Under the pieces are notes generated by a model. That model was not told the DNA's origin, ran no database searches, and saw only the letters and a program-made list of their open reading frames with translations. 64,000 nt of DNA from Anaerolineales bacterium UBA6055 (GTDB taxonomy: Bacteria > Chloroflexota > Anaerolineae > Aggregatilineales > Phototrophicaceae), in the NCBI GenBank assembly GCA_002428985.1, contig DIYL01000059.1:127573-191572 (forward strand), written 5' to 3'. Every line of letters starts with the position of its first letter. Within the stretch, counting starts at the first letter, position 1. The position numbers and the translations under genes are program-made. Positions 1 to 64,000 of the stretch are shown here, one piece after another.

Positions 1-15
1 AGCCAATCACGAATT

Positions 16-549
16 TTATGCATCAGAGCTTTCACCATTTATGATATACGAAATTGCAAGTTCCACATTATCCGCGTAATGTGTTGGAACAACATCAGCC
101 TGATAATCTCTTACAGCAATCGATTGACATCCTATTGTGTTTGCCAAAGTAATATCAGATTCAGAATCACCTATGAAATAAGACTTGGATAAATCAACAT
201 CATAGTTTAATAGGCACTGTTCGATCATCCCTATGCTTGGTTTATGGCATTGGCAGTCTATATCACGTGCATGTGGGCAAAAATAGGTTTGCTCAATCTT
301 GACGTTTGCCTGCTTCAACTGGGCTATGAAATCTTTATGTAATTTGCTAAAAGTATCATAAGAAATGATATTTTCACCAATAAGATATTGGTTTGTAACA
401 ATAAACAATGTGTAGCGGGATGGGATATTTTGAAGCGCTGGTACCGTATCAGAGAATATATCGAGACTCGTGACTTTTGCCCAATCATCATCGGGATAAT
501 CTGCTACTAGCGTACCATCTCGATCTAAAAATATAGCAGAAATACTCAT
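16..549 (-). CDS. HAD-IIIA phosphatase, GmhB-like (D,D-heptose 1,7-bisphosphate phosphatase family)
   Basis: 177-aa ORF. Has FLDRDGTL (motif I), VTNQ (motif II), a CPH..C.CHKP Zn-site-like insert and IGDSESD (motif IV). The ATG overlaps the upstream GNAT stop (ATGA at 546-549). Confidence 0.75.
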   Translation of the reverse strand: MSISAIFLDRDGTLVADYPDDDWAKVTSLDIFSDTVPALQNIPSRYTLFIVTNQYLIGENIISYDTFSKLHKDFIAQLKQANVKIEQTYFCPHARDIDCQCHKPSIGMIEQCLLNYDVDLSKSYFIGDSESDITLANTIGCQSIAVRDYQADVVPTHYADNVELAISYIINGESSDA

Positions 550-1094
550 GACCTATCCTTATGATCCTCACGTAAAATCGCACGAAAGTGCAGATCCATC
601 GGCACACCATCACGAATAGAATATTTGTAGAATGTGCCTTCGTGTTGCATCCCTGCTTTTTCCATCACCCGACCCGATGCTGGATTATCAATACGATACG
701 ACGCACCAACTCGATTCAGTTTGAGGTCATCAAAGCCAAATTGGATCACCCGTTTCAATGCCTCAGTCATGTACCCCTTGCCCCAAAACGGTACACCAAT
801 CCAATACCCAACCTCAGCCCGCAGGTGTTTCATTTCGGGACGCAAGCCAATCATCCCCATGAATATATCGTCTTCTTGACGGACAATAGCAAACGTAAAA
901 GACACATCGTTTTCCCAATTCTCACGAACAGTTTTGATAAAATCCTCAGCGACATCCGGTGGGTAAGGATGCGGGATATTCAGTGTCATTTTCGACACTT
1001 CATAATCCCCTGCCAAACGCACGATATGAGGCGCATCCTCTAGTGCGAGTTTGCGTAAAATTAATCGGTCAGTTTCTAGATTTGTGATCGCCAT
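546..1094 (-). CDS. GNAT family N-acetyltransferase (RimJ/RimL-like)
   Basis: 182-aa ORF with N-terminal TDRLILR and a WIGVPFWGKGYMTEAL acetyl-CoA-site-like segment. It lies 3 nt downstream of the htrA-like stop, so it is probably in the same operon. Confidence 0.8.
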   Translation of the reverse strand: MAITNLETDRLILRKLALEDAPHIVRLAGDYEVSKMTLNIPHPYPPDVAEDFIKTVRENWENDVSFTFAIVRQEDDIFMGMIGLRPEMKHLRAEVGYWIGVPFWGKGYMTEALKRVIQFGFDDLKLNRVGASYRIDNPASGRVMEKAGMQHEGTFYKYSIRDGVPMDLHFRAILREDHKDRS

Positions 1095-1097
1095 TTA

Positions 1098-2333
1098 CTA
1101 CTCCACATTTGTACTACAGTCAATAGTCTGGGTGTCGTTGGTCGTTGGACGACTCAGCAATGTTAACGGCACTTCGAATGTCTCCCCATTGCGGATGACA
1201 ATGAGTCGAATCACATCGCCAACCCGCGTATTTAAGACCAAATACGAGACAAGGTCATCCATGTTCTCCACGTAATAATCATTGACGGCAACGATAATAT
1301 CCCCACCAGAACATACTAATGTCCCGCGCACATCACTGATTTGTTGACCGCCGCGCAAACCAGCTTGTTCTGCTGGTGAGCCAACCGTGACACCACGTAA
1401 CAACACCCCGCGATTCACTGGTAAGCCAAGCGGTTCAGCTAAACCCGCCACGCCGAATCCATTATCTTCGGGCATAACCGAAATTCCCATCCACGGATAT
1501 TCAACCCGCCCATTCGCAATAATTTCAGGTACGACCCGCCGCACCGTATCAGCCGGAACAGCAAATCCGACCCCTTGGAACACACCTGTATCCGATCGAA
1601 TCGCCGTATTCACCCCAACCACTGCTCCATACGAATTCAATAACGGTCCACCAGAATTCCCCGGATTAATTGGCGTGTCAATTTGGATAATCGACGGGTT
1701 ATCAAAACCAGGCATAACCGTCGCATCAATCAATTCTGCCGAGCGCAAAGTCCGCCCAACACCGCTGACAATCCCAACCGTCATCGAGCTATTCAGCCCG
1801 AAAGGATTCCCAATCGCAATCGCACGTTGACCGGGACGAACAGCATTCGAGTCCCCTAATAACAATGGACGCAAGCGTTCCGGCGCAGTCTCAACTTTAA
1901 TAACTGCGAGGTCGCTAAATGTATCCAATCCGACCAAGCGCCCATTTGTCACATAGCCATCATGGAATGTCACACGGATTGTTTGCGTGTCTTTGGTGAC
2001 ATGCGCATTGGTGATAATATGCCCTGCACCATCATAGACAAAACCCGAACCGCGCGTCAGATCTGGAGTCAGGCCCTCACCATTTGGGATTTCGCCCTCA
2101 ATATTAACGATCGATGGTGTCGTCCGTTCGTAGATATTCGTGAGTACCAAATACTCAGCATCTGCTTCTTGTACAATCTCATTCGATACAGGTGTAGGAG
2201 GTAAGTCGCCTTGTTGACTGATATTTTGTATTGGCAATGCTTCAATCGGTGTGCTGACAATACCTTGCGGGGTTGCATCTTGTGCACAACCAACCAATAC
2301 CAATACAAGCAGCAGGCTAACCATCACGCGCAT
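1098..2333 (-). CDS. HtrA/DegP-family serine protease with C-terminal PDZ domain (lipoprotein-type signal)
   Basis: 411-aa ORF. LVLVGCAQ lipobox-like signal; trypsin-fold motifs TNAHV, DLAVIKV and GNSGGPLLN; PDZ-like C-terminus. GGGGA RBS upstream of the ATG. Confidence 0.9.
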   Translation of the reverse strand: MRVMVSLLLVLVLVGCAQDATPQGIVSTPIEALPIQNISQQGDLPPTPVSNEIVQEADAEYLVLTNIYERTTPSIVNIEGEIPNGEGLTPDLTRGSGFVYDGAGHIITNAHVTKDTQTIRVTFHDGYVTNGRLVGLDTFSDLAVIKVETAPERLRPLLLGDSNAVRPGQRAIAIGNPFGLNSSMTVGIVSGVGRTLRSAELIDATVMPGFDNPSIIQIDTPINPGNSGGPLLNSYGAVVGVNTAIRSDTGVFQGVGFAVPADTVRRVVPEIIANGRVEYPWMGISVMPEDNGFGVAGLAEPLGLPVNRGVLLRGVTVGSPAEQAGLRGGQQISDVRGTLVCSGGDIIVAVNDYYVENMDDLVSYLVLNTRVGDVIRLIVIRNGETFEVPLTLLSRPTTNDTQTIDCSTNVE

Positions 2334-2412
2334 GGAATTTCCCCTTGTGTCATGAGTTTAAGATACGGTCTTATTTTAACAGGTCATAGCATGTGTTCAA
2401 ATATCGTGCAAT

Positions 2413-3006
2413 TTATTCTGCCGGTTCATCATCCAACAGATCCAACTTTGCATATACGCTATTCAAGTCCAGCTTGCAGTCTATTGATGGAAGAAACATG
2501 ATATCATCGCCAAACGCCTTACTATATAACCAATCTCCGTTGTCCTGACGTAGAAATCTTTCAATTTTCTGTTTATCTTGAGAGACCAATACATACTCTT
2601 CAACAGATGGGAGTTGTGTATATTCCTCTAGCTTTTGATTTCTATCAATAATCTCTGTTGATGGTGACAAAACCTCTATAATAACAGTCGGATTCGTAAT
2701 CGTATCACGCCGATTTTCTAGGAATTCAATTTTGCCACATACCACAACTACATCTGGGTAACGATAGCTAATCTTAGCGTCAACTTTAATACGCGTTTCA
2801 CTCGCATTGACAATGCAATCTTTTTGCGCCAGTTGTACCGTCAGGCTACTACTAATATTATTGGCAATCGTATTGTGGCGGACAGTTGCTCCTGTCATTG
2901 CAATAACTTCACCATTTACATATTCATGGCGACTTGCACTCTTATCCTCAAATTCCAGATATTCAGCTTCCGTCATATGGTTTGGATTATACGGTTGTGC
3001 AGACAT
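2413..3006 (-). CDS. Uma2 (DUF820) family endonuclease
   Basis: 197-aa ORF. Has TEAEYLEFE, HEYVNGEVIAMTGAT, RYPDVVVVCG and NPTVIIEVLSPST (PD-(D/E)xK-like core). Close paralog of 52501-53091. Confidence 0.85.
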   Translation of the reverse strand: MSAQPYNPNHMTEAEYLEFEDKSASRHEYVNGEVIAMTGATVRHNTIANNISSSLTVQLAQKDCIVNASETRIKVDAKISYRYPDVVVVCGKIEFLENRRDTITNPTVIIEVLSPSTEIIDRNQKLEEYTQLPSVEEYVLVSQDKQKIERFLRQDNGDWLYSKAFGDDIMFLPSIDCKLDLNSVYAKLDLLDDEPAE

Positions 3007-3040
3007 GGCTATCCTCTCATGCAGTTAACAGAAACTCGTC

Positions 3041-3613
3041 TTATGCATCAAATTCAACATCTAGATAAACATCAACCATCGCCAAATCAACATTGAGAGC
3101 TTCTAATGGAATCGATTCAGTGCGCAAAGTGAATTGTTGTAAAAACCACCCACCATCTTGTCGCGTCGACAACTGTGCATAAAGCTGATTTTGATCAACA
3201 ACGAGGTAATGCTGTAGCGACTCCAAACTCCGATAAAAGTTGGCTTTGATACCCTTATCAAAACTTTCTGACGAAGCCGATGTAACCTCGACTATCAGTG
3301 TTGGATTTATAAGCGTGATATTTTTTTCATCGTCAAATTTAGCTTGACCACAAACAGCACTTACATCCGGATAAAAGTATTTTTTCTCAGCAACTTTTAC
3401 ACGCATCTCACTAGAATGTGTACGACAGCCTGAACCTTTGGTTGCTTGCCACAATGCGCCACCAATATTCAAAATGATTTTGCTATGGGATTCTGTCCCA
3501 CCAGACATTGCATAAATTTCGCCGTCCATATATTCGTGCTTAACATCAGACGCGTCATCAAAAGCGAGATAATCTTCAACTGTCCATTTTTGTATTGGGT
3601 TAGTCGCCATCAA
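3041..3613 (-). CDS. Uma2 (DUF820) family endonuclease
   Basis: 190-aa ORF. Has WTVEDYLAFDD, HEYMDGEIYAMSGGT, FYPDVSAVCG and NPTLIVEVTSASS. Paralog of the frameshifted copy at 28518-29091. Confidence 0.85.
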   Translation of the reverse strand: MMATNPIQKWTVEDYLAFDDASDVKHEYMDGEIYAMSGGTESHSKIILNIGGALWQATKGSGCRTHSSEMRVKVAEKKYFYPDVSAVCGQAKFDDEKNITLINPTLIVEVTSASSESFDKGIKANFYRSLESLQHYLVVDQNQLYAQLSTRQDGGWFLQQFTLRTESIPLEALNVDLAMVDVYLDVEFDA

Positions 3614-3644
3614 TAGCCCTCATCATATACCTATGCTGATTATA

Positions 3645-5201
3645 TCATTCTGTAGACTTTTTATCTTTTTCAACCGCATCATTCTTGAGTTTTTCTGGCT
3701 CAAGCGTCGGCAAAATCCGTTTGAGATACAGCCAAGAAGCATACAGCCCAAACGCCGTCAGAATGATACTAAATGCATATGCAGTGACATAACGCGGGAT
3801 ACGCCCCTGTGTCCACAGCAAAAACGGAAAGATAAACAACATCCCACTCCCAATCGCCACCAGCGCAATATTAAGGGCGACAGATCGAAAATTACGTAGG
3901 ATGTCCCACATGGCGCCAAGACTTAAAGGAATTGCAATGAATACAAAACATACTAAGCTCATTATTGCGGTCACAGTTGGTAGTGAATGTGATTTTGTTT
4001 CTGTGATTTCGGCAACTAGCACGATTAATATGAGAGCATATCCAATCCACCCACATGCCAAAAAAGAGGTAGACCAGCGTCCTGCGTTTTGTCGAATATA
4101 AGCCGTGGAAGTTGTAACCACTAAGAATGCGGTTGCCAGAGCTAGCCAGAGTTCTAAAAACAAACCCTGTTCAACACTGTCCCATCCATGCAATGGCTCT
4201 AGTCCATAGCCTCCAACATTAACCCATTCATAAATGCCAGCAGAGGTACGTACAAGTACACCATCCCACCCCATTGCAAAAATAATGTTTCCACTTTCGG
4301 GGTCAAATGTTGCGTCGAACGGCCCTGGATCATCATTTACCGCATTACTATTGCAATTGAATAGGCATTTCCTGGAGTGTCTCAAAACAGATCTGATTTC
4401 CTTTCGTATCTCAAATAAATCATATTCTGTGATCCAGTTCACACCGTCATGAGAAGTTTCAACAGTTTCTGCTGGAGACCATCTAATTTGTAACTCTGTT
4501 CCAGTAAGTTGTGAAGGAGTATCACATTTTTCAAGATCACTAATCTCTGTAGGCTGCCATGACAAACCACCATCTAGACTTTTATATTCCTTGTGTCCGG
4601 GTCCATTAGGATACTCCGCACCAAATAAAGTAGAGGTATAAAGAAAATTATAAATATCCGTATAGCATATTGCCCGCAAACCATAATCTGGGACTATGTG
4701 AGGCGGACTTGTTGCCAGCGTCCCCAATAATCCTAAACCTAATGCAACATACGCAAACGGCTTGAGTGACACCTTATCATCGCTAGCCTTTTGCCAGATA
4801 TATGCACTGATTATCAAAGCGGGCAATGTCAGTAAATCAGTCACATCGAGGCGCAGTTGCCCCTCCCATCCAACAATCGCATAGAGCGTTTCTGTCGTCA
4901 GATGATGCACAAATGGAATTATCTTCGCTGTCGCAAACCAGACCCCGATAAACCCGATTGACAGCCCACCAACAATGTCTGTATGGCGTTCCAATCGACG
5001 TGGGATAATCCATGCAAACACCAATCCAGCAATAAACGGCGCGAATACCAACCACATAAAATCACCAAGCTTGCCTGTCAGCCATGATGGATGTGCATAG
5101 CGCAACCAGTGATCATTAAAAAGCAGGAACATGATAGCCAATAACGACAGCGGGTGCGTCAGACTATGGAACGCTTTCCAGAAAGCATGATTGTAAGGCA
5201 T
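3645..5201 (-). CDS. Polytopic membrane protein with central Asp-box (BNR-like) ectodomain, tandem paralog B
   Basis: The ORF track extends to 5306, but homology to the upstream paralog starts at the ATG at 5201 (MPYNHAFWKAFHSL). Several hydrophobic helices lie at both ends. SLDGGLSWQ and SHDGVNW match the Asp-box pattern S-x-D-x-G-x-x-W. The start lies 1 nt after the paralog A stop. Confidence 0.7.
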   Translation of the reverse strand: MPYNHAFWKAFHSLTHPLSLLAIMFLLFNDHWLRYAHPSWLTGKLGDFMWLVFAPFIAGLVFAWIIPRRLERHTDIVGGLSIGFIGVWFATAKIIPFVHHLTTETLYAIVGWEGQLRLDVTDLLTLPALIISAYIWQKASDDKVSLKPFAYVALGLGLLGTLATSPPHIVPDYGLRAICYTDIYNFLYTSTLFGAEYPNGPGHKEYKSLDGGLSWQPTEISDLEKCDTPSQLTGTELQIRWSPAETVETSHDGVNWITEYDLFEIRKEIRSVLRHSRKCLFNCNSNAVNDDPGPFDATFDPESGNIIFAMGWDGVLVRTSAGIYEWVNVGGYGLEPLHGWDSVEQGLFLELWLALATAFLVVTTSTAYIRQNAGRWSTSFLACGWIGYALILIVLVAEITETKSHSLPTVTAIMSLVCFVFIAIPLSLGAMWDILRNFRSVALNIALVAIGSGMLFIFPFLLWTQGRIPRYVTAYAFSIILTAFGLYASWLYLKRILPTLEPEKLKNDAVEKDKKSTE

Positions 5202-5202
5202 A

Positions 5203-6744
5203 TCAGACCTCTTTCTTATCTTTTTCAACCGCATCATTCTTGAGTTTTTCTGGCTCGAGTGACGGCAAAATCCGTTTGAGATACAGCCACGACGCATACA
5301 GCCCAAACACCGTCAGCATGATGCTAAATGCATAGGCAGTGACATAACGCGGAATACGCCCCTGTGTCCATAACAAAAACGGAAAGATAAACAACATCCC
5401 ACTCCCAATCGCCGCCAGCGCAATATTAAGAGCGACAGATCGAAAATTACGTAGGATGTCCCACATGGCTCCAAGACTTAAAGGAATTGCAAAAATAAAC
5501 ATTGCACAAAAGCTAACCAACCCTGCAAAAACAGGTACTGAAACAGTCAAACTTCCACCGCTAGCGGATATTGGATCATGACGTTCGAGGATAACTAGTA
5601 TCATAATTAGAACGTAAACTATCCAACTAAAAGAAATTACCTTCTTTCGCCCCATTGAAATGTGATGACGAATATACCATGTTGAAGTGACTATAACTAG
5701 AAAAGCCGTTGCTATAGCAAGACAAAACTCAAGAAAAATCAAATTATGAAAATCAGTTAGCGAAGGGTTTTCAGGAAGATTATAGTGTCCTACTGTAGAC
5801 CAAACATATTTACCATCCGACTGACGAACGAGGACACCATCCCACCCCATTGCAAATATATAATTATCACTAGCTTCATCATATACAACACTATGCGGAC
5901 CAGGATCGTCGAATATTAAGCTAGGACTATAGATATGCAAACGTCGCTTGACATAGCGAGCTTCCTGACGCAAAACTCCAAGATCATAATCGACTTGCCA
6001 TGACTCTCCATTATCTTCTGAAATCTCGATTTTATCGGCATTTGACCAACGAAATTTTGAGGGTGCATTCTCATCTATTGATGAACCTACGCATTCTTTA
6101 TTGTTTTCTTCCCAGCGATCACGCCAATTCAATCCACCGTCGTAACTTTCATAAGTTGTTATATTTCCCCACATAGACTGGGTAGTGACGGATAAAAACT
6201 CACCGTTGTAGCAGATTTCACGAATACCATATTCAGCATATTGTGGACTATCACTCGCAAGTGTCCCCAACAGCCCCAGTCCCAGGGCTACATATGCGAA
6301 CGGCTTGAGCGACACCTTATCATCGCTAGCCTTTTGCCAGATATATACGCTAATTATCAGTGCAGGCAACGTCAGTAAATCAGTGACATCGAGGCGCAGT
6401 TGTCCTTCCCACCCAACAATCGTATAAAGCGTTTCTGTCGTCAGATGATGCACGAACGGAATCGTCTTCGATGTTGCAAACCAGACCCCGATAAATCCAA
6501 TCGACAGCCCACCGACAATATCGGTGTGGTATTCCAATCGGCGCGGGATAATCCATGCAAATACCAAACCAGCAATAAACGGCGCGAATACCAACCATGT
6601 AAAATCGCCAAGCTTACCTGTCAGCCATGACGGATGTGCATAACGCAACCAATGGTCGTTAAACAGCAACAGCATGATAGCAAGCAACGATAGCGGATGT
6701 GTTAGACTATGGAACGCTTTCCAGAAGGGACGATTATAGGACAT
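5203..6744 (-). CDS. Polytopic membrane protein with central Asp-box (BNR-like) ectodomain, tandem paralog A
   Basis: 513-aa ORF. The N-terminal ~165 aa and C-terminal ~95 aa are about 94% identical to paralog B by hand alignment. Central Asp-boxes are SYDGGLNW and SEDNGESW. Confidence 0.7.
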   Translation of the reverse strand: MSYNRPFWKAFHSLTHPLSLLAIMLLLFNDHWLRYAHPSWLTGKLGDFTWLVFAPFIAGLVFAWIIPRRLEYHTDIVGGLSIGFIGVWFATSKTIPFVHHLTTETLYTIVGWEGQLRLDVTDLLTLPALIISVYIWQKASDDKVSLKPFAYVALGLGLLGTLASDSPQYAEYGIREICYNGEFLSVTTQSMWGNITTYESYDGGLNWRDRWEENNKECVGSSIDENAPSKFRWSNADKIEISEDNGESWQVDYDLGVLRQEARYVKRRLHIYSPSLIFDDPGPHSVVYDEASDNYIFAMGWDGVLVRQSDGKYVWSTVGHYNLPENPSLTDFHNLIFLEFCLAIATAFLVIVTSTWYIRHHISMGRKKVISFSWIVYVLIMILVILERHDPISASGGSLTVSVPVFAGLVSFCAMFIFAIPLSLGAMWDILRNFRSVALNIALAAIGSGMLFIFPFLLWTQGRIPRYVTAYAFSIMLTVFGLYASWLYLKRILPSLEPEKLKNDAVEKDKKEV

Positions 6745-6850
6745 AGCATATACCTCGAATACAGATGTGTCATCTCCAGTATATACCTAATTTGTAGATT
6801 AATTCCTCAAAAATAGGCACGCATTGAATAACCGTAGGCAATTGGTATGG

Positions 6851-7315
6851 TTACAATGCCCCTAATTTAGGCAAGAAGCGCCCCGTCCGTAGGCGATATT
6901 GACCATAATCAGGATATTGTTGCATCAATAGTTCTTCTTCATATAAAGACTTATACGTCAACAACCCGACGAGGAAAATTGTCGCGGTCATCGTGACAAT
7001 ATGCGCATGCCAGATGGTAATCCCAAATGCGACCAGTAAAACACCTGTATAAATTGGATGGCGGATGCGCTTGTACAATCCACTTGTGATGAGTTCAGCA
7101 CTTTGATTTGGGGTCGGCAAAGCACTCGGTCCACCTCGATTTACCCGACCATGCTCAGTAATCGCCATTAGCGCGACAATAACACCGGCAAAAATCCCAA
7201 CTCCACCGATAACCCATTGGATAGCAATCTTATCCGTCGGGATTAAAATCGCCCCACCACCAATCACAGCAAATAAGATAAATTGAATAACAACCAGACC
7301 AAACGCTTTATTCAT
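6851..7315 (-). CDS. Isoprenylcysteine carboxyl methyltransferase (ICMT)-family membrane methyltransferase
   Basis: Four or five hydrophobic helices, then GLYKRIRHPIYTGVLL, typical of ICMT/PEMT-type enzymes. Start set at the ATG at 7315 (GGGGGA 4 nt upstream). The ORF is open to 7351. Confidence 0.7.
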   Translation of the reverse strand: MNKAFGLVVIQFILFAVIGGGAILIPTDKIAIQWVIGGVGIFAGVIVALMAITEHGRVNRGGPSALPTPNQSAELITSGLYKRIRHPIYTGVLLVAFGITIWHAHIVTMTATIFLVGLLTYKSLYEEELLMQQYPDYGQYRLRTGRFLPKLGAL

Positions 7316-7496
7316 GACATCCCCCATGATTATATTGTGCGCCCATATCATACCGAATAATCACGCCAAGCGACAGAAAATCTCGGCATAATCTTCAATT
7401 GCAACTAATATAAAGGCCTATGACAATCGGTCATATTCTATTAAGCAAGTCCATGTACAATACGCCTGTTATTTGCCTATTGGATTGGAAAACAAT

Positions 7497-8756
7497 ATGT
7501 TACATCGCCGTCTAGTCGCTCTAATATTGATAATTATCGTGTTTGCTATGCCCACATTCGCACAAGATGTAGAAGTATTATTTAGCGCGACATTCGATGA
7601 TGAGACGATTCCCGATGCCCTCAATATCCAATACGGCACATTCGATACTACAGACGGACAACTTGACTACACTGTGGAGGCAGGTGGCTTTATCGTGATT
7701 CCATCGGGTATTGATTGGACGGACTACGCCATCGAAACCGAACTCACAATTTTAGAGGGTAGTGTGTGGTTGCAAGCACGCACCGGAAGCGATTTATGTA
7801 GCGGCTATTATCTGACACTCAATCCAACCCGCTCAGTTGTCGATTTATCGGTATCTGATACGGAATGCAACTTTACCGTATTAGCAGAAACCGACACAGT
7901 GACGATCCCAACCGGGGCATTCACCGCACGCCTTGATGTTCAGGGAAATCAAATCAGTGCATACCTCAATGATGATCTGATTTTATCAGCAACCGACGAC
8001 CAATTTGTCTCGGGCTATCCAACCCTCAACATCTTCCCAACAGATGAAACTGCACGGGTACAATTTGATAGCATTCAAGTATTTACATTGCCCGATGCCC
8101 CAGCACAAACTGATGCAACACCAGAGGTTATCGAAGAAACCATAGCCCCAGAAACAACACCAGAACCACAACCACTAGTTGATATCGACTTACCACCAGT
8201 CAACGAAATTCCACTCGATGAAGATCCGAATCGCACGATTGAATCACTGGTTGAGCTAGGCTTAATCCCCAATACTGACGGTCAACTCTATACATCTGAT
8301 GCAGTTGTCATCGCTCGCATCGGCGCATGGTTCGAGCCACTGTTTGATGATGTGTCATCTCCCCAAGCCGTTATGTCGGGTAACATCTTCTTCCTGCCAA
8401 ATAACGAGAACGAGACCTGTTTGCTATCGGCACGGATCGAACGTGATGAGCGAGGTACAGCCCAACGTTATCTTGATGTCGGCATAAACGCACTTGATGA
8501 GGTCTTTATTGGTGAGACAGCCGATAACGGCGAATACAGCCTCGCAACACAAGAGGGTATGTTGACTGCATCCGGTGGCAATATCTTGTTCGTTAGTTAT
8601 GGCGACCGTCTCTCGGTTTATGTGAACGGACGCATCGCCTTCCAGAATATTGAAGTCACACGGCGCGATGGTAGCTTCGGCGTATCATCTAACGCGACCA
8701 CATCATTTACAGTCTGCCATGTGACCAATTTGTGGGTCTATACATTTGACGGTTAG
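7497..8756 (+). CDS. Secreted hypothetical protein: two jelly-roll-like modules joined by a Pro/Thr/Glu-rich linker
   Basis: Signal peptide LVALILIIIVFAMPTFAQD follows the ATG at 7497 (the track starts at a TTG at 7473). A PETTPEPQP linker sits mid-protein. The fold assignment is a guess. Confidence 0.55.
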   Translation: MLHRRLVALILIIIVFAMPTFAQDVEVLFSATFDDETIPDALNIQYGTFDTTDGQLDYTVEAGGFIVIPSGIDWTDYAIETELTILEGSVWLQARTGSDLCSGYYLTLNPTRSVVDLSVSDTECNFTVLAETDTVTIPTGAFTARLDVQGNQISAYLNDDLILSATDDQFVSGYPTLNIFPTDETARVQFDSIQVFTLPDAPAQTDATPEVIEETIAPETTPEPQPLVDIDLPPVNEIPLDEDPNRTIESLVELGLIPNTDGQLYTSDAVVIARIGAWFEPLFDDVSSPQAVMSGNIFFLPNNENETCLLSARIERDERGTAQRYLDVGINALDEVFIGETADNGEYSLATQEGMLTASGGNILFVSYGDRLSVYVNGRIAFQNIEVTRRDGSFGVSSNATTSFTVCHVTNLWVYTFDG

Positions 8757-9214
8757 CGATCAGGTGTTCCTAATTCAATCAGCACACCGTCTCTAGACCA
8801 ATCAACCATATCTTGTTCGAGGGTATATTCGCCTGTGCCCTCTAATAACACCATACCCGTCCCGCTGATAGCGGCTTGAATATTGATGCCTTGCATAACC
8901 ACAGCCATATCTTCACCAGAAATTACAGCACTTCCATCAAACCGCCGATAAGTATGCGTTGTATTGCCTCGTGTTGTCCGTTCATTATGGAAATAGCGTT
9001 TATTGCTCTCCACCTCAATCGACGTATCGCCACTACGATCAACAATAAATAACATACCCTTGCCCGTAATTGTGATCACCCCACTGCCACTCATTGCAAC
9101 TGTGCCATCACCCTCAGCCGTTATCGTGCCATGCATCGGGATAATATCTTGCGCTGAAAGTACCCCAACCCCGATTATTAGTACAATGACACTCACTACC
9201 CATTTGTGTAACAT
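8753..9214 (-). CDS. Small secreted hypothetical protein (Gly/Thr-rich beta-type repeats)
   Basis: 153-aa ORF with signal peptide VVSVIVLIIGVGVLSAQD. Its stop overlaps the convergent 7497-8756 stop (TTAG at 8753-8756). Confidence 0.5.
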   Translation of the reverse strand: MLHKWVVSVIVLIIGVGVLSAQDIIPMHGTITAEGDGTVAMSGSGVITITGKGMLFIVDRSGDTSIEVESNKRYFHNERTTRGNTTHTYRRFDGSAVISGEDMAVVMQGINIQAAISGTGMVLLEGTGEYTLEQDMVDWSRDGVLIELGTPDR

Positions 9215-9406
9215 CTATGTTCCCATCACGTTAGAATTCCGTTGCAATGATAATACGCACAAGATATTGGCAGGGTGTTGATGAAGTGCAAAAAAGTTGT
9301 AAAATTTGTATGCCATGTCATTTAAATTGCTGTTGATTAAAAGCCTCCAAATCGCCATTTCGATATATAATAGAGTTACACCAACTTAACATCACGACCT
9401 ACACCT

Positions 9407-10435
9407 ATGATTACTCAGCTCACACAAGCGCAACTCGATCAAATTAAAATATATACGAACAAGTGGAACGATCTGTCTACAACAACTACCCCAGCCAATC
9501 GCCCACAAGCAGAAGACGCGATTCGCCTCGCGTATAAATTAGCCAATTGCAAACAACCAGATCAAATCATCTGGTTTGATTCGCCGATGGCATTATGTGA
9601 TTATCGTACTACGCTAGACACACTCAACCTCCGCTTTAAACTGTTCACCATGATGCAATCCAAAGCAAAACAAGCGATTGCGAAACTGTTTACAGTTGAT
9701 CAATACAATACAATTCGAGTACCCGGCTGGAGTTTGTTTCAAGCAGCCAGTGACACGTTTCAATGGGATGTTGCCATAGCCATAAATAACAAGACCTCGC
9801 ATATGTTTAGCGGACAAATGGTAAGCCCACGAGATGATTCCTATTCAATGTGTCAATATGACTACTGCATCAACATGCTTGGTTTGACCGAGCTATCGCA
9901 ATTTGTGGGTGGTTTGATCGCAGTTGCAGAACATGCCGGATGGTGGTGTCCAACCGAGACAGTCTGCCTTGTTGCCGAACGTCCCTGCGCGGTTCGATAT
10001 GATGCAAACAATGCGATTCATAGTGACAACAGTTGTGCAATTGAATACCCTGATGGCTGGGGCATTTATATGTGGCGTGGTGTTGCCGTACCAGAGCATG
10101 TGATTTTACGCCCGCACGAGATCACACCCGATGAAATTATGTCAGAATGGAATGCCGAAGTCGCCCGTATCATGCTCGACCGCTATGGACAAGATAACTT
10201 CATCCGCAACGGCGGATTCACAATACAACAATCCGATGATTATGGGGATTTGTATCGCATCGAATTCGAGGAGCACGGCGATGAGCCAATCGTTGCTGTC
10301 CATGTTAAAGACCCAAGCACCGACCGTGAATACTTTTTATACGTACCACCACATATCCTCACCGCCCATGAAGGTGTCGCGTGGACATTCGGCTATGACA
10401 ACCCATCCGATTACAATCCACTCAAGGAAACATAA
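9407..10435 (+). CDS. Hypothetical protein, DUF6745-like (family name recalled from memory), tandem paralog 1
   Basis: 342-aa ORF. Has EYPDGWGIYMWRGVAVPEHVI and WNAEVARIMLDRYGQDNFI motifs. The last 93 codons are almost identical to the next gene. Confidence 0.65.
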   Translation: MITQLTQAQLDQIKIYTNKWNDLSTTTTPANRPQAEDAIRLAYKLANCKQPDQIIWFDSPMALCDYRTTLDTLNLRFKLFTMMQSKAKQAIAKLFTVDQYNTIRVPGWSLFQAASDTFQWDVAIAINNKTSHMFSGQMVSPRDDSYSMCQYDYCINMLGLTELSQFVGGLIAVAEHAGWWCPTETVCLVAERPCAVRYDANNAIHSDNSCAIEYPDGWGIYMWRGVAVPEHVILRPHEITPDEIMSEWNAEVARIMLDRYGQDNFIRNGGFTIQQSDDYGDLYRIEFEEHGDEPIVAVHVKDPSTDREYFLYVPPHILTAHEGVAWTFGYDNPSDYNPLKET

Positions 10436-10452
10436 ACAAAAAGCATAAGGTC

Positions 10453-11538
10453 ATGATTACAAAACTAACAATCAGCCAAATCAGTCAACTTAAAGCATAT
10501 GTCGAAAAGTGGCAAAATATGCAAATCCTGACTCAGTCAGCAGATCGCTATGCGACTGAATATAGTGTCTGGGTCGCGTATGCCAACGCTGGATTACCTC
10601 CACCTCAAAAAATTGTCTGGCTTCAGTCTCCTTATGAGATGTTAGAATCGATCAAAAAAGTGCTATCAAATGATCCGAAGCTATTCAAAAAATTGGCAGG
10701 GAAAAATGTTACTTCAAAAATTGAGCGGTCTATTTTTCAGGAATTTAATGATGTAATGCAAACATCTCTAGACAGTAAAATTCATAATGTCTTAAAAATG
10801 ATTTTTAGGTTAGTTACCCGTGACTCAACATACTTAACTACTGTCGACCATATTGATAGATCATTAGAGAGAACATTCCGGCGATATATACGTCAATCTG
10901 GTAAGCGTGTATATATCCCGTTTCCGTCCAATACACAAAGACTCTATCAACCACTCTATTGGCATTACGCACGCCACGAATTAGGTCTCTTAGAAGAAAC
11001 CAAAAATTTAGCAAACCTACACGCCATTCCTAAGAACGTAGACTATTGGTTATCTTTTGAAAATATATGTTTTTTATCAGAGCAACCTGAATACATCAGC
11101 TTAGATGAACATGGTAGATTACATTCTGAAAATCGAGCAGCCCTATCATATGCTGACGGTTGGGAGATATATGTATGGCACGGAGTGCTGGTTCCAGAGT
11201 ATGTGATTATGTATCCAGAAGATATTACACCAAATAGGATTATCGAGGAGCGCAATCGTGAAGTCGCCCGTATCATGCTCGAACGCTATGGACAAGATAA
11301 CTTCATCCGTAACGGCGGATTCACAATACAACAATCCGACGATTACGGGGATTTATATCGCATCGAATTCAAGAATCACCGCGATGAACCAATCGTTGCC
11401 GTCCATGTTAAAGACCCAAGCACCGACCGTGAATACTTTTTATACGTGCCACCACATATCCGCACCGCACATGAAGGTGTTGCATGGACATTCGGCTATG
11501 ACAATCCATCCGATTACAATCCGCTCAAGGAAACGTAG
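10453..11538 (+). CDS. Hypothetical protein, DUF6745-like, tandem paralog 2
   Basis: 361-aa ORF. Has SYADGWEIYVWHGVLVPEYVI and NREVARIMLERYGQDNFI. The N-terminal two thirds are AT-richer and only weakly similar to paralog 1. Confidence 0.65.
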   Translation: MITKLTISQISQLKAYVEKWQNMQILTQSADRYATEYSVWVAYANAGLPPPQKIVWLQSPYEMLESIKKVLSNDPKLFKKLAGKNVTSKIERSIFQEFNDVMQTSLDSKIHNVLKMIFRLVTRDSTYLTTVDHIDRSLERTFRRYIRQSGKRVYIPFPSNTQRLYQPLYWHYARHELGLLEETKNLANLHAIPKNVDYWLSFENICFLSEQPEYISLDEHGRLHSENRAALSYADGWEIYVWHGVLVPEYVIMYPEDITPNRIIEERNREVARIMLERYGQDNFIRNGGFTIQQSDDYGDLYRIEFKNHRDEPIVAVHVKDPSTDREYFLYVPPHIRTAHEGVAWTFGYDNPSDYNPLKET

Positions 11539-11742
11539 ATTAGGCTCTCCATCAAATATCCAATCTTATGACGTATCGTTTGTCATTTCTGCACATACTT
11601 CCACTACCAAACACTAAACCTATGGGTAGTTGATTATTCTTTGCCGATTCGTTACCATGAGGAAATATTAACAGCGTGTTGTTATTAATATGTTGTTTCT
11701 AACAAAGTATTGATACTCCCATAAGGCATATGCAAGAAGTGC

Positions 11743-11751
11743 TGGTATAAT
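11743..11751 (+). promoter_or_regulatory. Candidate extended -10 promoter element (TGgTATAAT) upstream of the clpC-like gene
   Basis: TG at 11743-11744 and TATAAT at 11746-11751, about 60 nt upstream of the start. No good -35 box was seen. Confidence 0.3.
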
Positions 11752-11811
11752 GGAGTATACGTATGAATTGTCGAAAGTGTCCTTAGGGACTACTGTTTGG
11801 AGGTATATACC

Positions 11812-14313
11812 GTGCCGAATAAAATGGAACGCTTTACACAGCGGGCGCGGCGCGTACTGAGCTTGGCGCAAGAAGAGGCAGAACGTTTACAGCACCATCA
11901 AATTGGGACTGAACATCTTCTCCTTGGACTTATGCGCGAAGAAGGTGGCGTAGCTGGTCGAGTTCTGCGTGATTTAGGCTTAGACCTTCGCCGTGTAGAA
12001 GAATTAGTCACCCGTCTATCAACCTCGGAAAATAAATCTACCAATACCCAACTGGATTTGTCACCCGGCACAAAAAAGGTGCTGGAACTTGCTGTTGATG
12101 AAGCCCGTCGTATGGGTCATCATTATATTGGCACCGAACACTTATTACTGGGGTTAGTCCGTCAACAGGAAGGCATTGCACTGGATGTATTGCGTCGTCT
12201 CGGCGTCAGTCCAGAGGAAGTGCGCCGTCAAACGCGTAAAGTCCTGCAAGAAAGTCCTGTTCAATCCACACAACAAAATAAAGAACGCCCACAGAATAAA
12301 CCACGTCAAAGTGGTGACAAGACACCGCTTGTCGATCAATTAGCAACCGACCTGACTGCCCTCGCACAAGATGGCAAGCTCGATCCTGTTGTTGGTCGTG
12401 AGATGGAAATTGAGCGTGTGATCCAAGTTCTCAGCCGTCGTCGTAAAAACAATCCAGCCCTCATCGGTGAACCCGGTGTTGGTAAAACTGCGATTGTCGA
12501 AGGATTGGCGCAACGTATTATCGAAGGCGACACACCAAAGCCATTGTTGAACAAACGTGTGCTTCAGTTGGATGTCGGCTCCTTGGTTGCTGGCACAATG
12601 TACCGTGGTCAGTTCGAAGAACGCCTCAAACGCGTGATTGAAGAACTCAAATCATCTGACACCATTCTCTTCATTGACGAAGTCCATATGCTCGTCGGTG
12701 CAGGGTCAGCTGGTAGCAGTGTTGATGCCGCTAACATTCTAAAACCCGCTCTCGCGCGTGGTGAATTGCAATGTATTGGTGCAACCACACTCGATGAATA
12801 CCGTAAACACATCGAAAGTGACGCAGCACTCGAACGTCGTTTCCAACAAATCCAAGTTGATGAACCGACCATCGAAGAAACCATCGAAATTTTACAGGGC
12901 ATTAAATACCCTTATCAAGATCATCACAATGTAGAAATTACAGACGAAGCAATCGAAGTCGCGGCAAACTTATCCGCCCGTTACATTCCAGATCGCTTCT
13001 TACCAGACAAAGCAATCGACCTGATTGATGAAGCGGCTGCTCGTCTGCGTATGTACAAAAGCCCAGAAGCTGCATCCGTCCGTCGAATCACTGACGAACT
13101 CGATGTACTCCGTGACGAAATCGAATTGGCAACCGAGGATGACGATCAAGAAGAAATCGAAAGCCTCAAAACCCGTGTCGAATCATTAGAAGCATCCCTC
13201 AACGATGTCCAAGCAAATTGGAATGACGAAACCGGTCAACCACGTCTCGTCGGCGAAGACATCAGCGAAGTTGTTGCTATGTGGACAGGCATTCCTGTTA
13301 CCCGCATCGCCAATGAAGAAAGCGAACGCTTAATGGAGATGGAATCCAAACTCCACGAGCGTATCGTCGGACAAGACGACGCGATTGTTGCCATTAGTAA
13401 AGCGGTTCGTCGAGCCCGCGCTGGTCTCAAAGACCCACGCCGTCCAATCGGTTCATTTATGTTCCTTGGCCCAACAGGTGTTGGTAAAACTGAATTGACG
13501 AAAGCACTTGCCGAATTCTTATTTGGTAGCGAAGACGCCTTAATTCAACTCGACATGAGTGAATTTATGGAACGTCACTCCGTTGCACGTCTCGTTGGTG
13601 CGCCTCCAGGATATGTCGGTTACGAAGACGCAGGTCAATTGACCGAAGCCGTTCGTCGCCGTCCATACAGCATCATCGTGTTTGACGAAATCGAAAAAGC
13701 CCATCCAGAAGCCTTCAATATGTTATTGCAGGTGATGGAAGAAGGTACATTGACGGATGCACGCGGTCGCCGTGTTGACTTCCGTAACGCAATGATTGTC
13801 ATGACCAGCAACGTCGGTGCAGACCTCATCAAACGCAACTCAGGTCTTGGGTTCACAACCCCGCTTGACGGCGAAAAACTCGACGACGAAGCCTACGAAG
13901 ATATGAGCAAGAACGTCATTGACCAATTGCGCCGTATGTTCCGTCCAGAGTTCTTGAACCGTGTTGATGCCAGCATTATCTTCCGCTCACTCAGTCGTGA
14001 AGAAATCAAGCAAATCGTTGACCTAGAACTAAACAAAGTTCGTGAACGCCTGCTTGAACATGCGATTACCCTCGAAGTTGCTGACGAAGCACTCAGCTGG
14101 TTAGCTGAAAATGGCTACGATGCCGAATTTGGTGCGCGTCCATTGCGCCGCTTGATTCAGCAAGAAGTTGAAGATGCCCTATCAGACGGTATTCTGTCCG
14201 GTGACTTCAGCCTAGCGAGTGTGATCCGTGCCGAAGTTGACGACGACGATAACATTGTCCTCCGCAACATAGAAGACGATGAAATCGCTGACGAGCTCGA
14301 AGCACAAGTCTAA
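11812..14313 (+). CDS. ClpC-class AAA+ ATPase (two Clp_N repeats, two AAA modules, short middle domain without a clear UVR signature)
   Basis: Clp_N repeats (GTEHLLLGL twice); Walker A GEPGVGKT and GPTGVGKT; Walker B ILFIDE and [14 protein letters not shown] at 11799-11803 favours the GTG at 11812; the ATG at 11824 (MERFTQRA) is the alternative. The track starts at a TTG at 11797. Confidence 0.9.
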
Positions 14314-14336
14314 GACTTAACACATCTGAAATTTCG

Positions 14337-14366
14337 AAAGGGCGTACCATACAGTGCGCCCTTTTT
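14337..14366. terminator. Hairpin terminator between convergent genes
   Basis: AAAGGGCGTAC / GTGCGCCCTTT stem of about 11 bp with a 6-nt loop. A T-run follows on the plus strand and TTT on the minus strand. Confidence 0.65.
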
Positions 14367-14399
14367 AATTTCAGCTATTCATATCATGTTTAAAGAATC

Positions 14400-16097
14400 T
14401 TATGTTATCGAGTTATCATCTGGGCCACTACTATTGGATTTCTTCAGACCAGAGACAGCCGTATCATCACCACCTGCACCGATATAATTCTGCTGTGAGG
14501 CAAACTGCTGTAGCATTGTATTGACTTCCTTCAACGGCTCCAGCAATACATCTTCTGTGATTTCTTCTGGTGCAAGAACAGTTGGTGCAGTCGGTATACC
14601 AACTTCTTCTGTCGGTGCGGTCGGGATTCCGGCAACTTCCTCATCACTGCGCCCTGTCGCTAGACTCGGACGCGCAAAATAGATAATCTCTGATAGTTCA
14701 GCCGGATCCGTTAGATCGTAGGTCTTACCGCGCACACGATTCCCCGAATTCCCCTCGATTGTATGGATAGTCTTTGTATCGGAGTCATATCTTTCGACTA
14801 GCGTTGTATGGCTTGCCCGCTTAAATTTACCTTTTACAGAATACACATTCGCATTGGCATACTTATCATTGCCATCTTTGGTGGAGTCACTACTGCGTAC
14901 ATCCATAATATCGCCTGCCTGCGGCGTAAAGCCTTGATCTTCAAAGAAGGTGTCGATCGTTTCTTTCTTCTGCTCAGCGTCATCCTTCAAATCTGCGATG
15001 TCACGTGTCAACTTATTGAGCTCAACCTTCTTCTTGAAGTTGGCTTTAGAATCATCATTTTTGCTACTTGTCCCGAGCATCCCACCACCATATTCTTCGC
15101 TCAGGTCATAATTCTTATATGTCTCGCCCTTTCGAGCAAATGTCCCGATAACTTTATAACCCGATGCTTGATGGAATTTTTTGATGCCTGTCAGTTTGCG
15201 ATAATTATACGTCGCAAACCACGCACACCAATTTGCACCGCTATTTTTACTGTAGGCTTCAATCATCTCCCCTTGGTTTTTATCGGTGGTCTCCCAATTC
15301 TTACCCCCCTCATGCAAAATCGAACCCAAGAAAAATTCCATACGAGCGATAGCCGCAGCCGCTTCACCAAGAATGCGCGTTTTCTCATCAGCAACGGGTG
15401 TTTCTTGCTGGACAAATGTATCCACCATGTCGGGATATGATGGCGATATATCGAGCAGACCACGCACCGTCTCAACCAGATTCATGGCAGCTGCTTGTCG
15501 CGCTTCTTCGCGCTCTTTGGCATTCTCAATACTTTCAGTGAGTTTAATCTTCTGGAGCGCAATCATTGTCTTGTGACGATAACGCGCTTTGACTGCCTCT
15601 TTTTTCTTATTACGCGCTTGCATATATCCACGTGGATTATCATCGGGATTTATACTTTCCAATTGTTCTGACCAATAAGCCACACGCGCATTATTCAATA
15701 GGCGCAGATTCGACGCTGCCCCCGTTAACCGCACTTCAGTTTTTTCGATTTCATCGGCTTCGAGGTAAGCTTCTATCGTTTCAATCTTACGATCAACTTC
15801 ATATATCGCGTAGCTATTTGCGGTCGATTCATTAATGGACTGATTCAAAATGGGTGCATCCGGATCCACAGGTGCACGTTGGATCAAGCGATTGACAAAG
15901 TGATTACCATGTGTCTGACTAAAAAGCCGGATAGCATGTGGATTAAGCTGAGTCGGATCATTGAGAGCCCGTTGCATGAGCGAAATATCCAATCCCGACA
16001 TCGTTGGAACTGATGATTTACCAAGCGAAGATAATGATTTTAGGGCTGTCGATTCGCATTTAGTAGAGGACTTATCCTGTGTTTGTTTGGCTGTCAC
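14400..16097 (-). CDS. Effector-like protein: N-terminal GNxxVxRLIQ leader, coiled-coil region, C-terminal CHAP/NlpC-P60-type cysteine hydrolase
   Basis: The ORF is open to 16190. I prefer the GTG at 16097 (weak GGGA 7 nt upstream); the ATG at 16001 is also possible. Leader LFSQTHGNHFVNRLIQR is encoded at 15876-15926. Catalytic-type segments are NWCAWFATYNYR, SHTTLVE and TIEGNSGN. Confidence 0.65.
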   Translation of the reverse strand: MTAKQTQDKSSTKCESTALKSLSSLGKSSVPTMSGLDISLMQRALNDPTQLNPHAIRLFSQTHGNHFVNRLIQRAPVDPDAPILNQSINESTANSYAIYEVDRKIETIEAYLEADEIEKTEVRLTGAASNLRLLNNARVAYWSEQLESINPDDNPRGYMQARNKKKEAVKARYRHKTMIALQKIKLTESIENAKEREEARQAAAMNLVETVRGLLDISPSYPDMVDTFVQQETPVADEKTRILGEAAAAIARMEFFLGSILHEGGKNWETTDKNQGEMIEAYSKNSGANWCAWFATYNYRKLTGIKKFHQASGYKVIGTFARKGETYKNYDLSEEYGGGMLGTSSKNDDSKANFKKKVELNKLTRDIADLKDDAEQKKETIDTFFEDQGFTPQAGDIMDVRSSDSTKDGNDKYANANVYSVKGKFKRASHTTLVERYDSDTKTIHTIEGNSGNRVRGKTYDLTDPAELSEIIYFARPSLATGRSDEEVAGIPTAPTEEVGIPTAPTVLAPEEITEDVLLEPLKEVNTMLQQFASQQNYIGAGGDDTAVSGLKKSNSSGPDDNSIT

Positions 16098-16274
16098 GCA
16101 ATCATCCCATCTCCCAAATCGTATGGTTTCATAATAACCGGAAACGAATATGATGTCACCTCTCCAAAGAGGGGTGCGCCGAGAATGCATCGTATTTCAT
16201 ATATAAGGCATGCCATCCTCTTCGGTTTTAGTGCCGTGTTATAATAGAGTCAATCATATAGGCGAGGACTAACT

Positions 16275-16829
16275 ATGGCGATTCAACCCATTACAAAAAT
16301 TACAGCCGAATCGTACTTTGAATTAGAGGACTATCAAACACATGACCTTATTCAACTCGTCAATGGTGAGGTAATTATTGGTATGCCACCTATTCCGAAC
16401 CACCAACGCATTGTGCGCGAAATCTTGGTTATGCTGACCTTACTGGCACGTAAAATTGGTGGTGAGGCATTCGACTCTCCTATTGAATTATATCTCGACG
16501 AACACAATGTCTTCGAACCCGATGTACTTTATATGTCACCAAACAGCAAATGTGAGGTGAAAGGTAAACGATTAGAAGGCGCACCCGAACTCATCGTCGA
16601 AGTCCTCTCACCAAGTACAGCCAAATATGACAAGCGTGAAAAATATGCCACCTACGAACAACATGGCGTACAAGAATACTGGATTGTTGACCCAGTCCAC
16701 GAATTAATTGATGTGTGGGCATTAGATGGTGGCAAGTTTGTACATCAAGGCGCATACAGCACTGACGACACATTCAAGTCACAAGTACTCAAGGCCGATG
16801 TCGAAGTAAAGACACTGTTTGATAGTTAG
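16275..16829 (+). CDS. Uma2 (DUF820) family endonuclease
   Basis: 184-aa ORF. Has AESYFELED, LVNGEVIIGMPP, EPDVLYMS and APELIVEVLSPST. Confidence 0.85.
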   Translation: MAIQPITKITAESYFELEDYQTHDLIQLVNGEVIIGMPPIPNHQRIVREILVMLTLLARKIGGEAFDSPIELYLDEHNVFEPDVLYMSPNSKCEVKGKRLEGAPELIVEVLSPSTAKYDKREKYATYEQHGVQEYWIVDPVHELIDVWALDGGKFVHQGAYSTDDTFKSQVLKADVEVKTLFDS

Positions 16830-17039
16830 AAATCGTCATTTAGACTATCGTCTGCCCAACGCGCAACATTTTCTTGGATATATCTACAAATCTCCACGAA
16901 ACATTTCTGGTTAAATAATACGATCGTGGTAGCGCATCGGTAAGGTTGTCTACGCGCTTATCAGTAAGCAGAGAATTATTTGGATGATAGTTAAATCTTT
17001 CTTTAAGCAAAACTCAGTTTACTAGTAATTTTTAAAACC

Positions 17040-17699
17040 TTAAAACTTGATCTTAAGCAATTCATTTAGATCACTAATCGTATAATCAGGGGAAAATCCA
17101 AGGCTATCTGACCAAGTAAAGTTCTTTTGTATCCAGACCGATGTCATACTAACCTTATGAGCTCCTATAATATCCGTATTCGGATTATCCCCGATGAACA
17201 CACAATCTTTAGCGTCAACATTTAGGCGGTGTGTAGCGCGCCAATAAATCTCTGAATCGGGTTTATGAACCCCTTCTTCACCAGACACTAAAATCGTGTC
17301 CACTAAATCTGCAAAAGGAGTGCTATCAATCTTTGCTCGTTGTGATTGGCTTGACCCATTGGTAAGAATCCCTAGTTTGTAACCTCGAATTCGAAGATGC
17401 TTGAGGGTGTCTTCAGCATTGGGTGACATCTGACACTGCACCCACGCAGTACTATGAAAATCTAAAATGAGGTCGTCAACAGATAGTGGTAAATCAAACT
17501 AAGACTTGAGTGCTGTAAACATCTCTTGTTTGTCCGCGTAGCCATTTTTATCTAGTGTCATAAACCGACTGCGATAGGTCTCATACAGATAGTGTTTGTC
17601 TAACCCAAACCGTTTATATTGTTCTTTAACAAAGTGTTCTACAGTTGCTGTTCGGTCAGTCAAGGTATCATCGAGGTCAAATATAAATGCTTGTGGCAT
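17040..17699 (-). pseudogene. HAD-IA hydrolase interrupted by a single in-frame TAG
   Basis: ORFs 17499-17699 (FIFDLDDTLTDR, motif I) and 17040-17441 (ILTNGSS, FIGDNPNTDIIGA) are in the same frame. My hand translation across the gap reads ALKS*FDLPLSVDDLILDFHSTAWVQCQMSP, with only the TAG at 17499-17501 interrupting. Confidence 0.7.
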
Positions 17700-17780
17700 A
17701 TTTTTTGTCCTTTATATTCTTTAAGGCTACTTTCAGTATCTTTCACACGAATTCAATTATCATTTTGATGTTCGTACTAT

Positions 17781-19970
17781 CTACTCGTCAAACGGACCAA
17801 AGTAATAATACTCCAGAATCTGGCGCGTGAGCGGGGCGGCAATCGCTGAACCATCACCAGCGTTTTCGACCATCGTCACGATTGCAATTTGCGGATCGTC
17901 AGCAGGCGCATACGCGATAAACCAACTATGTGGTTGTGCGCCTTCACCCGGGGCTTGGGCGGTTCCGGTTTTACCACACACACCTATATCGAGTAGTGGT
18001 GAATTACGGAAAATATGTGAGGCAGTCCCTGTACGTGTCGAGATGACATCGCACATACCGCCTCGAATAACATTAAGCGTATCGGCGCTAACTTCTGTAT
18101 CTTTGATCACATCGCGTTCAGCCACAATCGTTCGTTGATCGAGGATACCACGTTGACGCACCAATTGTGGCCGGAGCAAATACCCCCCATTCACAACCGC
18201 AGCATACATGCGTACCATCTGCAACGGCGATGCCTGCACCTCGCCCTGACCAATCGACAAGTTCACAGCAAAGGCATACGACCATGGCAAACCTGATGTT
18301 TGCAATACATTATCTGGTGTCGGGATATTTCCGGGAGATTCTTCAATATCGGTTAATCCCGTAAAGTCCCCGAGTCCCATCAGCAACGCATATTTCGAGA
18401 GCAAATACGGATCTTCGGCATTTAATCTAAAGCCAACTTCATAATAAAACGGGTTGCAACTATTCGTGACAGCCGATTGTACCGTCATCCGACCATGACC
18501 ACCCGCTAACCAGTCATAACGAAAATCCCCATTATGATTCCAGATCCCGTTACAAAAATACGCTGTCTCATCAATATAGACACCGCTTTCCAAGGCAGCT
18601 ACCGAACTCATGATTTTCATGACCGAGCCTGTCGGATAAACACCCTGCGTCGGGCGATTAAGCTGTGGCACACGATCATCTTCTGCCAGATCTTCCAACA
18701 CAAGGTCAGCGACTTCACGCCCGACAGCGGGGAATGGATTTTGTGCGTTGCCCTCAAATGTCGGATAGCTCGCCATCGCTAAAATTTCGCCATTATTGAC
18801 ATCCATCACAACAACCGAAGAGCCCGCCGACGTAGCCCCCCATGTGCCAGAATTTTCGATATAGGCTTCGCCAAGAACACGCAACGCATATTCCTGCAAG
18901 CCAGAGTCAATCGTCAACCAGAGGCTTTCGGGGATTTGTGAGCGCACTTCAGCAAGTGTCCGGAGGCGTTCACCTGTCGGCGAGACAATCACCAAACGCC
19001 CCCCCGGTTGACCCGCTAATGTATCATTCCAGCTTTCTTCAATGCCCGCTTTACCGATAATTGTCTCGGCATTAAAGCCAATCGCTTCCAGATCATCAAT
19101 TTCGTCTTCATCCGGATAGCCAACATGTCCGATCACATGAGGCATCAATGACCCACGCAGATAACGACGTGTCGCTTGTTGGCGGAATTCAGCACCACAT
19201 TTTTCTTCAACTTCTGCATTGCGTTGGAGGAACACAGCTGGCTCCATCACCCCTGCATCGACTTCCCAGTTCACACCAGACCGCACATCAAACAGATCAA
19301 CGATTTCTTCAAAGTCTTTATCGACCGTCTCACTCAAAACTTGGAAACATGCCGGACGGTCGGGAATATCTTCATTACTCACAAAGACACGCACAACCCG
19401 TCCATTTTGGTCGGCAAGTACTTCACCATCGCGGTCATAAATATTGGCACGACTCGGAATTTGTGGCTCGAAAACGAGTGTCGCACCATTACCCATTTCT
19501 CTAAAAATATCAGCTAATGACCATGCAACCCGCCATTCACCATTTTCAGGGTCAATCACCATCCGCAACTCGCGGTCAGTATCTGTAAATTGTCCCAGAA
19601 TCCGCGTATCGAAGGTCATATCATAATTAAACACAACAATCCGCACACCCTCACGTAACAGCGACTTAGCTGTATAGTGAATTGAACGGAACGTCATTGT
19701 TGTTTGAGCTTGGTCGTACAAACTGCGGAATGTCTCTAGAGGTGTTGATTCTTGGTTGCGGAATGTAAGCAAGCTGTGCATTGCGTCAAAATCTTGTCGT
19801 CGCCACGCATCCAAATACAACCGCGCAACCCGATCTGCCGCTTCGAGATCAGCAGGCGATGTCGGACTGGGTTGAATCGTTGGCAAGGGTTCAGCTTGGT
19901 GGGCGACCTGCGGGCGGCATCCAACCAAGACAATAAGAATAACAAAGGCGATAATTCCAAAACGACGCAC
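17781..19970 (-). CDS. Penicillin-binding protein 2-type transpeptidase with N-terminal extension
   Basis: 729-aa ORF. Lipoprotein-like signal LIVLVGCRPQ; SVMK (SxxK), SCN (SxN) and KTGTA motifs in the correct order. Confidence 0.85.
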   Translation of the reverse strand: MRRFGIIAFVILIVLVGCRPQVAHQAEPLPTIQPSPTSPADLEAADRVARLYLDAWRRQDFDAMHSLLTFRNQESTPLETFRSLYDQAQTTMTFRSIHYTAKSLLREGVRIVVFNYDMTFDTRILGQFTDTDRELRMVIDPENGEWRVAWSLADIFREMGNGATLVFEPQIPSRANIYDRDGEVLADQNGRVVRVFVSNEDIPDRPACFQVLSETVDKDFEEIVDLFDVRSGVNWEVDAGVMEPAVFLQRNAEVEEKCGAEFRQQATRRYLRGSLMPHVIGHVGYPDEDEIDDLEAIGFNAETIIGKAGIEESWNDTLAGQPGGRLVIVSPTGERLRTLAEVRSQIPESLWLTIDSGLQEYALRVLGEAYIENSGTWGATSAGSSVVVMDVNNGEILAMASYPTFEGNAQNPFPAVGREVADLVLEDLAEDDRVPQLNRPTQGVYPTGSVMKIMSSVAALESGVYIDETAYFCNGIWNHNGDFRYDWLAGGHGRMTVQSAVTNSCNPFYYEVGFRLNAEDPYLLSKYALLMGLGDFTGLTDIEESPGNIPTPDNVLQTSGLPWSYAFAVNLSIGQGEVQASPLQMVRMYAAVVNGGYLLRPQLVRQRGILDQRTIVAERDVIKDTEVSADTLNVIRGGMCDVISTRTGTASHIFRNSPLLDIGVCGKTGTAQAPGEGAQPHSWFIAYAPADDPQIAIVTMVENAGDGSAIAAPLTRQILEYYYFGPFDE

Positions 19971-20163
19971 ACTAACCTGCTTTTTTCATGATGAATCTAC
20001 ATACGGTCTATTATACCCGAAACCCGTTTTGAAGCGACTCACACCTGCTTAACGTTTGTCACGCACATACTCAGCAGCAAGCAAACCCGCCTTGACATGA
20101 TAAGCAATCAAGTCGCGTATCGGTACAATGCGATAATTCAGCTTATTTTCGATACTTTCCCAA

Positions 20164-21060
20164 TTACGACGAGTAATTATCCCCAAACACACTCACGAGT
20201 AATTCTGCCAATTTTTCACGATCCGGTACCCGTACCGACCCCGTTGTTGACCCATAGAAAAAACTATATTGCTCATTGAGCGAGCCAAACTGTAAATTTT
20301 CCTCACTGATATTCATCAAAGACAAACCAACATAAACAGCATCTTGTGGTTTGAGGTTACTGACAACGTTATTCGAAAATTGCGCCCAGATATTAGGGGC
20401 TTCGCTAATGACAAACTGCAAGACAGATGGATCAGCCAAGCGATCACGAATCGCACGAATCACCTGTAGTTGACGCTCAACCCGCAAATAATCATTATCG
20501 GCATGACGGGTACGTGCAAACCGTAGCGCATCATAGCCATCAAGGAGATGTGTACCAATCGGCAAATAAAATGGATCATAGCCAAAGTTCATATCTGGAT
20601 AAGTCGTATCATTGATTGGATAAGTCGTTGTAATTTCAACCCCACCTATCGAATCAACCAGCCCGATAAATCCGTTAAAATCAACAAGCACATACGCATC
20701 AATATACATACCGAGATTATGCTGGATGACCTGCCGTGTGAGTTCGGGTCCAAACCCTTCTTGACGTAATTCGCCTCGCACCAATAAGGTATGTACCGAA
20801 ACCAGTTCACCATTTTCTGGCAATGCTAGATGAATCGTACGCGGTATACTCAAAACACCAGCACGATTCGAAAGCGGATCAATACTTGCTATCATGATCG
20901 TATCGGAGCGGAATGTTAGTGAGCCACCCTCAGATGGACGACGATCAATTCCCATGATCAGAACCGTATAGCGGTCGATTCCATTCCAATTAAATTCGTC
21001 TTGTGCATGTACAACGGGCAAAGAAAACAAAATGCAGAGGATGATGACTAGTCGTTTCAT
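20164..21060 (-). CDS. LytR-CpsA-Psr (LCP) family cell-wall glycopolymer ligase
   Basis: 298-aa ORF with a signal/anchor. Has IMGIDRR, SDTIMIASID, VDFNGFIGLVDSIGGVEI and RTRHADNDYLRVERQ. Confidence 0.85.
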   Translation of the reverse strand: MKRLVIILCILFSLPVVHAQDEFNWNGIDRYTVLIMGIDRRPSEGGSLTFRSDTIMIASIDPLSNRAGVLSIPRTIHLALPENGELVSVHTLLVRGELRQEGFGPELTRQVIQHNLGMYIDAYVLVDFNGFIGLVDSIGGVEITTTYPINDTTYPDMNFGYDPFYLPIGTHLLDGYDALRFARTRHADNDYLRVERQLQVIRAIRDRLADPSVLQFVISEAPNIWAQFSNNVVSNLKPQDAVYVGLSLMNISEENLQFGSLNEQYSFFYGSTTGSVRVPDREKLAELLVSVFGDNYSS

Positions 21061-21143
21061 AAGATACTCGCAGATGATTACAGGCTGGATATGGTTTCAG
21101 CATATCACAAAACCTGCAATCATAACCTGACGCAATCTATACG

Positions 21144-22385
21144 TTACGCACTCATCCCATTGAGCAGATTTAACAAAGTGTGCAACATCACATTTGCCCC
21201 GTTAATGCAATCCGCATCGTTGGTATATTCAGCCGGATTATGACTAATGCCATCAACCGACGGCACAAAGAACATCGCAGATGGTGCGATCGTTGCCATT
21301 GTCTGTGTATCGTGTCCAGCAAAACTAAGCAGACGACCGTGCGTTAAATTGAGCGCATCCGATGCGGATTCTATCGCAGTCATGACAGTCTCACTCATCA
21401 ATGCAGGGTGAACATGAGGGGTCGCTTCGTAGCTCACATCAAGGTCAAATTCTTTCGCGCATTCGTCAAGCAAATTGAGTAAATCTGTCTGCATCCGCTC
21501 AAGCTCTGCTGTAGACCCATGACGAAATTCTAACGCACAATACACCTCAGCGGGGACGATATTAAACGCTCCGGGTTTTGCTGAAATTTTGCCAACGTTA
21601 CACACCCCCGGGGTATAATTGTCCATAATGTATTGCTTCGCCTTGAGCACAAATTGTGCCGCACCCCACAGTGCATCTTTACGCATGGTCATCGGCTTTG
21701 TACCCGCATGCGCAGCTTCACCTTTGAATGTCACATGAAATGCCCGCATCCCGACAATCGCATTCACCACACCAATGTTCATACCAGCGTCCTCTAAACG
21801 CGATCCCTGTTCAATATGAAGTTCCACCCAAGCCATCACATCATCACGTTTAGCCGACAACATCGATTCGCGGGTCAGCTCAGCATTTTTAAGGCGTTGC
21901 TCCAAGTCATCGACACCGATCTTTGTATGAGAGAAATCACTTTCACTTAATTGCCCAACCACAGCCCGACTCCCCAACAACCCCATGATTGCACCTTCTT
22001 CGTCGGTGAAGTTGATCGTTTCTAAGGTGATTGCAGGCGTGATGCCATTGTCTTTCATTGTGCGGAGCGCTTCAAATACAACCAGCACACCCAATGGGCC
22101 ATCATATCGCCCACCATTGGGCACACTATCCAGATGTGAGCCAGCTAAAATGCGCTTTTCAGTTTTTGGATTGCTATACAGAATCGCTGACTGATTCCCC
22201 GCACCATCAATCGCATAATCTAGTCCTGCTTCTGCAACTTTATTTTTGAACCACTCGCGCCCTTCAATATCTGCAAGCGTTAATGCTGACCGAGAGACAC
22301 CGCCATCTGCTGTCGCACCAATTTTTGCAAGTTCATTCAAGTCACTCATGAGACGTTCTTCGTTAATCTTGAGCATAAGATTCAC
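21144..22385 (-). CDS. M20-family amidohydrolase (allantoate amidohydrolase / N-carbamoyl-L-amino-acid hydrolase type)
   Basis: 413-aa ORF. Has GGVSRSALTLAD, GSHLDSVPNGGRYDGPLGV, INFTDEEG and GHDT motifs. Confidence 0.8.
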   Translation of the reverse strand: MNLMLKINEERLMSDLNELAKIGATADGGVSRSALTLADIEGREWFKNKVAEAGLDYAIDGAGNQSAILYSNPKTEKRILAGSHLDSVPNGGRYDGPLGVLVVFEALRTMKDNGITPAITLETINFTDEEGAIMGLLGSRAVVGQLSESDFSHTKIGVDDLEQRLKNAELTRESMLSAKRDDVMAWVELHIEQGSRLEDAGMNIGVVNAIVGMRAFHVTFKGEAAHAGTKPMTMRKDALWGAAQFVLKAKQYIMDNYTPGVCNVGKISAKPGAFNIVPAEVYCALEFRHGSTAELERMQTDLLNLLDECAKEFDLDVSYEATPHVHPALMSETVMTAIESASDALNLTHGRLLSFAGHDTQTMATIAPSAMFFVPSVDGISHNPAEYTNDADCINGANVMLHTLLNLLNGMSA

Positions 22386-22527
22386 TTTCTATGTGATAGT
22401 CATTATGCGTCAAAGGGTAACCCATTCTAGTACCTCGAGCAAGAATCGCTATCTCAAATTCACGATAACGATGGGTTCCTCCATCTTATCTTTGTGTCCT
22501 CTGTGCCTCTGTGGTTATTATATGCTT

Positions 22528-23892
22528 TTAATTTTCAACAGGCGCTACACCCTTCAAAATGTAGAATCCAGCCACCCCTGCGATGAACGATGCCAGCAAA
22601 ATCCCGACCTTAGCAATATCTGCCGTATGATGATCTGTCACATAAGCAAGCTCCGTCACAAACAGCGACACCGTAAAACCAATCCCTGCAAGTAAGCTTG
22701 CCCCATGAATATGTCGCCATGTCAGCCCCTTTGGCAACTCACACAACTTAAATCTCACCATTAGATAGGCAAATAGCGTGATCCCAACTTGCTTACCAAC
22801 CAACAACCCGAAGATAATCCCCAAGCTGACAGGATGTGTAATCGTCTCAATGATATTGCCAGATAATGTCACCCCTGCATTTGATAGTGCAAACACAGGC
22901 ATAACCACAAAGGTGACCCATGGTTGTAAGTTATGCTCTAACTGCACTAGTGGTGGCTCAACATCATGAATCGCTTCTTCAATCTCAATCACTGCTTTGG
23001 CTTTATCATGCTCACTGAGCAATTCACGTCCATGATGATCGCCTGCTTCCAAACGCGGCAGTTTATCGTAAAGCAAATCGAGAAAACGGTCAGGATCGAT
23101 CAAAGAATGCGCAGGGATAACCAATGCCACCAGCACCCCACCAATCGTCGCATGGATACCCGATGCCGCAAAGCCGAACCAAACACCAATGGATAACACA
23201 AAATAGATAAACGGTGTATAGATACCAAGTCGGCTCATCACCAACATCACAAACCAGAATACAAACGCGATCACCAATCCGAGCACAACAATCTGTTCCG
23301 TGTAAAAGACCGCAATCACAAAGATCGCACCAAGGTCATCCGCAATTGCTAATGCCGCCAGAAAGACTTTGAGACTTAATGGAATACGCTTACCCAGCAA
23401 CGCAAGAATTCCCAACGCAAACGCAATATCCGTAGACATCGGGATACCCCATCCGGCAATGCCATCAGTGCCAAAGTTAAATGCCGCAAATATCGCTGCT
23501 GGAACAATCATGCCACCCAGTGCGGCTGATACCGGCAGTAATGCTTGTCGAGGTGTAGATAATTCACCGACGAGCACTTGCTGTTTAATCTCTAATCCCA
23601 CCAATAAGAAGAAGGACATCATCAACCCTTCATTCACCCACTGGTGTAAGGTTAATGCCAGTGTCTCTTCACCAATCGTAATGCTAAGTACTGTACCCCA
23701 GAGATCATGGTAAACATGTGCGAACGGAGAATTAGCCCAAATAAGTGCGATGATCGCACATACTAACAACAATACACTCCCAACAACTTGTGAGCGTATA
23801 AACATGTGAAAACTATGTAACGCTTGTTCAATGGGCTCAGGACGAGCTCTGCCTGCGATGAGATGACGAATAATCGTAGGAGTCTGTGCCAT
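22528..23892 (-). CDS. nhaA: Na+/H+ antiporter NhaA
   Basis: GLEIK, GWGIPMSTDIAFALG and ALAIADDLGAI motifs, about 11-12 TM helices. Start set at the ATG at 23892; the track starts at a TTG at 23925. Confidence 0.9.
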   Translation of the reverse strand: MAQTPTIIRHLIAGRARPEPIEQALHSFHMFIRSQVVGSVLLLVCAIIALIWANSPFAHVYHDLWGTVLSITIGEETLALTLHQWVNEGLMMSFFLLVGLEIKQQVLVGELSTPRQALLPVSAALGGMIVPAAIFAAFNFGTDGIAGWGIPMSTDIAFALGILALLGKRIPLSLKVFLAALAIADDLGAIFVIAVFYTEQIVVLGLVIAFVFWFVMLVMSRLGIYTPFIYFVLSIGVWFGFAASGIHATIGGVLVALVIPAHSLIDPDRFLDLLYDKLPRLEAGDHHGRELLSEHDKAKAVIEIEEAIHDVEPPLVQLEHNLQPWVTFVVMPVFALSNAGVTLSGNIIETITHPVSLGIIFGLLVGKQVGITLFAYLMVRFKLCELPKGLTWRHIHGASLLAGIGFTVSLFVTELAYVTDHHTADIAKVGILLASFIAGVAGFYILKGVAPVEN

Positions 23893-24115
23893 ATCACACC
23901 ACCAATCTGAGTAAAGATGAATCAATTTCAGTGTAACCGAGTTTAATATTATGCATAGATAACAAATGTCATCGTTTGAAACTGCGAACGCAATTTTTCA
24001 GTGTATGCTCAGATTCTTTGATTTCGGCAAAAACTTATACCCTTAGTTTGTTAGCAAATAATTTGTTTGATAAAATCATTTACATTTACTCATGCAATTA
24101 ACGAAAGGCCTAATA

Positions 24116-26239
24116 ATGTCAGGGAATTGGTATAGTGGACTTTATCAGCGCATAACTGATGATACACAGCGTTATATCCTAGAAGGAAAAGACCTTGCGT
24201 TACATTATGCAGATTTATTGCGTAATTATGACAATATTGAAATTATAAGTGATAAAAATGTACCAGATGAACGTAAATTTAATTACGCCAAAATTGACGA
24301 ATTATATAATCGTGTTCGCTCTGATATGATTAAAATAGCAGTATGTGGTGCATTTTCATCTGGCAAGAGTTTCTTAATTAGTGGTCTGCTAAACCATTTA
24401 CAATATGCACCCAAACCGAGCGAATTGAACCCTGCTGAAATTGATGATGATTGGGTTGTTCTCTTACCCGTCGCAGCAGAACATACCACGAATTGTACTG
24501 TGAAGATTTTCGCATTACCTGAAGGAAATGAAACACCATACCTTAAATTACGGTTTAAAGAATCCGATAAATGGCATCGTGTGACGGATGAGAATGCAAC
24601 TATAGAAGATGTTCGTATTGAATTGCTCAAGTATGTAACAACTATTAAAGAGCATCGCGAACTACGAGACCTAATGTTTCGTAATTATAGCACTGTCGAA
24701 GCACATGTGTATCTAAATAATATGGAATTCCCAGCAATTATATATGATTTGCCTGGTTTAGGCGGCATTAACACTGACGGGCGACAAGAAGAATATGACA
24801 AAATCTTTAAGAAACGTGTTAACGAAGCAGATTGTATCATTTATGTAACTAGTGCAATACGTGAATTAACAAATCGCGAATTAGATTTATTGCGTGAACT
24901 TGAAAACAGTATTCACCGTAATCCATTACAACACACATTTTTTATTGTGTCTCAAATTGATCGAGCTCCACGTGATTATCAACGGATTGTTGATATTAAC
25001 AAAAACTATCTGATGAAAAATTTTGAGACAGATGGAGTGCCGAATGAACGATTTATTGGAGATAACTTTATTCCTGTCTCACCTGCACAGGAATCAAAGA
25101 CCCACTATAGACTTGAACATGACGAAATAAAACAAGAGCATGCTGATATTGCAATAAACAAGAGTGGTATGCCAGATTTGAGAGACCGCTTAAGAAATTA
25201 CCTATGGAGAATTTCCGGGCCTAAACACCAAAAAGAAATACTTGAAGAATACATTGAATTTTTATCAGCATTATATGAAGATGCAAATGCGCCTATTACG
25301 GCTTACTCAGAACCCATTGAGGATGGTGAAAAGAAATTGGCAGAAATTCAACAAGAACGCGAATTTCTCAAACAGCAACGTCAAGATATGGAAACCATAT
25401 TAGACTCGACTTATGCGCCACATATTGCAGAAGTCTTTGGAGAAGATTTTTCCAGTCAACTTGCAGACTATCTTGAACATAAGCTTGAGGCTGTTCTCAC
25501 CAAAAAAGATGTTACTAAGCCAGAAGTTCGCAATGAGCTTTTACGATCTCAACGCCGATATGCGGAAGACTGGTTTATGGTAGAAAACGGTTTGCATGAC
25601 AAAATGCAACGTGCCATTGAAGAATATGATGCAGATATGAGTTACCAGTTTGATAAGATGGTCAAAAAACATGAAGAGAAATACAACGTACAATTTTGGA
25701 AGGTGATTAGTAACTTTCAATCAGCAAATTCGATTGTTACTGGATCCGATTCTAAAGCAATCGCTGATCATGCTGTAAATGTTGCAGCTTTATTGTTTGG
25801 TGGGGGCGGTGGTTTGACAGGTCTCAGCGCATGGGGTTTACTAGGTACGACCGCCTTACCCATTGCGATTAGTCTTGCTGTCGTACTGACAGGTGTGAGT
25901 ATTTTTCAGCGAGGTCGCCGCCTCGAGCAAATTGAACTTGCTCGTGAAGAATTTCGCCAAGAAATACGAAAATATGCTACAGAATTTATCAATGCATCAC
26001 GTAAACAGCTCGAAAATACACTCGCGAAAGAGTATAAAGGTATCTGGATGAAAACACTTAACAATTATATTACAAACAATCGTAATGAGGCACAAACACT
26101 CAAAAATCGCATGAAATCAGGTGATTTGAGCATTAATAAAGAGCGCGTTGAAGCATTCGAGCACACACAAGCAAAACTACAACGCCAAATTGAGAATATT
26201 ATGCGTCAGATTGCTTTGATTGATGAGGTTCTACCATAA
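24116..26239 (+). CDS. Bacterial dynamin-like large GTPase with predicted membrane hairpin
   Basis: G1 is GAFSSGKS, G3 is DLPGLGG and the G4-like motif is SQID. Long helical stalk. Gly-rich hydrophobic hairpin LLFGGGGGLTGLSAWGLLGTTALPIAISLAVVLTGVSIF. AAAGG lies 7 nt upstream of the ATG at 24116; the ORF is open from 24092. Confidence 0.7.
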   Translation: MSGNWYSGLYQRITDDTQRYILEGKDLALHYADLLRNYDNIEIISDKNVPDERKFNYAKIDELYNRVRSDMIKIAVCGAFSSGKSFLISGLLNHLQYAPKPSELNPAEIDDDWVVLLPVAAEHTTNCTVKIFALPEGNETPYLKLRFKESDKWHRVTDENATIEDVRIELLKYVTTIKEHRELRDLMFRNYSTVEAHVYLNNMEFPAIIYDLPGLGGINTDGRQEEYDKIFKKRVNEADCIIYVTSAIRELTNRELDLLRELENSIHRNPLQHTFFIVSQIDRAPRDYQRIVDINKNYLMKNFETDGVPNERFIGDNFIPVSPAQESKTHYRLEHDEIKQEHADIAINKSGMPDLRDRLRNYLWRISGPKHQKEILEEYIEFLSALYEDANAPITAYSEPIEDGEKKLAEIQQEREFLKQQRQDMETILDSTYAPHIAEVFGEDFSSQLADYLEHKLEAVLTKKDVTKPEVRNELLRSQRRYAEDWFMVENGLHDKMQRAIEEYDADMSYQFDKMVKKHEEKYNVQFWKVISNFQSANSIVTGSDSKAIADHAVNVAALLFGGGGGLTGLSAWGLLGTTALPIAISLAVVLTGVSIFQRGRRLEQIELAREEFRQEIRKYATEFINASRKQLENTLAKEYKGIWMKTLNNYITNNRNEAQTLKNRMKSGDLSINKERVEAFEHTQAKLQRQIENIMRQIALIDEVLP

Positions 26240-26270
26240 TGATAAGATAGATTTAGTGGAGAATATAAAA

Positions 26271-27038
26271 ATGAAATTCTATTCATGGAATGTGAATGGC
26301 ATCCGTGCCGCCCAGAAAAAAGGCTTTTTGGATTGGCTACATAGCGAAAAACCGGATGTTCTCAGTGTACAAGAAACCAAAGCTCACCCTGACCAACTTG
26401 GCGAAGAGCTAAAAAATCCAGACGGCTATCATACCTATTTCGTCAGTGCCGAGAAAAAAGGATACAGCGGGGTTGCACTCTATAGCAGAGTCGAACCAGA
26501 TGATATTCAATTAGGTCTTGGGATAGAGAAATTTGATAGCGAAGGACGCACCATCATCGCCCACTATGGCGACCTTGTGTTCATGTCCGCATATTTCCCG
26601 AACGGTAGCCGCGATCATAGCCGTGTGCCGTATAAGATGGAATACAAAGACGAATTCTTGAAGTATGCCAACAACCTCCGCGCAGATGGTAAACAAGTTG
26701 TTTTCGCTGGTGACATCAACACCGCCCACAACGAAATTGATCTCGCACGTCCAAAGCAAAATCAAAAAACCACCGGCTTCTTGCGCGAAGAACGGGATTG
26801 GATTGATAAAGTCGTTGAAGAAGGCTACATCGACATCTACCGCGACCTAAACCCTGATCAAGAGGGCGCGTATTCTTGGTGGTCATATCGTGGTGGTGCA
26901 CGCGCAAAAAATGTCGGCTGGAGGATTGATATGTTTTTCATCTCACCAGACGTGCGCGATCAAGTCGAAACTGCCGAGATTCACGCCGATGTTATGGGCA
27001 GTGACCATTGCCCAATTAGTTTGTCGCTCAAAGATTAA
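26271..27038 (+). CDS. xth: Exodeoxyribonuclease III
   Basis: MKFYSWNVNGIRA, LSVQETK, GDINTAHNEIDL and SDHCPISL motifs. GTGGAG RBS upstream of the ATG at 26271. Confidence 0.9.
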   Translation: MKFYSWNVNGIRAAQKKGFLDWLHSEKPDVLSVQETKAHPDQLGEELKNPDGYHTYFVSAEKKGYSGVALYSRVEPDDIQLGLGIEKFDSEGRTIIAHYGDLVFMSAYFPNGSRDHSRVPYKMEYKDEFLKYANNLRADGKQVVFAGDINTAHNEIDLARPKQNQKTTGFLREERDWIDKVVEEGYIDIYRDLNPDQEGAYSWWSYRGGARAKNVGWRIDMFFISPDVRDQVETAEIHADVMGSDHCPISLSLKD

Positions 27039-27156
27039 AGCACTATATTTGAGACTTGTTGAAAATAGCTGGTATACACAAATCCCTATTGTGTCCTCAC
27101 CTCCCAAGCCGTTCTCGTACAATCAGGAGTGTATAAGGTTATTCGGGGTTTTAAAG

Positions 27157-27188
27157 TCCCTCTCCCGCGCATCAAATTGGGAGAGGGA
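27157..27188 (+). terminator. Perfect 10-bp GC-rich hairpin, candidate xth terminator or structured element
   Basis: TCCCTCTCCC (27157-27166) pairs with GGGAGAGGGA (27179-27188) and is followed by TTT. It lies about 120 nt after the xth stop. Confidence 0.35.
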
Positions 27189-27310
27189 TTTAGGGGCGAC
27201 ATGATGCTGATTATCTAAAATCACATTATTTTTCAACAACATCTATCTGTGCCATGCGTACAGATGACATTTATCACACCTATCGGCAACCGAGTAAAGC
27301 ATAACCTTAA

Positions 27311-28474
27311 ATGCACATCCTTCATGTAACCTCATATTATCGTCCAGCCTATGCCTTTGGTGGTGTTGTCCGCGCAGTCGAAGGTATGGCAACATCATTA
27401 GTAGCACGTGGACACCAAGTCACCGTGTTAACAACCGATGCCCTCGACCAACAATCACGTATCATAGACCCTGCTGAGGAAATCATAGACGGTGTACGTA
27501 TAATTCGCTGTCCCAATGTATCGCCCTCACTACGTGGAAAACTCAACCTCTCGACCCCACGTAGGATGCGTAAAATCGCCGAATCAATTATGCCCGATAT
27601 AGATATAGTCCATATCCATGAATTTCGCACAGTTGAAAATTTACTGGTCACACCTGTCGCATTCGACCACAATAAACCAATTGTGCTATCCCCGCATGGA
27701 ACAATCAATCTCACGACAGGTCGCAGTCAATTAAAAGCATGGTGGGACAAATTATTGAGTGCAAGTGTTGCCTTACGCATCGACCATATACTCGCCCTTG
27801 TTCAACCCGAATTAGACGATTGCCAAGCCCTCTGGGAGACATTCGGTCGCCGACAAATCCCGACCGAATTCAACATTATCCCCAATGGCATCAACCTCAA
27901 CGACTTGCACCCATTACCCGACGCCCGCGATTTTCGCGCAAAATATAATCTGGGAGATGCGCCAACTGTTCTGTTTATGGGGCGATTGCAAGCGCGAAAG
28001 GGCGTGGATATTCTGGTCAACGCCTTCAAACAAGCAGATATAGAAAATTCGCGTCTCTTAATTGTCGGGCCAGATGAAGGCATGATGGACACTGTGCGTG
28101 AACTTGCAGGGGATAATAAGCGTATTGTCATCACAGGCTATTTAGATGGGGAGGAACGCCTCCAAGCACTATCAGCTAGCGACATCTTTGCACTACCCGC
28201 AGTCGGAGAAGGATTATCAATGGCAATGCTTGAAGCAATGGGCGCAGGTTTACCTGTCATCTTGTCACTAGGATGCAACCTCGACCCACACGATGCCGGA
28301 TTTGTGGTGGATGTTGATCCAACCGCAATTGCAGACAAATTACGTTTGTTGCTGACCAATGGTGACTTACGCAACAATATGAGCCAATCAGCGCACGACC
28401 TTATCACGAACCACTATACATGGGGCAAAATCGCCGCGCAGTTGGAAGCCGTATATAGCTCATACATACAATAA
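27311..28474 (+). CDS. GT4-family (GT-B fold) glycosyltransferase
   Basis: 387-aa ORF. Has the YRPAYAFGGV N-terminus and the E-x7-E region EGLSMAMLEAMGAGLPVI. Confidence 0.85.
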   Translation: MHILHVTSYYRPAYAFGGVVRAVEGMATSLVARGHQVTVLTTDALDQQSRIIDPAEEIIDGVRIIRCPNVSPSLRGKLNLSTPRRMRKIAESIMPDIDIVHIHEFRTVENLLVTPVAFDHNKPIVLSPHGTINLTTGRSQLKAWWDKLLSASVALRIDHILALVQPELDDCQALWETFGRRQIPTEFNIIPNGINLNDLHPLPDARDFRAKYNLGDAPTVLFMGRLQARKGVDILVNAFKQADIENSRLLIVGPDEGMMDTVRELAGDNKRIVITGYLDGEERLQALSASDIFALPAVGEGLSMAMLEAMGAGLPVILSLGCNLDPHDAGFVVDVDPTAIADKLRLLLTNGDLRNNMSQSAHDLITNHYTWGKIAAQLEAVYSSYIQ

Positions 28475-28517
28475 CCTCTGCTATAATAGGCGTAAGAGAC
28501 GATGAGGAACACACACT

Positions 28518-29091
28518 ATGGCAACCAATCCGCTTGATCGCAAATGGACAGCCGAAGAATATTTAGCCTACGATGACGCATCCGATATTCGCCATGAATT
28601 TCTCAACGGTAAACTTATTGCAAAAATCTATGAAACATCCAATCATAGCATCATTGTTTCAAATACATCCGCTATATTGTGGCAACTAGCCCGCAAAAAT
28701 GCTTGTCGTGCCCGCCTATAATCAAATGCTAACTAAAATTAACAATGATACCTATTTCTATCCTGATGTGTTGGTAACATGTGGAAAATCAGAATATGAA
28801 ACTGAAAATAATACAATGCCCCTAAACCCAACCGTCGTCATTGAAGTTACCTCAAAATCATCGGAAACATTTGACAAGGGCTTAAAAGCTGAGCTATATC
28901 GCAGTATTGAATCAGTCAAAGTGTATCTCGTCATCGACCAGCATCGTGTCTTTGCCCAACTATCAACCCGTCAACACAATGGTTGGCTTTTGCAGGAATT
29001 CACAAAAATCCATCAAGCGATTCCATTGAGATCAATTAATGTCGATTTGCCTCTCAGTGATGTCTATCTCGATATAGAGTTTGAAAGTTAA
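28518..29091 (+). pseudogene. Uma2 family endonuclease, frameshifted
   Basis: ORFs 28518-28721 and 28699-29091 together align end-to-end with the 3041-3613 protein. The frame changes around 28705-28718. The AMSGGT-type segment is also degraded (IAKIYETSNH). Confidence 0.75.
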
Positions 29092-29102
29092 GACGGGAAG
29101 TA

Positions 29103-29480
29103 TTATCTGAGAGTTTTTGTTATACCAACACCCGTCCCAGCAAGGATTAGAGTTGTATCTTGAGGCAATTTGATTTTGTAGAGTTTGCGTCGAAATGGAG
29201 AGCCAATCAACTCATCATCACTACGATTATTGAAGTCCTCTAGTCTACGGGCAATCTCCAACATTTCTGAATCAGACCCGATTGAAAAATGAGCTCCATT
29301 CCATCGCTTATACAATTGACCTGAAAAATATTCAACTGACCCAAATATATAATAGAATTGCTTTTCGGGGTTTTCCAGATGTCGCAAATGAATACGTAGT
29401 TGACCATGCCCTTTGTTATAGTCGAAAATCTTGCATGTATATGACTCAGGATTTTTGAGATGCGGAAACTGATAATCCAT
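29103..29480 (-). CDS. Hypothetical protein
   Basis: 125-aa ORF with no recognisable motif. The alternative-frame ORF 29240-29509 was judged less protein-like. Confidence 0.4.
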   Translation of the reverse strand: MDYQFPHLKNPESYTCKIFDYNKGHGQLRIHLRHLENPEKQFYYIFGSVEYFSGQLYKRWNGAHFSIGSDSEMLEIARRLEDFNNRSDDELIGSPFRRKLYKIKLPQDTTLILAGTGVGITKTLR

Positions 29481-29549
29481 AGGGACTCCTGTGGTAAGTT
29501 TTCACCCAATATTATACAGTCGCCAAGATAGATTAACGTTAGTCGCAGA

Positions 29550-30104
29550 CTATTCTCTAGCTTTCAACCAAGCTTGCACCTGTTCCAACCAATCCTCTGC
29601 ATCATCAACTCCGCTGACATGCGTCAAAGCACGTTTCGCAAATACCGCATCCACATCCATCGTTCCCGCATCATACTCAACAACATCAATCAAATACTGC
29701 GCATAATCAAAGTCACCCATCGCTACCAAAAGTGTTGACCCCGCCGATACACGTAACTCGGCATTCGATTTGTCGTTAGCAATTTCCAGAAATTCAGCCG
29801 TCGTCTCCCATGCTTCGACCGTATTCATATCAGCACGTAGTGACTCTGCAAACGTCAGCCCCCACCGCTCTTGGATGAGGCTAAGACTTTCATCAACAAG
29901 GCGTTTCATAATGGGTTGAATCGCAGGTAATTTTTCATGTTCGCTATCATCGGCAATTGCCCGTGCCACAGCGATCATATCATTGGCAGTCAACGTGACA
30001 CCGTTATCAATCAATAGCCGTTTAAATTGGCTGAGTAACACGCGCATCAAATCAAAAAACGGGGCGCTACCTAATTTATCATCAGGGGTAGGTGGTAAAG
30101 TCAT
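29550..30104 (-). CDS. Hypothetical protein (all-helical, acidic)
   Basis: 184-aa ORF with coding-like composition and no recognisable motif. Confidence 0.5.
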   Translation of the reverse strand: MTLPPTPDDKLGSAPFFDLMRVLLSQFKRLLIDNGVTLTANDMIAVARAIADDSEHEKLPAIQPIMKRLVDESLSLIQERWGLTFAESLRADMNTVEAWETTAEFLEIANDKSNAELRVSAGSTLLVAMGDFDYAQYLIDVVEYDAGTMDVDAVFAKRALTHVSGVDDAEDWLEQVQAWLKARE

Positions 30105-30232
30105 GATTACTCCATTGAATTAACTTTTATTGATTGTACAAGACATCAGTAGTTTGCTTGAGGGTTTTCGGATTGGTTTAAATGAGCAATCTATGTGTAT
30201 ACTTATCATAGACATACAGTGAGGTTTACATT

Positions 30233-31237
30233 ATGACGAAATCTAAGCGCAAAAATGATGAGATATTACAGCCTACCTTTTTACGATTCGTCAAATACGT
30301 TATTCTTGTGTCTATTAGTCTTATCGTACCGTTAGCGTTGATGTTTTTTTGTTCAACTACTGTACTAATGATTAGCTCGCATACATCAGATTGTTTCATG
30401 AGTCCATGTCTTCCCGATTGGGACGACATGAACGATGTGGCGGATTATTATAATTTTTACATCCCATCCTCAGCAAGTAATATCAAGTATGTTAATGATG
30501 ATGCTGATGCATTCTTCGAAATCCATTTTGATCTACCTAAGAATGATTTTGATAGCATTAGGAATCGTACTTGCCAAGGTAACTTCCAAGCAGGATATGA
30601 TCCATCTCAAAGCAAACATCAATTTTCGAGCGAATACCCAACTATACTTATAAAATCCTTTGAGTATCCCTTTTACTCACACTCAGTTGATACACCAACT
30701 CATATCTTAGGTAAACTATGCCGTTGGGATTTAGCGATTCGTGTAGATACATCAAATCCTGATATATATAAAATCACTTATCAACGCTATGAATACACCA
30801 CAACAGCTTGCGAAGTTGAGTGTTTTACAACACAGCGTTTTATCAAACCAATTAATAATTCACTGTTTGCTGTAAGTGGATTGATAGAAAGAAATGATAC
30901 ATTTTACATAGAATTTAATACTTTATGTTTCGACAGCAAAATGTATCAAATTATCAATCCAACCAATCAATATCTACCTGCGTTTACACAAATCAACATC
31001 TCTATTGATGATATGTTCTTCCTACCTACAGGGATCGTAACTAAATATCATCGTTTAGTACGAGATTATATTCTTCTAGATGAGGAAGACCATGATTTAG
31101 CACGTTACCAACAGAGTCCACTTAATGAATTTTGTATCGAACATGATTGGGAGCAAGGTAAACATACCGTAAATGTTGAAATGATTTTGCCAGATGGCAT
31201 GATCGAAAATCACAGTTTTGATTTTTATGTCGATTAA
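30233..31237 (+). CDS. Hypothetical membrane-anchored protein
   Basis: 334-aa ORF with GAGG RBS. N-terminal TM VILVSISLIVPLALMFFCSTTVLMI, then a Cys-containing extracytoplasmic region. The gene is AT-rich. Confidence 0.5.
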   Translation: MTKSKRKNDEILQPTFLRFVKYVILVSISLIVPLALMFFCSTTVLMISSHTSDCFMSPCLPDWDDMNDVADYYNFYIPSSASNIKYVNDDADAFFEIHFDLPKNDFDSIRNRTCQGNFQAGYDPSQSKHQFSSEYPTILIKSFEYPFYSHSVDTPTHILGKLCRWDLAIRVDTSNPDIYKITYQRYEYTTTACEVECFTTQRFIKPINNSLFAVSGLIERNDTFYIEFNTLCFDSKMYQIINPTNQYLPAFTQINISIDDMFFLPTGIVTKYHRLVRDYILLDEEDHDLARYQQSPLNEFCIEHDWEQGKHTVNVEMILPDGMIENHSFDFYVD

Positions 31238-31442
31238 CCTACTAATCTCATCAGAGACAATCAAATTGTAGAACATTCATAACCAATAGATATTTATATT
31301 CTGGCAGATGCTATGTCATGTGTCCTATTTTTTATGCGATTAATACACTTCGCACAGCGGATTAAGATGCCAGAAACTACGGAACGCACTATAATAAGCG
31401 TGTTAAGTGTATTTGCTCAATCACGAATAGGAGATAACACGT

Positions 31443-31877
31443 ATGGCAACCAATATGCAAGAAGTTGATAGCCTCGTCGCAAATGAGTTTTCAGTTGAGG
31501 TTGATGGTAATGAAGTGCAAGGTGTGTTCAGTGTTGAAGGGTTGACATTGTTTCAACTGAGTGACGACGGAACACGCATGAATCCCGCATTGAAAATCAC
31601 CAAAATGGTACAACGCGATGCCAGCTTACCGTTCAATCAATGGCACAAAGAAACAATGGACAGCCGCGATTCGGATACCCGTCCAACCCGTACATTAGCT
31701 GTTGTTGCAATTGATGATGGTGTCGAGACCCGTCGCTGGACATTAAAAGATGCCTATATCACAAGCATTAGCTATTCTAATTATGACGCCGGCTCATCGG
31801 AAATGATTGAAGAACAATATACCATTGCCTACAACGATATTGAAGAAACTTGGACATTCGCGGATTCTAACGCGTAG
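31443..31877 (+). CDS. Contractile-tail tube-like protein (T4 gp19 / eCIS tube family pattern), orphan
   Basis: 144-aa ORF with GGAG 9 nt upstream. FSVEVDGNEVQGVFSVEGL, LPFNQWHKE and RRWTLKDAYITSISYSNYDAGSSEMIEEQYTIAYNDIE follow the conserved layout of tail-tube proteins as I recall it. Confidence 0.65.
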   Translation: MATNMQEVDSLVANEFSVEVDGNEVQGVFSVEGLTLFQLSDDGTRMNPALKITKMVQRDASLPFNQWHKETMDSRDSDTRPTRTLAVVAIDDGVETRRWTLKDAYITSISYSNYDAGSSEMIEEQYTIAYNDIEETWTFADSNA

Positions 31878-31890
31878 GATGATAAACATC

Positions 31891-31923
31891 TGTAGAGAAG
31901 GGAGACAGACTCTCTTCTCTACA
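31891..31923. terminator. Hairpin between convergent genes
   Basis: TGTAGAGAAGGGAG / CTCTCTTCTCTACA forms a 14-bp stem (one G-U) with a 5-nt loop. No strong T-run follows. Confidence 0.5.
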
Positions 31924-31940
31924 ATCCCTATTGAAGTCAA

Positions 31941-32660
31941 TTAGGCGCGGTCACCGAATAGATCGGGAGGACGTTGGGTAAACATATAGCCGACACCACG
32001 TTCGGTGCGGATATAGTGCGGATGGTGTGAATCCGACTCCAACTTACGACGTAAACGATGCATATGAACGCGCAGTGTATCTTCAAATACATCTTCAGAC
32101 GGCCAGACCCGCGCAATTAACATACGGTTCTCAACCACGCGCCCGGCATTACGTAACAACACGTGAAGTAAAATAGATTCAGTTGGAGTTAAGCCGATTG
32201 TCTTGCCGTTCACCACAATGCGATTATGTGCAAAATCAATGTTCAGATGTTCATCAACGCGAACAATGGGTTCACTCGCATAATCAAAGCTTGGCATACG
32301 CGCTAACACCACTTGTATACGAGCTTCTAATTCACGCAACTCAAATGGTTTTACAATAAAGTCTTCTGCATACTTTTTCAGACCTTGTACAATGGTTTCT
32401 TTATCACCTGTGGATGTCACAAAAATAATAGGGACATCTGCCATCGACTTAAGCTTATTCGCAAGTTCAAACCCGTGCATGCTCGGCAGAGATAAATCGA
32501 CGAGCGCAATATGTGGCAAACCGCGCTGGCGCACATATTCCAGTGCTTCGGGTCCATCACTAAATCCAGTAACATCATAACCAGTTTTTGTAAGATAATC
32601 TGTAATAAGCTTACTGACGTTTGTGTCGTCTTCAACCATCAGTACTTTTGATTTTTTCAT
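31941..32660 (-). CDS. OmpR/PhoB-family response regulator
   Basis: Receiver domain (VLMVEDD, ALVDLSLP, KPF) plus winged-helix output (LTPTESILLHVL, VHMHRLRRKL, GVGYMF). No histidine kinase gene is adjacent. Confidence 0.9.
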   Translation of the reverse strand: MKKSKVLMVEDDTNVSKLITDYLTKTGYDVTGFSDGPEALEYVRQRGLPHIALVDLSLPSMHGFELANKLKSMADVPIIFVTSTGDKETIVQGLKKYAEDFIVKPFELRELEARIQVVLARMPSFDYASEPIVRVDEHLNIDFAHNRIVVNGKTIGLTPTESILLHVLLRNAGRVVENRMLIARVWPSEDVFEDTLRVHMHRLRRKLESDSHHPHYIRTERGVGYMFTQRPPDLFGDRA

Positions 32661-32833
32661 TATACTATTACTCGCTTTCTGCGACTTTCGATTTTAGTGA
32701 ATTAAATGTTATTTGTAATGTAACAAATATACACTAATTGTAATACTAAGTCAAATATAAAAACAAATCGTATATAACTTTTTACATTATCTTTAGGGTA
32801 TTTGCTAAGCACTAATATAACACACCCTCAATC

Positions 32834-32860
32834 AAAAAAGCATAGTCGATTGACTATGCT
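32834..32860 (-). terminator. Rho-independent terminator of the NUDIX gene
   Basis: On the minus strand, AGCATAGTC-aatc-GACTATGCT is followed by TTTTTT, 27 nt after the stop. Confidence 0.7.
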
Positions 32861-32886
32861 CATCATCTTCGGGATAGTTATTAAAC

Positions 32887-33357
32887 TTATTGCATATCGC
32901 GCAGGTGATCTAGATTCTGTAGCATCCAGTCGCGCATCTCAGGTGTTTTAATATTTATCGTATGCAATGCAAAGGCATCGAGAGGAATTTCTTCAGGGAT
33001 AAATTCACCACGGGTTGGATCGTCGAACTCCGGCCCATGCCGTTTCGTTAGATCATAGCCATTGAGCTTGCAAATGAAGAAGTGTTCTTCTAGATATTTA
33101 CCCGCTTTTTCATGTTCAAGTATAAATGCCGTCTCTAGAACAGTCGCACTCGCACCCAACTCTTCACTAAGCTCACGATCTAATGTATCCAATAGACTGT
33201 GATCTTCATGTTCAACACCACCACCAGGAGCAACCCAATACGGTTGAGGTTTATGTGGTTTGACACGTTTAATAAACAATACCGAGTCATTACCAGTTAG
33301 CAAAATGGCACGTACACGGCGGTTTTTATTTTTCGCCTCGTCAGTGTTTGTTTTCAT
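32887..33357 (-). CDS. NUDIX hydrolase
   Basis: Nudix box GGGVEHEDHSLLDTLDRELSEELG. Confidence 0.85.
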   Translation of the reverse strand: MKTNTDEAKNKNRRVRAILLTGNDSVLFIKRVKPHKPQPYWVAPGGGVEHEDHSLLDTLDRELSEELGASATVLETAFILEHEKAGKYLEEHFFICKLNGYDLTKRHGPEFDDPTRGEFIPEEIPLDAFALHTINIKTPEMRDWMLQNLDHLRDMQ

Positions 33358-33487
33358 AGTCCCTCTAGCTTAAACGCAGATTAATGACGAATTTCACAAT
33401 CCACGTACTATCATAACAGGATTTTTGTAAATCTGCTGATAAGTTTTGATGAAATTTATTAAATTTTTATTGTTGGTTCTAAACAAT

Positions 33488-34177
33488 TCAGGATGGGTCA
33501 ACAACTTCAACAAGAATCGCAACAGCAATAGAATGACCAATAATGATCTCTTGATCATCGGCCATTTTGAGCGTAATCGGTCCTTCAAATGGATCACGAG
33601 CGCGGATTTCGAGTTCTGTTCCCATAACCATGCCACGTTCTTGTGTATGCTGTAGCATTTCAGGGTTATCCATAATAAAGCGACTAATTCGGGCTGGTGT
33701 ACCGAGGTCGAGTGTTGCCAATGGTTGCAGGTCACGTTTTGGCATCACCCCTTCTGCATCAGGGATCGGATCACCATGAGGGTCAAATTCAGGATGTCCT
33801 AACTTCGTTGCAATCGCATCAATAAAACGGTCAGACACCGTATGTTCAAGCGCTTCAGCATCATCATGAACTTGATGTAATTCATAATCTAGCTCTTGAA
33901 CCAAGTATAACTCCAGCAAACGATGACGGCGCAACATCTTAAGCGCAACCATTTCACCATTATCTGTCAAACGCACACCCTTATATTTACGATAGTCGAT
34001 TGTACCCTCTTCGACTAATCGTTGTGCCATATCGGTGACTGATGGTGCAGTGATATTTAATGCCGCAGCCAATGCATTAGTTGATACACGATCTTCGTCT
34101 TGTTGCAGTGTATAAACTGTCTTTAAAAAATCTTGCACTGCCTGAGATTTTGCTGATGTGTCTTCGCGTTTTACCAT
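33488..34177 (-). CDS. DtxR/MntR-family metal-dependent transcriptional regulator with C-terminal FeoA/SH3-like domain
   Basis: HTH segment STNALAAALNITAPSVTDMAQRLVEEG, dimerisation segment RHRLLELYL and a C-terminal SH3-like region. ATG at 34177 with GGAAAG RBS; the track starts at a TTG at 34210. Confidence 0.85.
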   Translation of the reverse strand: MVKREDTSAKSQAVQDFLKTVYTLQQDEDRVSTNALAAALNITAPSVTDMAQRLVEEGTIDYRKYKGVRLTDNGEMVALKMLRRHRLLELYLVQELDYELHQVHDDAEALEHTVSDRFIDAIATKLGHPEFDPHGDPIPDAEGVMPKRDLQPLATLDLGTPARISRFIMDNPEMLQHTQERGMVMGTELEIRARDPFEGPITLKMADDQEIIIGHSIAVAILVEVVDPS

Positions 34178-34346
34178 GTATACTTTCCGGTTATTATCAT
34201 CACGGATCAACCCATATCATATCACAAAATGTACATTTTCTAGCGACAAATCGCCCTGTATTAGTACAGTTAGTACAGTTCGGCAATAAGTGTGAGGTTC
34301 GGTACAATCAAGTCATCATCGCAAATAATTTTACAAGGATAACATT

Positions 34347-35294
34347 ATGACAGAAACGATTCGTGTCGCCGTTGCCCAAGTTTCATCGGTATTTGCAGAC
34401 AAACAAGCCTGCATCGACAAAACTCTTAACCTCATCAACGATGCCGGCAAACAAGGTGTCGATCTGATGCTCCTACCCGAGACAATGATTTCCGGCTACC
34501 CACGCGGATTTACTTATGGCGCATATGTTGGTAGTCGCTCTGATGCCGGACGTAAAGATTTTGAACGCTTCTGGAAAAGCTCGATGACCCTATCCGCTGA
34601 GGAGACAAAACCCCTGCGCGATGCTGCCAAAGCTAACAATATGACAGTCGTTATCGGTATCTCTGAACAAGGTGAAGCGGGCAATCGCGGCACACTCTAT
34701 AACAGCATGCTCTACATCGGCGCAAATGGTGATATTCTCGGCGTCCATCGCAAACTGATGCCTACCGGAACCGAACGTCTCATTTGGGGCAGTGGTGATG
34801 GCAGTACCCTCACAACAGTCGATACACCCTACGGCACTGTTGGTGGATTGATTTGCTGGGAGAATTATATGCCGTTAGCCCGCATGTCGATGTACGGCAA
34901 AGGCGTAAATATCTACCTCGCCCCAACAGCCGATGCACGCGATTCATGGCAATCGACGCTCCGGCACATCGCCTGTGAGGGACGCTGTTTTGTACTGGGT
35001 TGCAATCAATATTTTACCAAGTCGATGTATCCTAAAGACCTCGCCCTCTATGACGAACTCAAAGACCTACCCGACGAATTATGCCGAGGCGGTAGTGCAA
35101 TTGTTGATCCATTTGGAGAATATGTGTGTGAACCACTCTATGGCAAAGAAGGCGTTTTATACACCGAGTTAGACCTTAACAAAATCCATCAAGGGCATCT
35201 CGACTTTGATGTTGTCGGGCATTATCATCGCCCTGATGTTTTCAAATTCAGCGTGAACGAATCACCCAATCCGGCAGTGAATTACGATAGTTAA
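34347..35294 (+). CDS. Nitrilase (carbon-nitrogen hydrolase superfamily)
   Basis: The Glu-Lys-Cys triad context is LLPET, HRKLMPT and LICWENYMPLAR. Confidence 0.9.
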   Translation: MTETIRVAVAQVSSVFADKQACIDKTLNLINDAGKQGVDLMLLPETMISGYPRGFTYGAYVGSRSDAGRKDFERFWKSSMTLSAEETKPLRDAAKANNMTVVIGISEQGEAGNRGTLYNSMLYIGANGDILGVHRKLMPTGTERLIWGSGDGSTLTTVDTPYGTVGGLICWENYMPLARMSMYGKGVNIYLAPTADARDSWQSTLRHIACEGRCFVLGCNQYFTKSMYPKDLALYDELKDLPDELCRGGSAIVDPFGEYVCEPLYGKEGVLYTELDLNKIHQGHLDFDVVGHYHRPDVFKFSVNESPNPAVNYDS

Positions 35295-35420
35295 TTGTGA
35301 GGTTTTGAATAACATTAGAGAGTGTAGTTTACCTATCTCGCTCTCTATACTTGCATTTCAATTATTGCCAGATGCTAACTGAACCCGATTAATTGCAACT
35401 GTCCATGTTGTCGTTATTTG

Positions 35421-36041
35421 TTAATTCGCCCAAACTTTTTTAAATTTCAGACCTGTCAGATTATTCTCTTCGACGATTTGCTTGAAATCATCATTCACAT
35501 ATATCCCACTACGCCTTTGCTCCTTTAATTTAAATATGGTTGTGTTATTCGTACAATCTGGCTCAAACGAATACTTTAGAATTTTTGAAATTGTTCCACT
35601 TTTCAGATACTGGAATTCTGAATTATTATGATCAAGGCAATCAACTATCTCTACAGGATTTATAATATAGTATATTGTCTCTGTATTAATAGTATCTTCG
35701 TCTGTATAATAGACTAGGGGTAGGAATTCAATAGAGCTACCAACTACTTCCTGAATAATCACTTTGGTTTTTGAATCACATACTGGAAATCCAGATAGAC
35801 TTATAAAATTAGGAATATTTTTCTCATTATCAAAATCATATGGGTCAAACCTTACATTCAATGGTTTCCAATCGTCCAATCTAGATGAACCATCTAAAAT
35901 AGGTATGATATCAACCCGCTCGTTTCGAGTTCCCAAATATTTGTAATTCTTAGTATCAACCTGCAAAAGCCACACCCTGGGCACAATTATCTCCTCCGAA
36001 TAATTATTAAAGTCGTGAAGTTTCTTAAATGTTGTGTTCAA
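35421..36041 (-). CDS. Hypothetical protein (immunity-protein-like, DUF1629/Imm-type by loose recollection); start uncertain
   Basis: 206-codon ORF with no ATG codon at all. It opens at a TTG at 36041 without an RBS. Strongly AT-rich. The C-terminal segment reads IYVNDDFKQIVEENNLTGLKFKKV. Confidence 0.4.
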   Translation of the reverse strand: MNTTFKKLHDFNNYSEEIIVPRVWLLQVDTKNYKYLGTRNERVDIIPILDGSSRLDDWKPLNVRFDPYDFDNEKNIPNFISLSGFPVCDSKTKVIIQEVVGSSIEFLPLVYYTDEDTINTETIYYIINPVEIVDCLDHNNSEFQYLKSGTISKILKYSFEPDCTNNTTIFKLKEQRRSGIYVNDDFKQIVEENNLTGLKFKKVWAN

Positions 36042-36220
36042 AATTAAACCAGATCGTCAGGATTGTCATATGTCAAGATGGCATCACTTATAGCCTCAAC
36101 ATAATCAAACTGTGAAGTAGTTCTATGTGGTTGTGTAAGCTCATGAACATTTGCCTCAATTTTTTTAAAATTTTCGATTATGGTTGATTCGCGTGATTAA
36201 ACTACCTGAAGGATTAGTTG

Positions 36221-38641
36221 TTATTCATCACCATCAATTGTAAAAGTCCCGAGCACAATCGTATTGTCTTGTGCACCTTCCACATTGGTTAACACATCAT
36301 AGCGTATCGCATCCGGTAACGCATACCATCCCGTCAACACCAGATAATCACCCGCAGGCAACTCACTAATATCCAGTGATAGGGTCTCGGTCCACTGTCC
36401 ATCACGTTCACCATCGCCGATATTATCATCAGCTTGTGCCACCAACCGTCGGTTTTCATCAAGGATATGGATGAATCGAATATCCGTCTGAGCCCGGGGA
36501 TTCTCTAGACGCCACCATAGACGCACAGCCGAATCTGAGGCGAAGTCCTCTGGCATGAAAAACGACGCCAACTCAATCCCATCTTCCAGCCGTATCGGGT
36601 CATAAATTGGGCCATCTGTAAACGATACGATTTCAATATCGCTGATCGTCACATCCCGACACACTAAAATCTCAGCGTTAAAGCGCACAGGGCATGGCGG
36701 ATCAAGTTCAATATGGAAAGTATTATACCCACGACGACCAATTGGTAATGGCACAGACAAGCGTTGTGTGCCATCAATCGTCCATGTATGAACCCGCTCA
36801 TCATTCAACAAAAGATGAATCGTCCGATTATCAGCGGTAAATGTCGCCGTATATTCGAGCCACCCCGGTTGTTCTTTGTAGATATAAGTAGTGTTCTGTC
36901 GTTCATCCGGCGTAACAGTATAAACACTATCCGGTTCAGCTGTCATAATTGGCGTTTCATAAATCGCATATCGATCATCTTCATAAATCGCTGCTCCAAG
37001 ATGAATCAAAGCACGATTCTGCAATGTCTCGAGCATATTCATCTGTGACGCACGTTGCTTATTGATAATCACAATATCGGCGCCTGCATCTGTCAATAAT
37101 GGCGTTTCCATCGTCGACAGCAATTCCAATCGCGCCGGATCAATCGGTGTTTCACGTGCGACTTGTCCAGCAATCAGCGCTTTATTATGAGCAGTCTGTA
37201 GAAAGAGAGCTTCTTTCGCCGACAGCAAATTATCATGGGGAACATTAAATACAGCCCGAATATCAGTACGATCAGCCAGTTCGTGAATCGCTTGAGGTAT
37301 CTGTGCAGTTTGCATCGGGAAAGACTCAAAGAATTGGTAATCACGAAAAATGAGCACCGCAAGCAAAATCACTGCCAGATAACGGACAAATTTTCTGGAA
37401 TTCCGTACCCATCCACTCGTCCAAATGAACGCCATACCATATCCAGCCATCATCGCAAACGCCAATGCGAATAAGAACATAAATCGCCCCGGCGTCCGTG
37501 CAAGCTCAAAAATAGGCAACTCCATAAATAGCGCATACGGTAATGGCACAATCGTCTCATATCCCGCGACACCTATCGTCACAGGTTGGTCGAGTACTTT
37601 GAGTACAGGACCTAACGCGAATATCCATGCGACAACTGCTACCAATAACCACCAGCGCGAGTTGCGATGACTCAACACACCGATCAATGCGAGGAACAGG
37701 CCAATTACGCCAACATAACTCGAGCCTTCAGCAATGTTCGTTCCTAAAACGAGCGATGAGTATTGGGTAATGTCCGACCAAAATGGATTCAAAAATGAGG
37801 GACTAGCCAGCCCTAATAAATCAATACTGAAACGGACAAACCCGCCAGATTCAACATATTGTGACGTCCCTAGCGTATCGCCAACTGTCGGGAAAAGATA
37901 AATCAGCAGCACCACACCACCGACCAACCCGACCGTCACAACCCGCGTGACCCCAATCCAAATGCGATTATACAACTGAGCAAACAGAAATAACGCCATC
38001 AGAGGCAACAATAAATAGATGACCTGTAACGCATGACCACTGGGTGACAAGACAAAGAAGATAACAGATAACCCGAACCAGCGTCGCCGCCCAGTATCGA
38101 TATATTGAAACAAGGCGTACACAAGCAATGGTACACCCCACTGCACCATCAACCCCGCATGACCATCAAACAGATGCCCCTGAAACACCGGAAAAATCAT
38201 AAAGATCAAACCCGCAATCAAAGCAGGCGTATGATGTTCATGTCCAAGGCGATGACGCGCAAGAAAATACATCGCCCATCCATTTAATGCCATCGTTAGC
38301 AATATTGTAATGTTGTACGCCGTAGCAATCGGCATCACGAACGTAAACACCCACATCGGGAAAAACTGTAACGGGTTCGCCCACAACGTCACACCCGAAA
38401 ATCCCTCAGGATACCCTAAGTTCGATTGCCAGAAGATGTCTTCACCAGTTTGGATTGCTGTTTTAAACCACCAGACATGCCGTGCCATCTCATAGGCATC
38501 ACTTGTATCCCCTCCAATAAACGCTGTCGAAAGCGAAGTCACCGCCGGATATGTCACTCCGATAGCAACCAATAAATAGAGCAGATAGACCAATACATGA
38601 TGGCGTGGAATCTGTTTGAGCACAGCAATTTCCTCATTCAC
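36221..38641 (-). CDS. Large polytopic membrane protein, GT-C-like (ArnT/PMT/YfhO-type) glycosyltransferase candidate with C-terminal extracytoplasmic domain
   Basis: 806-aa ORF. About 12 or more hydrophobic helices fill the first ~440 aa, followed by a soluble ~350-aa domain. No diagnostic motif was verified. Confidence 0.55.
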   Translation of the reverse strand: MNEEIAVLKQIPRHHVLVYLLYLLVAIGVTYPAVTSLSTAFIGGDTSDAYEMARHVWWFKTAIQTGEDIFWQSNLGYPEGFSGVTLWANPLQFFPMWVFTFVMPIATAYNITILLTMALNGWAMYFLARHRLGHEHHTPALIAGLIFMIFPVFQGHLFDGHAGLMVQWGVPLLVYALFQYIDTGRRRWFGLSVIFFVLSPSGHALQVIYLLLPLMALFLFAQLYNRIWIGVTRVVTVGLVGGVVLLIYLFPTVGDTLGTSQYVESGGFVRFSIDLLGLASPSFLNPFWSDITQYSSLVLGTNIAEGSSYVGVIGLFLALIGVLSHRNSRWWLLVAVVAWIFALGPVLKVLDQPVTIGVAGYETIVPLPYALFMELPIFELARTPGRFMFLFALAFAMMAGYGMAFIWTSGWVRNSRKFVRYLAVILLAVLIFRDYQFFESFPMQTAQIPQAIHELADRTDIRAVFNVPHDNLLSAKEALFLQTAHNKALIAGQVARETPIDPARLELLSTMETPLLTDAGADIVIINKQRASQMNMLETLQNRALIHLGAAIYEDDRYAIYETPIMTAEPDSVYTVTPDERQNTTYIYKEQPGWLEYTATFTADNRTIHLLLNDERVHTWTIDGTQRLSVPLPIGRRGYNTFHIELDPPCPVRFNAEILVCRDVTISDIEIVSFTDGPIYDPIRLEDGIELASFFMPEDFASDSAVRLWWRLENPRAQTDIRFIHILDENRRLVAQADDNIGDGERDGQWTETLSLDISELPAGDYLVLTGWYALPDAIRYDVLTNVEGAQDNTIVLGTFTIDGDE

Positions 38642-38728
38642 AGTAACTTAGACGCGAAATTGTACAGGGTGGCATGGGGTCTGTGTAGATGGTAATTCCA
38701 CCATCAGGTCTAAAGTCCTAAATTGGCA

Positions 38729-40048
38729 TTAATTGGAAAATCCAAGCGGTTTGATTGTATTTGTATCGAAAACAATCTCTCTCATAACCGCATTGGAAGC
38801 AGTTGTATCATAAATCGTAAGTCTTGCTGTCTCTGGATTACAATGATCGACAACAGCTAGATAATCACCAACAGACGATATGCGCACAGATAAAGGAATC
38901 ACACATGGAATCGTCGTAATAGGTACAATCAGATTCTTATCAAGGATTGGATTTACAATGTTATATACATCATCTTGGCGTATAAAAAACCAATCACCCA
39001 GCTTAGTGATCTGTCCTGACGTATCATCATGTTCAACTATCAACACTTCACTGTGCGTCTCTAGATCAATCCTGACAAGCCCCTGTGATGAATAAGACTG
39101 TGTTTGCTCTGGAGTTAGATAACCGAATGATATTGGCACGACTCTGCGATATGCGACAACTGTTTGTGCCGAAGTCCAAATAGGCGAATGATAAGTAGTC
39201 ACCCAGCTACCCATTGGGGAATTGAGATATAAGGGCGAAACAATTTCATCAATATATACCGTCTCTGTTGTTATTGTTTCCAATGGTTGTAAACTAAATG
39301 GGATAAACATCAAGTCTGTCGGATTCCCAATTCGTTCAAAACAACCTGTGTCTGATGCTAACCATGCCATATCAGATGACCAAATTAGACGGCATGTATT
39401 CCGCCCCGACGAGATTTGCCTAAAATTTTCACCATCAGGTGATATAAGTGCCGAACCAAACTGTGGTAAACCATCATCATTAAGTGACCACGCACCATAT
39501 AAAACAAGCCATTCACTATCCGGTGACCATGATGCGGGTGAGACTAATGATCGAATAATCGGTACATTTTCCGTCAGTAATTTTAAATCGTCATTTTCGA
39601 CATCATAGATATAAACTTCAGCTTGGTCGTCAATGCGACAGTCCATCGTCATCACACCTGTAAATGTCAAAAAACGTCCATCTGGTGACCACAGTAATGT
39701 ACCGGATTGACGATAATGCTCATCCCATAAAAATTCTTGGAACGGCTGACAAAGGTCAAATAATTTTATTTCTTTGGTCATGATATTAAAAAGGAACAAC
39801 TGACCATTGCTGTTAGCTCTAAATGCAATATGTAAATAATCTGGCGATACTGCATATGAGCCAAATGCTGGTATCTCTATACAATCTTCTTCCTCAGCAC
39901 CATTAAGCGCAAGCAAACAAATTGTTGAATAGTCTTCATCGGCATGGGCTACGGAATACCAGAAAGTGGTCTCGCTAGCCACAACTTGAGAGTATGTTGT
40001 GAGAGAAAAACATAACAAACAAAATAAGATTGTTATTAATTTATGCAT
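38729..40048 (-). CDS. Secreted TolB-like/PD40 beta-propeller repeat protein
   Basis: Signal peptide LFCLLCFSLTTYSQ. Repeated W-S-P-D-(G/S) units: LLWSPDGRFLTF, ASWSPDSEWLVL and LIWSSDMAWLAS. Confidence 0.7.
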   Translation of the reverse strand: MHKLITILFCLLCFSLTTYSQVVASETTFWYSVAHADEDYSTICLLALNGAEEEDCIEIPAFGSYAVSPDYLHIAFRANSNGQLFLFNIMTKEIKLFDLCQPFQEFLWDEHYRQSGTLLWSPDGRFLTFTGVMTMDCRIDDQAEVYIYDVENDDLKLLTENVPIIRSLVSPASWSPDSEWLVLYGAWSLNDDGLPQFGSALISPDGENFRQISSGRNTCRLIWSSDMAWLASDTGCFERIGNPTDLMFIPFSLQPLETITTETVYIDEIVSPLYLNSPMGSWVTTYHSPIWTSAQTVVAYRRVVPISFGYLTPEQTQSYSSQGLVRIDLETHSEVLIVEHDDTSGQITKLGDWFFIRQDDVYNIVNPILDKNLIVPITTIPCVIPLSVRISSVGDYLAVVDHCNPETARLTIYDTTASNAVMREIVFDTNTIKPLGFSN

Positions 40049-40329
40049 TCAAAATCCAAGTATTCTCAGTCAACTAACGACACGAATTATAGTGTCTTAC
40101 ATTAAATTTCTTGAACGTAGAGAGAGATTCTAACCAAAGCGTAGGGGTTGCGTAGGGCTTCCGTAGATTTAGAGTGGGGTAGATGTGTTAGAGTAAAGAC
40201 CGTCTAGGTTTAATGCCCCCACATCGAACCAGACATCTACAGGCTTCCCCGATATACCAAGCATCCCATTGTACAGTGGGATGTTTGGCGTTTATAGTCA
40301 TTCCTTGCATCACATAATATTAACTCAAC

Positions 40330-41697
40330 TTAGGATGACGGAATTGTCAGACGAGTACAATTATTTAAATCATCTGTCTCTTCAAATACAATCAAACAAT
40401 CCGTGAGCATATCCCCAACTTTGACGTGCCCTGCTGTACTCCAATGAATATCAGGATCAGGCGCATAATCATCCGCGACTAAATCTTCAAGCGGGTTCAA
40501 ATATGGGATACCCAACTCTTCGAATAATTGCACTGCACTCAAATAACGTGGTGTTAAAGCGGTGAGGTCTTCGCGACTAGGAATCAGCAAGATAAAGAAG
40601 TCAATCGCATTATCGTCCGCATAATCGCGCACCGTGATGAGGTGTTCCCGCGTGGCATCAATCTGTCTACCTAAACGAATCCCATTACTTTTATTAATCA
40701 TCTGCTGGATTGCATCGCCTGTATTTAAGACTAACGACCCAACCCGTGTTGTCCCCACAAAGCGATCTAACGCTGATGATGGCGGGTCAACTTGAAAGTA
40801 ACGGAAATATAAATCGGATTGTGAATCGAGCTTAGTCACATTGCCATTGTCATCGATCATATATTGCCGGATCGACAGCGGATAATTCGTATCATCAACC
40901 CCCATGAAGTAGCTATCATGTGGCATCATATTGTCTTCGAAATCATTGAGATAAAAACCGAGGATTGCAATTTGCGGGTCGAGCACTGGCGCATAAACTT
41001 CAAATGACGCACCCGCTTGATTTGTGCCAGCACCGGGGATGCCTGTATTCCATACGACTGCATCTGGCAAATTGGATTCAACCGTTTCAACAAATGAGCT
41101 ACCGATTTCAGCAGTGCCACCAAATGTGAACGAATCACCAAGCATCAACACCCGTAATTTATCGTCAAACGCATCATCATAGACAAAATCCTGACTATCA
41201 TGGAATCCCTGTTGATTAACCATACAGCGTCGTCCAGAAACTTCTTTGTTCTCACAGGCTTTGTTCATTTCGTCATAAACATAATGACAACCCGCTTCGT
41301 CACACGTCCACCAAGAAACTTCTGTCAGGAATGTATCAGGGATTTCCGTCGGATAGCGCGTCGGCATATTCACCACGCCTAACACCATCTCAATCATCAC
41401 CAAGGTAATCACAGTCAATAGCACACTAATGGCAAGATTTTTCAGTAAATTACCGAATATCGCCTGACGTAAAGACGCATTCCGTAACAACAACCCTGTG
41501 ACCGTAATGACAACCCCGCCAACAATCATCAAAATTTGCGGACCACTCAGACCGGGGCTTGTACCGGGTATCAAATCGAGCCCAATACCAACAGCAGTAA
41601 TCAGCAATCCGATGCCAGCTAATACTGTAAACAATAGGTCGAGGCGTTTTGAATGAAGCGATGGGGCAATTTTTGTCATAGTTATAAGATTCTTCAT
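40330..41697 (-). CDS. Membrane-anchored SGNH/GDSL-family hydrolase
   Basis: Three N-terminal TM helices. Block I is VLMLGDSFTFGG, and a late DIHWSTAGH segment is block-V-like (DxxH). Confidence 0.6.
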   Translation of the reverse strand: MKNLITMTKIAPSLHSKRLDLLFTVLAGIGLLITAVGIGLDLIPGTSPGLSGPQILMIVGGVVITVTGLLLRNASLRQAIFGNLLKNLAISVLLTVITLVMIEMVLGVVNMPTRYPTEIPDTFLTEVSWWTCDEAGCHYVYDEMNKACENKEVSGRRCMVNQQGFHDSQDFVYDDAFDDKLRVLMLGDSFTFGGTAEIGSSFVETVESNLPDAVVWNTGIPGAGTNQAGASFEVYAPVLDPQIAILGFYLNDFEDNMMPHDSYFMGVDDTNYPLSIRQYMIDDNGNVTKLDSQSDLYFRYFQVDPPSSALDRFVGTTRVGSLVLNTGDAIQQMINKSNGIRLGRQIDATREHLITVRDYADDNAIDFFILLIPSREDLTALTPRYLSAVQLFEELGIPYLNPLEDLVADDYAPDPDIHWSTAGHVKVGDMLTDCLIVFEETDDLNNCTRLTIPSS

Positions 41698-41822
41698 AAG
41701 CGTCTATAGATGAAGCCGTAGTGTATTAAATCGCCATCAAAAACACAAGATGTCCTGTAACACAAAAGACACCGCCATCATCAGCAGTGTCTTCTGAATT
41801 TGTATCTTATGTAGTTGAGCGA

Positions 41823-44414
41823 CTAATCGTATCGTTCGTAATTATCCTGATTATCTGACGATTCGTATCCGGTATAATCCAGTTCCTCATCATGAGACTG
41901 CGACGTTGAATACTCGGATTGTTCATATCCATCAAAGTCTTGTGGATAGTCATCTTGTATCTCCACAAAATCAGTTTGCTGGTCAAGATGACGGGTAAAC
42001 GACAATTCACCCTTCTTCTCATCAATCACGACCAGATCGCCTTGTACGAAATCACCTTTGAGCAATTGAATACTCAGCGGATTTTCTACATAACGTTGCA
42101 ATGCACGGCGTAGAGGTCGCGCACCAAATTGTGGATCATACCCTTGTTTTGCAATCCAATTACGAGCAGGTTCGGTCAGATGAATCGCCAGACCGGATTC
42201 TTGCAAGCGTTCTGCGAGACCGCGCAATTGCAAGTCAACCATTTGCTCAACCGCTTTCAGTGTCAGTGGTTCGAAAATGATAATCTCATCGATACGATTC
42301 AAGAATTCCGGACGGAAGGTATCACGCATCGCTTTTTCAATTTTCTGATGATCGGCGATAGCTTCTTGGTCACCGCCTTGGATAAACCCAAGTGCGCCAC
42401 CTTTTTTCGCGAATTCTGTCCCGAGGTTACTCGTCATAATCAGTACTGTATTGCGGAAGTCGACGACATGCCCCTGCCCATCAGTCATACGACCATCTTC
42501 AAGAACTTGTAGCAAGGCACTCCACACATCTGAGTGTGCTTTTTCAATCTCATCAAATAAGATGACACGATAAGGACGGCGACGTACAGCTTCTGTCAGT
42601 TGACCACCAGCTTCATATCCGACGTAGCCTGGAGGCGCACCAAACAAACGACTGACAGTATGTTTTTCACGATACTCACTCATATCGACACGCACCAGCG
42701 CATCTTCATCATCAAACATGAACTCAGCTAGCGATTTTGCAAGTTCGGTCTTACCAACACCACTCGACCCAAGGAAGATGAACGACCCAATTGGACGTTT
42801 CGGATCTTTAAGGCCACTACGCGCCCGACGAATCGCATCAGATAATGCCTCGACCGCTTTTTCCTGACCGATTACGCGTTCGTGTAAAACTTCTTCCATG
42901 CGCAGCAATTTCTCGGACTCAGTTTCCAGCATTTGATGCACCGGAATACCTGTCCACTGCTCAACAACCTGTGCAATATCATCGGCTGTCACCAGCTCAT
43001 CAAGTGTATTTTCTTGTCGCCAGATATACCGCTCCCGCTCAAATTCTTCTTCAAGCTGAATCCGTTGCATTTTGCAATCCGCAGCCCGTTCATAATCTCT
43101 CGATAAGCCAGCAGCTTCTTCTTCCATTGCCAACCGATCGACAGCTTCACGCATTTCTTTAAGTCGCGGTGGCATCGAAAATAACGCAACCCGCAATTTT
43201 GCAGCCGCTTCGTCTAACAAATCAATCGCTTTATCAGGGAGTTTACGTTCTGTGAGGTAACGCGCAGACAAACGTGCTGCCGCCTCGATCGCATCATCAG
43301 AAATCGTAACATTATGATGCGCTTCGTATCGATCACGAATCCCATAAAGCATTTCGACGGTATCTTCGACACTAGGTTCTTCGACAAAAATAGGCGCAAA
43401 ACGACGATCTAACGCACTATCTTTTTCGATATATTGGCGATATTCGTCCATCGTGGTCGCACCGACAGTCTGTAACTCACCGCGTGCCAATGCAGGCTTC
43501 ATCATATTACCCGCATCCATCGCGCCAGCGCCGGCACCGGCACCAACAACTTGATGCAACTCATCAATAAAGAGGATAATCTCGCCATCGGAACGTTGTA
43601 CCTCTTCAATAACCGCTTTGAGCCGTTCCTCAAATTCACCACGGAAGCGACTACCAGCCACCATACCACTCAGGTCAAGGCTGAGCACGCGCTTATTCAG
43701 CAAAATATCAGGCACATCAGCCGTCGCAATTTTTTGGGCTAAACCTTCGACAATTGCTGTTTTACCCACACCCGCTTCACCGATGAGAACAGGGTTATTT
43801 TTTGTACGGCGACTCAACACTTGAATCACGCGCAAAATTTCTGCATCGCGCCCAACCACAGGGTCAAGTTTACTTTCCATCGCCATACGCGTTAGGTCGC
43901 GGCTATATTTTTCTAGGGTACGGTAACGGCTTTCTGCCTGTGGGTCAGTCACCCGTTGTCCACCGCGAATATCTTTCACCGCATCGGAGACACGGTCGCG
44001 AGTAATATCATAATCCGCCATCAGCTTGGCTACCGCCGTATTACGCTCCGCTAAAATTGCGAGGAAAATATGCTCAGTGCTGATATATTCGTCGCGTAGT
44101 CGGCTGGCTTCTTCATTAGCACGGTCAATAATGCTCTTCAGGCGCGGGGTGATAAATACCTGATTCGTTCCCTGACCATAAATCGCCGCAGTCCGTGGGC
44201 TTTGGCGCAGAACATCATCAACGCGGGAACGCATACCACTCACATCTATATTGAGGCGTTCCAATACCTGTGGGATGACACCATCAGTCTGTTCAAGCAG
44301 AGCCAGCAAAATATGCTCAGTATCTACTTGATTATGTCCATATCGTTGTAAAATCTCATAGGCACGGGCAGCAGCATCTTGTGCGCGTTCCGTAAATCTG
44401 TCAAATCGTAGCAT
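41823..44414 (-). CDS. clpC: ClpC-class AAA+ ATPase with UVR-like middle domain and unusual acidic/Tyr-rich C-terminal tail
   Basis: Two Clp_N repeats; GEAGVGKT and GSSGVGKT Walker A motifs. The ~80-aa middle domain contains [11 protein letters not shown], which is UVR-like, so it is ClpC-type rather than ClpB-type. It has a ~45-aa tail, [43 protein letters not shown]. Confidence 0.85.
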
Positions 44415-44592
44415 TGTATTTCCTTACATCTGAGCGGCGACTGTGCCCTCATTGTATCTAACTTGATTGAAGTTTGCTCGAATTTCACTCAAATGGCATT
44501 ATGCCATGCTAATATAGTACGCCATGCGTGTAAGAATTTTATCTATGTTGTGTAAACAAAAGGTAGAAATAGTTAAAGCCTAGAGAGTTCAT

Positions 44593-45726
44593 ATGGACAT
44601 AAAGCTTATCAATAAAACATTTCATGAGATTCAACACAACTCAAACTTACCATTCGATCAAATTGATCAATGGACAAAAGAAGCTAAATTCGATGAACTA
44701 GTAGAAATAGCGAAACTGGTCGACAAAAACTGGAATGCTAGCCCATCACAAAATTGGCGTTACATTGGAACTTACCTTAGGATTATTGATAGTCTTTCCC
44801 TTACAAAAGATAAGCTATCAATACAAGGATTACTTGATGTAATCAAGATACGTCCACAATCTGGGGGCTACTTGTCACGTATAGCTGCATGTCTCGCCTC
44901 TACTCAAGATATGACAATACTTGATAGCTATGTCCAACTCACTGAGACTGAGTTCATAGATCTGTGGGCAAATCTAGTCCAAGAATTAGTGATTAGAGGA
45001 CACGATGTCCGTGATTATCCAAATCTTATAGCACTTTGGGACCGGCTCAAACGAGATAACTATCCGTTAACGACTTTACCATTAGAACTATTTGAGCCGG
45101 AAGCACAGATCCAACAGTATACTAGGTCATATAGTATTAGTGGATCGGGAACGTCACTCCCATTTGGTCCACTTACCGCAAACGATGATGTCAAATTTAC
45201 AATACCTCCGTTTGACTTTGCATCCATTGATCCATCCATTATTCACCAACATATATATCAAGCAGTTGAAAATTGGAGACTAGAATCCAACGGCAAAATA
45301 GAAGTGCGTCAATTTACAATGCAACCAGCTACCGAAGCACTAGCACATGATGAAATAAGTCTAATGTTTAAGCTGGGACTAGACTGTTTGCATGGTGTAT
45401 CCAGTCGAAGCTTATTTATTAAACACACCCAAGCAACTGATGCAGTAAATATCCTATTTTCAGCCGCTGCAAACGGCGGAGCATACAATCACGGTAGTGG
45501 TAATGCGTATGGTCGTCTGTACATGTGGCAATCACTAGCAGGATTGATGAATCTACCAGTGGGTACACCCATATCTACACTAGCCGGACAAGCCGCAAAA
45601 TCAAAATGGCTTATATTTGATGCTGAATCGAATTGGTTCTATCGAGTTGCATGGGATATTGGTATCGTCGCAATCAATCCAGATCGAAATGTAATCAGTG
45701 TCCTTGCTGCAACAGACACCGACTAA
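44593..45726 (+). CDS. Hypothetical protein (DUF6183-like by recollection; C-terminus LAATDTD)
   Basis: 377-aa AT-rich ORF. The C-terminal third reads AANGGAYNHGSGNAYGRLYMWQSLAGL ... WFYRVAWDIGIVAINPD ... VLAATDTD. Confidence 0.5.
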   Translation: MDIKLINKTFHEIQHNSNLPFDQIDQWTKEAKFDELVEIAKLVDKNWNASPSQNWRYIGTYLRIIDSLSLTKDKLSIQGLLDVIKIRPQSGGYLSRIAACLASTQDMTILDSYVQLTETEFIDLWANLVQELVIRGHDVRDYPNLIALWDRLKRDNYPLTTLPLELFEPEAQIQQYTRSYSISGSGTSLPFGPLTANDDVKFTIPPFDFASIDPSIIHQHIYQAVENWRLESNGKIEVRQFTMQPATEALAHDEISLMFKLGLDCLHGVSSRSLFIKHTQATDAVNILFSAAANGGAYNHGSGNAYGRLYMWQSLAGLMNLPVGTPISTLAGQAAKSKWLIFDAESNWFYRVAWDIGIVAINPDRNVISVLAATDTD

Positions 45727-45853
45727 TCAAATATCCAAAGAGAGTAAAGAATTAGACCATCAACTTTACAAACAACAACAGAATTGAGCTTTATGCTATC
45801 CGCGTGTATGCTGTTAATGAGTAGAAACATTTCAAAACTAGGACATGCTATCG

Positions 45854-46279
45854 ATGACTTGCACGATCAGTTGGTTTGGTGACACACAACGCATTATGCT
45901 GATGGAAATGCGTGAAAATTGGACATGGCAGGAATTTTATCCGGTTTTTACCCAACAACGGGAAATGATTGCGAAAGTCAGTCATCCACATCCCGTCCAC
46001 ACGATTATTGATATGCGTGATGCCCATCTTCACATCCCGACAAATACCATTGCAAACATGCGCAATATGGCTGGTAATCAAGTCGAAAATTCCGGCGTAA
46101 AAGTCATCGTCACCAGCAGTCGTCTGGTTCATGTCATGTTTGAAACAATTCGGCGCATCCTGCCCCACAAACGCAAAGCAATGTTCGAAAAATATTATAC
46201 GATCGTTCATACATGGGACGAGGCAATTGAATTCATCGATGCCATGATAGCCAAAGAAGATCAACAAACTGAAGATTAA
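45854..46279 (+). CDS. Hypothetical protein
   Basis: AGGA lies 10 nt upstream of the ATG at 45854; the ATG at 45845 is also in frame. Preferred over the fully overlapping antisense ORF 45848-46267 on composition. Confidence 0.4.
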   Translation: MTCTISWFGDTQRIMLMEMRENWTWQEFYPVFTQQREMIAKVSHPHPVHTIIDMRDAHLHIPTNTIANMRNMAGNQVENSGVKVIVTSSRLVHVMFETIRRILPHKRKAMFEKYYTIVHTWDEAIEFIDAMIAKEDQQTED

Positions 46280-46327
46280 GACTCATGGTCTTTGTAAGCA
46301 ATTGACTAAATAAAATAGGAGCATAAT

Positions 46328-47116
46328 ATGAGCTCAATCACAGGCAAAGTTGCCGTTGTTACAGGTGGTGGACGTGGTATCGGGCGTGCCATCGCACATG
46401 AATTGGCAAAACTCGGCACCAAAGTAGCCGTTCTCGCACGCAGTAGCAATGAAATCAATACTGTAGCGGTTGAACTGCGCGAATTAGGTGCCGAAGCCCT
46501 CGCCATCTCCCTCGATGTAACAGATCTAGACGCAATCAATAAGACAGTAGCAACAATTACAGACAAACTCGGCACAATCGAAATCCTCGTGAATAATGCT
46601 GGTGTGGTCAAACCGATTGGAGAATATACAAAAGTTGATGTGAAAGCGTGGAAATTTCCAATTGAAGTGAATTTATTCGGGACGCACTATCTTACCCATG
46701 CGGTGTTGCCCACTATGCTGGAAAACGGCTATGGTCGTATAGTGAATATTTCATCGTCTGCGGGGCGTCGTACAGGGGCGCCATGGTTAGGAGCGTATAG
46801 CGTCAGCAAAGCGGCAATCGATATGTACACGCGCAATCTCGCCCAAGAGATCGATGGTAGTGGCGTGACGATCAATGCAGTCGACCCCGGCCCAGTTGAT
46901 ACCGAGATGGTTAAGGATATTCGTAGCAAAGGTGAAGACGGTGGTGTTGTCGCACAACGCTTAGATCAAATGACCGAACAAGGAAAACTGATCCCACCAC
47001 AAACTACAGGCGAATTGACCGCAGGCTTGATTCTGAGTAACAAGCAAGGTGAAATTGTACCAGTCATGAACGAGGAGAAAACCTTACGTGCTTACCTTGA
47101 AGCAGCACAAGGGTAA
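46328..47116 (+). CDS. SDR-family oxidoreductase
   Basis: TGGGRGIGRAIA (TGxxxGxG), NNAG and YSVSKAA (YxxxK) motifs. TAGGAG RBS. Confidence 0.9.
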   Translation: MSSITGKVAVVTGGGRGIGRAIAHELAKLGTKVAVLARSSNEINTVAVELRELGAEALAISLDVTDLDAINKTVATITDKLGTIEILVNNAGVVKPIGEYTKVDVKAWKFPIEVNLFGTHYLTHAVLPTMLENGYGRIVNISSSAGRRTGAPWLGAYSVSKAAIDMYTRNLAQEIDGSGVTINAVDPGPVDTEMVKDIRSKGEDGGVVAQRLDQMTEQGKLIPPQTTGELTAGLILSNKQGEIVPVMNEEKTLRAYLEAAQG

Positions 47117-47192
47117 TATAGCGTTTTTACCATATTCTCCTAAATAGCAAAAAGAGCCCTATCGATTTTAATGACCAATAGGGCACGCTTTT

Positions 47193-47258
47193 TTACTTAT
47201 ATTTTATGGGTAAAGCATTCAAATTATGCAACACAATCGATAACCCACGTTGAACATT
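47193..47258 (-). pseudogene. Relic of a cytochrome P450 3' end (last ~22 codons plus stop)
   Basis: The minus-strand translation [21 protein letters not shown] compares with [21 protein letters not shown] at the end of the intact P450 (48399-48464). About 52 of 66 nt are identical by hand alignment, including a 25-nt perfect core. Confidence 0.6.
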
Positions 47259-47272
47259 GGTGGATTCGTCTC

Positions 47273-47680
47273 CTACACTACGAAAATAAAAGCAATAGCG
47301 ATTAAATTGGGTAAAATAAACATGAGAAACGATTGAATACTACCTGTGACTTTATTTTCGAGTAGACCTGTTTGCAAACCCGCAATCAGGTCAAAAATAT
47401 CCATCACGAGCCGAGCGACAAGTGCCGTAAAAATCGTTTCTGGTGTCCCAATTAACCAGATACCCACAATCATCGCAGCAGCTATGCCGATATAACGAGC
47501 AGCCGAGTTCTTCACAATAAAACTATCAGCAATTGAACTAACATCAAATTCAATTTTAAAAGCTTTAAACATAGCCTGTCCATTGATGAAGTTCCAACTG
47601 CCAAAGATAATACTCCAAATAGTTAGATACCCCGGTAGGAGATACCACCACCATTGCACACTTAATTCCGCTGGAAACAT
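47273..47680 (-). CDS. Small four-helix membrane protein (DUF4345-like guess)
   Basis: GGAGG lies 8 nt upstream of the ATG at 47680 (the ORF is open to 47713). There are four hydrophobic segments. Confidence 0.6.
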   Translation of the reverse strand: MFPAELSVQWWWYLLPGYLTIWSIIFGSWNFINGQAMFKAFKIEFDVSSIADSFIVKNSAARYIGIAAAMIVGIWLIGTPETIFTALVARLVMDIFDLIAGLQTGLLENKVTGSIQSFLMFILPNLIAIAFIFVV

Positions 47681-47704
47681 TGTAACTTCCTCCTTATATT
47701 TATA

Positions 47705-47723
47705 TGTAGCCATAACGACTACA
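47705..47723. promoter_or_regulatory. Palindrome TGTAG-N9-CTACA, copy 1 (candidate Rrf2 operator)
   Basis: ATATGTAGCCATAACGACTACAATT, 25 nt upstream of the membrane-protein start. Confidence 0.55.
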
Positions 47724-47800
47724 ATTCAGATCAAAAATTTTTTAAAACAATCTCTTTAACATAGATCCAAATGACCATGTTATTGTTATGTATGCATATA

Positions 47801-47819
47801 TGTAGTTTTCACGACTACA
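47801..47819. promoter_or_regulatory. Palindrome TGTAG-N9-CTACA, copy 2
   Basis: ATATGTAGTTTTCACGACTACAGTT, located between the Rrf2 stop and the membrane-protein gene. Confidence 0.55.
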
Positions 47820-47839
47820 GTTTAATATAAAAAAACTAA

Positions 47840-48259
47840 CTATTCATGATTTTTTGCTTTTTCCAATACATCAGCGATAGTTATTCCATCTAAAGCATCA
47901 ATCATCTTTTGATGAGCTTGAGAGTGTATTTGATCTAAGACGGGTTCAATATTTCGACTAACTAATCTACTTGAATCTATATTGTCAGGATGGAGTCCAA
48001 ATGGACTATCACCTTCCAACAAAAGATAAAGTTCTTTTAGTGTTATCTCTGATGGATGTTTAGCAAGTCTTGCACCACCAGATTTACCAGCCACTGTGAT
48101 AACTAACCCACAATGTTGCAATTTACCAATAGCTTTCCGAATTGTAACAGGATTAACACCAACACTCTTCGCAATTGAACTTGAAGAAATAGGCTCAACC
48201 TTGTCTGCCATTAATGTCAAAATATGAATTGTGGTTAGGTAACGACTGCTTGTGTTCAT
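47840..48259 (-). CDS. Rrf2-family transcriptional regulator
   Basis: 139-aa ORF. The N-terminal winged HTH reads YLTTIHILTLMADKVEPISSSSIAKSVGVNPVTIRKAIGKLQHCGLV. No Cys cluster for an Fe-S centre is evident. Confidence 0.85.
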   Translation of the reverse strand: MNTSSRYLTTIHILTLMADKVEPISSSSIAKSVGVNPVTIRKAIGKLQHCGLVITVAGKSGGARLAKHPSEITLKELYLLLEGDSPFGLHPDNIDSSRLVSRNIEPVLDQIHSQAHQKMIDALDGITIADVLEKAKNHE

Positions 48260-48260
48260 A

Positions 48261-48279
48261 TGTAGCCATCATAACTACA
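48261..48279. promoter_or_regulatory. Palindrome TGTAG-N9-CTACA, copy 3, abutting the Rrf2 start codon
   Basis: ATATGTAGCCATCATAACTACAGTT. The half-site begins 2 nt upstream of the ATG (48257-48259). Confidence 0.55.
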
Positions 48280-48398
48280 GTTTAGTATTTTGTCAAGGGA
48301 TTTGAGTTTACTAAATATCTCGACAGAATATCAATCTAAAATGATCTGAAGAGTTGGTGATCATTTTAGATATACCAACTCCAGATAAGACAGTTAAA

Positions 48399-49625
48399 CT
48401 ATTGGTATTTCATCGGCAGTACATTCAAATTATGCAACACAATCGACAATCCCCGTTGGACATTCGCGGGATCTACATTGAGTGCCATCTTCGGGAAGCG
48501 TTCCATCAGTTTAGAGATAGCGATTCGCCCTTCCATCCGTGCCAATGACGCACCGAGACAAAAATGAATCCCATGCCCGAAGGCAATATGTGGATTATTT
48601 TCACGCGTGATGTCAAACACATTCGGATTTTCAAATGTCGCAGGGTCGCGGTCAGCCGCTAGTAACAATGGAATCAGCACATCGCCAGCTTTGATAACCC
48701 GTCCATCATGCCATTCCATATCTTCACCAGCCCAACGATTTAACGTCGCATCCACCGGACCGTTGTAGCGCAACATTTCTTCAATCGCTTTGTCTGTTAA
48801 CGCAGGATTCGCTCGTAATTCCTCAAATTGGTCAGGATGTTGCAACAAATCCAGCATCCCATTCCCAATCAAATTGACAGTCGTTTCGTGTCCAGCGACC
48901 AATAACAAGAAAATCATGCTGAGCAATTCCATCCGGTCGAGTTTTTCGCCTTCATCCCGCGCACGCACCAGAGCACTTAAAATATCGCCAGTATCTTCTT
49001 TGGTGCGAATGTCAATCATTTTATTCATGTATTGCACGAATTCCATAATCATCGCCATCGAAGACATATCACCCGACAGAATCACATTAGTCCATGTGCG
49101 GAATCTATCGCGATCTTCAACCGGAATGCCTAGCATCTCAGCAATCACAGTAATCGGTAACGGCAACGCATAATCAGCAATTAAATCACCATCTGTTTTG
49201 CTATCCATTGCATCCAGCAATTCATCAGCCAATTGTTCGATGCGCGGTTGTAATTCACGCACACGGTTCGGTGTAAATGCCTTATGAACAATCGTACGTA
49301 AACGGGTATGATCGGGTGGATCTTGATTAAGCATATGCTGGTTAATCAATTCCCACGGCGATTCTCTGTCTATATCAGCCTCTATATCCACGCCAAAACG
49401 ATCTTTAAGCACATCTGGGGATAAGCTTTTACGTGGATTTTTTATAGAACGTTTATCGCGCAAAATCGATACGCTATCATCATATTTCGTAAAGAACCAC
49501 ACCGTCTGTCCCATGCCATCAACGACTTTATAGGTCGGGTCATTTTCGCGCATTTGACGATACAATTCATGTGGATTGTTGCGAGTTTTCTGACTCCAGA
49601 TATTGTATTTTGATGTTGATGTCAT
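48399..49625 (-). CDS. Cytochrome P450
   Basis: Heme-binding loop [21 protein letters not shown] (I-helix) and EMLR (ExxR). AGAGGA RBS upstream of the ATG at 49625; the track starts at a TTG at 49658. Confidence 0.9.
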
Positions 49626-49738
49626 GGTGTTATTATCCTCTTTAGCGACTCGAATCAACCTTGTTTTATCGATTTACATATTAGGGCGAGCAATAACTCA
49701 CCCTACGATAAGCTATACGTTTCGGTAGGCGAATAGTC

Positions 49739-50992
49739 TCAAAAGGCCCATTCACCCTGACGCATCACCGGCTCACGTTCACCATCAATCGTGATGCCAT
49801 CAATATCAACATCATGATTGCCAATCATGAAGTCCACATGCGTTTGACTCACATTACCGCCCGCCTCAACAAATTGATCTTCATCCATTTCAGTACCACC
49901 CTCAATCGTCTTAGCGTAAGCCCGTCCCAACGCAATATGACACGCCGCATTTTCATCATAGAGTGTGTTGAAGAACAAAATCCCTGACTGCGAAATCGGC
50001 GAACTATGTGGTACAAGCGCAACTTCACCCAGATGTTTCGCACCTTCATCTGTATCAATCAAACCTTGCAGGACATCACCTCCCGTTTTCGCTTCAAAAC
50101 CAGTCACGCGACCATCTTTAAATGTGAACGAGAAATCTTCAATAATATTGCCGTTGTAGCTAAGAGGCTTTGTCGCTTTGACAGTCCCATTCACACGGTC
50201 ACGATGCGGCATCGTAAAAATCTCTTCTGTCGGGATATTCGGTGCAAATCGTTTGCCCGAGCTATGATCAGACCCGCCACCCGACCAGACATGCCCCTTA
50301 GGCAATCCGATAGTAAAATCTGTGCCATCACCCTTGAGGTGTAACGCTGTATATTGTTTTTCAGTCATATATTTCCCACGATTAACAAGGTCTTGCTGAT
50401 GTGCTTTCCATGCAGCAACCGGATCATCTTCAGTCACACGCGTCGCAGCAAAAATCGCATCCCATAATTTCGGCACACGTTCATCGGCTGGCAAATCAGG
50501 GAAGACAACATCCGCCCACGGTTGGGTTGCAATCGCCGCCCCACACCACACATTCTCATCAATCAACTTAGGGACAAGATATGCTGTAGCAGCACGTCCT
50601 GCCCGTTGCATCGTCGTGACTTTGTTACTATCCAATCCGGCAAATAACTGCGGATCACGTCCAAATGTAACCAATCTTGCCACACCTGCTTCTGCATACG
50701 ATTCAACTTTTTTGATAAACCATTCCGGCACATAATCCAGCGTATCATCCGCCGCATGTAAAATCCGCAATTTAGAGGTAACTTCATCCGTCCACTGAAC
50801 ATCGACATACTTTGCACCCGCTTGATAAGCTGCTTCGACCGTATAATGCGCTAATTTACGGATATTCGGATCGTCAGTGACATTAACAGTAAAATGCAAA
50901 AGATCGCCTTCGGTGATGTTGACACCAATATGCACCAGTAAGTTGGCATATTTTCTTAAATTTGTGTCTAATGTTGTATCTGTCATAAGCAT
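49739..50992 (-). CDS. M29-family aminopeptidase (AmpS/PepS type)
   Basis: 417-aa ORF. Has KYANLLVHIGVNITEGD, AYQAGAKYVDVQW and the C-terminal HIALG ... HVDFMIG pattern. AAGGA RBS. Confidence 0.8.
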   Translation of the reverse strand: MLMTDTTLDTNLRKYANLLVHIGVNITEGDLLHFTVNVTDDPNIRKLAHYTVEAAYQAGAKYVDVQWTDEVTSKLRILHAADDTLDYVPEWFIKKVESYAEAGVARLVTFGRDPQLFAGLDSNKVTTMQRAGRAATAYLVPKLIDENVWCGAAIATQPWADVVFPDLPADERVPKLWDAIFAATRVTEDDPVAAWKAHQQDLVNRGKYMTEKQYTALHLKGDGTDFTIGLPKGHVWSGGGSDHSSGKRFAPNIPTEEIFTMPHRDRVNGTVKATKPLSYNGNIIEDFSFTFKDGRVTGFEAKTGGDVLQGLIDTDEGAKHLGEVALVPHSSPISQSGILFFNTLYDENAACHIALGRAYAKTIEGGTEMDEDQFVEAGGNVSQTHVDFMIGNHDVDIDGITIDGEREPVMRQGEWAF

Positions 50993-51047
50993 TCATATCC
51001 TTTAAAATGACAACTATCTAACGCCCAGTATAACAGAAAGTGCTCTT

Positions 51048-51863
51048 ATGCCTGAACAAACCACCATCGAGAAAACACCTGCACCCATTACAAAAAAATC
51101 CCTAATTTCAGATTTTAAGACGATCGGTCTCCACGCAGGCATTACCGTACTTGTCCACAGTAGCATGAGCAAAATCGGGTGGATTAGTGGTGGCGCACCA
51201 ACCGTAATCGAGGCGTTGATCGATGTACTCGGCGAAGACGGGACACTCATGATGCCAACACACTCCGCCCAAAATACCAACCCCGCCAATTGGCAAGCCC
51301 CGCCCGTCCCTGAATCATGGTGGCAAACCATCCGCGAGAATCGTCCAGCTTATGATCCACGCATCACACCAACCCGTGAAATGGGCGCCATTCCCGAAGC
51401 CTTCCGCACCTATCCCAATGTCATACGGAGCGCACATCCTGTCGGGTCATTTTCAGCGATTGGTAAACACGCAAACTATCTAACAAGCGATCATACATCA
51501 TTGGAGGAAATGTTCGGCGACGAATCCCCCATCGGCAAACTATACAAATTAGACGGGCATGTTTTGTTATTAGGGGTCGGACATGGCAATAACACATCGC
51601 TTCACTTAGCTGAATATCGCGCCAATCTACCTGCAAAGCCACCTATCCACGAAGGCAGTGCAATGTTAGTCGATGGTCAGCGCGAATGGGTCGAATATGA
51701 GATGTTTAGAATTGATGATGAGGACTTCCCACAAATCGGCGCGGCCTTCTCTCAGGCAAAAGGGCAGACTGACGGCATAGTCGGACTGGCTGCTACGATT
51801 TTAGTTAAGCAACGCCCACTCGTTGACTTTGCAATCAAATGGATGGAGACAAATCGCACTTAG
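51048..51863 (+). CDS. Aminoglycoside N3-acetyltransferase (AAC(3)/YokD-like) family protein
   Basis: 271-aa ORF. Has GLHAGITVLVHSSMSKIGWISGGAPTVIEAL, GTLMMPTHS and NTSLHLAEY. Confidence 0.8.
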   Translation: MPEQTTIEKTPAPITKKSLISDFKTIGLHAGITVLVHSSMSKIGWISGGAPTVIEALIDVLGEDGTLMMPTHSAQNTNPANWQAPPVPESWWQTIRENRPAYDPRITPTREMGAIPEAFRTYPNVIRSAHPVGSFSAIGKHANYLTSDHTSLEEMFGDESPIGKLYKLDGHVLLLGVGHGNNTSLHLAEYRANLPAKPPIHEGSAMLVDGQREWVEYEMFRIDDEDFPQIGAAFSQAKGQTDGIVGLAATILVKQRPLVDFAIKWMETNRT

Positions 51864-51879
51864 TATCATAATAGCCGAT

Positions 51880-52461
51880 TCAACTGTTTAATATGTTCTG
51901 GGGATGACTCCGCAGACTGCCTGCGAAAGCACTATCCGGCACATCGTCAATCAACTTGAGAACAACCTGTGCAACTTGAGCGGGATTTCTCGCATCGCAA
52001 GACAACAGCAGTTGTTCATCTGATAGTTGCAATACAGTTGTTAGCTCTTCCAGTGTCCAAGCGTCATCAGTATTATGCGAATTCGCAACAATAACATGGG
52101 GTTCAACACCAGAATCAGAGTTAATAATCGATCTCACACTGCGAAAAGCCGATGGGTCACTACTATCAAAGATCATAATTTGCCCTAGCAAAATCTCTTT
52201 AAAAGCTTGTCGCATGGGATCAAACCGTAACGCACCCGGCACTTCTAACACCAATAGATGCTTATCAGTCTCGATCTTATAGTCAACAAAATTGTTCTCT
52301 ATGACCTCAGTATTATAATAATAATCGACGTTGACGGGCATAGGAGATTGGTTCGTCAATGTTTGAATAAAGGTTGACTTGCCCGACTGATAAGCACCAG
52401 TCACCACAAGCACCCGCTGATGCCCCGTATCACGATTAATCAGTGTCTCTAATTTCAACAT
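51880..52461 (-). CDS. Small P-loop NTPase (Ras/MglA/CvnD-like) with degenerate G3/G4 motifs
   Basis: Walker A is GAYQSGKST. The expected DxxG is EVPGA and the NKxD is NSHN. Confidence 0.5.
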   Translation of the reverse strand: MLKLETLINRDTGHQRVLVVTGAYQSGKSTFIQTLTNQSPMPVNVDYYYNTEVIENNFVDYKIETDKHLLVLEVPGALRFDPMRQAFKEILLGQIMIFDSSDPSAFRSVRSIINSDSGVEPHVIVANSHNTDDAWTLEELTTVLQLSDEQLLLSCDARNPAQVAQVVLKLIDDVPDSAFAGSLRSHPQNILNS

Positions 52462-52500
52462 GTTATGATTGACTTGCTTATATATCCAGTTTGATGACCG

Positions 52501-53091
52501 CTATCCATCCAGCAAATCTAGTTTAGCGTAGACTGCTGATAGATCTAATTCGCAATCGATAGAAGGCAGTTTAATGATGCCATCCAACCCGCTAATCCGT
52601 GTATAAAGCCAATTGTCCGCATCTTGACGCAAAAATCGTTCAATCTTAAATTCATCCTGCGAGACAAGTACGTATTCTTCTAAAGATAACAGTTGGGTAT
52701 GTTCATCAAATTTCTGATTGCGATCAATCAGGGCAGTAGCTGGAGATAGCACCTCAATTAATACAGTAGGGTTGAGGATCGTGTCATTACGATTCTCCAT
52801 AAACTCAACTTTGCCACATACAACGATAATATCAGGAAAACGATAACTAATAGAGCTTTTCGAGTCTACTTGAACCCGCGTTTCATTTGTATTGATGACG
52901 CAATCTTTATTGCCGAGTTGATTACCAAGTGAGCGATCAATATTATGGATAATCGTATTATGTCGAACTGATGCACCAGTCATTGCAAGCACTTCGCCAT
53001 TGACGTATTCATAACGAATATCACTTTCATCGCATAAGTCAAAATATTCTTCTTGCGTCATATAGCGATTTTCATAGGGTGGTGCCGACAT
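52501..53091 (-). CDS. Uma2 (DUF820) family endonuclease
   Basis: 196-aa ORF. Roughly 65-70% identical by eye to the 2413-3006 protein (YEYVNGEVLAMTGAS, FPDIIVVCG, NPTVLIEVLSPAT). Confidence 0.85.
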   Translation of the reverse strand: MSAPPYENRYMTQEEYFDLCDESDIRYEYVNGEVLAMTGASVRHNTIIHNIDRSLGNQLGNKDCVINTNETRVQVDSKSSISYRFPDIIVVCGKVEFMENRNDTILNPTVLIEVLSPATALIDRNQKFDEHTQLLSLEEYVLVSQDEFKIERFLRQDADNWLYTRISGLDGIIKLPSIDCELDLSAVYAKLDLLDG

Positions 53092-53207
53092 AGTCCGCCC
53101 TTATTTACCTTGTCATGTATTATTCAATTATATCATGCTAGCCATCATAAATTCGGAAGTAATTGATCGAGTAGTGTCTGCTCATCAATCAAATAAGTGG
53201 GATTTGA

Positions 53208-53795
53208 CTATTCATCATATATATCTGAGTTAGAGTAGATTATCGACAAGAGTAACGTACAGTCAATCGACGATATATAGATTTCGTCATCAATATCAGT
53301 ACGAATACGATACAACCAATCGTCACTGTCGTGTCTAGAGTAATGTTCTACACAACAGTCATCTTCTGATATGAGCAGGTAATCCATCACTGATGGTGTG
53401 GACAGATACTCATGTAATTTATCTTGTCGATCGATTAAAGCAGTTTCAGGGGATACAATTTCAACCAGCATAATCGGATTCATAATGCAGTCATCACGAT
53501 CTTTATACAAATCAGGTTGCCATTTTGTCACTAGTACATCAGGAAACCGAAACGTATTAACAGGTGATAACCACACCCGAATTTGTGATCCTAATACTGC
53601 TAAATCAGATTGATTCTTTAAGGACATACCAAGTAATACCCCAACATTTGTTGAAATAATATTGTGATTCGCATTTTTCCCATGTCGCATATAAACGACG
53701 TCATATGCATACTCATTTGGGCGATCAACTAACGCTTCATATTCAAAATATTCTTCTTCAGTCATGCGTAGTGCATACTTTGGAATAAATGGCAT
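53208..53795 (-). CDS. Uma2 (DUF820) family endonuclease, divergent
   Basis: MTEEEYFEYE, FPDVLVTKW and NPIMLVEIVSPET motifs. GGAGAG lies 8 nt upstream of the ATG at 53795; the ORF is open to a GTG at 53819. Confidence 0.7.
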   Translation of the reverse strand: MPFIPKYALRMTEEEYFEYEALVDRPNEYAYDVVYMRHGKNANHNIISTNVGVLLGMSLKNQSDLAVLGSQIRVWLSPVNTFRFPDVLVTKWQPDLYKDRDDCIMNPIMLVEIVSPETALIDRQDKLHEYLSTPSVMDYLLISEDDCCVEHYSRHDSDDWLYRIRTDIDDEIYISSIDCTLLLSIIYSNSDIYDE

Positions 53796-53839
53796 ATCAG
53801 GCTCTCCGTATAATGACACGCCAATTATAGCAAATCGCC

Positions 53840-54460
53840 TTAGTCACTATCGCATAACACCACAATCAAACGATCAGCCGATATACGATACGACCATGCT
53901 TCGCCCTGCACAGTGAATGTAATAATATAGCCATTGGTACGGCGATCATAACGCGAATCAAGCTCTGCATCTTGCCGGCATCCAAGCATATAATCCTCAA
54001 ATTGACGTTCACTCCATGTCCATGGGATGTCGTTATGTGTAAATTGCATACCTAACCGACCATTTAAATCATGCAATGCATCAATCACTTGTGGCATCAC
54101 ACCATCGGGCACTGTCGGCAGTGCTTCACAACGAATCATTATATTTTCATCCATCGACACATGATAATGATAAGTCTCCCCCAGACGATAAATTCTAATA
54201 TCATAAAACACATCAGTTATCGGCAACAAATCACCTGACCGTACCCGACAACCTTCCGCAATATCTTCGCCAGCAACAACAGCCCAATCCCAATCAACAT
54301 TGACATCGCTCAAATCAATCGGCGTACGCAAGTATTCGTTTAAGCGGTCAACAACATTATTCGCGACAATCAACGCCCGTTCTTCATCAGCATAAGCTGT
54401 CATCGGTACAATCACAGCCAAGAACATTGCGATACTTAGTAATAGCATTTGTTTCATCAT
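53840..54460 (-). CDS. Secreted hypothetical protein with an internal two-fold repeat
   Basis: Signal peptide LLLSIAMFLAVIVPMTAYA. Two units follow W-x-W ... GC ... Y-x-Y-x-(V/I)-S-x-D ... C-(E/D). Confidence 0.5.
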   Translation of the reverse strand: MMKQMLLLSIAMFLAVIVPMTAYADEERALIVANNVVDRLNEYLRTPIDLSDVNVDWDWAVVAGEDIAEGCRVRSGDLLPITDVFYDIRIYRLGETYHYHVSMDENIMIRCEALPTVPDGVMPQVIDALHDLNGRLGMQFTHNDIPWTWSERQFEDYMLGCRQDAELDSRYDRRTNGYIITFTVQGEAWSYRISADRLIVVLCDSD

Positions 54461-54752
54461 CAGCAGCTCCCATCTTTTTGTTTCTATTGTGAGTGATTGA
54501 TGAATGTATTAATGGACGCATAACCGACGGCTAAACAACGCGTTATCAACGCCCAACAAGATATGACCCGTTAGGATGGTTTCTAAGCCGTTCATGACTT
54601 TTTTGTAGTCAATAGTAGGCAAAATGCACAACTTGTGTTATGGTTTGCAACGTGACTGTTATATATTTGGAAATTATTGATTTCTCCTTTGACTATATGA
54701 CAGCTATGGTTATAATTGAAACTTATACTATCAGCGCGAAACGGATGTAGAG

Positions 54753-56339
54753 ATGAGTCAAGAAGAACTAGGCAAGAACGAAGAAAACCATGAAGAAGCT
54801 TCGTCTGCCGAGTTGTCGCAATCAGAAACGGCTGACGCTGTAGACTCTACCGAGGATACAACGACAGAAAGTGGGACAACGGCAGAAGAAACAAACACCG
54901 AAGATACACCAGTAGTAAGCGAACATGAAGCAGAATCGACCGATTCTACTGATGATGAAGCAACTGTCGAAGCATCAGAAGATGAAAACGATGTGCAGGT
55001 GGATGATGCTGACCTCAAATATAAACGAGGACAGGTCTACAGAGGTACAATTGCAAGTACCACCCCGACCGCAGTTTATGTTGATCTTGGTGATGGCGAT
55101 CAAGGTGTTGTTCCAGGGCGTGAACTGGAACTAATGACCCGTAAAATGCTCGAATCATTAACCGAAGGTGCCGAGGTTGATGTATACGTAGTCAATCCAA
55201 GTAACCCACGCGGGGATATCATCCTCTCGATTAATCACGCATTGGAAGAATTGGATTGGCGACAAGCCGAAGAGTATGCGCAAACCAAAGATGTGTATGA
55301 TGCACAAATTGGTGGTTACAATAAAGGTGGCTTAATTGTCCGCTTCGGTCGTTTACGTGGATTTGTCCCACAAAGCCAACTGGCAGAAGAACGTACCCGT
55401 AACATGTCGGGCGACACACCAGAAGAACGCTATGGTCCGATGGTGAATGATCCGATTGGCGTAAAAGTCATGGAAGTCGATCGTAGCCGTAACCGTCTGA
55501 TTCTCTCAGAACGCGTTGCCATGCGCGAAGTTCGCCAGAAACGCAAAGAAGCCCTGATTGAAGATTTGGCTGTCGGTGAAGTCCGTACCGGTACTGTGGT
55601 GAGCCTAGAAAACTTTGGTGCATTCGTCGATATTGGCGGTGCAGAAGGTCTTGTCCACCTGACCGAATTAGATTGGGGTCATGTGACCCACCCACGCCAA
55701 AGCGTAAGCATCGGTCAAGAAGTCGAAGTTGAAGTCATCAGTATCGATCCAAAAGCAAAACGCATCGGTCTCAGCCGTCGTCGTCGCCTGAACGATCCAT
55801 GGGACGAAATTGCGACCTCAATGCGCCGTGGTCAACTAGTCAAAGGACAAGTGACAAAACTGACAAAATTTGGTGCATTTGCCAAACTTGTCGATAATCC
55901 AGCCGTTGAAGGATTAGTTCATATTTCCGAGCTATCCAGCGAACGCGTGACCCACCCACGTGAAGTCGTTAAACGTGGTGATGAGCTAGCATTGCGCATC
56001 GTCAAGATTGATGTCAAAGAACGTCGCCTTGGCTTGAGCTTGAAATCAGTCAACTCAACTGAATATCTCGACCTCGACTGGGAAATGGCAATTCAAGATT
56101 CCGCCAATCTACCAGACGAAGAATCTGTCGCAGAAGCTGAAGCACCTGTAGAGGAAGCACCAGCAGAAGAACCTGTCACTGAAGTCGAAGCTCCTGTAGA
56201 GGAAACTCCCGCAGAAGAACCTGTTGCTGAAGTCGAAGCTCCTGCAGAGGAAGCATCGGCAGAAGAACCTGTTGCTGAAGAAGCGCCTGCTGAGGAAACA
56301 CCAGCGGAAGAGCCTGTAGAAGAAGACAGCGACGACTAA
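54753..56339 (+). CDS. rpsA: Ribosomal protein S1-like protein (four S1 domains) with acidic N- and C-terminal extensions
   Basis: Four OB/S1 units: G.VYRGTI, G..V.G.V, GEVRTGTVVSLENFGAFVDIGG.EGLVH and GQLVKGQVTKLTKFGAFAKL...EGLVHISE. Confidence 0.8.
   Translation: MSQEELGKNEENHEEASSAELSQSETADAVDSTEDTTTESGTTAEETNTEDTPVVSEHEAESTDSTDDEATVEASEDENDVQVDDADLKYKRGQVYRGTIASTTPTAVYVDLGDGDQGVVPGRELELMTRKMLESLTEGAEVDVYVVNPSNPRGDIILSINHALEELDWRQAEEYAQTKDVYDAQIGGYNKGGLIVRFGRLRGFVPQSQLAEERTRNMSGDTPEERYGPMVNDPIGVKVMEVDRSRNRLILSERVAMREVRQKRKEALIEDLAVGEVRTGTVVSLENFGAFVDIGGAEGLVHLTELDWGHVTHPRQSVSIGQEVEVEVISIDPKAKRIGLSRRRRLNDPWDEIATSMRRGQLVKGQVTKLTKFGAFAKLVDNPAVEGLVHISELSSERVTHPREVVKRGDELALRIVKIDVKERRLGLSLKSVNSTEYLDLDWEMAIQDSANLPDEESVAEAEAPVEEAPAEEPVTEVEAPVEETPAEEPVAEVEAPAEEASAEEPVAEEAPAEETPAEEPVEEDSDD
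56139..56324 (+). repeat. Tandem 48-nt coding repeat (3 full units plus 1 partial) in the S1 C-terminal tail
   Basis: Units lie at 56139-56186, 56187-56234 and 56235-56282, with a partial unit to 56324. They encode EAPVEE(A/T)PAEEPV(T/A)EV. Confidence 0.85.
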
Positions 56340-56364
56340 TCTCTGTCCACATAAATGATTTTCC

Positions 56365-56392
56365 GAGAGACATCCACATGGGTGTCTCTTTT
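56365..56392 (+). terminator. Rho-independent terminator of the S1 gene
   Basis: AGAGACATCC-acat-GGGTGTCTCT stem followed by TTT, 26 nt after the stop. Confidence 0.65.
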
Positions 56393-56493
56393 GATTGGAT
56401 GGTAGTCGTCCTACAAAAATCCACTATAATTGAGAGTATTATAGTAAATCAAATTTTAATATTGACAATATATCTCGTCGCAGTTGTGTAGGC

Positions 56494-56509
56494 ACGAGGC
56501 ATGCCTCGT
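56494..56509. promoter_or_regulatory. Perfect 16-bp palindrome ACGAGGCATGCCTCGT
   Basis: Read directly. It lies about 70 nt upstream of the ATG at 56581 and downstream of a TTGACA hexamer (56462-56467). Additional CTCGTC/GACGAG copies are at 56474 and 56529. Confidence 0.4.
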
Positions 56510-56580
56510 CCTTACGGTATATATAGTTGACGAGTTTCGCATCAATTCTACAGGTCTGTAATGAAGGACATCACATCATC

Positions 56581-57123
56581 ATGCTGAAACGCCTAGCCAA
56601 CTGGTCAACACCCATCCTAACATTCCCTTATATTTTACGCACCCGTCGCAACCACGGCTTAGAACATGCCACCATTCATGTCCTGAGCAAACAACGCTAT
56701 AACTTATCCGGACGGAGCAACGATAGCGGGTTTGTGCTGATTGGTGATGCCCCGACCGAGAAAATCGAAGTTGCTGTACAAGAAGCGATCAACCGCATGA
56801 AACGAGGCGAACATCAGCTAGCGATTCATCCCAATTGTGGGACAAACTTAGTCACAGCCGGATTTCTAGCAACCTTGGTTGCATGGCTCGGATTTGGTGG
56901 AAGCAATCGCCGTGATAGCTACGAACGCTTCCCGACCGTGATGATATTTATGATGGGCGTGGTCTTGTTCTCAACACCCATTGGCATGGCATTACAAAAA
57001 TACTTCACCACCGAAGGCGATGTTGGCAATATGGAACTCATCAGTGTGACCAGAAGCACCGCCACCATTCCATTTACTGGGCGCACTGTCGTCACCCATC
57101 GTGTGACAACCCGACAGGACTAA
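56581..57123 (+). CDS. Hypothetical membrane protein (HGLEHATIH ... HPNCGTN motifs)
   Basis: ATG at 56581; the track starts at a TTG at 56527. Two or three hydrophobic segments. The conserved His/Cys pattern suggests a metal site. Family not identified. Confidence 0.5.
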   Translation: MLKRLANWSTPILTFPYILRTRRNHGLEHATIHVLSKQRYNLSGRSNDSGFVLIGDAPTEKIEVAVQEAINRMKRGEHQLAIHPNCGTNLVTAGFLATLVAWLGFGGSNRRDSYERFPTVMIFMMGVVLFSTPIGMALQKYFTTEGDVGNMELISVTRSTATIPFTGRTVVTHRVTTRQD

Positions 57124-57130
57124 AGACCAC

Positions 57131-58129
57131 ATGAGCGATTCGCCAACATTCTATATTTTTCACGGTGATGATGACATCAGCCTCGAAAACGCCCTAAATA
57201 AAATGCGGGACTCAATGGGTGCAGATGGCGATTTTAACACCTCAGAATTTGAAGGATCAGAGACCACTGTGCCGGACGTCTTAGGCGCAGTCAAGTCGAT
57301 GCCATTTTTAGCTGACAAACGCCTTGTCATTGTCAAAGGACTCATCAGCCATATCACGCGCAAAGGTGCAGGCGAAACCGGCAAAAAAGCCAGCGAACGT
57401 TTACTAGAAGATTTGCCCAATTTACCCGCCCATGCCCGTCTTGTCTTAGTCGAACGCGACACCTTATCCGATAAAAATAAAATCCTGCGTACGACCGAAA
57501 AAATGGGTAACGGATATATCAGTAAATTCGAAAAACCCAAAAACCTCACCACATGGATTATTAAACGGGCGAAATCTGAATATGATGTCGAAATTGTGCC
57601 ACAAGCTGCCCAAGCTATCGCCGATGTCGTCAATGATGATATGCGCCGTGCCGATAGTGAATTGTACAAATTAGTCTGTTACGTCGACGGTGATCATCCC
57701 ATCAACGAGCAAGATGTCGCCACCTTGACCCCATATGTGCCCGAAGCCAATGTATTTGATATGGTTGATGCGCTCGCACAAGGCAACGGTAACACAGCAT
57801 TACGCTTAATTCATCAGGCATTACATGATAACCCACGCGACCCCGGTTTCGGTTTATTCTCATTGATTGTCAGACAATTTCGCTTAATTTTAATGGTGCG
57901 TGAACACCTCAATAGTGGGGGTGGCTCGCAAAATCCAACCATTGCGAAAGCACTTGGTGTTCATCCATTTGTAGCGGGGAAAGTTTCACAGCAATCACGC
58001 GCCTTCAATACAGAACAACTAGATTCTATTCTCAAGCGACTACAAAAATACGATCAAGATATGAAAACCGGACGCATTGATCCACGGCTCGCGCTCGATT
58101 TACTAGTCACCAGCCTCACACGGAACTAG
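57131..58129 (+). CDS. holA: DNA polymerase III delta subunit
   Basis: 332-aa ORF. Has the FYIFHGDD N-terminus, KRLVIVKGL and a C-terminal helical domain of typical size and order. Confidence 0.8.
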   Translation: MSDSPTFYIFHGDDDISLENALNKMRDSMGADGDFNTSEFEGSETTVPDVLGAVKSMPFLADKRLVIVKGLISHITRKGAGETGKKASERLLEDLPNLPAHARLVLVERDTLSDKNKILRTTEKMGNGYISKFEKPKNLTTWIIKRAKSEYDVEIVPQAAQAIADVVNDDMRRADSELYKLVCYVDGDHPINEQDVATLTPYVPEANVFDMVDALAQGNGNTALRLIHQALHDNPRDPGFGLFSLIVRQFRLILMVREHLNSGGGSQNPTIAKALGVHPFVAGKVSQQSRAFNTEQLDSILKRLQKYDQDMKTGRIDPRLALDLLVTSLTRN

Positions 58130-60410
58130 AGAGATCATTTAAGACATCAAGCGCATAATCAACAGCCTCATTGAGTGACAGCATATATCCGGTATCATAT
58201 GCCTGTTGTAAACCACGATCATCTTGGCGTAAGGTATCTAAATGATCGAATGGCAAGATTAAATACTGGGTTTGAAATGGGAAGATACTCTGGCCAGTCG
58301 AATGCTCACGGGCACGCGCCGCACCAAACAGAACCATTGCTGCGTTAATCTGCTTGATCTCGACTAAAAGTACGATACACATCCAAAATAAATCGTGCAT
58401 ATGAAATGGAAATTCCAAGCGCTTACCAAGATCAAAGCTCTCATAAAATAGCTTGATCGCTTTATCATATTGCTGACGCAGTAGGGCAATCTCTGCTAAA
58501 CAACCAATCACAATCGCTTCGCGGCGTACTTCTTTTATCTGACGCGAAATATCAAGACATTCTTCAAATGCTTCAACAGCCTCATCATATGCCTGCGCTT
58601 CAGTCAGCAATAAACCCAGCACATTCAACATATTGGTCAATCCCGACATATCGTCGATGTCACGCATTAATGCTATTGTTTTGCGATTCGCCTGAATCCG
58701 AACATCAAGTGCATTCCCCACATCAATAGCTGGGAAATTTGAACTCCATGCAATACCCCGTCGATCACCTAATGATTGATATGTACTCAACGCCAATGCC
58801 CCATACGCCCGACAAGATTGTTTATCACCACGGAAGTAAGCCAAGTTTCCAGCAGTCAGATACAAATTTGCCCGATACGATGCATCTACATCATCTTGAT
58901 ATTCCATAGCTGCTTGTACCCATCGCCAGCTTTTATCGGCAATCCCTTGATACCACCAGTAATCACGCAACCCGGCAACAAGCCGCACGCCAGTTTCTGG
59001 CTCATATCCCGCCAGTGACCAGCTCATCGCTTTTGTCAAATTGTTATACTCTAAATCTAATTTCCGAAACCACCATGATTGATTTTGACTACGCAAATGT
59101 AACACCGCTTGTTCAACCAACCCCATAAAATATCGCGCATGCCGCGACTGTACTGCACGGTAGTCATCCATTCGCTCCAATTTTTCTCGGGCATAGGCTT
59201 GTAGTGTCATCAGCATGATAAAACGCGGTTCGTTCATTACATCATCAATCTGTAAAATCATACTCTTATCAAGCAAGGCACTCAGGTCATCAAACAAATT
59301 CTCGGTGTCATCATAGATCGCTTGTATAGCCGCTAACGATGCCCCACTTTGAAAAACACTCAACTGTACGAATAGTCGTTGCTCACGTTTAGATAAAAGC
59401 TGATAACTCCAATCAATCGTATTCGTTAAATTGCGGTGCCGTTCGGGTATATTCCGCTGACGACTCGATGGAATTGCCATATGTTGTGCTAGTTTTTCCC
59501 GTAATTGCTTTGGAGAAAACAACCGCACATGAACCGATAATAATTCAATAGCTAATGGTAAACCATCTACCAGCTGACATATTGTTTGAATATCATCACG
59601 ATTCGCGTCCGTGAGTTGAAAAGTGGCGCGTTGTTGCTGTGCCCGTTGCACAAATAACTCGACAGCTTCAGAGGCTATCCCTAAAAACGTTGCATCCAGC
59701 GATAATGGTGGCACATGATAGACATATTCCCCTTCCAGATTAAGGACTTCACGACTGGTTGTCAGGACCGTCAGATGTTTTGATTTGGACAATAAGTCAC
59801 CCACGATAGCACTACCGTCAACGACATGCTCAACATTATCCAATAACAAAAGAATCTGTTTAGATGACAAAAAATGAATAATATGTGCAACAATATCATC
59901 CATCTTGCCAGTTAACCCTAGACTCTCAGCAATCACCGTCGGAATATCATCAACATCAGTAATCTTTGTTAGATCAACAAAGTAAATCCCATCTGTGAAG
60001 ATATTTTGTGCATGATTCGCGATTTCAATACTGAGCCGTGTTTTCCCTGTCCCACCTGTTCCTAGCAATGTAATCAAGCGATGCTGTTGGATAAGCTTCA
60101 GAACCGCATCCAGATGAGACTGTCGTCCGACAAATGATGACAATCTTTGAGGCAAGTTATTGTGGTAAGTATCTACTATTTCAGAGGAGTTTTCACCTGA
60201 TTGATTTAATATCTCAAGCTCAATTGCCTTAGCAACAGCTTCCCGCCGTCCAGACACATGTAATTTAGAGTATATGTGGCGCGCATACCAGCGCACCGTC
60301 TCGACTCCAATCGTGAGCCGTTCAGCAATTTCTCGATTCGATAGTCTTTCTGCCATTAATTCGAGGATTTCAAGTTCACGGTCTTTCAGTGACGTATACA
60401 TTACTGACAT
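58116..60410 (-). CDS. LuxR-HTH / STAND (NB-ARC-like) ATPase / TPR transcriptional regulator
   Basis: N-terminal LuxR HTH (LKDRELEILELMAERLSNREIAERLTIGVETVRWYARHIYSKL), Walker A GTGGTGKTR, LLLDNVEH Walker B and GLPLAIEL (NB-ARC-like), followed by TPR-like helices. It overlaps the holA 3' end by 14 nt (convergent). Confidence 0.85.
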   Translation of the reverse strand: MSVMYTSLKDRELEILELMAERLSNREIAERLTIGVETVRWYARHIYSKLHVSGRREAVAKAIELEILNQSGENSSEIVDTYHNNLPQRLSSFVGRQSHLDAVLKLIQQHRLITLLGTGGTGKTRLSIEIANHAQNIFTDGIYFVDLTKITDVDDIPTVIAESLGLTGKMDDIVAHIIHFLSSKQILLLLDNVEHVVDGSAIVGDLLSKSKHLTVLTTSREVLNLEGEYVYHVPPLSLDATFLGIASEAVELFVQRAQQQRATFQLTDANRDDIQTICQLVDGLPLAIELLSVHVRLFSPKQLREKLAQHMAIPSSRQRNIPERHRNLTNTIDWSYQLLSKREQRLFVQLSVFQSGASLAAIQAIYDDTENLFDDLSALLDKSMILQIDDVMNEPRFIMLMTLQAYAREKLERMDDYRAVQSRHARYFMGLVEQAVLHLRSQNQSWWFRKLDLEYNNLTKAMSWSLAGYEPETGVRLVAGLRDYWWYQGIADKSWRWVQAAMEYQDDVDASYRANLYLTAGNLAYFRGDKQSCRAYGALALSTYQSLGDRRGIAWSSNFPAIDVGNALDVRIQANRKTIALMRDIDDMSGLTNMLNVLGLLLTEAQAYDEAVEAFEECLDISRQIKEVRREAIVIGCLAEIALLRQQYDKAIKLFYESFDLGKRLEFPFHMHDLFWMCIVLLVEIKQINAAMVLFGAARAREHSTGQSIFPFQTQYLILPFDHLDTLRQDDRGLQQAYDTGYMLSLNEAVDYALDVLNDLSSSV

Positions 60411-60560
60411 GCACCCAAGCTATTAATCACTCAATATCATTTATATGTCCACTCATTTCGGGTGGCGACTAAACAACACCTCATATTGCATTATATAACA
60501 GAATCTAACACAACTGTGTTTTTAGCACCTACACAATTAGGTTTATGTTGGCGTTACTTG

Positions 60561-60605
60561 TGTGCTGTGCACTGGGCTTTCGGCTAGTCAAGATTGCACA
60601 GCACA
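60561..60605. promoter_or_regulatory. 11-bp inverted repeat TGTGCTGTGCA-N23-TGCACAGCACA in the divergent intergenic region
   Basis: Read directly. It ends 22 nt upstream of the ATG at 60628. Confidence 0.45.
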
Positions 60606-60627
60606 TACTTGTCCAATTTATAATTAA

Positions 60628-62463
60628 ATGGGAGACATCATGCAGCCACAACGCAAACCCAAAAAACGTCGTCTACAACGTCGTCGCCGTAAACCCAGTG
60701 AAGAATTAGCATCAAACCAAATGCCACCAACCAATGCAGACACAATTCTCAATATGCAACAAACGCTCGGCAATCAGGCTGTCATGCGAATGCTACAAAA
60801 TACTGCTGCACCACCCAAGCCTAAATCCACATTTAACCCATCATCATTTAAAATTCAACGTATGCCATCCGTTAATGATGCGCAGACATTAATCTATGAT
60901 AGTGAACGGGGTAGTAGCCAACAGACAAAATCCGTCATTATCAATATGTTGCGCGAATACCATGAGATTATGAATGGTGGGTACGAAGAAAACTTCCCAT
61001 CTGCCGATGAAATACGCATGGAAAAAGCCGACAAATATACAGCAGATACAATTAGTCATCTACAAGCACTTGCAAAGACAATTTCTATAAAAGCAAATGA
61101 ATTAAAAGCAACCGCAGAAAACCGTGCTGGTGGAAAAACCTTTAAAAAAGACAAGTCAAAACATCGGCAACGTGCCGCAAATATGAATCAGTTTTTGAAC
61201 ATTAACGGTGGGATTGATAAATCTGCTAAAATCTCAAGAATTATTAAAGCCAGACATCATAGTGCATTAATGGCGAAGATGACTGGCGCACAAGATTTGA
61301 ACTTCCTAACAACTGACGATATTGTAGGAGATGTAGAAGACGATGCAATCGCTGGAGGTGTTCACAGTCTCGGCAAAGGTCAGATGCAAACAGAAGACGG
61401 CATCAAAACTGGATATATGAAACAAGATGAATCGTCTCCCGACGACGCTGGCGCTATGACCGACATTAGTCGACAAGATGGCAAGCAGGGGTTACGGGCT
61501 GTTGCCACATATCAAATTAGCGAACTTCTACAAATGGGGATCATTCCCTACACTGCCCTAACTAAAAGCGAAGACGAAGAAGGCAACGTCACCACAGGTC
61601 AATTCATGGAAGAAGCCAAAGGGTTTACTGGTCGTGGTAAAGCCGTCAAGGAAGCATTACCAGATGATAAGCAACAACAAGCCAAAGCACTGCTTGATGA
61701 ACTCAAAAGCGATGACACCACCTCAGACCGTAAAGGCGAAATTGAATCGGAAATCACAGATTTAGTCGGCTTTGCCAACAGTCAAATCGGTATTCAAGAA
61801 GGTAATGACGGCAGAATTTACCAACTCGAACATGCTGCCGCCGACATCGATTGGATGACACCAGTACTCCAAAAAGACCTCAGTACACTACAACTTTTTG
61901 ACATCATTATTGCTCACGCAGATCGCCATGCCGAAAACTATATAGTCGAAACAGGCGAAGACGGTTCAATCACTGGCGCAAAAGGCATCGATAATGATTC
62001 TGTCTGGGGCAAACGAGTTGATAAAGACATGATGGAAGACAAAGGAGATTGGGGCTTCAATAGAGTACTGAAAACACCCGATTTGCCACCCGTTATAGAC
62101 GCTGAAGTCGCGTTACGGGTTGTTTCAACCCACTGGAACTCAATCGAGCGTATTCTAGCACAATACACAATGAAGGGTGACGAAATTGACGCAGCCAGAG
62201 GTCGCTGGGATTATGTACAAGAAGGTGTCAAAGCCATGATTATGGGTAACAAACTCGCCACTATGACCCTAGATAATCATCAAGAAATGATGATGTATGC
62301 CCGGCTCTATACAGCGATCGGTGAAAATCCGCCACAGGGCATGTGGAATCGCCAAATGATGACGTGGGGTGAAGAGACTGAAGACCTCATGAGTGAGGGC
62401 AGTTATATCTCCGAGATCGAAAATAATTACAACAGAAAAGTTAACCCAGACGATTATGCATAA
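60628..62463 (+). CDS. Effector-like protein: N-terminal GNxAVxRMLQ leader plus C-terminal type-II-PI4-kinase-like (PI3/PI4-kinase superfamily) motifs
   Basis: Basic N-terminus, then MQQTLGNQAVMRMLQN. Downstream come LRAVATYQISELLQMGIIPYT, LFDIIIAHADRHAENYIVE and AKGIDND. An alternative ATG at 60640 has GGGAGA 4 nt upstream. Confidence 0.6.
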   Translation: MGDIMQPQRKPKKRRLQRRRRKPSEELASNQMPPTNADTILNMQQTLGNQAVMRMLQNTAAPPKPKSTFNPSSFKIQRMPSVNDAQTLIYDSERGSSQQTKSVIINMLREYHEIMNGGYEENFPSADEIRMEKADKYTADTISHLQALAKTISIKANELKATAENRAGGKTFKKDKSKHRQRAANMNQFLNINGGIDKSAKISRIIKARHHSALMAKMTGAQDLNFLTTDDIVGDVEDDAIAGGVHSLGKGQMQTEDGIKTGYMKQDESSPDDAGAMTDISRQDGKQGLRAVATYQISELLQMGIIPYTALTKSEDEEGNVTTGQFMEEAKGFTGRGKAVKEALPDDKQQQAKALLDELKSDDTTSDRKGEIESEITDLVGFANSQIGIQEGNDGRIYQLEHAAADIDWMTPVLQKDLSTLQLFDIIIAHADRHAENYIVETGEDGSITGAKGIDNDSVWGKRVDKDMMEDKGDWGFNRVLKTPDLPPVIDAEVALRVVSTHWNSIERILAQYTMKGDEIDAARGRWDYVQEGVKAMIMGNKLATMTLDNHQEMMMYARLYTAIGENPPQGMWNRQMMTWGEETEDLMSEGSYISEIENNYNRKVNPDDYA

Positions 62464-62476
62464 ATCATCAATAATA

Positions 62477-64000
62477 TTATTGTGATATCTGTTGCTCTGG
62501 TTCCCTAAATGCCAATGTATCAAGTAGAAAATCACTAGCATCATCCAGTGACATCGCATAACCAACGGCATAGGCTTCTTCAAATGTCACATCAGATGCC
62601 CTCAAGTGATCAAGATGAGCACCAAATTCTCGGACATATTGGAGTTGGTTAGGATACACCTTCTGACCACTCCGCTGTTCACGTGCTTGTGCTGCACCAT
62701 ACAACACCATCGCCGTATTAAACTCTTCCAAAGCCACCATCAACCAAACAGATGTCCAAACCAGATGATGCAATTCAAACCCAAAGTTTATATCCCGCCC
62801 TTTTCTTATAGATTCAGCGATTCGTTGGGCAGCAACATCATATCGTCCTTGACGAAATGCGAGATCACCCAGATTGCTCAGCACAGAATTTTGCTGACGG
62901 GCATTACCACCATCACCTGCAATCCGATAACCCTCAAGATAATGTTCTTCGGCTTTCTCATACATACCAACATCCATGTACAACAATGCAAACGAGTTAT
63001 GTTTGAGTGATATACCGATAGTATCATTCACCTGCTCTAATAATTTCAGGGATTCTTCGTAATTTTTGATGGTCTGTTCTAGTGATTGAACCCGCCCTAA
63101 TGTCGGCAACAAATAACACCACGCAATCCCATAATCATCCTCAAGAGCCGTATACAAAGCCAATGCCGACCGTCCCCACCGCATTGACGTCTCAGCATCT
63201 TGCCGAAAGTACGAAATAAACGCACCAGCCAACAAAAACTCAGCCCGTGTCGCATCAGAGACATCATTTAACTGATGTTCACCCCGTTCAAACCAGTGCC
63301 AGCCTTCACCATGTAACCCCTGATACCACCAATAATTACGTAAAGCAGCGATCATTTGGATACCAGGTTCCACAAACTGTCCATCTAATGCCCATGTCAA
63401 TACCTGCCGGATATTACCCTGTTCAATACCAAGGCGGGTAAACCAATATTCTTGCTTCGAAGCCATCAATTCCGGCGCAGCTTGTTGTGTCAAATGATGA
63501 TAGAACCCAACATAACGCTGTTGAATATCGTATCGACGATTAGCTTCATTTAACTGATTACGACCAAATGCTTTCAGCGTTTCCAGCATATAAAAACGGG
63601 GTTCTTCAAGTTGATCCTCATATTGCCGGATCATACTCTTATCAATTAACACCAGCAACAAGTCAAATAAATCAGTTTCGAGGTCATCGTCCACAATCGC
63701 TTCAATCGCATCAAGTGGTGCACCATCATTGAAAATTGATAAACACAAGAATAATTGTCGCTCCTCATCCGACAACAGTTGATAACTCCAATCAATCGTT
63801 TGATACAGTGTGCGGTGTCGATTAGGAATATCGAGTGCCCGATTTGCAAAACCAGTTATTCGTTTATCCATCCGCTTGAGGAGTGCGGAAGGCGACAAAA
63901 GCTTGATATGCGCGGCAACCAATTCAATCGCTAACGGTAACCCATCAAGCTGTTCACAAATGAGCAAAATATCATCAATATTATTATCGGTAACCTCAAA
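62477..64000 (-). CDS. LuxR-HTH / STAND ATPase / TPR regulator paralog (5' end beyond the window)
   Basis: The frame is open to the window edge. GLPLAIELVAAH and the whole TPR region align with residues ~275-764 of the 58116-60410 protein. Confidence 0.8.
   Translation of the reverse strand, partial: FEVTDNNIDDILLICEQLDGLPLAIELVAAHIKLLSPSALLKRMDKRITGFANRALDIPNRHRTLYQTIDWSYQLLSDEERQLFLCLSIFNDGAPLDAIEAIVDDDLETDLFDLLLVLIDKSMIRQYEDQLEEPRFYMLETLKAFGRNQLNEANRRYDIQQRYVGFYHHLTQQAAPELMASKQEYWFTRLGIEQGNIRQVLTWALDGQFVEPGIQMIAALRNYWWYQGLHGEGWHWFERGEHQLNDVSDATRAEFLLAGAFISYFRQDAETSMRWGRSALALYTALEDDYGIAWCYLLPTLGRVQSLEQTIKNYEESLKLLEQVNDTIGISLKHNSFALLYMDVGMYEKAEEHYLEGYRIAGDGGNARQQNSVLSNLGDLAFRQGRYDVAAQRIAESIRKGRDINFGFELHHLVWTSVWLMVALEEFNTAMVLYGAAQAREQRSGQKVYPNQLQYVREFGAHLDHLRASDVTFEEAYAVGYAMSLDDASDFLLDTLAFREPEQQISQ

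Follow-up and report, generated by a model that had tools for sequence, protein, structure and literature searches.

An atypical kinase-like gene paired with a duplicated STAND regulator, from a family associated with contractile injection systems

What a kinase-like gene does between two large paralogous regulators, and what might control it, is the question raised by the right end of the DNA stretch analyzed here (64,000 nt in full, referred to as the window). An earlier note on this DNA had described the gene as effector-like, with a secretion-tag-like leader, and had suggested dedicated signal-sensing control of a toxic or host-directed enzyme. The answer favored here, with a probability of roughly one half, is that the gene, termed KL1, codes for an exported effector toxin of modular build, of the type carried by contractile injection systems (CIS), and is controlled by a STAND regulator.

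A divergent gene pair and its shared promoter region

The locus comprises three open reading frames, all of them present as described earlier (58116–60410, minus strand, 764 aa; 60628–62463, plus strand, 611 aa; 62477–63967, minus strand):

58116–60410, minus strand: STAND1 regulator gene, a 764-aa ORF, with the gene call (761 aa) probably starting at 60401
60640–62463, plus strand: kinase-like gene KL1, 607 aa, with an identical public protein (P0001); 611 aa when read from the alternative start at 60628
62477–64000, minus strand: C-terminal two thirds of STAND2 (winged-helix/TPR), whose ORF in the window, 62477–63967, is open at the window end

A GGGAGA Shine-Dalgarno sequence precedes the KL1 ATG at 60640, which is the start chosen by gene callers; residue numbers given below follow the 611-aa frame starting at 60628. 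The STAND1 product matches a LuxR/GerE helix-turn-helix (HTH) at its N-terminus (E = 2.8e-12), NB-ARC (E = 8e-13) and, at its C-terminus, TPR_12 (E = 2.9e-9) in Pfam, which bears out the LuxR-HTH/NB-ARC/TPR make-up proposed for the left neighbor. Its P-loop reads GTGGTGKT, and partial NCBIfam matches are to HaaT (a regulator of a RiPP cluster), AfsR and MalT. STAND2 has the same architecture, with the LuxR HTH located beyond base 64000; the full protein of 777 aa reaches to about 64810 outside the window (L001 gene table). The two regulators were rightly called paralogous, as full-length STAND2 (from L001) is 41% identical to STAND1 over 757 aa (BLASTP).

The view of a regulator-effector-regulator bracket as one unit, in contrast, had to be given up. 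A second kinase-like gene, KL2, encoding a protein of 639 aa (P0004) which is 49% identical to the KL1 product, lies divergent from STAND2 at about 65050–66969, outside the window. The arrangement thus consists of a divergent pair present twice in tandem, with the STAND gene on the minus and the kinase-like gene on the plus strand, and tandem duplication of this pair explains the apparent bracketing. The genes around it are housekeeping genes (S1, holA, biotin carboxylase) and do not form a defense island (L001 gene table). Conserved synteny with STAND regulators was found in the closest clade only: the divergent pair is kept in both copies of the window genome and in the P0003 lineage, and in locus L008 the regulator lies 3.4 kb away. 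Neither a clade at 40% identity nor any distant family member shares it.

The region between STAND1 and KL1 holds several conserved elements:

60449–60469, strand not assigned: IR1, an inverted heptamer repeat (CCACTCA-N4-GGGTGG-CGAC), 39–59 nt upstream of the STAND1 start
60489–60533, strand not assigned: promoter/operator block, in which 36 nt (60489–60524) are identical between the paralogous intergenic regions and are followed by ACCTACA
60507–60520, strand not assigned: inverted repeat AACACA-AC-TGTGTT inside the 36-nt block
60495–60490, minus strand: TATAAT inside the block, a candidate element inferred from sequence

The IR1 pattern matches once in the 64-kb window, as opposed to no match in 100 shuffles, and its conservation extends to five promoter regions in three genomes, the element recurring upstream of STAND2/KL2, in L003/L004 and twice in L008. 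Its arms show a compensatory change (CCACCCA/TGGGTGG versus CCACTCA/TGAGTGG). An RNA element was considered and set aside; a DNA operator is preferred because IR1 has no Rfam match and its fold is unexceptional (z = −0.45). IR1 is a candidate operator for a dimer of the GerE-type HTH. It always lies nearest to the STAND start codon, 40–100 nt away, and may for this reason control the regulator gene only, which counts against the reading of KL1 as CIS cargo. The 36-bp block is identical in both copies although the encoded proteins have diverged to 41–49% identity (alignment A5), and its AACACA-AC-TGTGTT palindrome was found only in the two paralogous intergenic regions when the window and the 37 loci then fetched were searched; L003 carries a diverged version. 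A scan for sigma-70 promoters gave matches at chance level, likewise counted against the cargo reading.

Domains of the KL1 product

The KL1 product can be divided into a leader, a helical domain and a kinase-like domain:

60628–60867, plus strand: leader, residues 1–80, a K/R-rich disordered N-terminus with an L.LQ...GN.AV-type motif and the linker motif IQRMP (residues 76–80)
60868–61287, plus strand: helical domain, residues ~81–220, all-helical with a pLDDT of 80–90 and inside the conserved module
61300–62460, plus strand: PI3/PI4-kinase-like domain, residues 225–611, from AlphaFold2, Foldseek and conserved residues
61420–61422, plus strand: K265, the presumed ATP-binding lysine
61915–61938, plus strand: catalytic loop HADRHAEN (H430–N437), from motif conservation
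61987–61998, plus strand: metal-binding IDND, residues 454–457, from motif conservation

Sequence searches with the KL1 product return little. There is no match to PF00454 even at E ≤ 1, no Pfam threshold is reached, which is a point against the cargo reading, and Pfam, NCBIfam and PDB sequence searches yield nothing significant, with TIGR03843 (SCO1664) as a weak match at E = 0.014; sequence-profile searches of the PDB reach PI4KIIα at E = 0.17 at best, next to coiled-coil noise (a BAR protein and ApoE). PF00454 is matched by 28 of 71 relatives (best E = 5.6e-8; examples at 16.7–26.1 bits against a cutoff of 27.1 bits), such that the profile comparison proposed in the earlier note succeeds for relatives and fails for KL1 itself. 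An AlphaFold2 model built from an alignment of 133 sequences reaches a pLDDT of 95.6 and a pTM of 0.93 for the kinase-like domain and supersedes a model from 11 sequences, which was weak in the kinase half (pLDDT 54). The 12 best Foldseek matches in the PDB are the type II PI4-kinases PI4KIIα/β (E = 2e-6 to 3e-5, probability 1.0), as the note's comparison with PI4K2A had anticipated, at about 12% identity and at TM-scores of only 0.35–0.44, the latter weighing against the cargo reading. Further matches include CtkA (E = 1.6e-3) and MavQ (E = 3.9e-3), and the protein kinases Fam20 and CtkA score almost as high. In the BFVD, the top matches include phage proteins with PI3K/PI4K domains (E = 1e-6 to 2e-4), one of which is a head-morphogenesis fusion.

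The three kinase motifs recognized in the earlier note are genuine and go well beyond what chance would give. In 11 close homologues, neither HADRHxEN nor GIDNDS varies; across 133 distant relatives, D432, R433, N437, D455 and R526 are invariant, and conservation is 90% or higher for K265, R290, I454 and D457. The correspondence with type II PI4-kinases is reproduced when the family profile is aligned to PI4KIIα (4hnd_A), where DRHxGN pairs with DRGNDN and IDND with IDNG, and K265 is taken as the ATP-binding lysine because of its position on the third strand of the model. The C-terminal half is thus PI3/PI4-kinase-like, as proposed, and its modeled structure is a kinase fold nearest to type II PI4-kinases with the catalytic residues intact. 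The note had let its proposal depend on a profile or structure match to such a fold, on retention of the DRHxxN and IDN residues in homologues and on synteny with STAND regulators in related genomes; all three were found, the last in the closest clade. The helical domain, which is covered by matches of the family profile in many relatives, gave nothing significant in Foldseek, where only helical bundles were matched.

The leader starts, as noted earlier, with a K/R-rich stretch followed by MQQTLGNQAVMRMLQN, and its motif ILNMQQTLGNQAVMRMLQ occupies residues 40–57 (60745–60798). Residues 1–77 have a pLDDT below 40 in the AlphaFold model and are read as disordered, residues 6–21 carry a net charge of +10 with 15 of 16 residues being disorder-promoting, and the N-terminus is the most hydrophilic among the 51 window ORFs of at least 150 aa (Kyte-Doolittle sum of the first 50 residues −76.7; the window ORFs average −3.7 with an sd of 32.8). 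According to published work, eCIS signals combine hydrophilicity and disorder with a “slightly positive” charge (PMC11297309); the KL1 leader shares these properties, with a charge stronger than “slightly positive.” Furthermore, GN.AV leaders are found upstream of the DUF4157 HExxH in P0067, P0078 and a protein of L022, and the disordered region upstream of DUF4157 has been shown to be the loading sequence, DUF4157 itself being dispensable for loading (bioRxiv 10.64898/2026.05.27.728243). Since its sequence is kept across the whole close clade (alignment A1), the leader is presumably functional, and by its sequence it is a putative loading or targeting sequence, in line with the secretion-tag-like leader of the earlier note. 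Among the 726 ORFs of the loci then collected, the motif is confined to proteins of the kinase-like family; likeness outside the family is at motif level only, which is counted against the cargo reading. A database search with a leader-only profile matched only fragments shorter than 150 aa and was uninformative. Elsewhere in the window, the ORF at 14400–16190 is leader-like; a homologue search found only the ORF itself, hhalign to the family aligned the leader only (E = 0.12), and it is not claimed as a second effector.

A large family in injection-system loci

Clustered at 50% identity, the kinase-like family yields at least 1518 clusters (family profile, E ≤ 1e-3) from at least six phyla, with the closest relatives in MAGs of Anaerolineaceae and Aggregatilineales (genome scan with close alignment). 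It is large and apparently undescribed. Variable N-termini sit on one shared C-terminal module, and in 19 of 71 representatives, as well as in eight of the fetched loci, the N-terminal fusion is to eCIS_core/DUF4157. The same eCIS_core is the sole recurrent neighbor family (6 of 66 neighboring ORFs). In operons of Planctomycetota and Bacillota, family members are found between genes for the baseplate and for AAA+ loaders. One such locus (L018) reads Baseplate_J, Tail_P2_I, an AAA-like ORF, an eCIS_core-kinase fusion and a second eCIS_core protein; another (L036) reads Baseplate_J, Tail_P2_I, AAA+, two kinase-like genes and AAA+, and L035, L024 and L085/86 are arranged similarly. From this sequence context, the family appears to behave as cargo of CIS.

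A conserved ORF of about 190 aa lies directly 3′ of the kinase-like gene in roughly 10 loci from Chloroflexota, Bacteroidota, Cyanobacteria and metagenomes and is a candidate immunity gene; no homologue was detected within the window by tblastn. Conversely, members of the 40%-identity clade (L005, L010, L011 and L013) have no STAND, partner or CIS neighbors and look like stand-alone chromosomal genes among ordinary metabolic genes, which argues against the cargo reading. So does the setting of KL1, where no sheath, baseplate, other CIS structural or AAA+ loader gene was found in the window and 10 kb beyond. Over about 60 kb upstream and 10 kb downstream of KL1 there is no CIS or eCIS_core gene, and neither its product nor its neighbors match PF13699 or contain HExxH, which also counts against that reading. 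An orphan divergent tube-family gene (31443–31877; Phage_T4_gp19, 38.9 bits) is located 29 kb from KL1 and is a point in its favor. The best explanation is that the eCIS_core domain and the immunity partner have both been lost from KL1 in the window lineage, which probably belongs to the Chloroflexota.

Alternative readings and comparison with known systems

In the favored reading, the three parts of KL1 are a basic disordered leader of about 75 residues, the helical domain and, at the C-terminus, an atypical kinase domain which would provide the toxic activity. In most relatives the same kinase module stands behind eCIS_core/DUF4157, within CIS operons between the baseplate genes and the AAA+ cargo loader, or ahead of the candidate immunity protein, and in the window lineage the gene is instead coupled head to head with the STAND gene, the pair being duplicated in tandem. 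A signal sensed by the TPR domain would switch the NB-ARC module and lead to oligomerization, upon which the HTH would bind IR1 and the conserved block of the shared promoter region; the toxin would be produced only after this binding, be packed by way of its leader into a CIS-type particle whose genes lie elsewhere in the genome, and phosphorylate a substrate in the target cell after delivery. A wider version, in which the PI4KII-like module is a widespread injected kinase toxin with its own immunity family of about 190 aa, replaced here by duplicated LuxR-STAND genes gating the toxin until a signal arrives, is put forward as speculative.

The missing CIS genes could also mean that the protein never leaves the cell, a phage, stress or developmental cue instead triggering arrest or death of the producer through a STAND-gated toxin, as in an abortive-infection or programmed-cell-death module of a filamentous bacterium. 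STAND NTPases are typical sensors of conflict systems, the lack of an immunity partner in this clade, compared with its presence in distant relatives, fits tight transcriptional gating, and in Streptomyces cell death is mediated by a cytoplasmic CIS and its effectors. Yet this would reduce the leader to a relic of evolution or to a tail with an autoinhibitory role in spite of its conservation, the regulator lacks an effector domain and acts through ordinary DNA binding, and the housekeeping surroundings do not resemble a defense island. PADLOC returns a weak local match to the candidate defense protein PDC-M03A (E = 8.5e-6, residues 397–467) which spans the catalytic loop only, and the locus was not filed as a known defense system. 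Retention in the producing cell is considered unlikely. If the product is delivered, its targets might alternatively be protist or animal cells, with KL1 acting as a phosphoinositide kinase akin to Legionella MavQ, LepB and LegA5. The ranking of eukaryotic type II PI4-kinases, with MavQ also among the matches, points in this direction, bacteria lacking the substrate would need no immunity gene, and eCIS often target eukaryotes (PMC8213781). However, a fold likeness of this degree does not set the substrate, given the nearly equal scores of Fam20 and CtkA, and the candidate immunity gene is conserved across distant groups. In addition, tailed-phage proteins share the fold, which implies that some of the superfamily, at least, is aimed at bacteria. 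Together, the candidate immunity gene and the phage-borne homologues favor bacterial targets at least as much as the host direction, and a specifically eukaryote-directed effector is judged quite unlikely. Least probable is a non-toxic cellular kinase for a small molecule, an antibiotic or an envelope lipid (SCO1664-like), controlled in the manner of secondary-metabolite clusters by a LuxR-family regulator specific to the pathway. The weak TIGR03843 match, the partial matches of STAND1 to HaaT and AfsR and the metabolic surroundings of the 40% clade are in its favor; it is opposed by the repeated eCIS_core fusions and CIS operons of the family and by the polymorphic N-termini on one C-terminal module, no biosynthetic genes adjoin the pair, and the disordered basic leader would have no role.

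Natural CIS cargo is of interest as a source of new toxins, with CIS being engineered for protein delivery and few cargo activities known. With its size, its spread over at least six phyla, its intact active site and a high-confidence model, the family is directly testable. The dedicated, duplicated STAND gene and its operator-like elements offer a handle on what triggers deployment of an injected toxin, a question open for nearly all eCIS. If the wider, more speculative version holds, the locus would be a self-contained sense-and-fire module for a CIS, or for self-directed cell death in a filament, and knowing what the kinase phosphorylates would uncover a new way of intoxicating cells.

The claim that no described system has this composition needs to be revised, as KL1 falls into the known class of CIS cargo toxins, the eCIS-associated toxins (EATs) with the AlgoCIS cargos Cgo1/Cgo2 among them. 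A disordered basic leader ahead of a C-terminal toxin domain is common to both (PMC8213781; PMC11297309; PMC8894135; bioRxiv 10.64898/2026.05.27.728243), and relatives of KL1 share eCIS_core between leader and kinase, a position at the 3′ end of CIS operons by AAA+ loaders, and eCIS_core arrays. The regulator adds to the likeness, GerE/LuxR being the commonest regulators beside eCIS loci, with GerE flanking 25.8% of them (PMC8213781). KL1 differs in having no eCIS_core, no nearby CIS gene, a dedicated STAND and a kinase-like toxin domain; no such domain or cargo was found in the eCIS toxin literature and supplements that could be searched.

The domains of the locus have relatives of their own. 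PI4KIIα/β (PF00454) agree with KL1 residue for residue in D-R-x-x-x-N and I-D-N-(G/D) and share the N-lobe lysine on the third strand; KL1 differs in its low identity, its position below the Pfam threshold, its bacterial context, and its extra helical domain and leader. Phage PI3K/PI4K-domain proteins (A0A6J5MJB0, A0A6J5RTG7 and HSTV-2 L7TJZ0), of which we know of no characterized example, have the same fold and are likely to enter cells by injection from a contractile or tailed particle, the likeness being at fold level only since their architectures differ (head-morphogenesis and Nudix fusions). The Legionella PI 3-kinase MavQ and H. pylori CtkA represent the kind of delivered or toxic atypical kinase that KL1 would be, and HipA-type toxin kinases provide a precedent for kinases that act as antibacterial toxins and are neutralized by a cognate protein; all three differ in their route (type IV secretion or none), in having known substrates and in lacking a detectable sequence relationship. 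Finally, STAND1 resembles MalT/LAL and AfsR (SARP-NB-ARC-TPR) in combining a DNA-binding domain, an NB-ARC/AAA switch and a TPR sensor, for which ligand-triggered oligomerization and promoter activation are expected. The HTH is C-terminal in MalT/LAL and N-terminal, of the LuxR type, in STAND1, AfsR carries a SARP domain in its place, and STAND1, unlike these, seems to have just one toxin gene as its target.

Locus layout and STAND pairing

The three open reading frames (ORFs) that the earlier note had placed at 58116-64000 are all recovered in the ORF listing.

Genes of the STAND-kinase-like region
58116-60410, minus strand: STAND1, regulator, 764-aa ORF with GerE/LuxR HTH (E=2.8e-12), NB-ARC (E=8e-13) and TPR (E=2.9e-9)
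60628-62463, plus strand: KL1, kinase-like gene, 611-aa ORF; public gene calls start at 60640 and give 607 aa (P0001)
62477-63967, minus strand: STAND2 in part, 496-aa ORF cut by the window end; TPR only

The 607-aa call, with a GGGAGA Shine-Dalgarno sequence just 5' of its ATG at 60640, is 100% identical to the public protein P0001. According to L001, a public contig overlapping and extending the window, full-length STAND2 comprises 777 aa with the GerE/NB-ARC/TPR architecture of STAND1 and is 41% identical to it over 757 aa, which bears out the proposed paralogy of the two regulators. Directly past the window and divergent from STAND2 lies KL2 (P0004, 639 aa), a second kinase-like gene with 49% identity to KL1. 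The gene order in L001 is S1, DUF6391, holA, STAND1 (minus) and KL1 (plus), STAND2 (minus) and KL2 (plus), and biotin carboxyl carrier/carboxylase. In this locus a divergent STAND-kinase-like pair has been duplicated in tandem; it is not, as first read, a single gene bracketed by two regulators. The position before the biotin carboxyl carrier gene, held by KL2 and by the L003 gene, is occupied in L009 (225-1310) by P0006, a 361-aa kinase-like gene without leader and helical domain despite 224 nt of contig upstream, which may have been truncated or may reflect a break in the assembly.

The STAND-effector synteny whose recurrence the earlier note had proposed to check is present in the closest clade only, where full-length STAND homologues lie beside or near the kinase-like gene in both copies of the window genome, in the P0003 lineage (L003, L004, L038, L039) and in L008, here at a distance of 3.4 kb. 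It is absent from the 40%-identity clade (L005, L010, L011, L013) and from the distant members except L016, an Acidimicrobiia MAG locus encoding an 884-aa adenylate/guanylate-cyclase and NB-ARC-type STAND (6808-9462, minus strand) 3.7 kb from a kinase fused to eCIS_core (formerly DUF4157, of extracellular contractile injection systems); its output domain differs from the LuxR-HTH type.

The STAND1/KL1 and STAND2/KL2 intergenic regions share an identical 36-nt block (60489-60524) followed by ACCTACA, while the proteins encoded on either side are down to 41-49% identity; L003 carries the block in a diverged form. Within it lies the inverted repeat AACACA-AC-TGTGTT (60507-60520), which across the window and 37 loci is confined to both paralogous intergenic regions. 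Another inverted repeat, IR1 (CCACYCA-N3/4-TGRGTGG-YGAC; 60449-60469), occurs once in the 64-kb window as opposed to 0 times in 100 shuffles. Three genomes carry it, in a total of five promoter regions, one of these lying upstream of the L008 STAND, which is non-adjacent, and its palindrome is kept intact by one compensatory change. GerE/NarL-type dimers bind heptamer inverted repeats. Since IR1 always lies 40-100 nt from the STAND start codon, its placement suggests that it may be a STAND autoregulatory site instead of a KL1 switch. IR1 matches no known RNA family and its folding is not unusual (z=-0.45); a generic promoter scan gave chance-level results.

The remainder of the window contains at least four genes of the Uma2 family (putative restriction endonuclease, PF05685; 16275-16829, 28699-29091, 52501-53091 and 53208-53819). 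Further window genes encode two AAA+ proteins of the Clp type (11797-14313 and 41823-44414), a GTPase of the dynamin family (24092-26239) and a DUF6745 protein (10453-11538), and scans of the whole window for tRNA and Rfam RNA came back empty.

The kinase-like domain

The KL1 protein alone has no Pfam match and no PDB sequence match, and its only NCBIfam match, SCO1664/TIGR03843, is sub-threshold (E=0.014). A word-indexed protein search yielded 11 relatives, in all of which HADRHxEN and GIDNDS are invariant, and an exhaustive profile search extended the family to 1518 representative clusters at the 50%-identity level with E<=1e-3, 447 of them at E<=1e-10. The core common to the family spans profile positions ~250-585 and is mostly C-terminal in proteins of 600-800 aa. 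Across 133 relatives (consensus GQxDRHxGN...GVKGIDND), D432, R433, N437, D455 and R526 are invariant, with conservation of 90% or more at K265, R290, I454 and D457 (KL1 numbering, 611-aa frame). Pfam PI3_PI4_kinase (PF00454) is matched by 28 of 71 members scanned (best E=5.6e-8), with 16.7-26.1 bits in individual examples, below the 27.1-bit cutoff; the profile match to PF00454 that the earlier note had put up for checking is seen in relatives and not in KL1 itself. The proposed motif correspondence to type II PI4-kinases is reproduced by a profile alignment with PI4KIIalpha, though at an E of only 0.17, in which LQllDaIiGqaDRHaGNyiv...VkGIDNDdaFG is paired with a 20-residue segment and VAAIDNGLAFP.

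A first AlphaFold model, built from 11 sequences, was poor in the kinase half; a second, of residues 225-611 with 133 sequences, reached a pLDDT of 95.6 and a pTM of 0.93. As the earlier note had anticipated, the top 12 Foldseek matches in the PDB are all type II PI4-kinases (among them 4wtv, 5i0n and 4hnd; probability 1.0, E from 2e-6 to 3e-5), and ranking next are Fam20C/A, CtkA of H. pylori, MavQ of Legionella and CotH. The TM-scores are modest (0.35-0.44), so within the protein-kinase-like superfamily this domain is a divergent member. It almost certainly has a kinase-like fold whose active site is intact.

Among predicted viral structures (BFVD), the best matches of the kinase model come from tailed phages and bear the annotation PI3K/PI4K catalytic domain, one of them being joined to a head-morphogenesis domain; haloarchaeal-virus proteins and head-morphogenesis or Nudix fusions are matched as well. 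These modelled similarities suggest virion-delivered kinase-like proteins. The PADLOC candidate defence protein PDC-M03A matches KL1 locally (residues 397-467, E=8.5e-6), in the catalytic-loop region only.

Leader and injection-system context

KL1 residues 1-77 are predicted to be disordered, and its strongly basic N-terminus is the most hydrophilic among 51 large window ORFs. An L.LQ...GN.AV motif and the subsequent IQRMP linker are conserved across the close family. Signals of extracellular contractile injection systems (eCIS) have a hydrophilic, positively charged and disordered character (PMC11297309), and DUF4157 marks eCIS-associated toxins (EATs), where it is N-terminal and the toxin domain C-terminal (PMC8213781). 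In AlgoCIS, the loading sequence is the disordered region upstream of DUF4157, loading does not require DUF4157 itself, and the cargo loader is an AAA+ protein (bioRxiv 10.64898/2026.05.27.728243). In the wider family, 19 of 71 members match eCIS_core (PF13699, best E=5.4e-31), and the kinase module is preceded by three N-terminal architectures.

N-terminal architectures
Architecture 1: GN.AV leader alone, as in KL1
Architecture 2: GN.AV leader with the eCIS_core HExxH ~100 residues on (P0067, P0078, the L022 protein, others)
Architecture 3: very K/R-rich N-terminus without GN.AV leader and without eCIS_core

The homologue P0124 joins the window-type leader to a different kinase-module subfamily, so that parts are shuffled as in polymorphic toxins. 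Elsewhere in the window, an ORFan at 14400-16190 (minus strand; 596-aa ORF, called gene 525 aa, start MQRALNDP...) has GNHFVNRLIQR, a leader-like motif, close to the N-terminus, together with a weak signature of NlpC/P60 type (TIGR02594, E=0.01; NWCAWF...HTTLVE...TIEGNSGN). A homologue search returned only itself, and hhalign against the kinase-like family gave only E=0.12. By sequence it might qualify as another effector with a leader tag.

The context of relatives was surveyed in 86 fetched loci, tabulated with locally built HMMs, with key cases checked with Pfam.

Contractile injection system (CIS) operons with kinase-like genes
L018 (Isosphaeraceae MAG): Baseplate_J, Tail_P2_I, then two unknown genes of which one has an AAA-like ORF, eCIS_core-kinase fusion, further eCIS_core protein
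L036 (Acetatifactor MAG): Baseplate_J, Tail_P2_I, 680-aa AAA+ ATPase, two kinase-like genes, second AAA+ ATPase
L035, L024, L085/86: arrangement similar to L018 and L036

Furthermore, eCIS_core is the sole recurrent family near distant members (6 ORFs among 66 neighbours). Given these operons and the eCIS_core context, the family as a whole very probably behaves as CIS cargo. In L017 (Bacteroidota MAG), a 2916-aa TcA-like ABC-toxin subunit (56-8803; TcA_TcB_BD E=8.7e-91) is directly followed by a kinase-like gene (8858-10942) with a K/R-rich N-terminus, which suggests a further use of the module, with Tc toxin complexes.

Directly 3' and on the same strand of distant kinase-like genes, about ten loci (L014:11695-12264, L015:9008-9577, L020:10973-11548, L021:10685-11245, L022:10559-11125, L060, L064, L076, L078 and L082) encode a conserved ORF of ~190 aa. 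These ORFs are 32-40% identical in pairs (E down to 4e-51), are spread over Chloroflexota, Bacteroidota, Cyanobacteria and metagenomes, have no Pfam, NCBIfam or PADLOC match, and are candidate immunity proteins of the toxin family; tblastn found no homologue in the window. The window contains an Imm11 immunity-family gene (35421-36041, minus strand, E=1.5e-15) directly downstream of an 806-aa protein (36221-38641, minus strand) that has numerous hydrophobic segments and is unmatched in Pfam; the two could be left over from polymorphic-toxin immunity, or the latter could be an unrelated membrane protein.

Competing readings and known systems

The leading reading, with a probability of about 0.5 as a whole, is that KL1 would be a kinase toxin of CIS-cargo type tagged with a leader, whose expression would be gated by a dedicated STAND sensor and whose product would be exported as CIS-type cargo. 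STAND, paired with the kinase-like gene in both copies, probably regulates KL1. Export of the KL1 protein by a CIS is about an even call: its leader and the operons of its relatives stand beside an absent eCIS_core domain and, in the window and the L001 extension, neither a CIS structural gene nor an AAA+ loader gene near KL1. The sole CIS-like gene of the window (31443-31877, plus strand; Phage_T4_gp19 38.9 bits, TIGR02241 E=9e-9, CIS1_fam E=1.5e-5) is an orphan and a divergent member of the contractile-tail/CIS tube family, near which no sheath or baseplate genes lie. It is preceded by a gene at 30233-31237 (plus strand; 334 aa) whose product has what looks like a membrane segment at its N-terminus and is unmatched in Pfam and NCBIfam.

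The same isolation of KL1 would sit with a non-exported, STAND-gated suicide or defence toxin, a rather unlikely reading in view of the conserved leader. That KL1 is a eukaryote-directed PI kinase is unlikely; this concerns the substrate and is partly compatible with CIS cargo, and the structural matches to type II PI4-kinases come with modest TM-scores. That KL1 acts as an ordinary cellular kinase controlled by a pathway regulator is quite improbable beside the leader and CIS context of the family.

The searched literature and supplements, of incomplete coverage, hold no description of PI3/PI4-kinase-like CIS cargo. In function, KL1 is closest to the EATs, from which it differs in location and in DUF4157; in fold, it is closest to the type II PI4-kinases, with PF00454 below the Pfam threshold. 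Because of these differences, KL1, which would work like those families, is filed only as their divergent relative.
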